64,000 nucleotides of DNA, from NCBI GenBank assembly GCA_951406725.2, contig OX597819.1, positions 89,342,001 to 89,406,000 of the forward strand, written 5' to 3'. The notes beneath the pieces are model-generated. The model did no database searches. It had not been told where the DNA came from and was given only the letters and a program-made list of their open reading frames with translations. Positions within the stretch are counted from its first letter, which is position 1, and the number at the start of each line of letters is the position of its first letter. This document shows positions 1 to 64,000 of this stretch, in pieces. This stretch comes from Octopus vulgaris. Lineage: Eukaryota. The translations under genes and the position numbers were made by a program.

Positions 1-140
1 TGTTCTTGAGCAAGGCACTTTATTTCACGTTGCTTCAGTTCACTCAACTGTAGAAGTGAGTTGTGACGTCACTGGTGCCAAGCTGTATAGGCCTTTGCCT
101 TTCCTTTGGATAACATTGGTGACATGAGAAGAGGAGGCCG
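1..140 (+). mobile_element. SINE family C fragment (tRNA-derived SINE body)
   Basis: TGTTCTTGAGCAAGGCACTTTATTTCACGTTGCTTCAGTTCACTCA motif recurs at ~1675-1725 and, inverted, at ~25800-25850. Confidence 0.6.
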
Positions 141-227
141 GCATGTATGGATGATAATAATAATAATAATAACAACATCATCGAAAAATACCTCAGGAAT
201 GAGAACCCAGGTTCGAAATTTCCCCAA

Positions 228-270
228 GACACCTGATGAAGGTTGGAGGGTACATCAGCTGAAATGTGTT
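228..270 (+). ncRNA. degenerate type I hammerhead ribozyme motif (Penelope-type repeat ~175-325)
   Basis: GACAC-CTGATGA-A-GGTTG..CAGCT-GAAA-T-GTGTT; stems I and II can form, stem III is eroded. Confidence 0.5.
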
Positions 271-328
271 AACAACAAACAAGATGAGGACAAAATATCT
301 GTCAAATGTAAATAATGTAAATAAAGAA

Positions 329-369
329 GCATTACATTTGACAGAATAATCTGAATGCTAAAGGGTTAA
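329..369. mobile_element. piggyBac-like terminus
   Basis: ends ...ATGCTAAAGGG followed by TTAA; partner end not seen. Confidence 0.4.
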
Positions 370-1134
370 AGTTATATGTATATACAGGCATTTATCATTC
401 AGCATACATATGTCTGTATCTGTGTGCTTGTATGTATGCAAGATTGTATGTTTACTGTCTTGTCTACACTAATGACCTTTTTGATAAGCTCTCACCTCTT
501 TGACACCCCGCACCACTTGCCTTTCTGGGGGGTGGGGGTTCTTGTCCCTTGCATCACACATCTCTATCATTCATCTGTCTATTGCCCATACCACTATCAC
601 CCATACCCTTTTTGCCTTTACTCTTATCTCCCTAGCTCTAGCTTCCTGTACCCACCCCTGTTATTTCATCTCTCACACACTCCTTCCCCTTATAAATCAC
701 ACTGGATGTATGCTATTGATATGACTAAGGATAAGTGGTTCTCTGTTCTGTTTGCTACACATTACTCTTTCTCTCTCTCTCTCACCCATGCACATGTTTT
801 CTGTTCTCCATACATTGCATTCTCTCATTGCTTTTGTTGCTTCTCTGCTCTGCAACATGCACTGCTTCCATTCACCCACAGTTATTACTGATCTCTCAGT
901 CATTCCCTTTTTCTTCTCGATTCTCACTATATTATATTTCAGTATGACTGAGGATAGCAGTGGATACCTCCTGTTTGCCATACATTGCTTCCATCGAGAA
1001 TGTCACAGTGCCACTTCTGACCCATACTTTCCAATTCACCTCCTTCATCACTCAAAGCCCTGCGTCTCATCTTATTGCCTATGTGTAGCTGGCTAAATCA
1101 GACCACTTTTGTCAATTACACTCTGCCATCACCA

Positions 1135-1296
1135 ACATCATCATTATCAACATTACTTTTACATCTGTCTTTCCATGCTGATATGGGTTAGATGAAACCA
1201 ATTGATGTAAATTCTCTGGAGTCTGGACTGCTCCCCAGCTGGATAGCTCCTGTCAAACCATTCAACCCATGGCAACATGGAAAATGGACTTTAAAC

Positions 1297-1333
<37 letters not shown>
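1135..1333. mobile_element. two opposed RTE-type 3' tails ending in (GAT)n
   Basis: AACCCATGGCAACATGGAAAATGGACTTTAAACGATGATG on + and a related tail on - at ~1135-1190. Confidence 0.45.
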
Positions 1334-1335
<2 letters not shown>

Positions 1336-1597
1336 AATACTTTACAGATTAAAAAATTATACAACAATCTTAGTGATTTATTTACAAGTATTAAGTGAAT
1401 TTGGTTTGTCTATTAGTAAAGCTTCAATAGTTGTTATTCATTTTTGTGGAATTCTTATGACTTGTAATGGCTCCATGTTATAAATGCGGGTCCTTTAATG
1501 ATGGAGTATTGTACTTGTGTGTCTGATGTAACAGTCTGAGTCATGAAGTTTACAACTTTCAAGTGTATATTGGAGTTTAGATATTACATTGTGAAAG

Positions 1598-1755
1598 AAT
1601 GTGACCTAGTGGATAGGATATTGCATTCACAGTCACTACATTGTGGTTTCAATTCTCAGAGTGGGCAGTGTGTTGTGTTCTTGAGCAAAACATTTCATTT
1701 CATATTGCTCCAGTCCACTCAGCAGTAAATTAGAGTAACTCTGCAATGGACCAAT
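1598..1755 (+). mobile_element. SINE family C, degraded
   Basis: A-box-like TGACCTAGTGG, B-box-like GGTTTCAATTC, body shared with 1-140. Confidence 0.55.
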
Positions 1756-2927
1756 TTTGATTACTTATATGCCATGAGAGCCAGGTAACTGGCCTGAAGA
1801 ATTCTAGGACCCAAGAATGAACTATGATTGTATATTACATTGGTTATCAGAATACGTATTCTATGGTTTGCTAGGTTTTAGTTTCATTTTAGGAGAAAGA
1901 AAGAGTGAGGAGGAAGGGATTATTAGATGCATTTGATTTAAACACATAATTATGAAAGTTTTCAACATTAAAGAATACAAAATATCTGGGAATTTAACGT
2001 GATAATGTACCTCTCAAACATTACTCACACAAGAATTATTGCAAAATTAATCCGAGATAACTTCATGCTGTCAAAAATAAGACATTAAGTTAAAAAAATA
2101 TTTATATAAAATGCATATATATATATATGTATGTATGTATATTCATGCAATTTTCAATTTCAACTTACGTTATAGAAGTCCCATCGTGGCTATTAATAAT
2201 AATTACATGCTTAAGAAAATTGAATATCTACAAAATTTAAGAGTTATCTCATGTTCGGAATTTAAAGCTAACACTAATCATCTCCGTAAAGAATATAATT
2301 TTCTAAAGCTAAAGAATTGAATTACTTTGAATAATAACCACTTTAGTTATGGTTATCTTCAACGCTCACTCACTAATTAAAGCTTTGACAATTATTTTAC
2401 AACACTTAGTCATTATATTTTTACGATCTCAAATAACAGTTTTTCAAAATCCTATTTATAAATTTCTCAAAAGTTAATTAATTCTATGAGATACATTATG
2501 AAATCCATTAAAAAAAAAAAACTCTTAAAAACTTGGAATTACATAATCCAGTCCTTATATAACAAAACAGAAATATGTTTAACTGAAAGATCCCTAATTA
2601 TAAAAGTACACTAGGTCTCTAATCCCTAACCAAGTAAACATTACAAATTTATATCAACACGATTAACAATACAGTCGTGTGTTATTTACAGCTTTTACCT
2701 GGGCTTATCTACGAATAGTTTTTTGCAGTTAATGATCTATGACAATTATATATGATATAATCAAAGGAAATACATTTTATCTTTCTTACGTAACAACATA
2801 AAAAATCAAAAGTCAGTGAGTACTTAAGTGGCCTTATGTAATTTTTAAAAGAATTTCAGCGTGGTTTGCACTAAAGTTCTGTTACCTGGTAATAGATATA
2901 TTAAAAATAAAACTGTTATTTAAGAAT

Positions 2928-2976
<49 letters not shown>

Positions 2977-3406
2977 GCACGCAGATAGACAGACAGACCA
3001 CATTAGATGGCATAAGCATTAATGATTCAAGTTATAACTGTGAGACTGGAATCTTATAAAAAAAATATTTACTATTTTAACAATCAGAAAATAGCAAACG
3101 GCGACAATTAAAAACATTTTATGTCCGAATCGTTGTGAGTCATGCTTGTTTAGGTCAAAAATATTCTCATAGTTTTGAGGTTGTTGAGTACTTATAACAG
3201 GCGTCTAGTCGAGGATATTTTTGTCGTAAATATTTTGTTTTTCATGTTAGATTTTCTTTTGATTCCTTTTCATTTTCTTTCTGTCGTCTTTCTGTTTAGC
3301 TGAAAATTATCAGTATTTTTCTTTTTAACTTTTTTCCCCCAAGAACTTTATTAGTATCATTCAACAGAATCACCTTCAACCTGAACTTGAAACTGCATAT
3401 CTATTA

Positions 3407-3555
3407 CAGGGGCGGACCCAAGGGGTGGGGGACGAGGGGCACGTGCTCCACTCAGGAAAAGAAGTGCGCCCTTCTAAATAATGTTATTATTCTCCTTTCT
3501 CCTGGAATTGTATTTCCTTTTGACCTTGTGCCTTCCCTTCTTGGGACCGCACCTG
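3407..3555. mobile_element. short MITE
   Basis: imperfect TIRs CAGGGGCGGACCCAAG / CTTGGGACCGCACCTG, flanked by TA. Confidence 0.55.
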
Positions 3556-3596
3556 TATTTGGCTAGACTAGTTTATCATCGCTATTAGTCGGTGAT

Positions 3597-3765
3597 GGTG
3601 GCGACCTGGAAGAAACGTAACTACGCCAGGCAAAATGCTTAGCGGTATTTCGTCCGTCTATATGGTCTGAGCTCAAATGCCGCCAGGGTCGATTTTGCTT
3701 TCATCTTTTCCAGTTTGATAAAATAGGTGCTAGTTGAACACTGGAGTCGATGTAAACGACTTATC
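3597..3765 (+). mobile_element. SINE family A, degraded
   Basis: similar to the GGCGGCGAGCTGGCAGAAACGTTAGCACG...CTTTCATCCTTTCGGGGTCGATAAA consensus seen many times in the window. Confidence 0.7.
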
Positions 3766-4150
3766 GGATCTTTACCTTTTGACCGACAGATTTTAAAAAT
3801 AATTTTCTGTAACTAAACACTTTCAAACTTTGGACACTGGTAGAATCTGTCATATAAAACGTCCTTTACTCTTAGCATTTTTAAGAAAAAACTTATATTT
3901 ACGAAGTTATTTCACGTTAAAGTTGTCCTATTTCGGTAATTTCAACCAATCAATGACGTGTATTCAGCTGAATAAAATTATTGCTGTTGTTTGTCAACAA
4001 GAACTTCCGGTGGTGTATATTTCGTTTGTCACTGTTATTTATGACAACACTAACCCTAAAGCCAGCCTTAACCCTTACCCTAACCCTAACCCTAACTCTA
4101 AAACCCTAACCCTAACCCTAAAACCTTAAAGCTAAAACCAATACAAACGC
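3766..4150 (-). mobile_element. truncated Merlin-type MITE relative with (CCCTAA)n
   Basis: starts GGATCTTTACCTTTTGACCGACAG; internal similarity to 34906-35321; CCCTAA tract ~4050-4125. Confidence 0.6.
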
Positions 4151-4151
4151 A

Positions 4152-4925
4152 CGAAGGTCAAACTCTCCAATTGCTTCTCCTCTGCCTGTATAATGAGGTC
4201 CAGTGTTTTTCCTCTCCATTCTCCGTCCTCCGTTTCCGTGGTTTGGAGGACAGCCACCTCCGCCTCACTTCCAACGAGGACAAATGCCGCAACACAAGCC
4301 ACTTCTATATCGGGTGGAATTCCTTCTACCCTCACCTTAGAAGTCTTTCTTCCAAGGCACGTGGGTAGAAGTACCACTTCCTCCGTTTTTACAGTTGCAC
4401 TTGCCAGCCTCTTTGCCTCCTCCGCTGTCCTAAACTGGACAACCACCGTCCCATATCCTTTTCCTTACGCTATGTATGTCACTTCCTTCGCAAGCCCCTT
4501 CAATGTTTTTTCTACTTTTTCCATCTCCATCCGCTCCACCTTCCTACTCTCCCCTGAGTACACCTAGTAGGTAATGGTCTTCTTTTCCATATTTTCCATA
4601 AACCCTTTTCAGGGGTAATAACTTTACGTCACCGCCCACCTTCTGTGTCATCTTACTCAGCTCCTTCAGTCCGGCTAGGTCCACCTCCCTTTTCTTCACC
4701 TCTGCAGCATCAGCAAAACTCTTTACTCTTTCCAAATGCTCGTCCATTCTATTTACCGCCTTAACGAGCTCCTCCTCCACTGAGGACAGCTCATACTCGC
4801 TAAGGTCCGAAGACATTCCTTTCTACCGGTACAACACTCACCGACAAACCGCTGCCAAGCAGCACAAAAAAATTCCGTCCAACTCGTCAAAAATCAACTC
4901 AGCAAATAGACCGACGTATGTGCGA
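4152..4925 (-). mobile_element. 5' end (UTR plus disrupted ORF1) of a Tx1/L1-like non-LTR retrotransposon
   Basis: ORF pieces 4544-4816 and 4132-4446 (coiled-coil, then VVQF..AEEAK..L, KVRVEGIPPDI RRM-like ORF1 motifs) with a frameshift. Confidence 0.6.
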
Positions 4926-4927
4926 GA

Positions 4928-4960
4928 AGCAAGCTTCTTACCACACAGCCGCACCTGCGT
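4928..4960 (-). mobile_element. SINE family B head only
   Basis: CGCAGGTGCGGCTGTGTGGTAAGAAGCTTGCTTC matches the head of the copy at 8829. Confidence 0.7.
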
Positions 4961-5402
4961 CTATTAAACACTTATTTTATCGACCCCAGCAGGATAAAAG
5001 ATATAATCAAATCTGGCAAGTTTTGAACTCGCAATGGAGAGGAATAAATATAACCTAACATTCAGTACTTAGCTGCTTCTGTTATCTTGATAGTGCTTAT
5101 AAAAATCTATATAATTGACAAGTGTTTTCATAAGTGTATGAAGCTGGCTTCAAAATTTGACTGGTAAATTTTACCAACTGAAAGTCGTTACGGAGTTGCT
5201 TCATCTCTTGAAGTTTTCACTGAAGTGCTAACATGATTTAAGTGTTACATAACAGACAGTAATTAGAATTGACAAAATTAATTCCGAACTGAACAAACAG
5301 AGAAAGACTGGGAAAAAATAAAGTAAAAAAAAAAACAAACAAAAAAACTCTGGGAGTATAAATTGAACATAATAATAATAATGATGATAATAATAATAAC
5401 AA

Positions 5403-5794
5403 CCCTTTTTGCTATAGGCACAATGCCTGAAATTTAGTGGGAGGGGGCTTTGTCAATTACATCGGCCCAGTGCGTAAATGGTACTTAATTTATCGACCCC
5501 GAAAGGATGAAAGGCAAAGTCGACCTCAGTGGAATTTGAACTCAGAATGTAGCGGCAGACGAAATACCTATTTCTTTACTACCCACAAGGGGCTAAACAC
5601 AGAGAGGACAAACAAGGACAGACAAACGGATCAAATCGATTATATCGACCCCAGTGCGTAACTTGTACTTATTTAATCGACCCCGAAAGGATGAAAGGCA
5701 AAGTCGACCTCGGCGGAATTTGAACACAGAACGTAGCGGCAGACGAAATACCGCTAAGTATTTTGCCCGTCGTATTTTGCCAGCTCACCACCTT
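5403..5794 (-). mobile_element. SINE family A dimer (young-tail unit plus old-tail unit)
   Basis: two body copies joined at AAGAAATAG|GTATTTCG (~5568). Confidence 0.85.
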
Positions 5795-5816
5795 AATAAT
5801 AATAATAATAATAATA

Positions 5817-5872
<56 letters not shown>

Positions 5873-5886
5873 GGTGGTGGTGGTGG
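5795..5886. repeat. (AAT)n(GAT)n(GGT)n compound microsatellite
   Basis: direct reading. Confidence 0.95.
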
Positions 5887-7085
5887 TTTTGTATTGACCA
5901 CTAGGGCCGAACACACACAAAAAGGGACACTAGAAAATAAGGGATAAATGAGGCTTAGCACAAAATACGTGCATACAATAAAACAAGAACAATTAACAAC
6001 AAAAATTCAACAATAAGATTCCTGGAAAAAGGGAGTTCCACTGAGGATCAACCAAGGTTCCCCACATATCCTGGTCACCCCGACCACCTCTGCAGGTACT
6101 TCGCTCTTCTCAACCCCTCTGTTTACAAGTGTGTGTTCAGAGTAGGCCCATTCACACGAGTCGTTCTCGTCATATTCACCCACCTTTCGACAAAAATACC
6201 AGGGGGCAGCACTTCTCTCGTCATCTTCACTCTCGTTTTCGAGTGGAACTCGAAAAAGTCGAAAAGGAAAGTATCTGTCTTCGATCCTTTCAACCTCGTC
6301 CACTACACTACCTCTTTCGCCATAGCCACAAGATAGAGAAACTGCCTTCCTTTCCGGGCCAAAAGAAAGTGGCGGAGTATAACTCCTGATGGACTCGGCT
6401 GATAAATGGACCCATCCTACACGCGTCAACTGCTGTTCGACAGAGTTTCACCAATCAGCAATGCATGAACTCTGGACAAGTGCATGCAGAACGGTTTCAT
6501 CGCCCTGCGCACATCTTGGACAGGCCCGTCTAACAGCACTTCTGTGAACCGGCAAAGTTCCCCGGTAACATTGTCAGGGCAGGAATTTCTGAAAATTATC
6601 CATAGGCCCCGACCTAAAAGTCCTCCGGAAAAGACCAGCTAACTGATCCCTCTCAACGCCCAGAGTTTCTCCGAGGACATCGTTGCTCTTGCCCGCCACT
6701 AATCCCCTTTAGAACTCCAATGTGGAATTTCCACCACCCGTATTTCCCGACTAGCAGAAAGCTGTGATCGCATGCCGACATTCCAGGTACCAAGCGTCTT
6801 TTCTTGGCCTACGCTTAATTCAGGACGAGCTGCGGAAAATCATGTCTGACAAAGGCCGACCACACTTACTTACCGTTAAGATAACGCTGGAGACATCGCA
6901 GCCTCATTAGCTATGGTATGCCCAGTCCTCCACTTCACAGCTGCTGAAAGCAGATAGACCTCACGAACGGAACACTGAAAACGGAGGTTTGATCTTCCAA
7001 GAAGCAAGGCAAGGAATGACGGTTAGGCGGCAGTAGATGATGGAAGCAATGTACGCATTGGATTTACCAGGTGCCCATTCTTAGT
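5887..7085 (-). mobile_element. 3' part of a Tx1-clade LINE (decayed ORF2 C-terminus plus 3' UTR)
   Basis: minus strand reads CPRCAQGDETVLHAL (zf-RVT-like motif) continuing into ORF 6007-6429; 3' end runs into (CCA)n. Confidence 0.75.
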
Positions 7086-8554
7086 CTTTGCTTCATCCAG
7101 AGATGAGCCATGAGAAAACGCTAAGATATTCATTCATAGGAATCCCATTCATAGGATATCAAACGTGTTTTATGGTATCTTACTCTCATCACTGCTGGTT
7201 TCTATCGCAATTTACTTTCATTTTTTTACGACAATTTTCTTTCACTTTTTATGAGAGTAAACTGCATATTAACCAGGAAGGGCACATTACAAAGATATTT
7301 CCTTGATAAGTGTAGCAATTGTTCCTTGTCAAAAGAAAGCGTTTATACAATGTTGTAACTCCTCAGAGTCGTGACATGCGTGCCTCGGCAAAATGAGATG
7401 GATAGATTCTGAATGTCGGGTACAGCTTAAAGGTTACAGCTTTTCTTTGGAGCTTAAGTATTTAATAGGATGATGTCAATACCACAGTGTAATAAATTCG
7501 ACTCTTTATTCCCATATGTTGCTTTGGAAATTATGAGTCAGCTCATTTTCATAATACTCTTCCAGATGCGTGTTGATAAATTTATTTCACTGGATACGTT
7601 ATGAGCTATGACGAAAGTGTTGGTTCTTAGAGAAACTACCTCGCTTATGGTGATGCGAAATATGTTACAGACATGTAAACCTCGTCCCATGATTCAGTAG
7701 AATGATTCTATGGCATTCAACGTTTATCCCCGTCAATAGATATTAAAAAAAAATTCAAAAAGAAACAAAAACTAAATAACTAACTGTAATTACAGCTGTG
7801 TGTGGGAAGCGATCCTTATGTCTTTGCTATCAGCACCAAAGGAAAAAAAAAAAAAGCAAAAAAAGAGACGTATTTCGCTTCGGTGATCACTTAAAAGCAA
7901 TCGTATTTATAAACCCGATCCTATAACACGAGAATATGAATAAACATATTTAATACAAGCATAATCGCATACATGAATATGCGTATACATTCATATATAT
8001 ATACTAACATTCATATCGATATACATACACTGCTGTATATAAAAAGGCACACAAATGGCTATGCTTATAAACACACACACACACACACAACTGTAATCAC
8101 ACTCACATTTACATATTCGGTGTACCACTCCCGCACATATGTGCATACATAGAGACAGACAATCTGTGCGCGCGCGTATATTTCTGTGTGTGTTTGTGTA
8201 TGAATGAGTCGTTACTTTTTGTCCGTTTATTTTATTGCTATTATGTTATTTTTTTTTTATCTTTTGCTCAAAAAAACAAAAAAAAAAAAACAAAAAAAAA
8301 ACCTTTATCAATCCGATGCTTATTTCCGGTTGAAAATTCTCCTTCACAGTAGTACGGATATTAATAAGGTAGTCGGAAGTAATAGAGAACGACTATATAA
8401 CACGCACGCACAGACACACCTACACACATATACCACACCTTCATACACACACACACACACACTCTCTCTGATGAAATCAGTAAAAAGAGGTCGAAGTGTA
8501 TGGAAATCATCCGGTACCTGAAACTTGTATCCATTATAAAAAAAGGATCTCTGA

Positions 8555-8828
<274 letters not shown>

Positions 8829-9180
8829 AGGCGCAGGAGTGGCTGTGTGGTAAGTAGCTTGCTAACCAACCACATGGTTCCGGGTTCAGTCCCACTGCGT
8901 GGCATCTTGGGCAAGTGTCTTCTGCTATAGCCCCGGGCCGACCAAAGCCTTGTGAGTGGATTTGGTAGACGGAAACTGAAAGAAGCCTGTCGTATATATG
9001 TATATATATGTGTGTATGTGTGTGTGTATGTCTGTGTTTGTCCCCCTAGCATTGCTTGACAACCGTGTGTTTACGTCCCCGTCACTTAGCGGTTCGGCAA
9101 AAGAGACCGATAAAATAAGTATCGACTAAAGGCGGTGCTCCAGCATGGCCGCAGTCAAATGACTGAAACAAGTAAAAGAA
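8829..9180 (+). mobile_element. SINE family B (tRNA head, CORE-like block, internal microsatellite)
   Basis: A box TGGCTGTGTGG, B box GGTTCAGTCCC, TTGGGCAAGTGTCTT block, tail ATGACTGAAACAAGTAAAAGA; about 9 copies in the window. Confidence 0.9.
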
Positions 9181-9337
9181 TAAAAAAGAATAAAGAATAT
9201 ATATATATATATATATAATGCATATATGGGTACAGGACGTCTACCAGCTATATATATATATGTGTGTGTGTGTGCATGCATGTATGTATGTATGTATGTA
9301 TGTATGTACGTATGTATGTATGTATGAATGTGTGTAT

Positions 9338-9382
<45 letters not shown>

Positions 9383-9662
9383 GTATGAATGTATATAGCT
9401 ACAGTGTTTGACTATAATTAGCGCCATCCATTTGAAAATAGCAACCTGCATTCTCAGTGAGTATCCAATAAGTCCAGACCGAATATTGATTAGTTGTTGT
9501 TGTTGTTGTTGTTGTTATTGTTTAACCCGGGGTGAGTCCTACTCCACCAGACCTATAAATCAAAGGCTAAAACCACCTTGTCTTTTTTCTCTTTTTGCTT
9601 TCTTTCTTTTCTTTTCTTATTTATTTATCCTTTTTCAGAAAGTGCATTTAGTACAATATTCG

Positions 9663-10097
9663 TGATCTTTTCGGTTTGAACGGCAGTTTTTTTCTAGCGG
9701 TGTCATATGAAATTGTCACCCATAATTATGACCCTAGTATCGATCTATCGCATTTCAATCTCTTTTAGGGTTAGGGTTAGGGTTAGGGTTAGGGTTAGGG
9801 GTGGGGGAAGGGTATCTTTAATACTTCAGAAATGTAAATAAACCCAATCTGTTTCTTAAACGGGGGACATATTCATACGGCACAGAATGTTTTCACCTCA
9901 ATAGACGTCATTGATTGGTTGAAATTGCAGAAATTGAAGAAAACCCCCCACAAATATCTTACAAACCATAGAATTCTCTCAATAAAGCTAAGAGAAAAAG
10001 ATGTTTTATAAACACATTCTACCAGTATACGAAGTTTAAACGTGTTTAGTTACGTGGAAATCATTTTAAAAAACTGCCGGTCAAACCGAAAAGATCC
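9663..10097 (+). mobile_element. Merlin-type MITE with internal (TTAGGG)n
   Basis: TIRs GATCTTTTCGGTTTGAACGGCAGTTTTT / AAAAACTGCCGGTCAAACCGAAAAGATCC. Confidence 0.85.
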
Positions 10098-10206
10098 ATT
10101 TTCTCTAATTCACCATACATTTTTGTTGTTAAGACTGTGCAGTGTGATTTGTGGGGTATATAGGTTACTATTTCTAGCGGATAGTGTAACCGAACACTGG
10201 TTCCCT

Positions 10207-10400
10207 TATCTTTTACTTGCGTCAGTCATTGGACTGCGGCCTTGCTGTGGCACCGCCTTGAAGGGTTCAGTAGAACAGATCGACTCTAGGACTTATTTTA
10301 AAAGCCTGGTACTTATTCCAGTGGAGTCCCTTTGCTGAATCACTAGATTAAGGGGATGTAAACAAATAAACACCGGTTGTTGAACGGTGGGAGAGGACAA
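10207..10400 (-). mobile_element. SINE family B, 3' half
   Basis: reverse complement of the family B tail; followed by a TCTG/CCTG/TCTA array to ~10632. Confidence 0.7.
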
Positions 10401-10481
10401 CCCTTCCTCTCTCTCTCTCATACACACTCACATCTCTCTATCCCTTCAGCTGTCTTTCTGTCTGTCTGTCTGTCTGTCTGT

Positions 10482-10609
<128 letters not shown>

Positions 10610-11669
10610 TTGTCTGTCTGTTTGTCTGTCTCTATATATGAAAGTGAACGATAATGATGATGATGTCTCACATGGTCACAAGGCCAAGAATATCATGGAA
10701 GGAGAACCGGCATTAAACCAAACCTCTGCCAGTCTTGTGGTATGACGTGATACACAGAAGATATTTCCCTAGCGTCCCATCATTTTATATGATACTCATT
10801 CCTAATTTTCTTCCAATCACCTGAATAAGTTCAGACTTACGAAAGGAATGCTTTATATGACTCAGAACGTACGAAAAGAGGTAACTTAAAAGGGTTGAAA
10901 ACAATCCATGGATGTTTAGGACAAACTTATGAAAATACTTTGGATAGGCAAAGGGTGAAATCAATTCAGTTTTACATTGGTCCTTATTTTGTTACCTTTT
11001 GAATGGTTTAAGACAACGTTGACTCAAACTGGATTTGAACACAGACCACAACATGACGTAATAAAATATTTGCAGAACATTTATCGTCAGTATCCGATTC
11101 TGCCACGCTACTACGCTTCTCGGCTAATGGATAATCAGATACTGAAACCTTGTTTATAATTCTAAGCAAGTGTAATTATATATTTCGGTAATTCCAGTGG
11201 CTGTGATATTAATAACGTTTTCTACTCACGTTCTATATCACTCGGTGATTTATGTATTTCAAATATGCTAATTTATTCGCCTGTTCGTGTACATTATTTT
11301 ACATCTAATAATAAATGCTGCCGACGTCTCTGTGTATTTAGGTAACAATTCTATCACTCTCTTTAGCCAAGCTGAAACTCTCACCGTCTCTAAAGGAGAC
11401 CTGATACTTCAGTTTTTCAACTCGGAAGATAAGAAATAGAAATTGCGAGTCAGAAGGTGGAGAGGGAGAGGGACGAAAGGGAAAAGGTGAGGCACAGTTG
11501 TTCAGAATTGTTCATTGGCAGACAATTTTGTTAAACAGGGAACTGTTGGAGATAGAAGTCTCTTATAAATGAAGGCTCTATTTGCTATTTGGAAAAAATT
11601 AGTTCCTAATATACAAACCGGGATTGTAACTGTTACAAAGCTTTTCATTACAGTTTTGTTTACTACGAG

Positions 11670-12610
11670 GGCGGCGAGCTGGCAGAAACGTTAGCACGCC
11701 GGGCGAAATGCGTAACCGTATTTCGTCTGCCATTGCGTTCTGAGTTCAAATTCCGCCGAGGTCGACTTTGCCTTTCATCCTTTCGGAGTCAATAAATTAA
11801 GTACCAGTTACGCACTGGGGTCGATGTAATCGTCTTAATCCATTTGTCAATCCTTATTTGTCCCCTCTGTGTTTAGCCCCTTGTGGATAGTAAAGAAATA
11901 GGTATTTCGTCTGCCGCTACGTTCTGAGCTCAAATTCTGCCGAGGTCGACTTTGCTTTTCATTCTTTCGGGGTCGATAAATTAAGTACCAGTTTTGCACT
12001 GGGGTCGATGTAATCGGCTTAATCCGTTTGTCTGTCCTTGTTTGTCCTCTCTGTGTTTAGCCCCTTGTGGATAGTAAAGAAATATGTATTTCGTCTGCCG
12101 CTACGTTCTGAGCTCAAATTCTGCCGAGGTCGACTTTGCCTTTCATCCTTTCGGGGTCGGTAAATTAAGTACCAGTTACGCACTGAGATCGATGTAATCG
12201 TCTTAATCCATTTGTCTGTCCTTGTTTGTCCCCTCTGTGTTTAGCCCCTTGTGGATAGTAAAGAAATAGGTATTTCGTCTGCCGCTACGTTCTGAGCTCA
12301 AATTCTGCCGAGGTCGACATTGCTTTTCATTCTTTCGGGGTCGATAAATTAAGTACCAGTTTTGCGCTGGGGTCGATGTAATCGGCTTAATCCGTTTGTC
12401 TGTCCTTGTTTGTCCTCTCTGTGTTTAGCCCCTTGTGGGTAGTAAAGAAATAGGTATTTCGTCTGCCGCTACGCTCTGAGCTCAAATTCTGCCGAGGTCG
12501 ACTTTGTCTTTCATCCTTTCGGGGTCGATAAATTAAGTACCAGATAAATTAAGTACTAATCGGCTGGCCTCCTCCCCCAAAATTTCGGGCCTTGTGCCTA
12601 GATTAGAAAA
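11670..12610 (+). mobile_element. SINE family A tandem array, 184-bp period
   Basis: one head, then units starting at 11718, 11902, 12086, 12270 and 12454; ends in the old-type tail. Confidence 0.95.
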
Positions 12611-12617
12611 TAATATC

Positions 12618-13059
12618 TTCTGTTAGGCATCGTGATCACAATTCGATTGTGCAGAATGTTCACGGATTGTGATTCGTCTGTTCGCGTATATCGATTCGTC
12701 CACTTGCTGGCGTTTCATCTCAATTGTCGCAGTTGATGCGTTCTCACTGCGTAGTTTGTCTTCAATACCGTTTATTCCTTCTTTAAACTTCTTCATGCAT
12801 TTATGCACATTGCTCTTATCAGTAGTGTCATCTTTATAACCAGTCTGCAACCCTTTATGCAAAGGACTTAATGACGGCTCATTGTTTCTGCTCGAAGCCC
12901 ATTATCGCCTTCAATGACGAAGAAAAGGAAGATAAGTTACTATAGTGGAAGAGTAACTCCACTAACATGTGCAATTGGAAAAAAACCTATGTTAGTCAAT
13001 AAAAAAAAAACAAGATCCTACCCACCCACTTTTGCATTTTAATCAGCAACATCCTCGTA
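12618..13059 (-). mobile_element. mariner 5' fragment (HTH region of a decayed transposase)
   Basis: ORF 12623-12862 KKFKEG..IED..RS...T...NRRITIRE; terminus TACGAGGA on the minus strand. Confidence 0.75.
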
Positions 13060-13129
13060 TATCCGTATTTATAAACGACTAGTAGAAAACCGTTCTCAAG
13101 ATGGGTTTTCTGCAAACGAACTTAATGAT

Positions 13130-13940
13130 TCTTTTCATCACTACTTCTGCAAGTACGGTGCAGTCTATGCTTCGTTGAAGAGGTTTAATAACATAAAAAC
13201 GTATCAAGAATTATCTCCCATACTTGGCAATCATTGAGCTAATATTGTCTTTTCCGTACCATATATTTGCTTTCTATTAGTTTTGGACGCTTCCTTGCTT
13301 TAAATATGTCAACTGTTAAATATGTTAACTGATGTATTTTGAAATTTCCCTTGATATTTTCTTTTCTCTACTTAGTATTTCTCCACAAATATTTAAGGAA
13401 CTGAAGTGACACCTCATGTCGATCAGAGACATTTAACAGCTCAGAAGGTCGAATTAAAAAAAATGCATTTACAGTTAATCAAATGATGAATTTCATAATC
13501 TGATTAATTATTTCTCACGTGTAAATAAGTTTACAATAATTAGCTCACCAATTTATATTATTTATATTAGTATCTATAGTAATTCATTTAATGAAGGAAA
13601 TATATGTCAAGCATCAAATGTTTGTATTTTCTCTTTGAATATTCATAATCAGTAGATAGCCAAAAGGATAGATTTACCAGATTACTTACTCATGGTTCTC
13701 GAGTTCAAACCTGCTGCGCGTGTTCCGTGCAAAATACTTTATTCTACTTCATATTTCGGTTTACCTCATGTTATGACATAAATAGATGCCAGCTTTCCAT
13801 TATTTCAATTCCCATCATTACTTCTCGTACAGTGAAGCTTATGCTTTGCTGAAGAGGTTTAATAAGACGAAAACGTGTAGAACTGTCTTCCTTACTTGCC
13901 AATCATTTTAAGTTACTGTTCTCTTGTTCTTACCACATCG
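13130..13940 (+). repeat. diverged ~130-bp direct repeat pair (13135-13265, 13815-13940) with hammerhead-like core
   Basis: shared CATCA.TACTTCT..TGAAGAGGTTTAATAA..AAAACGT..TACTTG.CAATCATT. Confidence 0.55.
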
Positions 13941-14112
13941 AAGCTCCGATAGTACTATACTATTCTTTGTAGCAAATGTGCTTCACTTCTGAGCCACTCG
14001 AAATAACTATGCGGGTGACCATTACTAAAGTAACCAACACCCTCTAAGTTACTTACTGGCTGTTAGTTGCACTGCAGCCCTTAAAAGAAAGAAAGCTTTT
14101 TACAATACCCAG

Positions 14113-14153
<41 letters not shown>

Positions 14154-14154
14154 T

Positions 14155-14197
<43 letters not shown>

Positions 14198-14238
14198 CTT
14201 GCTATCAATAACTAGCGCATATTTACCCACCATTACTG

Positions 14239-15635
<1,397 letters not shown>

Positions 15636-15949
15636 CGTTGCGCAATGGGACTGAATTCAAAACCACTGGTAGCAAAATGAACTTCTAAACCACACAGCCA
15701 TGCATACATCTTGCTGAATAAAGAAAAGCGAACATGTAGCGGCAGCTGTCTGCAATTCTCAAAAGAAAAGGGGAAAATTTCGAGAAAATAGGAATCAATT
15801 CCACAAAATTGCATTTTAACACACAAAGGAAATTTTTCATTGAAAAATACAAAACGGACTGAAATGATAGACAGTTGAGACGAGAAAATAAGAAACAATA
15901 GATTAAAAGATCTATAAAGTTAAAAGTAGGGCTACAGAATATCATACTA

Positions 15950-16777
15950 AAGTGATAGCAAGAAAGGCCCCTACACGGCCAGTGTCTAAAATCAGTAAGT
16001 AACTAGCTAACAAAATAAAGTGGAAACAGAGAAAAAAATCACACTGGCTAAGAAGTGCAAAACTCAAAGCTGAAACCAAAGGATTATGGAGGAACATCCT
16101 ACTAGAAACACAATAAGCAAGTAATGAAGTTCAATTCATTAAGTAACTGAAGAAAATGTGAATGTTGAGAAGAAAAACTTTATCCCTGGCTGCCCAGTTT
16201 TAGCGTTTTAACCATCTACATACTGATACGTCTACATGCATGACAAATGAGGCTTCTTTACATTGGTAGGCAGGCCATCATTATGAAATATCAACAACAA
16301 AAAAAGACGGCTTAAAAATACGAAAGAAAAGGTTTAGAAGACTGAGAAGCGGCTACAGATGGGAAAATTAAGCCTAATCAATCGTGTACTGTTATTAAGG
16401 ACAGGCTGGAAGTGAAATGCCTCCTGATCGAAGTATCACTCCCAGCGGATGATAACGAAATAGGGAAATTATACAAACGTATGATGTTCGAGAATTAGAG
16501 AATTTGAATGTGAAGACAGAAAACAGAACCAATCCTATAAAAATAGATGTTTGGGGAATGATTTAAAATGTGTAGTAGGCAACAATACAACTCAGACCTG
16601 AGAATGTACAAATATGGATAGCATACAGAATAAAGCACTGCACATATATTGGATAGAATAGTGTTTTAATACAACAGAAAATATATTAGTATAAAAGCAA
16701 AACAAAACACTACAAACGCCCAGATTCACAGAGCTGCGCTCATTTGTGTAGCGAATGCACGCAATGATACTACTATC

Positions 16778-16780
<3 letters not shown>
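15950..16780 (+). mobile_element. decayed R4/Dong-type (RLE) LINE 3' fragment
   Basis: remnants LKAETKGL and KCLLIEVSLPADDN; 3' UTR CACAGAGCTGCGCTC shared with 41671-41740; ends in (AAT)n. Confidence 0.65.
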
Positions 16781-16835
<55 letters not shown>

Positions 16836-17554
16836 TGATGATGATGATGATAATGAAAAGGAGGAGGAGAGTAACAACAATAACAGCAACAACGACAACA
16901 GTAATAATGATAATAATAACAACCAGTTCCTGGCATGAATCACTATAAATCTTGCTTTCATTTTGTTTAAACATAAAAGATTTTTATTAGTTTCCCCCAT
17001 GATCTTACTTAGAAGTTAAATATAGAAATATACCAATACTCCACTAAATAGTTATAATAACGTAAATCAATGAATATATACGTCTGTAAGGAGACATTAC
17101 GTTAGTTTGTTGCAAAAATACCATCTTAAGAAGTAATTGGTCTACTCTTTGAATTTCTTGTTTTATTGGAATCGATTCAGTTTCCTTATAATTACTATGA
17201 AGGGGGCGATACTTTGTCAGAAAATAGTAGATTTAGTTATTCACATCAAGAAGATATGACTTAGCAATTTATACTTTTCAGTAGTTTGTTCTCGTCCATA
17301 TTTTCAAAAAAAATATCCCGAGTAAGCTTCAACGAGATCGTTGGGACTTAAGAAGAATTGGGGCAGTAACTTTGAAATAAATTCGCATTTTTCGGTCGAA
17401 TGTTAAACGTTTAAGACTTTGCCTTAAAAGAAAGCTTTTCAGACATATTTTGCCTTTACATCTACTTTATCTTGAACAATGACGTGGAAAACATCCTCTA
17501 ATTTGAATATGACACTTTAAAATCTTTTAACTAAAGAAAAGCAGTCTCTGCATA

Positions 17555-17805
17555 TTGTTGTTGTTGTTTGTTTGTTCCTTCTCAAGCCGGTTTCTTGGCG
17601 TATAGGTGAGCAAGATGCAGGAGGAAAGAATGAGAGAAAGTTGTGGCGAAAGAGTCAACAGAGGTTCGCCATTACCTTCTACCGGAGCCGCGTGGAGCTT
17701 AGATGTTTCGCTCATAAACACACACACCGCCCGGTCTGAGATTCGAACCCGCGATCCCTCGAACCGCGAGTCCGCTGCTCTAACCACTAGGCCATCTGCC
17801 TCCAC
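17555..17805 (-). mobile_element. SINE family D, young tRNA-derived SINE
   Basis: TGGCCTAGTGG A box, GGTTCGAATC B box, no acceptor stem, CpG-rich, (CAA)n tail. Confidence 0.8.
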
Positions 17806-18848
17806 TGTCTCTGCATATGAACATTACTCAATAAAACCCAAGCCTCAAACCTCGGATGATCTCCCAATCTAATCATTCCTATGTAACATTAGTAATACAA
17901 ATACCTCTTATAGACTAGGCTTTCTTTGTAGGACATAGCTCTGATCAGTTGTTTAATTTCTGCAAAACTCTAGTTAGATCCATATTGGTGCACATCTCCC
18001 TTATTATGGACAGCACTGCAATTACATTTTTAGGGTAAAAACAGGTGTGTTGCTGGTGCTGCTCTACTCTATCTCCGAATGCAGCAGGGTCGATATCTCA
18101 TGAGGCGGTGAAGTAGCTCTGTAGGCGTTTCGACAATACCATAGCTTTCTTGAATCGGATGTTGTAACTCTGGGCCAGATGTTTCTGTAGTGACCCTATC
18201 CAACAGTGCGCGCGCGCGCAACGTCATCTTCAGTTCGCATGTGCGGGGTTGGAGCCTTCTGGAAAGGCAGAGGGTAAGTGCCCTCTCGCGCATGCGCGAA
18301 GACCGGAAGAAGGAAATGATGATGTGGCATTTTAGCTGACAGGAGGCGAGGGAGCGTGAACCTTAACCAAAAACTACATTTCTATCATCTTCAATGCTCA
18401 ACATTTCTGCCTCGCTCGTCCTCCTGAATCTGATGTAAAAAGAAAAAAAAGAAAAAAAAAAAAAAGAAACTGGACTACTTTCTAAATACAATTAGTGTAC
18501 TGAATGAAAAACATTCACTCACAAACACTACAACCGCCTACGACCATTGACACCTAGACGTTGTTTTTTCTCTCTCCAGATCTACCACATTTCCAATGGC
18601 CTTTTCTCCTGTTGAACTCGCAAACTGCATACTTCTCTACCCAAGCCCACATAAGCCACTCGTTTCCATCTTCCTTCGTTACATCTGCTAGATCTTATTC
18701 CTCTGACCTATACAGACATGTTCCTAATTATTCCTTCCTAAAGCTTCTACTACCCGCAGTTCACTTTCGATTCACATTTACTCGCTTTCCCAACACTTGC
18801 CATCCTAAAGAAGTTCAGACTGAATATTAAAAAAAAAAAATTGTATTG

Positions 18849-19020
18849 AGGCGCAGGAGTGGCTGTGTGGTAAGTAGCTAGCTTACCAACCACATGGTCA
18901 TGGGTTCACTCCCAATTCGTGGCACCTTGGGCAAGTGTTTTCTACTATAGCCTCGAGCAGATCAAAGCCTTGTAAGTGGATTTGGTTGACGGAAACTGAA
19001 AGAATCCCGTCGTATATATG

Positions 19021-19077
<57 letters not shown>

Positions 19078-19282
19078 TTGTGTGTCTGTGTTTGTGCCTC
19101 CAACATCGCTTGACAACCGATGCTGATGTGTTTATGTCCCCGTAACTTAGCAGTTCGACAAAAGAGACCAACAGAATAAGTACTAGGCTTACCAAAGAAT
19201 AAGTCCTGGGGTCGATTTGCTCGACTAAAGGCGGTGCTTCAGCATGGCCGCAGTCAAATGACTGAAAGTAAAACAAGTAAAC
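18849..19282 (+). mobile_element. SINE family B, full length
   Basis: colinear with the 8829 and 36803 copies. Confidence 0.9.
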
Positions 19283-20002
19283 GAAAAAATAAAATTTCGC
19301 TAGTCCAAAAAAAAGCCTACAGACAGCAAAGCACTTCCCTACCTTTTATGACGAATTGATAATAATAATAACAATGGTAATAACACTTATAAAGCATTAG
19401 ACCTGCATTTCACATGTTAGTAGCTATGAACAATGACAAAGAAAAAAAATACGACCACATAAACCACCTAAGTCAACATTTCGTTACTGGACGTGTCCTA
19501 TTGAAAATAATCCATGGACTTGTCAAGCAGCTAACAAATCCTTACTCATCGAAACTCCACAAGTTAACAACAACAACAGCAGTGGTAATAATAATTTCAT
19601 TCATTTCCATAAAAGAAGGAAATAAAGAGAGCATTATAATGCAATACAATAAAACGAAGGAGCAACAAATATAGAAACAGAGAGTAACAAAGGAATATAT
19701 ATATGGCTTGTGCGCGCGTGTGTAGTGTGTAGTGTGTGTGTGTGTGTGCGTGTGATTTTCTGAGTATTTATGTAAATAGATGTGTGTGTATGTGTAGACA
19801 CACACACACATACATACACACACCACATCACACACACACATATGTGCACATGCAAATATGCTCATATACATATGCATACACGCTCGCGTGAACTTACACA
19901 TGTACACAAAGGCAAATAACAAACTCTGCCTTCAGACGCGCTGAGTACTTATTGCAATTTGCAACAACGCAATTCTGCGACTAAGTATTGCTGCTGCTGC
20001 TG

Positions 20003-20056
<54 letters not shown>

Positions 20057-20278
20057 CATCCATACATAAATACATACATATACATATATATGTTTGAGAA
20101 TACACACACACACAAACACACACACACGCACACACACACATATATATATATACACACACGCACAAATATACAGGGTGGGTCAAAAGTCACGCATAAAATA
20201 AGTTAAATACGATTCTAAAATTAAATAAAATAAAATAATGATGATTACACACGTACTTGTGCATGATGAACAAAACCG

Positions 20279-20333
<55 letters not shown>

Positions 20334-20334
<1 letters not shown>

Positions 20335-20362
20335 TAGCTGGACCCGTGAAAAATTCATGGAA
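20334..20362 (-). mobile_element. Helitron-like 3' terminus
   Basis: hairpin CCATGAATTTTTCACGGG, then TCCAG-CTAG|T. Confidence 0.45.
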
Positions 20363-20399
20363 AACAAAAAATGTAAGCATCTGTAAACAGTGTACGGTG

Positions 20400-20575
20400 C
20401 CATGAGAAATGTTTGTATATTATGACCGTCTGTCTTTGTGTTCTGAGTTCAAATTCTGACGAGATCGACTTTGCCTTTTGTCCTTTCGGGGTCGATAAAT
20501 TAAGTATCAGTTGTGTGCTGGGGTCGATCTTATCAAGTGGACACCTCCCCACAAAACATTCAGGCATAGAAAAGT
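20400..20575 (+). mobile_element. SINE family A, old-tail copy
   Basis: GTTCTGAGTTCAAATTC..TCGACTTTGCC..TTTCGGGGTCGATAAATTAAGT. Confidence 0.75.
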
Positions 20576-20989
20576 ATATTGTGACAGTTACCGAATATAG
20601 AAAGTAATGTAACACCAATGACTAAATAATCCAACCAAAATATCTCAGTTACACAAACGTAAACGGAATTACTATTCAGCCTTAAAATACTTCGTACATA
20701 TTCAATGAACCTTAATGTACAAATTGAAACGCAAAAGAACGAAATAATAAATGGATTTAAGAATGAAAGTTTGGTAATTGCGTTTATTTCCACCACGCGA
20801 CACTTATTGCAAACATGTTTTAAGTAACCTAAACTATACACACACAAATACATTCATACGAGAGAAAAGCTATGTGGACTTGTGGTGCGTAAAAGCACTC
20901 ATGTTTATATTGCTGGTGGGAGATAATCATCCGCTACCGCCGCCAGAACCGCCAGGTCACGTGATTTCGGCCTTCCTTGGCCTTATCAA

Positions 20990-22110
20990 TGGTAGGCGTC
21001 CGTGGTTAGACATATCAGCGGTATGATACCTGTGGGAAAAAAGACTGAGTCAAGAGCAGCAGCAAAAGAAACTAATGATGTGGTAGACCATTGACTTATC
21101 AACGAACGTATGGCACATAACTGGTTCAGACGTTTCACAAAACTGGTTCGGAAGGTGATACCAGCCTCGAAGACAAACCAAGGTTAGCGAGGCCTTCTGT
21201 TGTAGAGGGTGAGACCTTGCTTGTAATAGTTGAACAACAGCTGATCACAAACATTCGTACATCGTCAGCCAAACTTAGTCCTTCACAAAACACTTTCAGT
21301 CAACAATTCCATAAGCTCGGCCTTGTGAACAGACGCTGTCGAGAAGTTCCCCATGAAATTACCAATGGCCAGGTTCAACGACGTGTGAACATTTGCAATC
21401 AACTAAGGGCAAATCCTCGAGGTGACCGTTTTTGGTGTCAAATTTTAATGAGGTACGAAAAACGAATCTATATTTGTAACCCTTATGAGAGAAATCAGTG
21501 GTTTCATTCTGGCCAGGCTTCAGAACCTTTTGTCAAACAAGGATGGTTTAAACAGAAGGTCATGTTTTGTGTGTGGTGGAAATTCAATGGGGTATTGCAC
21601 TTTGAGCTTGTCTCGGATGATCATGATGTGAACGCTCACCTTTATGCTCAACAATTGAAGTGAATATATGATGCTTTGAAAGCTTGTTACCCGGCTTTGG
21701 CAAATCGAAATCACGCACCCCTACAGCATGGCATTGCCACTGTACTTATTGCCAATGTGACCAAGCGCAAACTTGAGGAACTTGAAGGGCAGGAAGTGCT
21801 GCCTCACCCTGTCAACAGTCCAGACCTTGCACCTTTTCCAGATTACCACATTTTCCGAGCCATGGCTCGCTTCCTGCACAGATGGAGGTTTAACAATGTA
21901 GATGAAGCTGAAATCAGGTACAGGGAGTTTTTTTGCCTCTAAACCAGTCAAATGCTACAAGCAAGGAATTGAGCTTCTGGCATAACGATGACAACAAACA
22001 ATGGAATATGATGCGATATTATTTTGATAAATAAACGCAATTCGTATGTCATTTGTTTGAATTATTAATTAAAGCTTGAAATACGAAAGCATTCTTGACA
22101 CATACTCATA
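20990..22110 (+). mobile_element. decayed mariner element (transposase pseudogene)
   Basis: ORFs 21217-21663 and 21676-21942: VPHEIT (cf. WVPHEL), KVMFCVWW, HPVNSPDLAP.DYHIFR (cf. YSPDLAPSD); left end uncertain. Confidence 0.9.
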
Positions 22111-22122
22111 AACATATGTATG

Positions 22123-22972
22123 TCATTATTCAGTTTTACTTCAAGGTTTCTTGCTAATAGAGAAAGAGCTGGTTTCTAACCTAGATCCAAAGCTCCTTCA
22201 TTGGAATTTCAACATCAACTATAGGGTATTTTTGTTTGCATGTATGTATGTATGCACGTATAGATATGTGCAGATTTGTATGTTTTATTTTGTGTATATT
22301 CTCATGCATATAGTTGCATATCTAGACATGCTGGTATATATTTAAATGATAAACTTCTGGAAAGTTTTACAGATTTTTACAGTTCCAGTGATGGATTAGA
22401 TCTGTAGTCTTCGAATCAGCGTTCTCCTTTCTGATTTTGAGAAGTCTAATTTCTCAAGAATTTAGGCAGTGTGTTACATATCCCTGTGCCTCAATAATTA
22501 CAGGTATAGACCTGAACTTGTAATCTGGATAAAGTAACTGCAGATTTCTCAATAGTTCAGCATAGATATTCTCTTTTTCACTGACCTTCAGCTTTATGTT
22601 AATATCCGCTGGGCGCTAATTTCCAAAACTGTACACAGTTCCTTTTCTTTATCCCAAATCATTATATCCTGTCTGTTATGCTTACATTTTATTGAGGTCT
22701 TCACTAGGACATTCGACCAGTACTCCTTTTTATTATGAGTGGATATGGGTTCTTATTTCTTTGTCCTCAAGATTATCCTGCCGACGGATTTCATTATAGA
22801 GTGTCCTAGCTACAACATCATGTCTCATCAGTAGATACTACCGTGATGACATTTTCGGACAGCTACTTATGGTGTGGGTGATATCTTCGGTGCTTATTCC
22901 ACAAAGTCTGCATCGGGTGTCATATTTTACTGTTTTTCCTGCATCTCTATCCCTTTTGCGCATCAGGTATTT
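22123..22972 (-). mobile_element. RLE non-LTR retrotransposon 3' fragment ((CATA)n-associated family)
   Basis: homologous to 50590-51570 (CRLC..H..SSC, RHD, RLE); same 3' end ACTGAATAATGA|CATAC. Confidence 0.85.
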
Positions 22973-22977
22973 GTAAA

Positions 22978-23203
22978 GGCGGCGAGCTGGCAGAAACGTT
23001 GGCACGTCGGGCGAAATGCGTAGCCGTATTTCGTCTGCCGTTACGTATTGAGTTCAAATTCCGCCGTGGTCGACTTTGCCTTTCGTCCTTTCGGTGCCGA
23101 TAAATTAAGTACCAGTTGCGCGCTGGGGTCGATGTAATCGACTTAATCCCTGTGTCTGTCCTTGATTGTCCCCTCTGTGTTTAGCCCCTTGTGAGTAGTA
23201 AAT
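22978..23203 (+). mobile_element. SINE family A monomer with young tail
   Basis: complete head-body-tail. Confidence 0.9.
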
Positions 23204-24129
23204 ATGTATTTGTATGTATGTATGTATGTATGTATGTATGTATGTATGTATGTATGTATGTATGTATGTATGTATGCATGTGTGTGTGTATGTGTATACA
23301 CATGTGTATGTATATATGTATATAACATAACATTTATTTGTGGGCTCACTGAATATTTTATTTTAACGAACGTTGTGTGAGTAGCACTTACATTTTTTTT
23401 TTTGAAAGGATAACAACGCTAGGTTGAACTTGTATTAATCTTTTGATAAACTGAATTCTCTCGGTTGCAGTAACTTCTGTTACAGCATCAAGGATTTTGT
23501 TCCAAATAGTCTAGTACAGAAAGCATAATTCTGCGTTTTAATGATCTGTAATTTATACGTACCTCGCATACTTTTCACTCTTACCGCATCATGTTTAGTA
23601 TGATGTAAGCTGCTGATTATAAGATTTTGTATAGCTTCCACTTCGTCAAGTGCAATGATCCTGAGAACTTTCTTTTTGATTAAGTTGAGTTGGCTGGTTA
23701 TGCTATGTAAAGCACTGATCTAGAATAGACGATAGCTTCCTTTCATATCCAAATTCATCGTAATAATTTATAAGGTTTGAAGCTTCTATGCATTTGAGTC
23801 ACAGATAGAGAAAGATGCGCTGTGTCCGCATTAGTTATGGTAACGTCTAGAACTTAATTCTTTCTGTTTTTCATTCGTTCTTTCTTGGCTCTGCTTACTG
23901 GCTACACGGATGTTTCTATGTTGTCAAAATTGCTGGGTCATCTTCTAGATATAACACTTAGTACCGATGAAGAGATTAGTCTAAATAAATAAATAACTAT
24001 AGCAATTCAATACCCGGGTAGTTAGAAGAAAATTTTGATGAGATTCTCAATCTCCACCTAAAAAGAAAGACGTACTCTCGGAGCATCACATTTTACAAAA
24101 AATAAATAAAAAAATAAATAAATAAATCC

Positions 24130-24335
24130 CCTTCTATTATAGGCATAAGGCCTGAAATTTTGGCTTCAGAGTATTAGTTAATTGCATCGATTCCAGTGCT
24201 CAATTGGTACTTATTTCATCGTTCCCGAAAGGAAGAAAGGCAAAATCGATCACGGCGGCATTTGAACTCAGAACGTAAAGACGGAGTAAATGCTGCTGAT
24301 GGTTCGTGCTAACGATTCGGCCAACTCGCCGCCTT
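24130..24335 (-). mobile_element. SINE family A, old-tail monomer
   Basis: head GGCGGCGAGTTGGCC; tail AAATTTCAGGCCTTATGCCTATAATAGAA. Confidence 0.8.
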
Positions 24336-24624
24336 AAAATAAAAGTTTCAAATTTTGGCGCAGTGTAGTTTGAAGGCACGTAAATAAAGTCGTTCTTACC
24401 TTGACTTGCAATAGGGTACCGCCAGCAGATTGTTCAATTCTTGACACGTGTTGTCACGACCTCTCTATCATCACGTCTCACCTGTGTGGCAGATAACATG
24501 AAAAAGAGGGAAACACACACACACACACACACACATATTATATATACGTATGCATACATATATATATGCATACATATACATATATATATATGCATACATA
24601 TATATATACTTACACACACACACA

Positions 24625-24985
24625 CACACACGGGTATACGCGGACATGCAGGTAAATATATATGTATGCATAAATTTATATACCTACAAGTGTGTATGTG
24701 TGTATATATTACTTTATTCACCTACCTGCCTGCCTACCGACCTACCTAGTTAGGTAGTCAATTACATTGATCCCCCTGTATTTTATTGACCCCGCATGGA
24801 TGAAAGGCAAAGTCGACCTCGGACAAATTTGAACCCAGAACCTATATATTGGTAGTTAGTTAGGTAGGTAGGTAGGTAGGTAGGTAGACAGGTAGGTGAA
24901 TAAAGTAATATATATACACATACACACTTGTAGGTATATAAATGTATGCATATATATTTACCTGCATGTCCACGTGTGTACACAC
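24625..24985. repeat. inverted duplication, ~120-bp arms around a SINE fragment
   Basis: GGACATGCAGGTAAATATATATG...TTACTTTATTCACCTACCTG mirrored at ~24890-24972. Confidence 0.9.
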
Positions 24986-25679
24986 ACACACACACACACA
25001 CATATATACACACAGATATAGATATGTAAATGTATGTGTGTGTGTGTGTTGTCGAGCATAACCAGCCGAAATTGCAAAGATAATCTGGAACTCAACTGAG
25101 GAAAGAAAATTCCGAATGAACTATCTTTGTTTTCTTTGTATCGTCTATCTGGATGTTTTGGTGTCCTTTCTTGTATCGTCTAACTGTCTGGATGTTTTGC
25201 ATTCTTGTCCCATTTTGTATTATTTTATACATAGATATACCTATACTGGCTTATGAGTGTATATATACTTTTGTACTTATACGTAAATTTTCTTCCACTG
25301 TCAATAATAAATCTAAGCATAAAATGCGAGATTCATTTTCCTTCACACATCCAACAAAATTCCTTTATCTGCGGCCTTTTACTCTTAACCACTTCACATT
25401 TTCATCTACTTTTTCTTTTTCTCTTCTCCCGACACATTTTACACTTTCTTTCCAAATTCCATCATGATGTACATCTATTGGAAAATCTCAGACACAATTT
25501 AATATATCAATATTTATTAATCATATTAATGTAGTTCTGCTCATCCGATCAGACATCTATAAAGAAGCTTTCTTATACGCGAGAAAACACACTATTAAAC
25601 CGCAACTATATTGCAACCACTAAACCCTCACCAACAAGATGAACCAAAAGTGTATAGACTTAGGTCTGTCAATGAGTTG

Positions 25680-25915
25680 TAGGACTCATAATGCCGGAGC
25701 ATAACCTGGTTTCCATGGTGTGAAATGACAGAGATTACAGCATCCCAACTTTGGAAAGGACGCCGGTCTGCTGGACATTTATTACTGGTGTTCATTAACA
25801 ACTCAACGAACTGGAGCAACGTGAAACGAAGTGTTTTGTTGAAGAACACAACGCACCGCTCGGTTCGGGAAGTGAAAACACGATCTAACAATCATGAGTG
25901 CAAAACTCTAATCAT
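25680..25915 (-). mobile_element. SINE family C
   Basis: minus strand GGTGCGTTGTGTTCTTCAACAAAACACTTCGTTTCACGTTGCTCCAGTTCG. Confidence 0.6.
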
Positions 25916-26149
25916 ATAGTCAAATATTTTTGTGTTAGGGGTATCTATCTGGCAAGACTTCGTAGCCACGGTGAACATTTTCTGCATGTATGTATGTATG
26001 TATGTATGTATGTATGTATGTATGTTTGTATGTATGTATGTATGTATGTATGTATGTATGTATGTATGTATGTGTGTGTGTATGTATGTATGTATGTATG
26101 TATGTATGTATGTATGTATGTATGTATGTATGTATGTATGTATGTATGT

Positions 26150-26376
26150 ATGTTTTGTTTTATGTATATCTTCTCATCCATATACTTGCATATATAGACA
26201 TGCTCTTATATATTTAAATAATAAACTTCTGGAAAGTTTTACAGATTTTTACAGTTCTAGTGATGGATTGAATCTGTAGTCTTCGAATCAGCTTTCTGGT
26301 TTTGAGAAGTCTAATTTCTCAAGATTAGTATTTAGGCGGTGTGTTACATATCCTGGTGCCCCAATAATTACAGGTA
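26150..26376 (-). mobile_element. short 3' fragment of the (CATA)n-associated RLE LINE
   Basis: matches 22280-22505; flanked both sides by (TATG)n. Confidence 0.8.
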
Positions 26377-26502
26377 TGTATGTATGTATGTATGTATGTA
26401 TGTATGTATGTATGTATGTATGTATGTATGTATGTATGTATGTATGTATGTATGTATGTATTTATGTGTATATGTATGTGTATATATGTGTACATATAGT
26501 TG

Positions 26503-26658
26503 CAGGCGTGAGTGTGTGGTAAGAAGCTTGCTTGTTCAGTCCCATTGCGTGGAACCTTGGGCAAGTGTCTTTTACTATAGCCTCGGGCCGACCAAAGCTT
26601 AGCGAGTGGATTTGGTTGACGGAAACTGAGAGAAGCCTATCGTATATATATATGTATG

Positions 26659-26727
<69 letters not shown>

Positions 26728-27136
26728 CACGCATTTTTTTCTCTCCTTCTTTCTGTGTTTTTCTCTCTCTGTGTATCTTTCTGTTGAAGAGCGTAGGCTC
26801 GAAACGTTAAAGACTTGTTTTATTTATATTTCCTGAGCGCCATACTAATACAATTGTTCGTTTGTTTTCCACCTGCCTTCGTCTTTTGTTTATTTTCATA
26901 AAGCTTCCCGTTATATATATATATACACACATGTATTTGTGTGTTTGTGTCTGTGTTTCTCTCTCCACCATTGCTTGATAACCGACGTTCGTGTGTTTAC
27001 GTGCCCGTTACCTAGCGGTTCGGCACAAGGGATCGATAGAATAAGTACCAGACTTACAAAGAATAAGTCCAGGAGTCGATTTCTTCGACGAAAAGATGGT
27101 GCAAAATGATCGAAACAAGGACAAGAATAAAAGAAT

Positions 27137-27138
<2 letters not shown>
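26503..27138 (+). mobile_element. SINE family B with an insert in its (TA)n tract
   Basis: head 26503-26645, tail 26935-27138. Confidence 0.8.
26776..26813 (+). ncRNA. minimal type I hammerhead ribozyme motif in a Penelope-type insert (26725-26911)
   Basis: TCTTT-CTGTTGA-A-GAGC gtag GCTC-GAAACGTT-AAAGA: perfect stems I and II, palindromic AACGTT; core variant CUGUUGA. Confidence 0.7.
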
Positions 27139-27218
<80 letters not shown>

Positions 27219-27891
27219 GTATTTGTGTGTGTAGCTACACTTATACATGCACACATACATACATACATAATACATACATACATACATACATACGTACATA
27301 CATACATACATGCATGCATGCATGCATACATTCACATGAACACAAACACATGCACCCACACACACACACACACACACAAATGTATAATGTTACTATTTTA
27401 TACGCTTACATGAAATAAAACGTCTTTAAAAATTAGCTCAATCATCAGAAGAAAATGGTGTAATACACACTTGCACACACCTCAGCCTGTAACAACCTGT
27501 GTGACACTTAGCAAAAGGCAGGCATTATTCTGCTTTTGTGGCACGATTAATGTATTCTGTAGCAGCATTCATGACAAGCAGCTTAACCTCGTCACGCGTT
27601 AATATACATTCTACGATTGAAAAGTACTGAGAAATGATCCTTGTCCAACTGTTAAACGTTTGTCATTTATCAAGTTGTATTTTGGATTTCATGTATTCAA
27701 TTAGCCTTTTTATAATGAGTATTGAATGATTGATATTTACAGTTTTTAGTTTGGGTCGGCGCTGCCTGTATGTTTACACGGTATTCAATATATGCTGGAA
27801 AATATATGTATTTGTACGAAGACGCTTGTGAAGTTCTTCCTTGCTATGTGAAGTTGCTTTCTCGATGCGATCATTTAGGAGGGGTGGAGAA

Positions 27892-28205
27892 CAGGCGTGG
27901 CTGTGTGGTAAGAAGCTTGTTCCTCAAGCACATGGTTTCGGGTTCAGTCCCACTGCGTGGCACCTTGGGCAATTGTCTTCTACTATAGTCTCGGGCTGAC
28001 CAAAGCCTCGTGAGTGGATTTGGTAGACGGAAATTGAAAGAAACCCGGCGTGTATATGGTATCTTTATATATTTTATATGTAAACCATAATATGTTATAA
28101 ATGTATGTATATTCTGGTAATTGTCATTTTAGTAAATAAATAAATTGACATAATATAATGTCTAAAAGTTGATGAACCACCTATTGATCCCTCCATTTTC
28201 TTATT

Positions 28206-28254
<49 letters not shown>

Positions 28255-28256
28255 GT

Positions 28257-28298
<42 letters not shown>

Positions 28299-28518
28299 TT
28301 GTGTGTGGAGGTCTGTATTTGCCCGCTCCCCATCTCGCTTGACAACCGATGCTGGTGTGTTTACATCCCTGTAACTTAGCGGTTCGGCAACAGGAACCGA
28401 TAGAGATAGTACTAGGCTTAGAAAGAATAAGTCCTGCGGTCGATTTGTTCGACTAAAGACGAAGCTCCAGCATGGCCGCAGTCAAATGACTGAAACAATT
28501 AAAAGAATAAAAGAATAA
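27892..28518 (+). mobile_element. SINE family B with an expanded middle
   Basis: head 27892-28050, tail 28300-28518. Confidence 0.85.
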
Positions 28519-28743
28519 ACCATTTTTGATGTCGTCTGATGGATTGCATCGATCGAGTAACTCCGAGCAATGGTGGAGTGAATCAGCAGCTTCGTTCTAA
28601 TAAATATACACTAAATCTTGTATTGAGTTAAGCACTCTTTTTCTTGTTTATTAAACCAAACGCATGTGGGTGGCTGGGCGTGCGCACATGTATATTACGT
28701 ATGTACATATATTTGCGTGTGTATTGACATATACATAAAACAA

Positions 28744-30967
28744 TCTATATTGTAATATGAGCTGTGTTTCTCTGTCCGTCTGTCACTATCTTCACATAAT
28801 GATAACTTTCAAGCAATTTATTTGGAGAAACAGAGAAAAATGAAACAATGAATTTATTAATTTTTTCAATGAGAAGGAGAAATATGGTGTGTATTTATTT
28901 TTGATCAAACATTATTTTCTCCTTACACGGGAACAAATTCAAAAAGAAATGGCCAGGAATATTTCATTCTCAAATAGAACAATCTACAATGTGATGAAAA
29001 GAGGAAGATAAAGACTGGAAGAAGAAAAGGTAATAAAAATAGCGAGATTTACAAAAATCCCCTGTTAGCTAATTCTTTTGTAAACCTATCTTAGTTTATA
29101 GAATGCATTTCCTTCTACCACTTGAAGTTTCTTATATTTGAGGCGAGAAAACTATTTTACAAACACGTTCAATCAGTAAACCAATCGATTCTGTTGTTTA
29201 AAAGGTAACTATTGTATTTTCTACTTAACTATTTGTTCATATACAAGAATTGCGGAAAAAAAAAAAATGAATGTCGTAAATGAATAAAAATAGTTCACTG
29301 AAAGTTATCATTTGCCACTTTGTTTATGACTAAATTTTGGTTAGGATAACTGAAATGCTACGTAAATATTGTGGAAAAATTTTTAGTACATCCCTTTCGT
29401 AGTCATCGTCAGTCACAAATGTTACTAACATACACAGACATATTCACTAATGTGAGAGCTTTTATGTAGTTACTCGACCTGCAAGTGATAATGGTCGGAA
29501 AGATACATTGTAGTGATGGAAACAAAATTTTGACAAGAAAAGTTGTTTAAAGAGAAATCTAAGTAAATGTAAATATTGTACAATGTAAAGGGTGCGTCAC
29601 TTTTTGAGGTCATTTGTATGAATTTAGAAAACGACGCTTAGCTCATCAAAGACAAGCTGTATTTGAAAACAAATTGGTACAATAATCTTGAGAATCCTTT
29701 TAATAAACCTATTCACCCACTGTGAACATCAAATGCTACTTTAATACGGGATTGAAGCTTCGACATTCCCGAATTGGATTATCTTTATCAATTTTTTGAC
29801 GTAGTGCTGGTTATGACGGACTTGGGAGATTGTATGGTGTAATAGGGGTGTTGATTGACTTCTCTCTTGACTACGCTCCATACGTTATAGTCCAGTGGAT
29901 CGAGGCCTGGTAAGCATGGTCATGTGTCTGAGTGAACATGATCATGGAGATTGACACCAATCATTGCTTGAGTTGTACTAGCCTTATGTGACAGCGCAGT
30001 GTTGTTGGAAGGTGTACAGTCTTCCATTGCGTACTCTTTCTTTCCGGGACTTCAGAACTTTCTCCAACGTCTAGGAACTTAGTGTGTATGACCGTTGGAA
30101 TCTAATTCATATCTCTCTATAACCATCCGTCGTTCATTCGGTTTACCTTTTGGTCGAGATCGAAGTTTTTCTCATCGGAGAAAACCAGAGCATTCGAGCT
30201 TCTTGGCTACTTATTTTGCAAGTGCTTTGCGCAGATCGAACGATTCTCTCTTGTTACATCCGATATCATCTTACCCCCTCCGCACCACATAAGACTTGTG
30301 CCTGATGTTCTCATGCACAACTCTTCTAATGATGCTTTCTGAAGCCTTGAGGTAGCTCTGATCGACTTACCGAGGATTTTGTCGATTATTTGTTAGACTT
30401 TTTATATATGTGTTCAGATGATATTAGGACCCCGTGCACGCGTTTTGCGTTGAGCTACTGATCTTCGTCAAAAGCTTCTAGCTCTTTGGAACTTTGACAA
30501 GGAAGGATCGGGAAACATTCAGAAGGTGAGATATCTGTGTATCGTTATGCTGCGCTTTTAAGGCAACAAGTACAATGCGCCTTCTTATTCTCTGAGTCAT
30601 TCTGATGTTTGCCCTTATTTGAATTTTAAGGTTAAAAAATATGTTAGAAGAAAGCGCATCTGAAAGAGGTGTCCCCAGAAAAAAAATACATGCGCCCTAT
30701 ATATATTGAATTTATAGAACTTGAAGTAAAATATTTTAAAACAAAGTAAAATATTGTTTAGTTGCTGAGGAACACAATCTAAGTGTCAACAATCTACCCA
30801 GTTTTAAAGCACCTAATATAACGTCTATTTTCCTGAATTAGAAACTTTCAAAGACACTTTGTATTTAAAATTAATGTATTTTATATAAAAGTATTTTAAT
30901 AGGGTAAATGATTTTAATTCAAAATTTTACCATCTTGCCGGCAACGAAGCGATGGGTATTAAACTAG
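28744..30967 (+). mobile_element. possible non-autonomous Helitron hosting a Tc1-like insertion
   Basis: A|TCTATATTGTAATATG..CTGTCCGTCTGTCAC start; GC-rich subterminal patch then CTAG|T at 30964-30968; pairing of the two ends is inferred. Confidence 0.35.
29588..30700 (-). mobile_element. decayed Tc1/mariner (maT-like) element
   Basis: minus strand LPGLDPLDYNVWSVVKREV (cf. SPDLNPLDY.VW); weak TIRs AGGGTGCGT..TTTTT / AAAAA..ATGCGCCCT. Confidence 0.7.
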
Positions 30968-31278
30968 TAAATTAGATTTCAATGCGTAACGTTTTGCTAT
31001 TGAAATGCAAATATTGCAAGTCATCGGCTTTGTCGAACTGCAAATTAGGCAGGAGGTCTCGTTTATAAGTGTGGGTCCTTCTTTTCGTTGAAATAGTGGA
31101 AACTATAAGCGTTGATTTGGTGAGCAAGACTATTTTCTAGTTCTCAGTTATGTTTCAGTATGGATAGGTGAACGAAGAGTGAGGGAAAAGAGGGGAAAAA
31201 AAGTGACATGAAATAGTGACAAAGATAAAGAATGAAAGGAGTATGGAGGGAGAAAACTTACATGAAGTATAATTTATT

Positions 31279-31352
<74 letters not shown>

Positions 31353-31639
31353 TATATTACAATACACACATACACGCATACATACATACACACACAAACA
31401 TACGTATACATACAAACACGCATACTTCCCGAGGCACCCAGCGTTGGCCGGACTCCAGATATGGAGAAACAGTTCTTTTTCTTGAACTCAATGTCTCAAC
31501 TGTGTAAGTTTTATGTAGTCTTTTTCTAAATAACTATACGTATGTGTGTGTGTATTAGTATATGAACATGTATGTATTTTTACACACACGTGTTTCTTTA
31601 CATTCTTTCGAAGGGAAAGTAATTTTATAACATTAAATA

Positions 31640-32760
31640 TCAGGTCATCCCATAAGTTCTGTCCGAATTTACCTTTTTAAAAATTGAATGAAATTTAGCA
31701 GTATTTTAGAATGTCTAATGGAATTAAAAATTATTTTTATGCATTTGTGTACATTTAAACTAATTAAATATTATTTTACAGAATAATAGAATTAAAATTT
31801 CTTTGATTAAAACCCTTTCTAACATTGGAAGTATCCAAAGAGCATTTAAGGCACATAAAGCTTTATGAGTACAAAAAAGGAAACTCTGCAGCCGAAGCGA
31901 CTCGAAACATACACCCAGTTTATGGGAAAGAATGCTTGAATGAAAGAACTTGCAGAAGATGGTTTGCAAAATTCAGAAGTGGAGATTTCAGCCTCGAAGA
32001 TGAAGATCGAACAGGACGTTCAGTTGAGTTTGATGATAGGCTCCTTGAGGTATTACTTGAAGAAAATCCTGCATTATCAGTTGAAGAATTGGCAATAAAA
32101 CTTAGTTCGAACCATACAACTGTTCATCGTTATCTTCAACAACTTGAAAAGGTTCCTAAACTTGGAAAATGGGTGCCTCATGAATTGTTCGAAAGCAACC
32201 GCAAATCCCGAGTTGACATCTGCTCTTCTCTCCATTCTCGCGAACTCATTTCACCCTTTTTGAATAGACTTGTGACTGATGACGAAAAATGGATCTTGCA
32301 TCGAAATGTTAAGCGTCGTAAACAGTGGCTTGGTAAAAGGGAAAAAAGCTCAACCACAACCGAGAAGGGAACTTCATGGAAAAAAGCTTCTTCTCTCTAT
32401 CTGGTGAGATTGCAAAGGAGTAATTCACTTTGAATTGTTACCACCTAATGCAACAATCAATGCTCAAGTCTACTGTCAGCAAATAGAGCGTTTGAACCAA
32501 GCTTTGAAGAAAAAAAAAGACCCGTTTTAGTGAATCGAAAATGTGTGATGTTTCATCAGGACAATGCGCGACCCCACACTGCAAAGATCACATCACAGAA
32601 AATCGAAGTTTTACATTGATGGGATTAAAAAGCTTGTAAATAGATGGAAGTAATAGATAATCGGGGAAAGTACATTGATGGTTAAATTTCAATTAAATAT
32701 AACATTTGATCACTTGTTTTCTTTATTCAAAATTCGGACAGAACTTATGGGATGACCTGA
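31640..32760 (+). mobile_element. mariner element with perfect 31-bp TIRs and TA TSD; transposase frameshifted and internally deleted
   Basis: TCAGGTCATCCCATAAGTTCTGTCCGAATTT at both ends; ORF 31825-32433 with WFAKFRSG, WVPHEL, VTDDEKW; later HQDNARPH; YSPDL region missing. Confidence 0.97.
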
Positions 32761-33157
32761 TATTCACCTTGTATGATATTCAGTACATATTTTAAAGTCT
32801 TTGTTGTCCAAATTTACGCTGCTGGCCACTCTGAATTATATCTCTTACCTCATTTTCGCTTTAAGTATGCAAATTACCCTAACCCATAAATGTTATCTAT
32901 TTTTTTTTTTGCATATGTCTAAGACTTATGTTTGGTTGGAGTCAACATCTGACAACTAATGACGCTTATTCGGTAGAAACATGTGTGCTCAACTGTCCTC
33001 TTACTTTCAGAACAAGTACAGAAAAAAACTTTATTCTTTGAAATTATCTCGTATATGTTCTCAAAAATGTGCAAAATGCAAGTGAGTCTGCAAGTTGTAA
33101 TCTAGATATATGTTTTCGTATAGGTGGATAATTAGAAAGGTGAATGAGCAGTGCTAT

Positions 33158-34660
33158 AAATCTAGTCGGTTTGGCTGCCAGCATTAATTCTGTTCGAATT
33201 GATTTCATATTTAGTGTAATGATACACTTTTATAAGCTAATTAATGACGTGAAAGTAATTTTCGCTCTAAATCAATAAAGAGTTATTAGCAATTAAAGTT
33301 TGAAAATTTTGGTAATTTTAGTCAATCGTAATCCACAGACACATTCATGCTTGTTTCGATAGTAAGGAGCAGAACATGAGAACTATTTTGCCTGCAAGAA
33401 AGCACGTGCCTATTGCCATAGTAACAAGCGAAACCGAGCAGTCTTTGAAAAGTCTTTTTATCTGTGTTCTGTGCGATTATGGCAGCAAGCTCCAGTAACT
33501 TCGTTTCTATTATGGAAACCTTGAGAACAGAGGAAGATACTGTGTCGTACCATCAAGAAAAGGGTGTTATACCCAAAAGAAAACTATGTAAAAAGAATCA
33601 TGTTATGTATACGAAAAGACGTGGTGGGAACAGGTGCTGGCGATCGCATGTAACGTGTTGTTTATCGCATTTGCATTAAATGTATAATGACTGCTTAAGT
33701 GTTTGTTTTTTAAGCATATTTAAATTGTAATGTGTTTGTCGCATGTAACGTGTTGTACATCGCATTTTCATTAAATTTAAATGTATACTGAATGCTTAAA
33801 TATTTGTTTACTCGTTTCTTTCTGTCATTGAGCATTGAGGTGGTTGTGAAGTGTGCTAAAAATAATAGCTAAATAAGATTTTTTGGATAAATCTTTTAAA
33901 TTAACATAAACATCGGATCTTTTCGGTTTGAACGGCAGTTTTTTCTAGCGGTGTCATATGAAATTGTCACTCATAATTATGACCGTAGTATCGATCTATT
34001 GCATTTCAATCTGTTATAGGGTTAGGGTTAGTTAGGGTTAGGGGTGGGGGGAAGGGTATTTTTTCTTCAGAAATGTAAATAAACCCAATCTGTTTCTTAA
34101 ACGAGGGACATATTCATACGGCACAGAATGTTTTTTTTTTTACCTCAATTGACGTCATTGATTGGTTGAAATTGCAGAAATTGAAGAAAAAACAACAACA
34201 AATATCTTACAAGCCATAGAATTTTCTCAATAGAGCCAAGAGAAAAAGAAAGATGTTTTATTAACACATTCTACCAGTATACGAAGTTTAAAATTTTTTA
34301 GTTACCTAGAAATTATGTTAAAAACTGCCGTTCAAACCGAAAAGATCCTAAACATCTATTTACATAACAGAAAATTACCGGAGACAACACGTGTTCACAA
34401 ATATTCACAACACGTGCTATTTTCAAGATGTTGACGACGAAATGTGCCGTCACGCACAAAATGACAGCTTCCAAATCCTGTTTTCTGACTGGGTGAATGT
34501 GATCAAATTTTAAAGCTCTATAACTTTTTAAAAACATTTTTCTAGAAAAAATGAAATAACTCCAGCAGTTCAGTTTGGGTAAGTGTATTATTGCGTCAAA
34601 TTAAAAATTTTTTGGTAAACTTTAATTTTTTAAATGCTGGCAGTCAAACCGATAAGATCC
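33158..34660 (+). mobile_element. Merlin (IS1595-like) deletion derivative
   Basis: TIRs TCGGTTTGGCTGCCAGCATT / AATGCTGGCAGTCAAACCGATAAGATCC; ORF 33464-33679 LRTEEDTVSYHQEKGVIPKRKLCKKNHVM..CWRS resembles the Merlin transposase N-terminus. Confidence 0.65.
33915..34348 (+). mobile_element. Merlin-type MITE nested in the element above
   Basis: TIR GGATCTTTTCGGTTTGAACGGCAGTTTTT; perfect 8-bp TSD TAAACATC; internal TTAGGG. Confidence 0.95.
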
Positions 34661-34905
34661 TAAATATTTTCCAAACATGTTTATTTGGCTGTTACTAAAT
34701 GCTAAGATAAATAATAGATTAGTTGGGTGAATCAAAAAGTATAATGGAGTATAAAGTCCTGTATTTTGAAGACTTACGAATTTGGTTGTACATGTTGGCA
34801 CATTCTTATATGAATTTTAAGTCGAGTGGGGTGAGGTAAAATAATTTATTTATAACGTTCGGTATTATAAAAACTGCTGGTAAAGAAAGGCAAAAGAGCG
34901 CCCGC

Positions 34906-35321
34906 GGATCTTTTCGGTTTGAACGGCAGTTTTTTTAAAAATAATTTCCACATAACTAAACACTTTAAAACTTCGTATACTGGTAGAATGTGTTTATAAA
35001 ACATCTTTTTTTCTTGGCTTTATTGAGAAAATTCTATACTTTGTAAGATATTTGTTGTTTTTTCTTCAATTTCTGCAATTTCAACCAATCAATGACGTCT
35101 ATTGAGGTGAAAACATTCTGTGCCGTATGAATATGTCCCTCGTTTACGAAACAGATTGGGTTTACTTACATTTCTGAAGAAAAAAAGATACCCTTCCTCC
35201 CACCCCTAACCCTAACCTTAAAACAGATTGAAATGCAATAGATCGATATTAGGGTATTAATTATGGGTGACAATTTCATATAACACCGCTAGAAAAACTG
35301 CCGTACAAACCGAAAAGATCC
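34906..35321 (-). mobile_element. Merlin-type MITE, opposite orientation
   Basis: same TIRs; perfect 8-bp TSD GCGCCCGC. Confidence 0.95.
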
Positions 35322-35745
35322 GCGCCCGCTACTGTTGTTCCGCTGCATAACTGTAAGCTGCCTATCACTATCGAGTTTAGTGCGCTCTTAGAAGAGATGC
35401 TTATACCCTTGTGTTGTAGTTGGTACATTGTAACTGGACTGTGGTATTTCTGGCTCACCAAAATAATAATAAGTATAGTCTTTGACGATATATTTCGTAT
35501 GTAGAACTGAATTTCAACCAACGAAAACCAGAGAACTGTGGTTTTCGGCCGCAAAGGAACAGTTGTAAGTGTAAGGTTAATGAAGGTACAAAAAAAAAAA
35601 AAAAATCTTCCTCGTTCTTTGTGTCATAAACGTTACAAAAGTAATTGTAAAAACAAAGCTCGAAGATTTTTGTCGATGGTTGCAGTCAGCTAAAAATGAA
35701 AACGATTTGAGCAAAGGTCGAGGTGACCTATATAGAAAATTGAAA

Positions 35746-35976
35746 GGCGGCGAGCTGGCAGAAACATTAACATGCCGAGCGAAATGCGTAGCCGTATTTC
35801 GTCTATCGTTACGTTCCGAGTTCAAATTCCGCCGAGGTTGACTTTGCCTTTCATCCTTTCGTGGTCGATAAATTAAGTACCAGTTACGCACTGGGGTCGA
35901 TGTAATCGACTTAATCCGTTTGTCTATCCTTGTTTGTCCTCTCTGTGTTTAGCCGCTTGTGGGTAGTAAAGAAATA
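35746..35976 (+). mobile_element. SINE family A monomer with young tail
   Basis: complete copy; flanks share TATA.AAAATTGAA (probable TSD). Confidence 0.9.
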
Positions 35977-36802
35977 TATATAAAAAATTGAAGGACTTAT
36001 AAAAACGTGCTGTGCTGCTATTTCACCAGAAAAAAAATGTTGGATTTGTAGCAGTTCAGTCAGAAATATGGCTGTTGGTCAGAAAAGTGAGGGTCACGAA
36101 TCCAGAAAAATAAAGGATGCGTAGAGATAAGAACTATAAAAATATATATATTAGTATTCCCTTTTTTTTTTTTACCACGTATCACTAGAGACAGACCATT
36201 CTCGGTCTAAGTGGCTCTAGGATTAAAATTATTTAAGCAGCACGTGTTCTTACAAATCTTTGGTACATATAAGCTGAAAATGGCGGCAATACATAGAGTG
36301 AAAAATAACAAGCTGTGTTGGTACAGTAATTCATGCATGAAAAAAATCTACAAGTTTCATTTACAAAATTAATAAAAATTAGGTTTACATAAATGCATTT
36401 GAAAGAAAAATATTATGCATATTGGTCGTGTTTGTACAAGTCAATTGAATAATTCATGTGCTGTGTAAATAGAGTTATCAGCATACGTGACCTGGCAGAA
36501 AGAGATAACACCATTTGGTGTTGCGTTCACTTAAAACGTACCTCGTGGTGAGACTAACTGAGAAGAAATGAATATAAAAATTAACTAAAAAAAAAACAGA
36601 ATTATTTGTTCCGTTCGACGAGAAGCAAGAAACGTCAAGTTCAGGAATTGCTGAGTACAGAGTCAAAAGAGCGAAAAACTTCGGGTTTCTGCTTATATAG
36701 CAAAGATGACGAAAGCTTACTGGTTTCTGACTGACTAATGAAACCGGTGTAATCCATTACCGTGAAGTCACATCTTGCATGAGGTATTGCAAAATATATG
36801 TG

Positions 36803-36962
36803 TGCGCAGAAGTGGCTGTGTGGTAAGTAGCATGCTTACCATCCACATGGTTCTGGGTTAATTCCCACTGCGTGGCACCTTGGGCAAGTGTCTCAACTAT
36901 AGTCTCGGGCCGACCAAAGCCTTGTGAGTGGATTTGGTAGACGGAAACTGAAAGAAGCCCGT

Positions 36963-36997
<35 letters not shown>

Positions 36998-37254
36998 GTG
37001 TGTGTGTGTGTGTGTCTGTGTGTGTGTGTGTGTGTGTGTCTGTGAGTATATGTTTGTATGTCTGTGTTTGTCCCCCACAGCATCGCTTGACAACCGATGG
37101 AGGTGTGTTTAAGTCCCCGTAACTTAGCGGTTCGGCAAAAGAGACCGATAGAATAAGTACTAGGCTTACAAAGAATAAGGCCTGGGATCGATTTGCTCGA
37201 ATAAAGGCGGTGATCCAGCATGACAGCAGTCAAATGCTGAAACAAGTAAAAGAG
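36803..37254 (+). mobile_element. SINE family B, full length
   Basis: colinear with other copies. Confidence 0.9.
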
Positions 37255-37671
37255 TGTGTGTCTACGTATACACACGCGCGCAACACGCACACATACATAC
37301 ACACACGCAAATGTATACATGTATACATGTACATATACACATGCATAAATACATGCGTACACACAAAAACACAGACACACGGATACACGCAGATATCTAG
37401 ATATGCGCACGCACGCACACAGACATAAAGTACCAGTTGAGCACTGGTGTCGATATAATCGACTTCAGGCAGGCCAAGCCTGATATTTTCAGTTTGGTCT
37501 TCGACAACTGATGTGTGGCGCACTCTGTACTTGTATTATAAATAGTTGCAGAACTCTAATTTGTCGTTTATGACAATATACATACATACATACATACATA
37601 CATACATACATACATACATACATACATACATACATACATACATACATACGTACGTACGTACATCCATCCAT

Positions 37672-37711
<40 letters not shown>

Positions 37712-38248
37712 AATAAATAAAAATATATGCATACATACAAACATATATGTACGTACCTACATCTACATGTATATATACATGCATATATAAATAAATATAC
37801 GTAAGTACAGGACACCACAACAAGACGTAGAAACGGGGAAAACAAAAATTTACAACAAGAAAACAAGTACAGGACATGCTACACAAGGAAAAATCCACCG
37901 TCATCAGCTGTCGCTAGTTAACTCAAGCGTGTTTCGAAGGCAAGACAGGACACATCGTCAACTAGGCCTTCCTGCGAGAGAATTAAAATAAAATTCCAAG
38001 CAGCGGGAGTAAAACGGGTAAGAACACAAACAGGATGTAACAATAAAACTGCACAATAAAATACAAAATAAAAATACATGTACAAAAAAATACAAGACGA
38101 GAAATAAAGAGAGAATACAATACGGGAAATCAAACAACCAAGAGAACAAATGAGAAAATACAAACAAACGAAAAGGCCTTTTTTTTTGGGCTAGACGAAA
38201 GATATTGTGTGGCAGCGTGTGGAAAGCATGACTTTTCAGTAGCAGAAG

Positions 38249-38296
<48 letters not shown>

Positions 38297-38597
38297 CCAC
38301 CACGTGGATTCTGTTGAGACCAGTAAGAAAGAATTATGAACTTTTTTATTACACTTAACTTTTTAAAATATTTTTGATAAGGTTCGTTTTTTCAAGAAGA
38401 AACGAAATTTGTAAAATTTCTAAGAAAATTAAAATTTATCTTATATAGTGACGTTTTCAAACTTCTTTTTTATAAATATATATATATATTTATATATACG
38501 CACGCGCGCATATGCATGTTCATACATCAGATTTCTGTTACAATCTAAAATACATCGTTGATACTATCTGCATAGACATCCTGAACCAACGAGAAGG

Positions 38598-38735
38598 TTC
38601 TTGCGTTCTGAGCCTAAATGCTGCCGAGGTCAGCTTTGCCTTTCATCCTCTCAGGGTCGATAAAACTACCGCGGTCGATGCAATCGACTTACCCACTTCT
38701 CAAAAATTGCTAGCCATGTGTCAAAATTTAAAACC
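38598..38735 (+). mobile_element. SINE family A, degraded
   Basis: GCCGAGGTCAGCTTTGCCTTTCATCC..GGGTCGATAAA. Confidence 0.65.
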
Positions 38736-39334
38736 AATGTATTGAATAGAACATAATAAATATATTCTTGAAAAATTCTCGTTCATACTAATCAAGTCAT
38801 AGGCATAACCATAACCGAACCACTATCCTGTATACAAATGATGGAATATTAATACCAGAATATTAATAATTTATATAGGATTTATCGTAAGATAACAGAT
38901 TATGATAGAACAGATCTCATGGCATCATAGAAAATATAGCCCTTTCCTATTTCTATAGTGCGTGTGACTATTAATCTGCAATATTATGGGCTAGCGAGAT
39001 GTATTCTTTATCGATTTCTCTATCAAGCTTACTCACAAGGATTTATTTAAGAAATCTCTCAAACAAAAACGCAAAGCTTACAAAAATTAATGATCTTGAT
39101 TTATATATCGCCTGGATTTAACGGCTGAAAGGTTACAAGAAGCAAGCTTTTGCATATCTGAGCACATTTGATAGATTAGCACTTATCGAAAGTTTACACG
39201 ATGTCTTTCCACAAGAAAATCATCACAAGGCCTATCAAAAGACAAAACATACTATTATACTGGCCTTAGATTTTACAAAACAACAGTGAATGTACAAAAT
39301 AATTATTCCAACTGCACCCAAACATAATATTATT

Positions 39335-40126
39335 TTCAAATTTTGGCACTAGACCAGCAACTTCAATGGAAGGGATAGGTCGATGTAATCGATCCTAGTG
39401 TTCAACTGGTACTTTAGTTCATCGAATCCCGAAAAGATGAAAGGCAAAGTGGGCCACAGAGGAATTTGAACACAGAAGGGTAAAGACGGACGAAATACTG
39501 TTGAGCATTTTCCTCGGCGTGCTAGCGATTCTTATTTCTTTACTGCCCACAAAGGGTTACACACAGAGGGGACAGACAAACGGATTAAGTCGATTATATC
39601 GACCCCAGTGCGTAACTTGTACTTATTTAATCGACCCCGAAAGGACGAAAGGCAAAGTCGACCTCAGCGGAATTTGATCTCAGAACGTAGCGGCAGACAA
39701 AATACCTATTTCTTTACTACCCACAAGGGGCTAAACACAGAGCGCACAAACAAGGACAGACAAACAGGTTAAGTTGATTATATCGCCCCCAGTGCGTAAC
39801 TGGTACTTATTAAATCGACCCCGAAAGGATGAATAGCAAAGTCGACCTCGGCGGAATTTGAACTCAGATTGTAACGGCAGACGAAATACCTATTTCTATT
39901 TCTTTATTACCCACAAGGGGCTAAACACAGAGGGGACGAACAAGGACAGACATAGGTATTAAGTCGATTACATCGACCCCAGTGCGTAACTGGTACTTAA
40001 TTTATCGACCCCGAAAGGATGAAAGGCAAAGTCGACCTCGGCGGAATTTGAACTCACAACGTAACGCAGACGAAATACCGCTAAGCATTTCGCCCAACGT
40101 GCTAACGTTTCTGCCGGCTCGCCGCC
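39335..40126 (-). mobile_element. SINE family A tandem array (3 young-tail units plus 1 old unit)
   Basis: junctions at ~39890, ~39706 and ~39532. Confidence 0.9.
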
Positions 40127-40211
40127 TCACCTCTTAGAATAATATGATAGCGCTATCCATACAAAGTCCAAAGAAAGCTATTTTACACAAACATGCACGA
40201 ACGAACTCACG

Positions 40212-40260
<49 letters not shown>

Positions 40261-40667
40261 CAACTTGTTAAAGAAAACCCAACCTTTTTTCAGATTCGAG
40301 TACAAAACACCGAACTGGAAGACAATTTCAGCTAAGCTGCAAGCGATAGAATGAAAAATGTCTAACGGGAAAAGTTTCTGTAAACTTTTGCCTGACTACA
40401 GAATTTTCATATCTTTGACCTAAACGTCCATCCATGCTTTCAGACTTTTAGTTATCCCGTGTTTCATACGTTCTGAGTTATATAAAGATTTCCATTTACA
40501 AGATCCAAGTTATTCTGGTGGTTAAAACAAAACAAAACAGAAAATTGAGAACGTGTATCAAATATGATGCGCCGGAGAAATATGTCCTGTGCATCATGCG
40601 ATACAGGGCAAAGCCCAAGGGCTACAAATAAACTGCTAAAGTAAAAATTAATTATCTATATCTTCTA

Positions 40668-40889
40668 CCTTTTACTTGTTTTACTCATTGGATTGCGGCT
40701 ATGCTGAATGCACCGCCTTTAATGTTTTAATCGAACAAATTGACCCAAGTACTTATTTTTTTCAAGTCTGGTAACTATTCTATTGGTTTCTTTTGCCGAA
40801 AAGCTAAGGTATGGAGACGTAAACAAACCAACACAAATTTTCAATATACATATATACGACGGGCTCCCACGCAGTTTCCGTCTACCAAA
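40668..40889 (-). mobile_element. SINE family B fragment
   Basis: family B tail and GGTAGACGGAAACTG on the minus strand. Confidence 0.65.
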
Positions 40890-40917
40890 TTATTATTATT
40901 ATTATTATTATTATTAC

Positions 40918-41597
40918 TTTTTTTTTCTTCTTTCAAATTTGCTTCCATTTCTTGCCGAGTGTCTTCCCGACTCCTAGGGCAAAGAAACTCATAGTATACA
41001 TTGGTAGGCCATTAAACCAAACTCAATAGTTCGTTCATTTTTATTTTTAAAATTTTTTTTTTTTAAAGTTAAATTAAAATACATGAGCAGCAACAGTTCT
41101 CACATCGACAATGCTCTTCTCAATACGTGTGATGTACCAGTTAAGACAATCTTTTGCACTTCTTGCAGGGATGGTAAGCCAGGGATCATTCTCATATAAT
41201 TTTCGGTTCCCTTCTTGATCATTCCTAGTGCTCCTACGATCACTGGTATTGTAACCGCCTTGAGATGCCACATTTTCTCAATTTCAATGAGTAGGTCTTT
41301 ATATTTTCTGAGCTTGTCAAACTCTTTCGCTGAGATATTATGATCACAGGGGATGCTTATGTCGATCAATAAGCAAACTTTATTGTTTTGGTCTTTCACA
41401 ACAATATCTGGTTTATTGGCCTTGATGGTTCGGTCTGTATGTACTGGAAAGTCCCACAGAATGGTTACATTTTCTCCTTCAGTTACAGCCTCAGGGTGGT
41501 GATTATACCACTTGTCGGCAGTTTTGATATTGTAATGCCGACTTATTAGCCAGTGTAGATATTGGCCAACTCTGTCATGTCTTAATTTATACTCCAC
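40918..41597 (-). mobile_element. 5'-truncated R4/Dong-clade retrotransposon, RLE domain still open
   Basis: ORF 41100-41597: RHD, ILWDF, KPDIVV, LLIDISIP, K..KY, PVIVGALG; (TAA)n on both sides. Confidence 0.92.
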
Positions 41598-41670
<73 letters not shown>

Positions 41671-41674
<4 letters not shown>

Positions 41675-42262
41675 TAGTTTTATTTTTATCACGTGCTTTC
41701 ACTGCACTACCGAGCGCAGCTCTGTGTGCCTTGGGTATGTGCTGTGGTTGGATGTGATGCTCTTATTGTTACTGTATTGAAAGTGTTTTACGTAGGATAT
41801 GTGCGGTGCCTAGTTGTGCTATTTTCTGTAAGTTATATATACTTTTTAGAGCTGGGGTTTTTGTTATGTATTTGTCTGAATACTTTTTTAATCATATATA
41901 ACGCGCCTACTATGATAGGAATTGTTTCTGTTTTTAGACTCGACATTCGAATTACCTCTATTCCCAGGTCTTTGTATTTTGATAGTTTCTCCATTTCTTT
42001 TAGGGAAACGTTGTCATATGTTGGTATTGATACATCGATTAGAAAGCAGTTTTTCTTGATGAACTCTGACAACTATATCGGGTCTATTGGCCTTAAATTT
42101 TCTATCTATCTATATTAACACATTCCATAGTATGATTGCTTTCACATTTTCTGTAACCTTTGCTGGCGTGTGCCTATATCATCTTTTTTCTGTTGTTATT
42201 CCATACATTAGCATAGTTTCCCGTGTATATAGATCTTAACTCTGCTGTGCCTGTGGATATAT
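41671..42262 (-). mobile_element. second R4/Dong-type family, 5'-truncated
   Basis: ORF 41833-42072 CFLIDVSIP..N...KEMEKLSKYKDL..IPIIVGAL; 3' end joins (AAT)n. Confidence 0.88.
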
Positions 42263-42339
42263 TTCTTCTTCTTCTTCTTCTTCTTCTTCTTCTTCTTCTT
42301 CTTCTTCTTCTTCTTCTTCTTCTTCTTCTTCTTCTTCTT

Positions 42340-42372
<33 letters not shown>

Positions 42373-42387
42373 ATTATTACTATTATT

Positions 42388-43062
<675 letters not shown>

Positions 43063-43593
43063 GAGTGAGAGAGCAGTGCATACCATCAAAGTGACACTGG
43101 GGTAAAATATACGAAGCCCAGTATACCCATCATGACTACCCGTCTGATAAGGGTATACCAGGCATATGCATCACAACCATATATGCGCGACATGGTGATC
43201 TCATAACAAGATAAAAAGCGCATGACCTTGCGGGTGGGGCCCAGTTAGAATTTTCTTCTGGTTGGGTAACCCATCCCACTCAAAAGGTCCCTGATTAAGG
43301 GTTGTTTAAGGATGTTGAATGAACCACCCATGTTTCCAGAGGTGAATCATTCAAACCCCAAAGAATCCCTCTCAACACATGGCTATGATGCTCCCCCACT
43401 ACTTCTGCTCGTGATCAGAGATGCACATATCGTCAGCCACTAAGGGACATGCTCAACTTGTTACGGTCAAACAACTGACAAGCAAATCTGTGGTATTGAG
43501 CAGAATATTTGCTGTAGCCCATCTTTTATACCAAGACAAAACAATGTACATGATAACACTTCCAGTCAGTTAAGATCAGAAGCCATGAGAGCC
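43063..43593 (-). mobile_element. ~530-bp non-coding retroelement copy 2 in (TAA)n
   Basis: as above, shorter at the right end. Confidence 0.75.
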
Positions 43594-44159
<566 letters not shown>

Positions 44160-44294
44160 AATGCCGCTGAGGTCGACTTAAGCCTTTCATACCTCGAAAT
44201 CAGTAAAATAAGAGTACCACTCACGTACTGAGGTCGATGTAATCGGCTTATACCCACCACCCTACAATATTTCAGGCTTTTAACCTATAATAGA

Positions 44295-44325
<31 letters not shown>

Positions 44326-44884
44326 TAGTGCTATAGCTGCTACTGCCGCTGCTGCTATTGCCGCTGGTTCTGCTGCTGCTGTTGCTGTTGTTGTTGTTGT
44401 TGTTGTTGTACAAATCTTGCAAAGGATCGGTTATGATGTCAGGAGACGTGGTATAAGTGTCCAATGCAAGAAAGGGCGTTGTTTTTTACACTCAATGACC
44501 CCTGTCATTAAATGTCTTTAAGCATTAAACTACCAACAAACTTTCCTTTCACTGCCATTAGCTGAAACATTAAAGAGAATTTTTTTTCTCTTTCCGTTTT
44601 TATCTCACTCACTCACTCACTCACTCACTCACTCACTCACTGTCTCTCTCTCTCTTTCTCTCTCTCCATCTCTTTCATAGTATTTAGTGTCTTTTAGTGC
44701 TTGAGAGTGGTCCAACCTGTTTCCTTTTGGCAACGGCAAAGTTTCGTAGTCTCATCGTTGATCTCTCTCTCTCGCTCCCTCGCTCCGTCACTGCTTTAAT
44801 GATTTACTATATATTCCTCAGAGCAAAATAAACAAATTCATGGACTTACACACGCACGTACACTCGCACACACACACTAACACA

Positions 44885-45590
<706 letters not shown>

Positions 45591-46403
45591 AGTACTACCA
45601 CACAGGAACCCACTCAGAAACCGCACAAGAAATTGGTTGTGTGGCGTTTGCACATAAATTAATAGGTTTTTAAATGTTTGTTTTTCTTCAATCTTTTTCT
45701 CCTTCGGCTCTATGGTGTCTAGTTTATCATACGTAATAAAATAGCATTGAGTTTGCTTCATGTCTGTCTTGTTGCAAGCGCATGTCTGTCTGTGTGTGTA
45801 GTTTGTTGCGTGTAATGTAGTTATGTATGTATGTATGTATGTGTGTGTTTGTGTGTGTTTTGTGCGTGTATATGTGTGCACATACGTATGTGTATGTGAG
45901 ATATAGCGAGAGAGAGAAGGAGGGAGGGAGAATGATGGATATAGACACAAACAGACAGAAAGTGAAGGAGAGATGCAGAGAGAGAGGGAGAGAGAGAGAG
46001 AGAGGGAAGGAGAGAAACAGAGACAAATTGATAAGAAAGGGAGAGTGGGGATAGAAATATTAAAATTATTTTCAGGATGTGAATATATTGATTCCATTCT
46101 CAGGCGCGTGGCCAATTATGTATTATGCAAAAAGGGAAGATTTTTAGACCATTCTTTCAATACCAGTGCAGTTATTGGTACTCATTTTATCGATCACGGG
46201 ATAAAGTAAAAGACGAAAACAGACAGACTTGATTCTTGCAGAACTGAATCTCAAAGCAGTTAGGTACTAAAGAAGATATAGAAGTATTGGCCGAGCCAAC
46301 GATGATGCTACTACGCAATCAGGCGACCTAATCGAAATAGTAGCCAAATCGCCCCCAAACTACATGCTTGCTTTGTCTTGGACCCTCAACTCTGTGTCAC
46401 TGA

Positions 46404-46763
46404 CGTTGCAAGAGAGTGTGCCGCCCGGAACAGACTTTTGAGTTTGTGGGTACCTCCGGGCCTTCAAGCCAAAGGTGCTGTCCTCATAAAAGCGTCGCTC
46501 AAGGCTAATTCATCGCTCCCGCCTAGCTACGCTACTGCTCTTTGATGAGTCAGCGGTGTCGCAAGAGTGTGTGCCGCCCGGAACAGAACTGCAGTGGGTG
46601 CCACCCGGAACAGAACAACAGTGGGTGTCGCCCGGAACAGACCTTGAGTTCATTTTCCCTCGGGTCATCGAGCCTATACAGACTTATACAGCTAACCCAA
46701 TGGTGCTGTCCCCATAAGCGGGAATTCCTCGCCCTCGCTTATCTACGCTACTGCTCTTTGATG
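46404..46763. repeat. GC-rich two-unit tandem with an inner 24-bp repeat
   Basis: GTGCCGCCCGGAACAGA x4; GGTGCTGTCC.CATAA and CTACGCTACTGCTCTTTGATG x2. Confidence 0.8.
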
Positions 46764-47162
46764 GAATTGAAAAGGTACCGTTGTGACATTTGCGTGTCTT
46801 GGCCATAGTTTTAGATCTGATGGAACTCATCTCTCTCTACGTGTAACAACACTCTAGTTCTTCGAGAAAGAAAGAGAGACAGACAGAAAGAAGTTGTGAG
46901 AAAAAGAGAAGCGTCGATCCCCAGAATAGAACTGGTACCTTATTTATTGTATCCAAAAGGATGAAATGCTAAGTTGACATCGACAGGATTTGAACTCAGA
47001 GATACGGAACGATTACAACAGAGCAAATCATCCAACGTCTTAACAACTCCACCAATTAGAGACCTTAAACCACACACTGACGTTTTTTTAAAACAAAAAA
47101 TACACATGACATACATTAAATGGGATGGTCGTTAATGGAAGGACCTTGCGCAGACTTCGGGC

Positions 47163-47195
<33 letters not shown>

Positions 47196-47531
47196 GCAGC
47201 AGCAGCAGCAGCAAAAGCATTGGCATTTATTCGTTGTTTCAGCAAATTTTCCTTATAGATTCAATGGCATTCATATCTATACCAAGAACTTTAGCAATGG
47301 TGTAAGTTAAGTTGTTCTGGACAAGACATTTAACTTCATCCAGTGATGAGGCTCCAGCTCGTGTGTCCAGGAGTTTTGGAGGAGTGCAGAGTATGCCTTA
47401 GTCGCTATTACTCCCAGGACAGCTCTGGTCCGAGGAGGTGCTGTTAAATGTCAAAGACTCCAGTTGTGAGACAAATAGCTTGAGATAGCCCGGTGGCTAA
47501 GGCATAGAGGACTCGGAAGAGGGTGACAATT

Positions 47532-47567
47532 CTGGACATGCTTCGGTATTATTAACCTCATCAGCGA
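47532..47567 (-). ncRNA. degenerate hammerhead motif
   Basis: CTGATGA-GGT taataat ACC-GAAG-CATGTC; GAAA mutated, stem I weak. Confidence 0.4.
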
Positions 47568-48121
47568 TCATATTTAGGATTTTAGAGAACGAACGCTGAG
47601 CGGCGGCATGATGACTTTAAAGAATGCATTTCACATTTACACCAATAATAATTGATGTACTTGATTTAGTTAGGAGATGTTTAAGTGACAATCTGGGTAA
47701 GCTGGGGGATTTTAGCAAACGAAATCAACAAGTTAATTCGCACATTACAAATGCAACCTGTGAGTAGAACAATAAAAATATGCAAGATTTTTCTCAAGAT
47801 GAAAATGTGAATTTATTTTTGTTATCTACATTCCAGTGATGGAGCTTTGTATCTTTGCTAGAAACCATAAACCAACGCCTTCCGTACTGGAAGATTTCAA
47901 ATAATTAACATTTTATCGCACACACACACATACACATATATTAGTGTAGACGCAGTTATTTTCTACGCTTGAATTGCAAAAGCTTAAAATATTCTAATGA
48001 GCAAAATGACAGAGTAGCTCTTAACCTCCCAAAATGTCGATTATGACAACGGTTCTGAAACTGATAAATACTAGGTTACACCAAATTTATTATTGAAATT
48101 CCGCTCCTTTTATTTAATCTT

Positions 48122-48990
48122 TCTAATTTTGGCACAAGCCCAGCAATTTTAAGGGTAAAGGGTAAATTGACTACATCTACCACAGTACTTGACTAGTACT
48201 TATTTTTACCAACCTCGAAACGATAAAATACTAAGTTGACCTCGGCGGAATTTGAGCTCAGAACGTAAAGAGTTTCAAGAAATGTCATTAAGCATTTTTG
48301 TCCGACGTGCTAACGATTCTTATTTCTTTACTGCCCACAAGGGGCTACACACAGAGGGGACAAACAAGGACAGACAAACAGATTAAGTCGATTATATCGA
48401 CCCCAGTGCGTAACTGGTACTTATTTAATCGACCCCGAAAGGATGAAAGGCAAAGTCGACCTTGGCAGCATTTGAACTCAGAACGTAGCGGTAGACGAAA
48501 TACCGCTAAGCATTGTCGCCCGACGTGCTAACGTTTCTGCCAACTCGCCATCACTATTAAGCCTTCCTACTGTAGACACAAGGTCTGAAATTTTGATGGG
48601 ACGGGGTTAGTCGACTACATCGACCCTATGCTTCCCTAATACTTATTTTATCGACCCCAAAAGGATGAAAGGCAAAGTCGACCTCGGTGGCATTTGAACT
48701 CAGAAATTAATACCTAAAGAAATGCCGCAAAAGTTCTTTGGCGTAGTAACGATTCCACCTGCTCGCTCCCTTAAATGCGTTCAAATTCCGACACAAAGGC
48801 AGTAATTTTAAGGAAAGGTACGCCGATTCCATCAACCTCAGTGTTCAACTGGTACTTATTTAATCGACCCCGAAAGGATGAAAGGCAAAGTCGACCTCGG
48901 CGGAATTTGAACTCAGAACATAAAGAGCCAGAAAGAATTCCGCCAAGCACTTAGTCTTCGACGCGCATATGATTTTACGAACTCGCCGTC
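48122..48990 (-). mobile_element. cluster of four co-oriented SINE family A units
   Basis: heads at ~48990, ~48770 and ~48550; young-tail/old-body junction at ~48319. Confidence 0.85.
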
Positions 48991-49124
48991 TCATTAACGA
49001 GTGCATCTCGATAGAAATCTTCTTTCATCGTTATAGTGTTGGACAACTTACGAAATTTCAAAATCACCCTAAGTTTATAAAACATTGGTATTTTGTTCTT
49101 TCCTTTTCAATCTTCGCAGCCTCA

Positions 49125-49700
49125 CCCCTATGAAAAAGATTAGATTATGTCACATTTCAACGGAAGCTATCACACATGTGGCCAACAGCTGCCGAAAAAT
49201 GTCAAGGTACAACTTCCGACTGTGGCACAATGTTGTTGCTAAAACAATAAACAATGCCATCCGTAGGAAAGACTGTCATAGGATAAATATAGAGAATACT
49301 TTTGTTATTGAATATATATATGTACAAATCAACACAAAGAATTTTGGTGGAACATTTCTATCTACTCTCCCGCTATGTATAGATATAACAGATCTGATAT
49401 AGTTATTCGGGACGGAAAAGACAAAAAAAAATGTACACTCAGAGAGGTCGGCTGTTTTGCAGATGTGAACGTTTCTTTCAAAATCAGTGAGAAGGAAAAT
49501 ACTTATAAACAATTTCCGTCGAAACTTATAACTTCTGTATCCAGGTTATAAATTCACATTTATATTCATAATTATTGTTGTACACAGCTACGTTTGTAAA
49601 TGTTTAAAAGAATATCTCGAAAAGCTAGGGTTTCAAGGTAAAAAAAAGACTAGCAAACACGAAATTTTGTAAATACTATTTGTAAGCGAAACTATGAAAA
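49125..49700 (+). mobile_element. old RLE LINE 3' remnant
   Basis: RLCHISTEAITHVANSCRKMSRYN..WHNVVAKTI (CCHC plus RHN motif). Confidence 0.7.
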
Positions 49701-49967
49701 TATTCTATTATCCTATTGCCAGTTTTAGCAGAGGCTATAACCATGCTGGGACACCACCATTAGCGCCCTCATGCTTCTTTAGTTTAGACTCACTTCCTGT
49801 TCCTGTATCCGAAATTTGACCTAGGGATTTGGTAAGTTGGAAGGTTCTAGGCCAACTGATACCGGGACATCTCAATTCCGGACAACTTATATCAGACAAT
49901 TCATACCTGGACAATTGATATCTAGGACAACTCATAACAGGTATAAAGGGATAAAGATTTAATCTTG

Positions 49968-51570
49968 AAAGAAATTTGGACCTCAGAACTCTCTGCATTC
50001 AATAAACTAATGGTCCATAATGTGTTTGCAGTGACAGTACTCATACCAACATTTGGGCTGCTTGATTGGACGCTTGATGATATCCGAGCCATTGATGTGA
50101 AAAGCCTGAAAAATACTAACAAGCACACGTAATTTCCACATAAACAGTGACGTAGACCACCTCTACCTAAAATGAAAAGAAGGCGGTAGAGGCTTAACAT
50201 CGATCCAAATTGCCTTTAAATGTCGCATCATATCCCTTCGGCAACATCTTTTAGCCACCAAGCGTCGAAGTGCATCACTCGACTAAGTTTGCATACATGA
50301 GGCTGATAACATCATAAGACTTGGAAGGCAACTCCTTGAGCAACACTCTTTCTCTGATAACCTAGAGTACATGCCCAAAGAAGTCGCACGACTCTACCGC
50401 AACATATCATCAGATGAAAGGATGAGCCTATATGAGCAGAAGACTATTCATGGATATGTTAGTAGAAAGCTCTGTGATGATCGTAACATCGATCATCAAA
50501 GCAGTTTATCATGGACGAATAGCCGGATTACTACCTCCCACTTTGAAGGGTATGCGTTTACAGTTCAGGAACAGGAAATATCAACAAAGTACCCGATGCA
50601 CAAAAGGGATAGAGATGCGGGAAAAGCCGTAAAATGTAACGACCGATGCAGACTTTGTGGTGTTCACACTGAAGATATTACTCACATCATAAGCAGTTGT
50701 CTGAAAATGTCATCACGGTATTATCTACCGATGAGGCATGACGTTGTAGCTAGGACGCTCTATAATGAAATCTGTCAGAAGGATAATCCCGAGGACAAAG
50801 AATTAAGAACCCACAATATGGTAGAAGCCATAGCCACTCATAATAAAAAGGAATACTGGTGGAATGTACTAGTGAAGACCTCAATAAAATGTAAAGCACA
50901 ACAGAACCTGATATAATGATTTGGGATAGAGAAGAGAAACTGTGCACAGTTGTAGAAATAAGCTGCCCAGCAGATGTTAAGATAAAGCTGAAGATCAGTG
51001 AAAAAGAGAACACTTATGCTGAACTATTGAGAAATCTGCAGTTACTCTATCCAGATTACAAGTTCAGGTTTATACCTGCAATTATTGGGGAACTGGGATA
51101 TGTAACACACTGCCTAAATACCAATCTTGAGAAATTAAGCTTCTCAAAACCAGAAAGGAGAAAGCTAATTCGAAGACTACAGACCCAATCCATCACTGGA
51201 AATGTAAAAATCTGTAAAACTTCCAGAAGTTTATCATTTAAATATATATAAGCATGTCTAGATATGTAACTATATGCATGAGAAAATATACATAAAACAT
51301 ACAAATCTGCACATACATACATACATACATACATACATACATACATACATACATACATACATACATACATACATACATACATAAATACATACATACATAC
51401 ATACATACATACATACATACATACATACATACATGCATACATACATACATACATGCATACATACATACAAAAATACCCTATTGTTGATGTTGAAATTTCA
51501 TTGACAGAACCTTGGATCTAGGTGAGAAACCGGCTCTTTCTCTATTGGCAAGAAATAAACTGAATAATGA
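49968..51570 (+). mobile_element. 5'-truncated RLE non-LTR retrotransposon ((CATA)n-associated)
   Basis: ORFs 50371-50916 and 50916-51251: QEQEI, CRLC..H..SSC, RHD, VVEISCP, K...Y, IIGELG; ends in (CATA)n. Confidence 0.92.
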
Positions 51571-51671
51571 CATACATACATACATACATACATACATACA
51601 TACATACATACATACATACATACATGCATACATACATGTGTTTGTGTGTGTGTATACATGGACATACATAC

Positions 51672-52955
51672 TAGGATGGAGCGAAAAATGCAGCTTTCGA
51701 AATTGGTAATCAAGAATCGATACTTTTCTGCGAATTAGAGTTAAATGAAAGGTGTATAACGAACTTTGCAATTAAATATTTTTTCAGTCTACGCAACACA
51801 ATTTAAAATTTCGAAAATGTTAAAAATCGCAATTTCGGGTCGAATTTTATATTTCATGGATTATAGGTCGTAAGGTATACATATTTCTACATAGCAAAAT
51901 GCAAAACTGTAAATATGGTATCCTCATGGTTGTCTACCAAGTTTCAATACAATTGACTAGACTAGTATCTTCAGGTTCCGCATTGGCTATAAAAGAACGT
52001 GTGTGTGAACTTCTCACTAGTGACGCTGCAACGGTCGTTGCGTGTGGCCGTACGTCATACGCGTGTGAAGTTTTCTGCTTTGTACCTTGTCTATAAACCA
52101 TTATATTAAAATTAACGATCGTGTTAAATATAGTGTTGACTCGTAAGCCGATAACGTATAATGATATTGAATGCTCAATATTTGGTACTCCATGCAATCA
52201 TAGCGAGCAAGTTTTGCCAACTTACAAGGACGTACTAAAATGTGTTTTATTTGAACGAGAAAAAGAAAAGAAGATCCTTCAATTAAACAAATGGTCAAGA
52301 TACTTGTTCTTTGGCAAAAGGCATCTGTCCCTTGTTTTACGATTGAGTCAGTTAAACCGAATATCTTGAACTTTTATCTAAAGTACCAAGCATCATTAAA
52401 ATCTGTGAAAAATAGAAAAATTGTCCCATCGTTTCAAACAAAGTGTAATGTGTTCAAAAACAAAGCAACAAAAGATTTATTTGACATTTCCTTTTGCTAG
52501 TGCAACTCCTTTGAAAACTGCAGCTGTAGTAGAGGCAATAAAATACCACAGAGAGAACAAAATTTCTTACAGGATTAACGGACAAATCGAAAAATGATCA
52601 TTGGCAGTATAGATCAAGCATTATCTAAATAGAACGTTCAGAGGCTGATTAGAAAGAATCAGTCAGATTACGGTCACCCTTCTACGTCAGCAAACGAAAG
52701 TTTAAGATATTCGGTTTAACTGACTCAATCGTAACACAAAGGATGGATGCCTTTTGCCAAAGAAGAATTATCTTTTCTACTACAATCTTCTGCAATCTAG
52801 ACCTCTTGTAACGCATATATTCGGTGATCTAGTATTAGAAATAAGAACTTCAGATTTTAACTCAGTTGTTTTTAAGGGATTTCGCAATAAAAAATATATT
52901 CCTGGAAACCAATTCGAAAATCTGTGTAAAAAGTACCTTTTTTCGCTCCACCCTA
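51672..52955 (+). mobile_element. hAT (hATm-like) deletion derivative
   Basis: TIRs TAGG(A/G)TGGAGCGAAAAA; broken ORF CSIFGTP..LPTYKDV..WQKASVP..LFDI..C..C.C..KIP..E..FL.D.R..RKMIIG. Confidence 0.75.
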
Positions 52956-52966
52956 ATACTATATGC

Positions 52967-53765
<799 letters not shown>

Positions 53766-54367
53766 TGATAACACATATTTATATAAAACGGAAGGTTGTG
53801 ATTTGAGGAGGGGAGATATAGCTGTTATTTTTAGCAAATCGTATGACCACATAGAGACATAGAGGCTCCTCCGTTGATCTTGAGTTCAGTTTGCTTGGAT
53901 TTTCTGGTAGTCTGTGATATTTGATTATAAAGCATGTCTGATTAGAATGTAATGTATTTTCAACACTTCTTTAGGGATATGTGAGTATGTGTATGTTCGC
54001 ACATACATACCGTAAGTGTTACTTTGTGCGTGATTGTGTGTATGTGTGTGCGTGTGTTAGTGTTTGTTTTCATGCAATATAATATTTCACCACCAAACTT
54101 ATAAGTATGTTACATTTAATATCGATTAGCACTTCAGCAGATCGTTCACCACCCAACACCACCACCACCACCACCACCACCACCATAGACAGCTATGGTG
54201 AGGATGTCTGGTGCAATTCCAATGGGGATTGCAGCCAACCTCCATTCAGTCTGCACGTGATGAATTTTTAGAAGTTCTTCCATTAGTATTTTTCAATCGA
54301 CAAACTTCTCTGTGGCGGCAACCAAAATAACACAAAGACTCAAACGAGAATTTCACAACGAACGGAA

Positions 54368-54395
54368 ATGTCGAAAGCGAGAGAGAATAAGATAG
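54368..54395 (+). CDS. candidate short coding exon (MSKARENKI), unverified
   Basis: ATG in unique sequence followed by a consensus donor AG|GTAAGT; no homology recognised. Confidence 0.2.
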
Positions 54396-54479
54396 GTAAG
54401 TAAATCTTTGTGACGAGTCGAATCTGCGGTTTGTTTTACTTTTATTTTTGGTCCCAAGGTGATTTATAGGCTAATGGCT

Positions 54480-54523
<44 letters not shown>

Positions 54524-55034
54524 GCGTATATGTATATTGTAATTGTTTGTCCATATATAAATACACACACACATACGTGCATGCATGTATACATACATAG
54601 ATAAGTGTGTGTGTGTGTGTAGCGGATGAGCATTTATATTTAACATATTCCTGTTTATTAAGACGTGAAAGCCATTTGCGGCAGAGCTTAGTCTCGGAGA
54701 AAAAAAATTTCTCTGTCGACCATATGTACAAAAATACATCGAGCCAAGTTCCAAATTTTCGTCAGAAGACCACTAGACATTGTGTTTCTGGGTGATTTTA
54801 CCTCCTCAGTAATAAATATTTGGAACCAGACCATTTGAAATTAGACTATTTAGACCATGACTATTTGGAAGTAGACTATTTGGAACTAGACCAGAACTTC
54901 TGTTCTTATATATAAAAAAAAAAAAAATTTCTGGGGTGTGCTAAGGCTTGTCGAGCTTGAATTAATGTAGTGTAAGCACACGAAGGAACGCGGCTCAAGA
55001 GAAAGATGTGTAAATTAATTTTTAACATGTGCTT

Positions 55035-57385
55035 ATGCACTTTCTGGTTTTGAGAAGATTAATTTCTCAAGATTGGTATTTAGGCAGTGCATTACATATC
55101 CCAGTTCCCCAATAATTGCAGGTATAAACCTGAACTTGTAATCTGGATAGAGTAACTGCAGATTTTTCAATAGTTCAGCAGAGGTGTTCTCTTTTCCACT
55201 GATCTTCAGCTTTATGTTAACATCCGCTTGACAGCTAATTTCCACAACTGTGCACAGTTTCTCTTCTCCATCCCAAATCATATCAGGTCTGTTGTGCTTA
55301 CATTTTATTGAGGTCTTTACTGGTACATTCCACCAGTATTCCTTTTTATTATGAGTTGCTATGGCTTCTACCATATTGTGGGTTTTTATTTCTTTGTCCT
55401 CGGGATTATCCTTCCGACAGATTTCATTATAGAGCGTCCTAGCTACAACGTCATGCCTCATCGGTAGATAATACCGTGATGACATTTTCAGACAACTGCT
55501 TATGATGTGAGTAATATCTTCAGTGTGAACACCACAAAGTCTGCATCGGTCGTCACATTTTACAGCTTTTTCCCGTATCTCTATCCCTTTTGTGCATCGG
55601 GTACTTTGTTGATATTTCCTGTTCCTGGATTGCAAACGCATACCCTTCAAAGTGGGAGGTAGTAATTCGGCTATTCGTCGATAATAAACTGCTTTGATGA
55701 TCGATGTTACGATCATCACAGAGTTTTCTACTAACATATCCATGCATAATCTTCTGTTCATACAAGCTCATCCTTTCATCTGATGATATGTTGCGGTAGA
55801 GTCGTTTGACCTCTTTGGGCATGTACTCTAGGTTATCAGACAAAGAGTGTTGCTCAAGGAGCTGCCTTCTAAGTCTTATGATGTTATCAGCCTCATGTAT
55901 GCAAACTTGGTCAAGGGATCTTATCAAGCAGCCCAAATGTTGGTATGAGTGCTGGCACTGCAAACACATTGTGGGCCACTGTTTTATTGAATGCGGAGAG
56001 TTCTGAGGTCCAAATTTTCTTTAGTCAGCTGTAATATTCTTTAGTGGCACGTGTTTTGTTACAGGTGCCATTGTAAGATATATTTTCATCCACCCCTATA
56101 TACCTGTAACATTTAACGTCAGATAGAGAGGGAACAGTCAAATCATTGATGGACATGTTACTAGTCTGGTTTATAGTTTTCCCCCTTTTCACAACCATAT
56201 AACAACATTTATCCTGACCAAACTCCAACCCTACATCCTTTGAGAATGTTGTAACTAGGTCAAAGCTCTTTTTCATCCCATGCATATTCCTTGCATAAAG
56301 TTTTGAGTCATCCACAAAGAAACAGTGTATAATTTTGTTATTTCTGTTTCTTTGTGAACCAGTGAGATATCCTTCAGACTACCTTGACATGAATGACAAG
56401 GGGTTTACAGAAAGAATAAACAATATCACAAAGAGGTTGTCTCCTTGGAATACGTCTTTGTGATATTGTATTCTATCGGTGATAATAAGTCACTCTTTGT
56501 GTTTAAATTCAAGATGGTGTCCCACGATGAAGTCAGGTTAGCTATGGCTTTGACTATTCTCACTGGAACTTTAGCAAGTTGAAGGGCTTCTAGAATCCTT
56601 GAGTGGGGAACAGAGTCGAAGGCTTTCTTGTAATCTAGCCACATTTAAACTAGGTTCCTCCTATGCTCTCGCACCTCTGACATCACAGTTTTGTTGATTA
56701 ACAATTGCTTGGCACATTTCCAGACTCCCTTTTTCCCAGCACCTTGTTCTGCTGTAATAATGTTATTGGTTTCACAATGGTTTTGGAGGAAGAGGTTTAA
56801 ACATGCTGTATATATCTAATACATTAAGTCTGGCATGCAATCGGCCGGTAGTTTTTTGCCATGTGGGTGGTTCTGCATTTGGAAATCAATTTTGTCTCTG
56901 CCAGAGCTAAGCTGTGTGGTATGCTACTGTTCCCAAATGAAAGCTTGCTGATACGGATTGATTAAGATATGGTTGGTAGAATGTTAGCTTCTTGTACCAA
57001 TATTCAACAATCAAGTCTCTTCCAGGTGCTTTTCCATCCTGGAGTTTCTGGATCACACTTGCAAGAGTTTCACCATCAATATTGTATGTCTTGGATGTAA
57101 CGCAGGAGCAATAACTTATTCGGATTTCTTCCAGCCACAGAGCATCTTGGTTAAATTCCTCCACTTCACTCCAGAAGAAGTCTATGTCTTCTTGCGAAGG
57201 AGCTTCAGTGATATTTTTTGCTCCACCTCTCATGTCTCTGTATACTGTGCCTGGTCGCGGTTAAATTTTTGTTTATTGTTCTTCTGGTTAGTCTCTTCTG
57301 ATGTCGGAGTTTTTCACTGACAGCTTTTAGCTCCTGCTTTAAAGCAATCAGTTTGCAAGTGAGTGTCCCTTTTTTGCTGTCTCCA
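55035..57385 (-). mobile_element. RLE non-LTR retrotransposon, RT to RLE region, decayed
   Basis: KAPGRD, WLDYKKAFDSVPH, FQGD, VDDSKLYA, GLEFGQDKC, CCHC, RHD, RPD motifs; same family as 49968-51570. Confidence 0.93.
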
Positions 57386-57404
57386 AACATCATACACACA
57401 CGCA

Positions 57405-57455
<51 letters not shown>

Positions 57456-57513
57456 GCACGCACGCACGCACACTTGTATGTATGTTTGGTATGTGTTTGT
57501 GCTTGTGTGTGTA

Positions 57514-58395
57514 CGAGATGCGTTCAAAATGTACCCGGCTGTATGTTTTTTTGTGTGGGAAAAATCCTTTGGGCGGAAGATGATGACACCCTTCTTGCGT
57601 ATGCGCGAAAAATTTCATGTCGGCATGCCGCGTCAGTTCCCAACTGTTGCACCTAGGGAACAGACGTGTACTGCACGCTCGTCGGATTTTCGTTTTCACC
57701 GAACGAATCGAGCAGGAACATTGCATCAAGTTTTACCGAAAGCTTGGTGATATTTAGGGCCTGCTGAATTTTCAGTAGGTGTTTGACGATGATACCAAAT
57801 TCAGATCAAGGAGTGGTACAACCGCTTCAAACATGGCCGTTCCTCAATGGAAAGCTCTGACAGGCCATCCACAAGCCGAAACGAGGAGCCGATTGAGAAA
57901 ATTCGGCGAATAGTCATGGGTGACCGTCATGTAACAATCCAGGAAATCGCTCACGAAGTGGAAATAAGTACAGGAACAGTGCATTCCTTTTAAACAGAAA
58001 GTTTGTGTATGCATGCGGAGATAATCGGCAAAATTCGTTTCCAAGGCGTTCTCAGAACACCAGAAGTAACTCCGCATGGAAATCGTTCAGGACATATTGG
58101 ACTGTGCAAAGTACGACCCAGATTCATGAAGATCATCTTCACTGGCGTTGAGACGTGGGTTTATGCTTTCTGCCTCGATACATTCAATCATCTTGGTGTG
58201 AAAACGAAAATCCACCGAACGCACACTACACGTCTGTACTCTAGGCATAACATCCGGGAACTCATACAGCCTCCCAGCGCGAAAATTTTCACGCATGCGC
58301 AGGAAGAGTAGCGTTAGCCACCACCTCAAGGATTTTACCCACGTGGCATTAGTTTTGTCAAGAAAAATAAAGTCAGATACTTTTTGAATACATCT

Positions 58396-58397
<2 letters not shown>
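57514..58397 (+). mobile_element. mariner derivative with ~190-bp inverted ends
   Basis: broken N-terminal transposase (IKEWYNRFKHGR, DRHVTIQEIA, IFTGVETWVY); 58198-58397 is an inverted copy of 57514-57700. Confidence 0.85.
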
Positions 58398-58426
<29 letters not shown>

Positions 58427-58569
58427 GTGTGAGTAAAAGATTAAAGAGAGACAGACAATTATAGGTGTACGGAATGCATTTATACGAGATGTTACATATA
58501 TTTTCACTGTGTAACTAAACTTTTACAGTTGTTTCGAATATTCAATGAGTGGTCGATATTATAATACAC

Positions 58570-58787
58570 GGCGTTGAGCTGGCAGAATCGTTAGCACACC
58601 GGTCAAAAAGCTTAGCTAAATTTCTTCCGGCTTTACATTCCGACTTCAAATTCCTCCGAAATCCTCTTTGTCTTTCATCCTTTCGGGGTCGATAAAATAA
58701 CTACCAGTTGAGCACTGAGGTCGATGGATTCAACTAGCCCTCTCCTCTCCACCAAAATTTCAGGCCTTGTGCCTGTATTAGAAAGAA
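58570..58787 (+). mobile_element. SINE family A, old-tail monomer
   Basis: head GAGCTGGCAGAATCGTTAGCAC; tail AAATTTCAGGCCTTGTGCCTGTATTAGAAAG. Confidence 0.85.
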
Positions 58788-60053
58788 TTATAATGCATTT
58801 TATGCAAATAGGTGGCCTTTGAGTGGTCACTGTTTATGCTATTGTGTTGTCTATAAGTGCACATTCACTGTCCACCTCAAATCCACCAAAATATACATCG
58901 GATCTACAATTAATTTTAAGCGTTGTTACTTGGCACATATCAACTTCTTGCCTAACATTAAACGCCAACTTCTACTTCGCTGACAATACTGACAATTTTC
59001 ATTCATCACCTAAAGGCCAAAAACATACTTGTATAACATGAAGATAGGCAAACCGTATCAAGGAAGTCGGATAGCACGTAATTTCTTCTATAGAGAATCC
59101 TTCGAAATATTACATAGGAATAGATATATTATTCTAAATATATTACCTCCTGACATCATAAATTTTACAAAATATTTTCCTTTTATCACAGATCGAGCTG
59201 CAAAAATCGTTCTCTATGAGTCTATCTTTTAAATTTTAGGTTTTTCCTTTTCGCTTTTCTCTGATTTCCGAAGATTCTTTTTTCTTTTTTTTTTTTTACA
59301 TTTACGGTTATAGCCTGGTTAGAATAATGATTTCCCTTTTATCTGAGCAGAATTTTAACTTTGCTCCCATCCATAAATTTTTATTTTATCGTAATATGTC
59401 CGTTTAGACTTAGTATTCTCCAACAATCGTTTCTCCCTCCCTCCCTCCAAACTTTTCTTAAGTACACTAGGATGTAATTCGAGAGAAATTTGGCTGCTAT
59501 TTCTTATAGGGCCATGTAAACAGTGCCATCTTTAGGCAGTCATGAGCTCGAGTGCTATAAGCGATGAAGTGGGTCTGCATCTCCATCGAAATATAACGGA
59601 ATTGTTTTATTCATAAGCCCATTAGCTTCTTGAGTCTCGGTAACGCAGCACCCATAAAATGTCTGGGGATGATACTATAAGTAAGCCTCTATCGTTGGGT
59701 CTTTTGTAAATCTAGGTCGAATGCGACTCCTCTTTTATACCCGTAATACTCTTCAAGAACGGCATGAATATAGCATAACCTCACTCTTGTTCGTTACTCA
59801 TTTGTGTCTCATTAGACGACGTAGACATAGATATACAAACAGATAGAACAGTCACGATGGAACGCCTTCTATTATAGGCCTGCTCGATGAGAGCTGATTT
59901 AAGCCTAAGCAACAATATAAATTTGTCTCCTGGTGCTCGGGAAAGAAATTATGCTACATTACAACAATGTGTAAGCTATAGCCGCCGAAAGTACGCAGCT
60001 TTCGAAACTACTATGAAATACTAACTTTTAATGCTATTGTACTACATCTCTAG

Positions 60054-60191
60054 TGTTAGGTAACAATGCGATTATGTAACCTTACGCTCATCAGATGTAG
60101 TCGATATCGAATGGAATAAGTCGCCATATTTCATTTCATATCGGCTACGTCTGATGAGCGTAGGGTTATATAATCGGATTGTTACCTAACA
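60054..60191. repeat. 138-bp hairpin (54-bp arms, 5 differences)
   Basis: TGTTAGGTAACAAT...GTCGATAT versus ATATCGGC...ATTGTTACCTAACA. Confidence 0.95.
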
Positions 60192-60350
60192 TTCCGTTGT
60201 ATCACTAGCGCGAAACCGATTGGTAAGATCAACCGTGATGGATATATAATATTGTATACTTCGGATAACATACTCACTCTATTGACAAGTATACGAGTGC
60301 ATATTTTTTTGACTTGTAGACTTTTAGACGACTTACGCGTGTATATATAT

Positions 60351-60384
<34 letters not shown>

Positions 60385-60423
60385 GTGTATATATACATAT
60401 ATGTATATATATATATTTGTATA

Positions 60424-60456
<33 letters not shown>

Positions 60457-61125
60457 ATGTATGTATGTATGTATGTATATACATTATTAAACAGCTTGGT
60501 CACCTCTGTTATGTAGTTTTACTCATGAATGCCAAATTGAGCCCGTTGATGAGAAATTGGTTCTATTGATCGCAGACACATGACATCTATCTTCTAAAAA
60601 TTCACCGAGCTGTTTCTTGAAGTCAACTCTACATCCTTAGAGGTATTTGATCTAAACACAATCAGTCGATGAAATACTCGTCAATTATACTTAGTGAGCT
60701 TTTCGAGCTAACGAAGGCGCTTCTACAGGTTCGCTTTACCCACTAGAATAAAATCTCCCTCAAATCAAATCCTGTTGTCCTAAAAAGGAGGAATTCATTG
60801 AACGATCCTATACAGATCTGTATACTAGATCAGTGAAAACAAACCTATTATCAACTTCGACGTTAATAATTTCTTTAACAACTCTGTTTATTGGAGTGCC
60901 AAATCTATATATATGTGTATTTTAGTTTTTGTTTAATTCTTATAGTTATTCTTTTTATCATATAATATTGCAGGGAGATATTTTTCAAAGTCTCATTGCG
61001 TGTCACTTAAAATCCTGCGGTATGTTACTGTTGTCACGCGAGTCATTAGTTCGTCGGCACTGTCCTAGACACACAGATCGGAAAATAAATCAACTGGATA
61101 GAAAATAAATCAGAAAATAAATCCT

Positions 61126-61251
61126 AACCACATGGTTCCGGGTTCAGTCCCCACTGGCAGGCACCTTGGGCAAGTGTCTTCTACTATAGCCTCGGGCTAA
61201 CCAAAGCCTTGTGAGTGGATTTAGTAGACGAAAACTGAAAGAAACCCGCCG

Positions 61252-61324
<73 letters not shown>

Positions 61325-61556
61325 TTACACGCAGCTTTATGTGTGTCTTTGCGTCTATGTTTGTCTACCACCACCGCTTGACAACCGGTGTTGGTGTGTT
61401 TATGTCCCTGTAACTTAGCAATTCGGCAAAAGGTGTGATAGAATAAGTACGAATCTTAAAAAGAAAATAAATACTGGGATCGATTAGTTCGAGTAAAATT
61501 CCTGAAGGTGGTGCCCCAGCATAGCCGTAGTCCAATGACTGAAACAAATAAAAGAA
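61126..61556 (+). mobile_element. SINE family B, 5'-clipped
   Basis: colinear with other copies. Confidence 0.88.
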
Positions 61557-61799
61557 AAAAGTAAAGACGGAATCATTACGGTTGGAACACTTTTGATAAT
61601 AAATTAGTTTAATAGGAGCGAATATGGAGCTGACAGCAGTTGTGACACCCTCTTCTTCTGCTGCTCAATATCAATTTCGAGCTTGATAGACAATCATTCC
61701 AGACTTTTAGCATAGGCTTTTGGTGTAGAGACATTAATGGTATTATGATTAGGATTATTAACTGTTCGACCCAGCACCATATAAATTTATCCAGTTGTA

Positions 61800-62495
61800 G
61801 TCATGATGAGTCTGGCCTCGTAGTGAGAGGCCTTGCGTGTTCCGTAGATTCGAGAGAACATTACCTATTTCTTTATTACCCACAAGGGGCTAAACGTAGA
61901 GGGGACAAACAAGGACAGACATTGGTATTAAGTCGATTACATTGACCCCAGTGCGTAACTGGTACTTAATTTATCGACCCCGAAAGGATGAAAGGTAAAG
62001 TCGACCTCGGCGGAATTTGAACTCAGAATGTAACGGCAGACGAAATACCGCTAAGCAGTTCGCCCGACGTGCTAACGTTTCTGCCAGCTCTCCGCCTTAA
62101 TGTTCAAGAGAACATTACCGTCTGGAGTTTTGCTCTAGGTACGGCCACCCCAGGCGATCCGATCTCCCGGGGAGGTTCCAGACTAACGGTGACTCATGGC
62201 GCGTCGGTTTGTCGTCGAGATGACAGCCCTATCATCTAACTGTTCTGCAGAGGGCCAACAACCCAACTAGAAGAACCCTCAACCTGTTAGGACACCGACC
62301 AGAAGAAACCGGAGGGCCCAACATCGGAACGGACCTCTGCATGCCGCTGATGTAGAGAGGCTGGCATAGGACCGCCAGCAATGGCACGGGGAGGTGCATT
62401 GGTGGACCTGGTCGGCTCTACGCACGATGACGCCGCTGGGGCCACTAACCTGGGATGATCCCAGCCCTATCGAGCCAGAGTATGGCTGAGTGAGA
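61800..62495 (+). mobile_element. non-autonomous RTE derivative (5' UTR joined to 3' end), interrupted by a SINE
   Basis: RTE-type leader motifs CTTGCGTG..GGCCACCC..GGAGGTTCCAGACTAA; 3' remnant ERLA*DRQQW. Confidence 0.6.
61866..62100 (-). mobile_element. SINE family A young-tail monomer with TSD
   Basis: 17-bp TSD TTC(G/A)AGAGAACATTACC at 61849-61865 and 62103-62119. Confidence 0.93.
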
Positions 62496-63017
62496 TGTAG
62501 TTCCCCAAAACCTAGTTACTATTGAAATATAGTTACTGCTGTTGCATAGCAACAGTTAGATCGAATTAAACAGACCTGTAATCAAAGGCACTCTTTTATC
62601 TTGAAGTATAGCGTAATTAAGATTACATTACCTTTTTTGTCTTTCTTTTCTGAGATAGCAGGATGTAATTTGGTGGAGGTTTACTTGCTTTACGGGTCAA
62701 GAGACCACAAAGAGGAATCTTTCGTTTGATTGAGATAGAGTCTTATAAGAAAGAAGAGTCCAGTTCTAAAGCTTAAGAGGATTCAAAGAAACATTTGTAG
62801 AATTTTATAGTCTTGAATATTAATGAAAAACCACGATTAAGATTATCAGGAAATGGATTTACAAGTTAATGGGGTTTTTGAAATGATGGATGGCTTAAGC
62901 ATCCATCTTTTTTTAATGTATTTATGATATGAGTAACAAAGTGCGATTCGGGGAAGCTAGCGCACTTTTAGTGTTGGTTGCGGTGCTAGGAAGAAAATGA
63001 CGTGGGAGAGGGAGAGA

Positions 63018-63088
<71 letters not shown>

Positions 63089-63409
63089 GCGTTATGTTCG
63101 AAAGCGAAAACTAACTGTCCTCAAAATATTCAGAGTGGGTTCGAATTTATACATGTTGGAAAGTTGGATGTAGGCCAGAGAACAATGGAAATTTAATGAG
63201 TTTGTCTCTACTGAACTATTTTAAACTTACGAATGTGTAACGATAATATGTTGCAAGGGGTTACCGAAAATTGTAATGAGTAAATAAATGAGTGGAAGAA
63301 AAATAATTAGTTGATATGACCTTTTATTTGATCGTTACAATGTTAGATACAACTTCTTCGATTTGTTATTATACATAGATTACCTGTCTTTCTGTTATTC
63401 TTTCTATAG

Positions 63410-63470
63410 GTAGCTATGTTCATCTATTGTCGACTGCTAGAAGAACGGATGGAAAAAAGGAAAAGAAAGA
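63410..63470 (+). CDS. candidate internal exon, unverified
   Basis: polypyrimidine acceptor TGTCTTTCTGTTATTCTTTCTATAG, possible donor GTAAGA; frame-compatible with 54368-54395. Confidence 0.2.
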
Positions 63471-63658
63471 GTAAGAGAATTTAGACAAATAGAGAGGGTG
63501 AAAGTTATGTAGATGATGAGCCATACGTGAAGAACTCCTTTGGCCAGGTGCCATTCAAAAGGAAGTAGAACCGAATTTGGGTTCCGCATTTATATTTTTT
63601 CTCACTAAATTAGGTCAGGCTAAACAAAGGATTTTCTCTCTCCTATCTGCCCTGACCC

Positions 63659-63702
63659 AAGTTTGACTCGAACGGTCACAAGTTTGACTCGAACGGTCAC
63701 AG
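63659..63702. repeat. 21-bp perfect tandem duplication
   Basis: CAAGTTTGACTCGAACGGTCA x2. Confidence 0.9.
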
Positions 63703-64000
63703 GTTAACAGTTGACACTCATAAATATCCTAGTGCAAAAACCAAGAACAACAGGAAAGAATCTGGTAGAAAAATTCAGGTTAAGTTTCGAATCATGACAA
63801 AGAATCTAAGAAGCTATTCGTTGCACTTTTGCTTTAATTAAAAAAAAAATATTATTTAATATTTTTTGTACAAATGTTAACTTACGCAATAGAACTGATT
63901 TAAGTGTGACAATTGACTCTCATTTCTAAGTTCTAACGACGAGAACAACAGAAAGGAGCTAATAGAAAAATCTAGACTTAGGTTTCGATTCCTGGCTAAG

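What the first reader, a model, noticed from the sequence alone, without database searches (positions are those of the whole stretch)
11670..12610. Self-nesting SINE system: arrays built as head-[body+young tail]n-body+old tail
Seen: four loci (5403-5794, 11670-12610, 39335-40126, 48122-48550) share one grammar: a single head, 1-4 young-tail units, and always a final old-tail unit. Only two junctions are used, GAAATAG|GTATTTCGTC (three loci) and GAAATAA|GAATCG(T/C)TAGC (two loci). Young-tail monomers also move alone (17-bp TSD at 61849/62103). Inference: the young SINE, mobilised by a sequence-specific Tx1-like enzyme, inserts into older copies of its own family with homology-guided 5' joining. 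Concatemeric or circular RNA templates are the alternative. Either would be a SINE-to-satellite mechanism.
Basis: partly seen in the sequence, partly recalled or inferred. Interest (0 to 1): 0.8.

Follow-up and report, generated by a model that had tools for sequence, protein, structure and literature searches.

The report
SINE stacking inside its own copies
A very common short jumping element in this animal genome sits in head-to-tail stacks that are joined at just two fixed bases of its own sequence, most likely because new copies land inside older ones and local duplication then likely lengthens some stacks, which would be a direct route from a scattered repeat to a tandem repeat.

Summary
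Four arrays of a tRNA-type SINE (2, 5, 4 and 2 units) have one head each. All 9 internal joints use two registers: J1 (GAAATA|GGTATTT, 7) and J2 (GAAATA|AGAATC, 2). Both registers recur in public runs of two other organisms: 8 of the 15 listed joints (of 744) return to the tail end, 7 compatible with J1 and 1 at J2. A single master multimer is rejected: the young halves before J2 differ at 12/174 sites, the old halves at 63/201. Array C is a stack of different subfamilies, which fits serial insertion. Lone monomers have 10-17 bp target duplications, and 2 of 3 start with GGTA. The young tail resembles the 3' end of an L1-group LINE fragment in the window; Tx1 membership and the partner enzyme are not shown. 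No ribozyme or RNA-circle evidence. Closest known: crocodilian SINEU/Tx1-Mar and squamate SINE-derived satellites. Verdict: new variant of a known kind, interest 0.57.

The parts
11669..11900 (+). Array B head (A-box part) + unit B1 (body + young tail); head variant GCGTAACCGTATTT, matching monomers 22976 and 35744 at the G63C state
11901..12452 (+). Units B2-B4, 184 bp each, each starting at J1; B2 and B4 differ at 1.6%, neighbouring units at 6.0-9.8% (ABAB local duplication)
12453..12612 (+). Last unit B5: young-type body sharing T94C and C103T with B2-B4, then a 14-bp duplication and a deletion of about 20 bp, then old tail O1
5569..5796 (-). Array A head + young unit; array flanked by (TAT)n on both sides
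5403..5568 (-). Array A last unit from J1: young-type body + old tail O1
39891..40127 (-). Array C head + unit C1, closest to monomer 61865 (4.4%); tail ends GAAATAGAAATA
39533..39890 (-). Units C2 and C3, both starting at J1, 10.9-12.1% from C1 and from each other; C3 carries T226G and T241C
39335..39532 (-). C4: old host from J2 (head position about 17), diverged body, old tail O2
48321..48552 (-). D1: head + young unit with T226G and T241C
48120..48320 (-). D2: old host from J2, old tail O2; the tail end and flank are present at the orthologous site in organism E
   Evidence: (X12 record 9; X1 record 2)
48556..48996 (-). Two further full-length old copies head-to-tail directly upstream of D1
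61866..62102 (-). Lone young monomer; target duplication 61849-61865 / 62103-62119 beginning GGTAAT; site probably empty in organisms B and E
22976..23204 (+). Lone young monomer; 10-bp duplication beginning GGTATTT (22966-22975 / 23205-23214, 1 mismatch) at the truncated end of an unrelated LINE
35745..35976 (+). Lone young monomer; 16-bp duplication beginning TATATA (35729-35744 / 35977-35992, 1 mismatch)
5887..6850 (-). Broken 3' fragment of an L1-group LINE without poly(A), ending in a young-tail-like motif next to (CCA)n; relative of the candidate partner, 5' limit approximate
53539..53600 (-). Non-SINE 3' end matching the young tail (20 of 23 terminal bases) next to (TATC)n; 5' limit not defined

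Best explanation
The arrays are stacks of one SINE family joined at two fixed bases of its tRNA-type head, most likely built when a site-preferring L1/Tx1-type LINE enzyme inserted young-tailed copies into existing family copies, after which local unequal exchange likely lengthened array B. Steps: (1) Shown: young-tailed monomers insert on their own with 10-17 bp target duplications. (2) Inferred: the borrowed endonuclease nicks before GGTA(T) (J1, mainly T241 tails) or before AGAATC (J2, C241 tails), and reverse transcription starts at the tail end GAAATA, giving a sharp 3' joint. (3) Inferred: the new cDNA is homologous to the host head upstream of the nick, pairs with it and replaces it, so no second head and no distinguishable target duplication remain. 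(4) Shown as structure, inferred as process: each insertion brings a fresh J1 site, so stacks can grow (array C: one J2 event and two J1 events). (5) Shown as pattern, inferred as process: a nested dimer holds two bodies 184 bp apart, and misaligned exchange between them gives head-[body+tail]n-body+old tail (array B, a 184-bp then a 368-bp duplication).
For: Old hosts are independent: C3/D1 differ at 12/174 but C4/D2 at 63/201, Fisher p 1e-9. C4 already has a private change 8 nt after the joint. C units are 10.9-12.1% apart, within the 4.4-13.6% range seen between units of different arrays, and C1 groups with monomer 61865 (88/83 support, not starred). Registers are fixed elsewhere: of 744 joints on the monomer, 15 are listed and 8 return to the tail end. 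The exact J1 joint (back 184) is in 33 and 4 contigs (X4, X12) and 72 and 75 reads (X23, X24). Six more J1-compatible rows add 107 contigs in X4; five of them (96 contigs) carry varied letters between tail and body. J2 (back 217) is in 7 and 1 contigs and 1005 and 534 reads. A J1-type loose end stands in 1235 X4 contigs. J1 is also among the 15 listed of 5650 joints. Two of 3 monomer duplications start GGTA (P 3e-5 from window frequency); one is GGTATTT outside any SINE. The left side is young-type at head column 31 in C and D while the target is old-type. B: 12 mismatches in the best 368-bp lag window, 22/462 at lag 368 against 50/646 at lag 184; T94C is confined to B2-B5. The tail resembles the end of a LINE fragment (4 of 3000 random windows score as well) whose relatives carry RVT_1 + zf-RVT and hit human L1 ORF2p at E 1e-49 against R2 at 1e-24. 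Precedents: R1 precise 5' joints by annealing (PMC2718515, passages); Tx1-Mar/SINEU with family-specific sites (PMC4494074, passages and section 16).
Against: No LINE was shown joined at J1 or J2, and the LINE fragment in the window sits in (CCA)n, not in a SINE. Tx1 membership was not resolved, and four searches on the 146-aa piece gave nothing useful. No empty allele of any array was seen; D1's presence in organism E is unknown. The third monomer's target starts TATATA. A 5-base motif alone does not explain the preference: 12 GGTAT sites lie in the family and 102 elsewhere, yet at least 6 of 9 events are in the family (P about 1e-4; the window was selected for its arrays). In A and B the last body is young-type up to the old tail, as gene conversion or a dimer template would also give. 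Only 15 of 744 joints are listed, contigs fragment in high-copy repeats, and the tool left some joints uncounted in the DNA runs, so minor registers and true frequencies are unknown. The large J2 read counts could come from a few expressed loci.
Confidence: 0.72

Rival explanations
1. DNA-level gene conversion or ectopic recombination: a few founder dimers donate the tail-plus-junction cassette to other family copies through the shared body, with no new endonuclease cut.
For: It explains seamless left sides and the link between subfamily and joint (2 of 2 C241 tails at J2, 0 of 10 T241 tails; Fisher p 0.015, or 0.028 with B counted once). A2 and B5 have young-type bodies, and B5 has a duplication-deletion where young turns to old. 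Unequal recombination is the route proposed for squamate SINE satellites (PMC10702118, parts 1-4 of 5).
Against: C4 and D2 are old-type immediately after the joint. X4 joints show varied letters right after GGTA (table 5c), leaving almost no donor tract on the right. Lone monomers with target duplications start with the same GGTA outside any SINE.
Confidence: 0.1
2. RNA-level assembly: the old tail's own partner reverse transcriptase starts on an old-tail RNA fragment and jumps end-to-end onto young SINE RNAs cut at fixed points, or copies a 184-nt circle or concatemer, laying a whole array in one event.
For: It explains one head, a final old tail and the lack of an outer target duplication (none for B, C or D; A lies in (TAT)n). 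J1 lies at the loop edge of a predicted head hairpin (z -1.4, not significant). J1 and J2 joints occur in RNA reads.
Against: Units of C belong to different subfamilies and ages, and B2/B4 are much closer than B2/B3. C4 and D2 are as decayed as lone old copies, and a 140-bp X1 contig matches D2 at near single-copy depth (65.7 against 46.9). No Rfam hit and no CTGAnGA core in array B. RNA reads are balanced on both strands with no start or end peaks (strandedness and size selection unknown). The joints also stand in DNA runs, so RNA joints need no circle.
Confidence: 0.09
3. All arrays are retroposed or duplicated copies of one pre-formed master multimer.
For: C3 and D1 share T226G and T241C and the same joint. 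There is no T4 run between the head of A and its flank, so a Pol III transcript could span a dimer.
Against: The old halves C4/D2 are 31% apart against 7% for the young halves; the A2/B5 tails differ at 20/53; first units A1/B1 are 10.9% apart, and their only position-specific link is T81C in the last units, shared by 8 units. No outer target duplications.
Confidence: 0.04

Closest known systems
Crocodilian SINEU mobilised by Tx1-Mar (Kojima 2015, PMC4494074; passages and section 16 read)
   Same: A SINE carried by a Tx1-type LINE into fixed positions of another repeat; two hot spots used by different SINE and LINE families; tandem copies explained by sequential insertion.
   Different: There the target is a Mariner DNA transposon and tandem SINEs sandwich a visible target duplication. 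Here the target is the SINE's own family, and all inner units lack the head.
SINE-derived satellites (sSat1-3) of squamates (Vassetzky et al. 2023, PMC10702118; parts 1-4 of 5 read)
   Same: Tandem units shorter than the SINE, fixed unit limits across many loci, terminal units extending to a SINE end, alternating dimeric patterns, growth by unequal recombination.
   Different: sSat arrays reach hundreds to more than 1000 units and favour subtelomeres; in the parts read no targeted insertion is shown. Here there are 2-5 units, the two ends carry different tails, and units of one array can come from different subfamilies.
Melanogaster-type R1 and R2 5' joints (PMC2718515; passages read)
   Same: cDNA bearing sequence of the upstream target is proposed to anneal to it, giving precise joints without a target duplication.
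   Different: Autonomous LINEs in rDNA with 2-27 nt of homology. Here a passenger SINE's whole head is homologous to the target.
Metazoan non-LTR retrozymes (PMC7229834; abstract and outline only)
   Same: Tandem units of 170-400 nt.
   Different: They need a hammerhead ribozyme and give circular RNA; no ribozyme match here.
Octopus tRNA-derived SINEs OR1/OR2 (Ohshima and Okada 1994; not read, seen only as citations in PMC4824008 and PMC4758252)
   Same: Probably the same kind of host and element; this rests on my recall and on earlier scan notes, not on a call that names the organism.
   Different: Identity of the family could not be tested; no published consensus was available to the tools (searches found none of the motifs).

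Membership tests
tRNA-derived SINE | Short, non-coding, high-copy, interspersed | tested here: met
   About 240 bp; 28 BLAST pieces and 5192 bp (8%) in the window; 197,700-399,598 contigs laid per DNA run
tRNA-derived SINE | tRNA-related head with A and B boxes | tested here: inconclusive
   A- and B-box-like motifs by eye (box consensus recalled); ARAGORN 0 genes; Rfam 0 matches
tRNA-derived SINE | Target site duplications of variable length | tested here: met
   3 of 3 lone young monomers: 17, 10 and 16 bp, 1 mismatch each
tRNA-derived SINE | Pol III transcription | not testable with these tools
   RNA reads balanced on both strands, no start or end peaks
Tx1-mobilised site-specific SINE (SINEU/Tx1-Mar type) | 3' tail shared with a LINE | tested here: met
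   End-anchored score against the LINE end at 5887-5930 reached by 4 of 3000 random windows; second end at 53541 by 3 of 3000. An unanchored local score was not above microsatellite background
Tx1-mobilised site-specific SINE (SINEU/Tx1-Mar type) | That LINE belongs to the Tx1 clade | tested here: inconclusive
   L1 group shown through relatives; no RT tree against Tx1 references
Tx1-mobilised site-specific SINE (SINEU/Tx1-Mar type) | SINE shows target preference for fixed positions of a repeat | tested here: met
   9 of 12 young tails in the window end at J1 or J2; same registers in organisms B and E
Tx1-mobilised site-specific SINE (SINEU/Tx1-Mar type) | LINE and SINE share the same target | not testable with these tools
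   No genome held; no loci from collection scans; asserted only in unchecked earlier notes
SINE-derived satellite (sSat) | Tandem unit is a fixed part of a SINE, recurring at many loci | tested here: met
   184-bp unit in 3 loci and in other genomes
SINE-derived satellite (sSat) | At least four middle monomers (the paper's working threshold) | tested here: not met
   Longest array B has 3 middle units (5 in all)
SINE-derived satellite (sSat) | Higher homogeneity within than between loci | tested here: inconclusive
   Partly in B (1.6-11.4%), not in C (10.9-12.1%)
SINE-derived satellite (sSat) | Subtelomeric location | not testable with these tools
   No genome held
Non-LTR retrozyme | Hammerhead ribozyme in each unit | tested here: not met
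   Rfam gathering on the window and E up to 1 on 11600-12700: 0; no CTGAnGA on either strand of array B
Non-LTR retrozyme | Abundant circular RNA | tested here: inconclusive
   J1 joint in 72 and 75 RNA reads, also present in DNA; libraries not designed for circles

The most novel reading that the evidence does not exclude
The landing address is written in the SINE RNA itself. Nested master copies transcribe through the joint (no T4 stop in the unit) and the tail end GAAATA is the exact complement of J1 bases +3 to +8, so each subfamily inherits its own register (C241 with J2, T241 with J1; across four runs the share of tails continued by G tracks the T241 share at a ratio of 0.30-0.53). The SINE would then be an RNA-guided self-targeting element that seeds its own tandem repeats, while head variants that alter the sites (AGAAAC, CCGTATTT) would be escape from self-insertion.
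Probability: 0.22. Interest if true: 0.82.

Novelty: new variant of a known kind. Interest (0 to 1): 0.57.

Why it matters
If correct, a SINE supplies the landing sites for the enzyme that spreads it and turns its own copies into fixed-period tandem seeds. That gives a concrete first step for the birth of satellites from SINEs, which the squamate study left to chance duplication. It also offers a natural test of whether retrotransposon target choice is set by the endonuclease or by pairing of the RNA tail, and of how cDNA pairing with a homologous target closes the 5' joint. Practically, headless inner units and overwritten heads will distort SINE copy counts and age estimates in such genomes.

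Tried and rejected
Whole-genome census: no genome is held. Exact-pattern scans for the tail or body in viral, metagenome and prokaryote contigs found 0 loci, and a scan for relatives of P0008 found none. Identifying the LINE from the 146-aa piece failed; the Atlas hit LssY is treated as chance because recognition was low; representatives P0002 and P0004 are unrelated repeat proteins. A longer read-through with X found relatives. The R4-like fragments (clade named from recall) do not visibly share the old tail (by eye), so the old-tail partner is unknown. Several joints (for example 48514->48302 and 48926->48296) are rejected as alternative placements of one head on two family copies. An assembly artefact for B is rejected because B2/B4 differ at 3 sites and the lag-368 window at 12. 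Hairpins at J1 and J2 are not significant (z -1.4 to 0.35). Tail-target complementarity is not general: 6, 6, 6 and 5 of 6 at the four J1 sites tested and 5 of 6 at monomer 22976, but 2-3 of 6 at J2 and the other two monomers. TRIM/LTR tandem-array logic (PMC10886601, passages) fits B's growth but not the monomers, which have long variable duplications. MetaSINE or CORE assignment was not testable (1 of 2 supplement files searched, 0 hits).

Full report
Setting. The window is 37% G+C, rich in microsatellites and mariner and LINE fragments. I take it for an octopod genome from recall and from earlier scan notes; no call of mine names the organism. No whole genome is held, so genome-wide evidence comes from two lays of public runs. 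These cover 5 of the 24 runs listed: X1 (organism A), X4 (B), and X12, X23, X24 (E). On the unique flank of array D, X4 is identical to the window (0/188) and X12 differs at 11/188.

Observation. One SINE family of about 240 bp covers 5192 bp of the window. It has a head with A- and B-box-like motifs (consensus recalled; ARAGORN and Rfam silent), a shared body and alternative tails. Four arrays have one head, then 1, 4, 3 and 1 young-tail units, then a last unit with an old tail. Of 12 young tails, 7 are followed by J1 (GAAATA|GGTATTT, head position about 50, between the boxes), 2 by J2 (GAAATA|AGAATC, position about 17) and 3 by unrelated DNA. The last units are not uniform: A2 and B5 have young-type bodies with tail O1, while C4 and D2 are 17-26% diverged from the young units and have tail O2.

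Are the registers fixed elsewhere? Laid on the lone monomer 61790-62180, four runs gave 744 joints, of which 15 are listed. Eight of these return to the tail end. The exact J1 joint (62045->61862) is in 33 X4 and 4 X12 contigs and in 72 and 75 RNA reads. A one-base variant adds 11 X4 contigs. Five rows (96 X4 contigs) resume at tail+GGTA from 62027-62035, and related rows in table 5c show varied letters between; I read these as J1 into diverged bodies. J2 (62082->61866) is in 7 and 1 contigs and 1005 and 534 reads. A loose end at 62049 whose consensus is the young tail stands in 1235 X4 contigs. The other 7 listed rows are two 57-base skips, one 31-base skip, two strand changes and two returns to 61929, the body end. 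J1 is also among the 15 listed of 5650 joints (11, 9 and 2 contigs; 41 reads). Limits: contigs break in high-copy repeats, some joints were not counted in the DNA runs, 729 rows are hidden, and RNA counts may reflect few loci. The 'random junctions' refutation fails, but true frequencies are unknown.

One master multimer? No. C3 and D1 share two tail variants (T226G, T241C) and J2, yet they differ at 12/174 sites while their old halves differ at 63/201 (p 1e-9). A 140-bp X1 contig matches D2 exactly at depth 65.7 against 46.9 for the flank, so D2 is not high-copy. A1 and B1 are 10.9% apart and the A2/B5 tails differ at 20/53.

Two growth modes. In C the units are 10.9-12.1% apart, and C1 is closest to monomer 61865 (4.4%; tree support 88/83, not starred). 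C1 also ends in a doubled GAAATA. This fits three separate insertions. In B, T94C is confined to units 2-5, B2/B4 differ at 1.6%, and B1/B3 share two variants. Mismatches are 22/462 at lag 368 (12 in the best 368-bp window) against 50/646 at lag 184. This fits a nested dimer expanded by a 184-bp and then a 368-bp local duplication. The alternating pattern is also reported for snake SINE satellites. The grammar follows automatically once a dimer holds two homologous bodies.

Target choice. All three lone monomers have target duplications (17, 10 and 16 bp, 1 mismatch each), and two begin GGTA (P 3e-5). The 22976 target reads GGTATTTG at the truncated end of an unrelated LINE, so the preference acts outside SINEs. 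For 61865, one record per DNA run overruns the stretch and depth is identical on both flanks (X4 43.2, X12 8.38). This suggests an empty allele in B and E, but the skipping joint is not among the listed rows. A short motif is not enough: GGTAT occurs 12 times in the family and 102 times elsewhere, while at least 6 of 9 events are in the family (P about 1e-4; GGTATT 0.008; the window is a selected sample). Register follows subfamily: 2 of 2 C241 tails are at J2 and 0 of 10 T241 tails (p 0.015; 0.028 with B counted once). T241 makes up 81% of tails in X4 and 10-12% in organism E, and the share of tails continued by G scales with it (ratio 0.33, 0.30, 0.39, 0.53; rough, since it rests on my reading of the depth columns). 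This can mean successive partner enzymes, as for SINEU families and different Tx1-Mar families, or an address carried by the RNA. The tail end complements J1 bases +3 to +8 (6, 6, 6 and 5 of 6 at four sites) but not J2 (2-3 of 6).

5' joint. At J2 the target has AGAATC, but the left side of C and D has the young AGAAAC, and B's head is of the same variant as two lone monomers. No old-type target duplication survives, so the cDNA likely paired with the host head upstream of the nick and replaced it. A like annealing step is proposed for precise R1 and R2 joints.

Partner. A broken LINE end at 5887-6850 lacks poly(A) and ends in a motif like the young tail. End-anchored, 4 of 3000 random windows score as well; unanchored, it is not above microsatellite background. 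A second non-SINE end at 53541 matches 20 of 23 bases. The fragment's relatives (55-64% identity over 45% of the query) carry zf-RVT, three of four also RVT_1, and P0008 hits human L1 ORF2p at E 1e-49 against R2 at 1e-24. So it is L1-group; Tx1 is plausible but untested. Both ends lie next to microsatellites, not SINEs, so they are relatives of the partner at best. Earlier AI notes on this genome describe Tx1-like LINEs inserted at one base of this kind of SINE head; I could not check them and do not count them as support.

Circles or concatemers. No ribozyme match, unequal unit ages, balanced strands and no start or end peaks. The libraries were not made for small circles, so this is not excluded.

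Literature. Nine searches listed no title or abstract opening describing a SINE that inserts headless into fixed bases of its own family. Read: PMC10702118 parts 1-4 of 5; PMC4494074 passages and section 16; PMC2718515, PMC4824008, PMC4758252, PMC8967140 and PMC10886601 passages; PMC13282606 part 1 of 3 and a supplement search; PMC7229834 abstract and outline. The 2015 octopus genome paper is not held, and Ohshima and Okada 1994 and Repbase could not be read; any of them may already describe these multimers.

Verdict. Real and general, not an artefact. Most likely serial site-preferring retroinsertion into the SINE's own family with homology-closed 5' joints, plus ordinary local duplication (0.72). 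Each ingredient has a precedent; self-targeting with headless stacking appears to be the new combination. The arrays are satellite seeds at most. New variant of a known kind; interest 0.57.

Noticed in passing
window 11895-11908 and the other J1 joints: The J1 joint is a palindrome, GAAATA-GG-TATTTC: the tail end is the reverse complement of target bases +3 to +8. It also repeats the GAAAT arm of the head's own hairpin. Not true of J2; fold not significant.
   Followed up: partly
heads at 11669, 22976, 35745 and all young heads: Young heads read AGAAAC where most old heads read (A)GAATC (the J2 site), and one young variant reads CCGTATTT instead of GCGGTATTT (the J1 site); possibly escape from self-insertion.
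   Followed up: no
window 12530-12565: B5 switches from young body to old tail through a 14-bp duplication and a deletion of about 20 bp, a possible repair or template-switch scar.
   Followed up: no
window 48120-48996 (-): Chain of four family members head-to-tail; a head-after-body-end joint (62098->61929) also appears among the listed joints in X4 and X12.
   Followed up: partly
joints 62028->62099 and 62033->62090: Recurrent opposite-strand joints inside the head region in both DNA runs (9-10 and 5-6 contigs); may be inverted head-to-head copies or acceptor-stem self-complementarity.
   Followed up: no
window 4135-4967 (-): Degenerate reading frames that look like a LINE ORF1, followed on that strand by (TTAGGG)n-like repeats at 4046-4135; no Pfam hit.
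   Followed up: partly
window 41103-41597(-), 49968-51157(+), 55040-56644(-), 22115-22974(-): Several LINE fragments (RVT_1 and zf-RVT weak hits; R4/Dong-like by recall) abutting (TAA)n or (ATGT)n microsatellites.
   Followed up: partly
window 21121-21660 (+) and 31807-32430 (+): Mariner transposase fragments (Transposase_1, HTH_48).
   Followed up: no
window 24779-24940: Truncated family copy flanked by an inverted duplication of about 70 bp of neighbouring microsatellite-rich DNA.
   Followed up: no
P0009, P0013: Relatives of the window's LINE fragment are deposited as Herbaspirillum proteins, probably host DNA in bacterial assemblies.
   Followed up: no
window 46306-46805: GC-rich repeat with internal 27-bp tandem units, not related to the SINE.
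   Followed up: no
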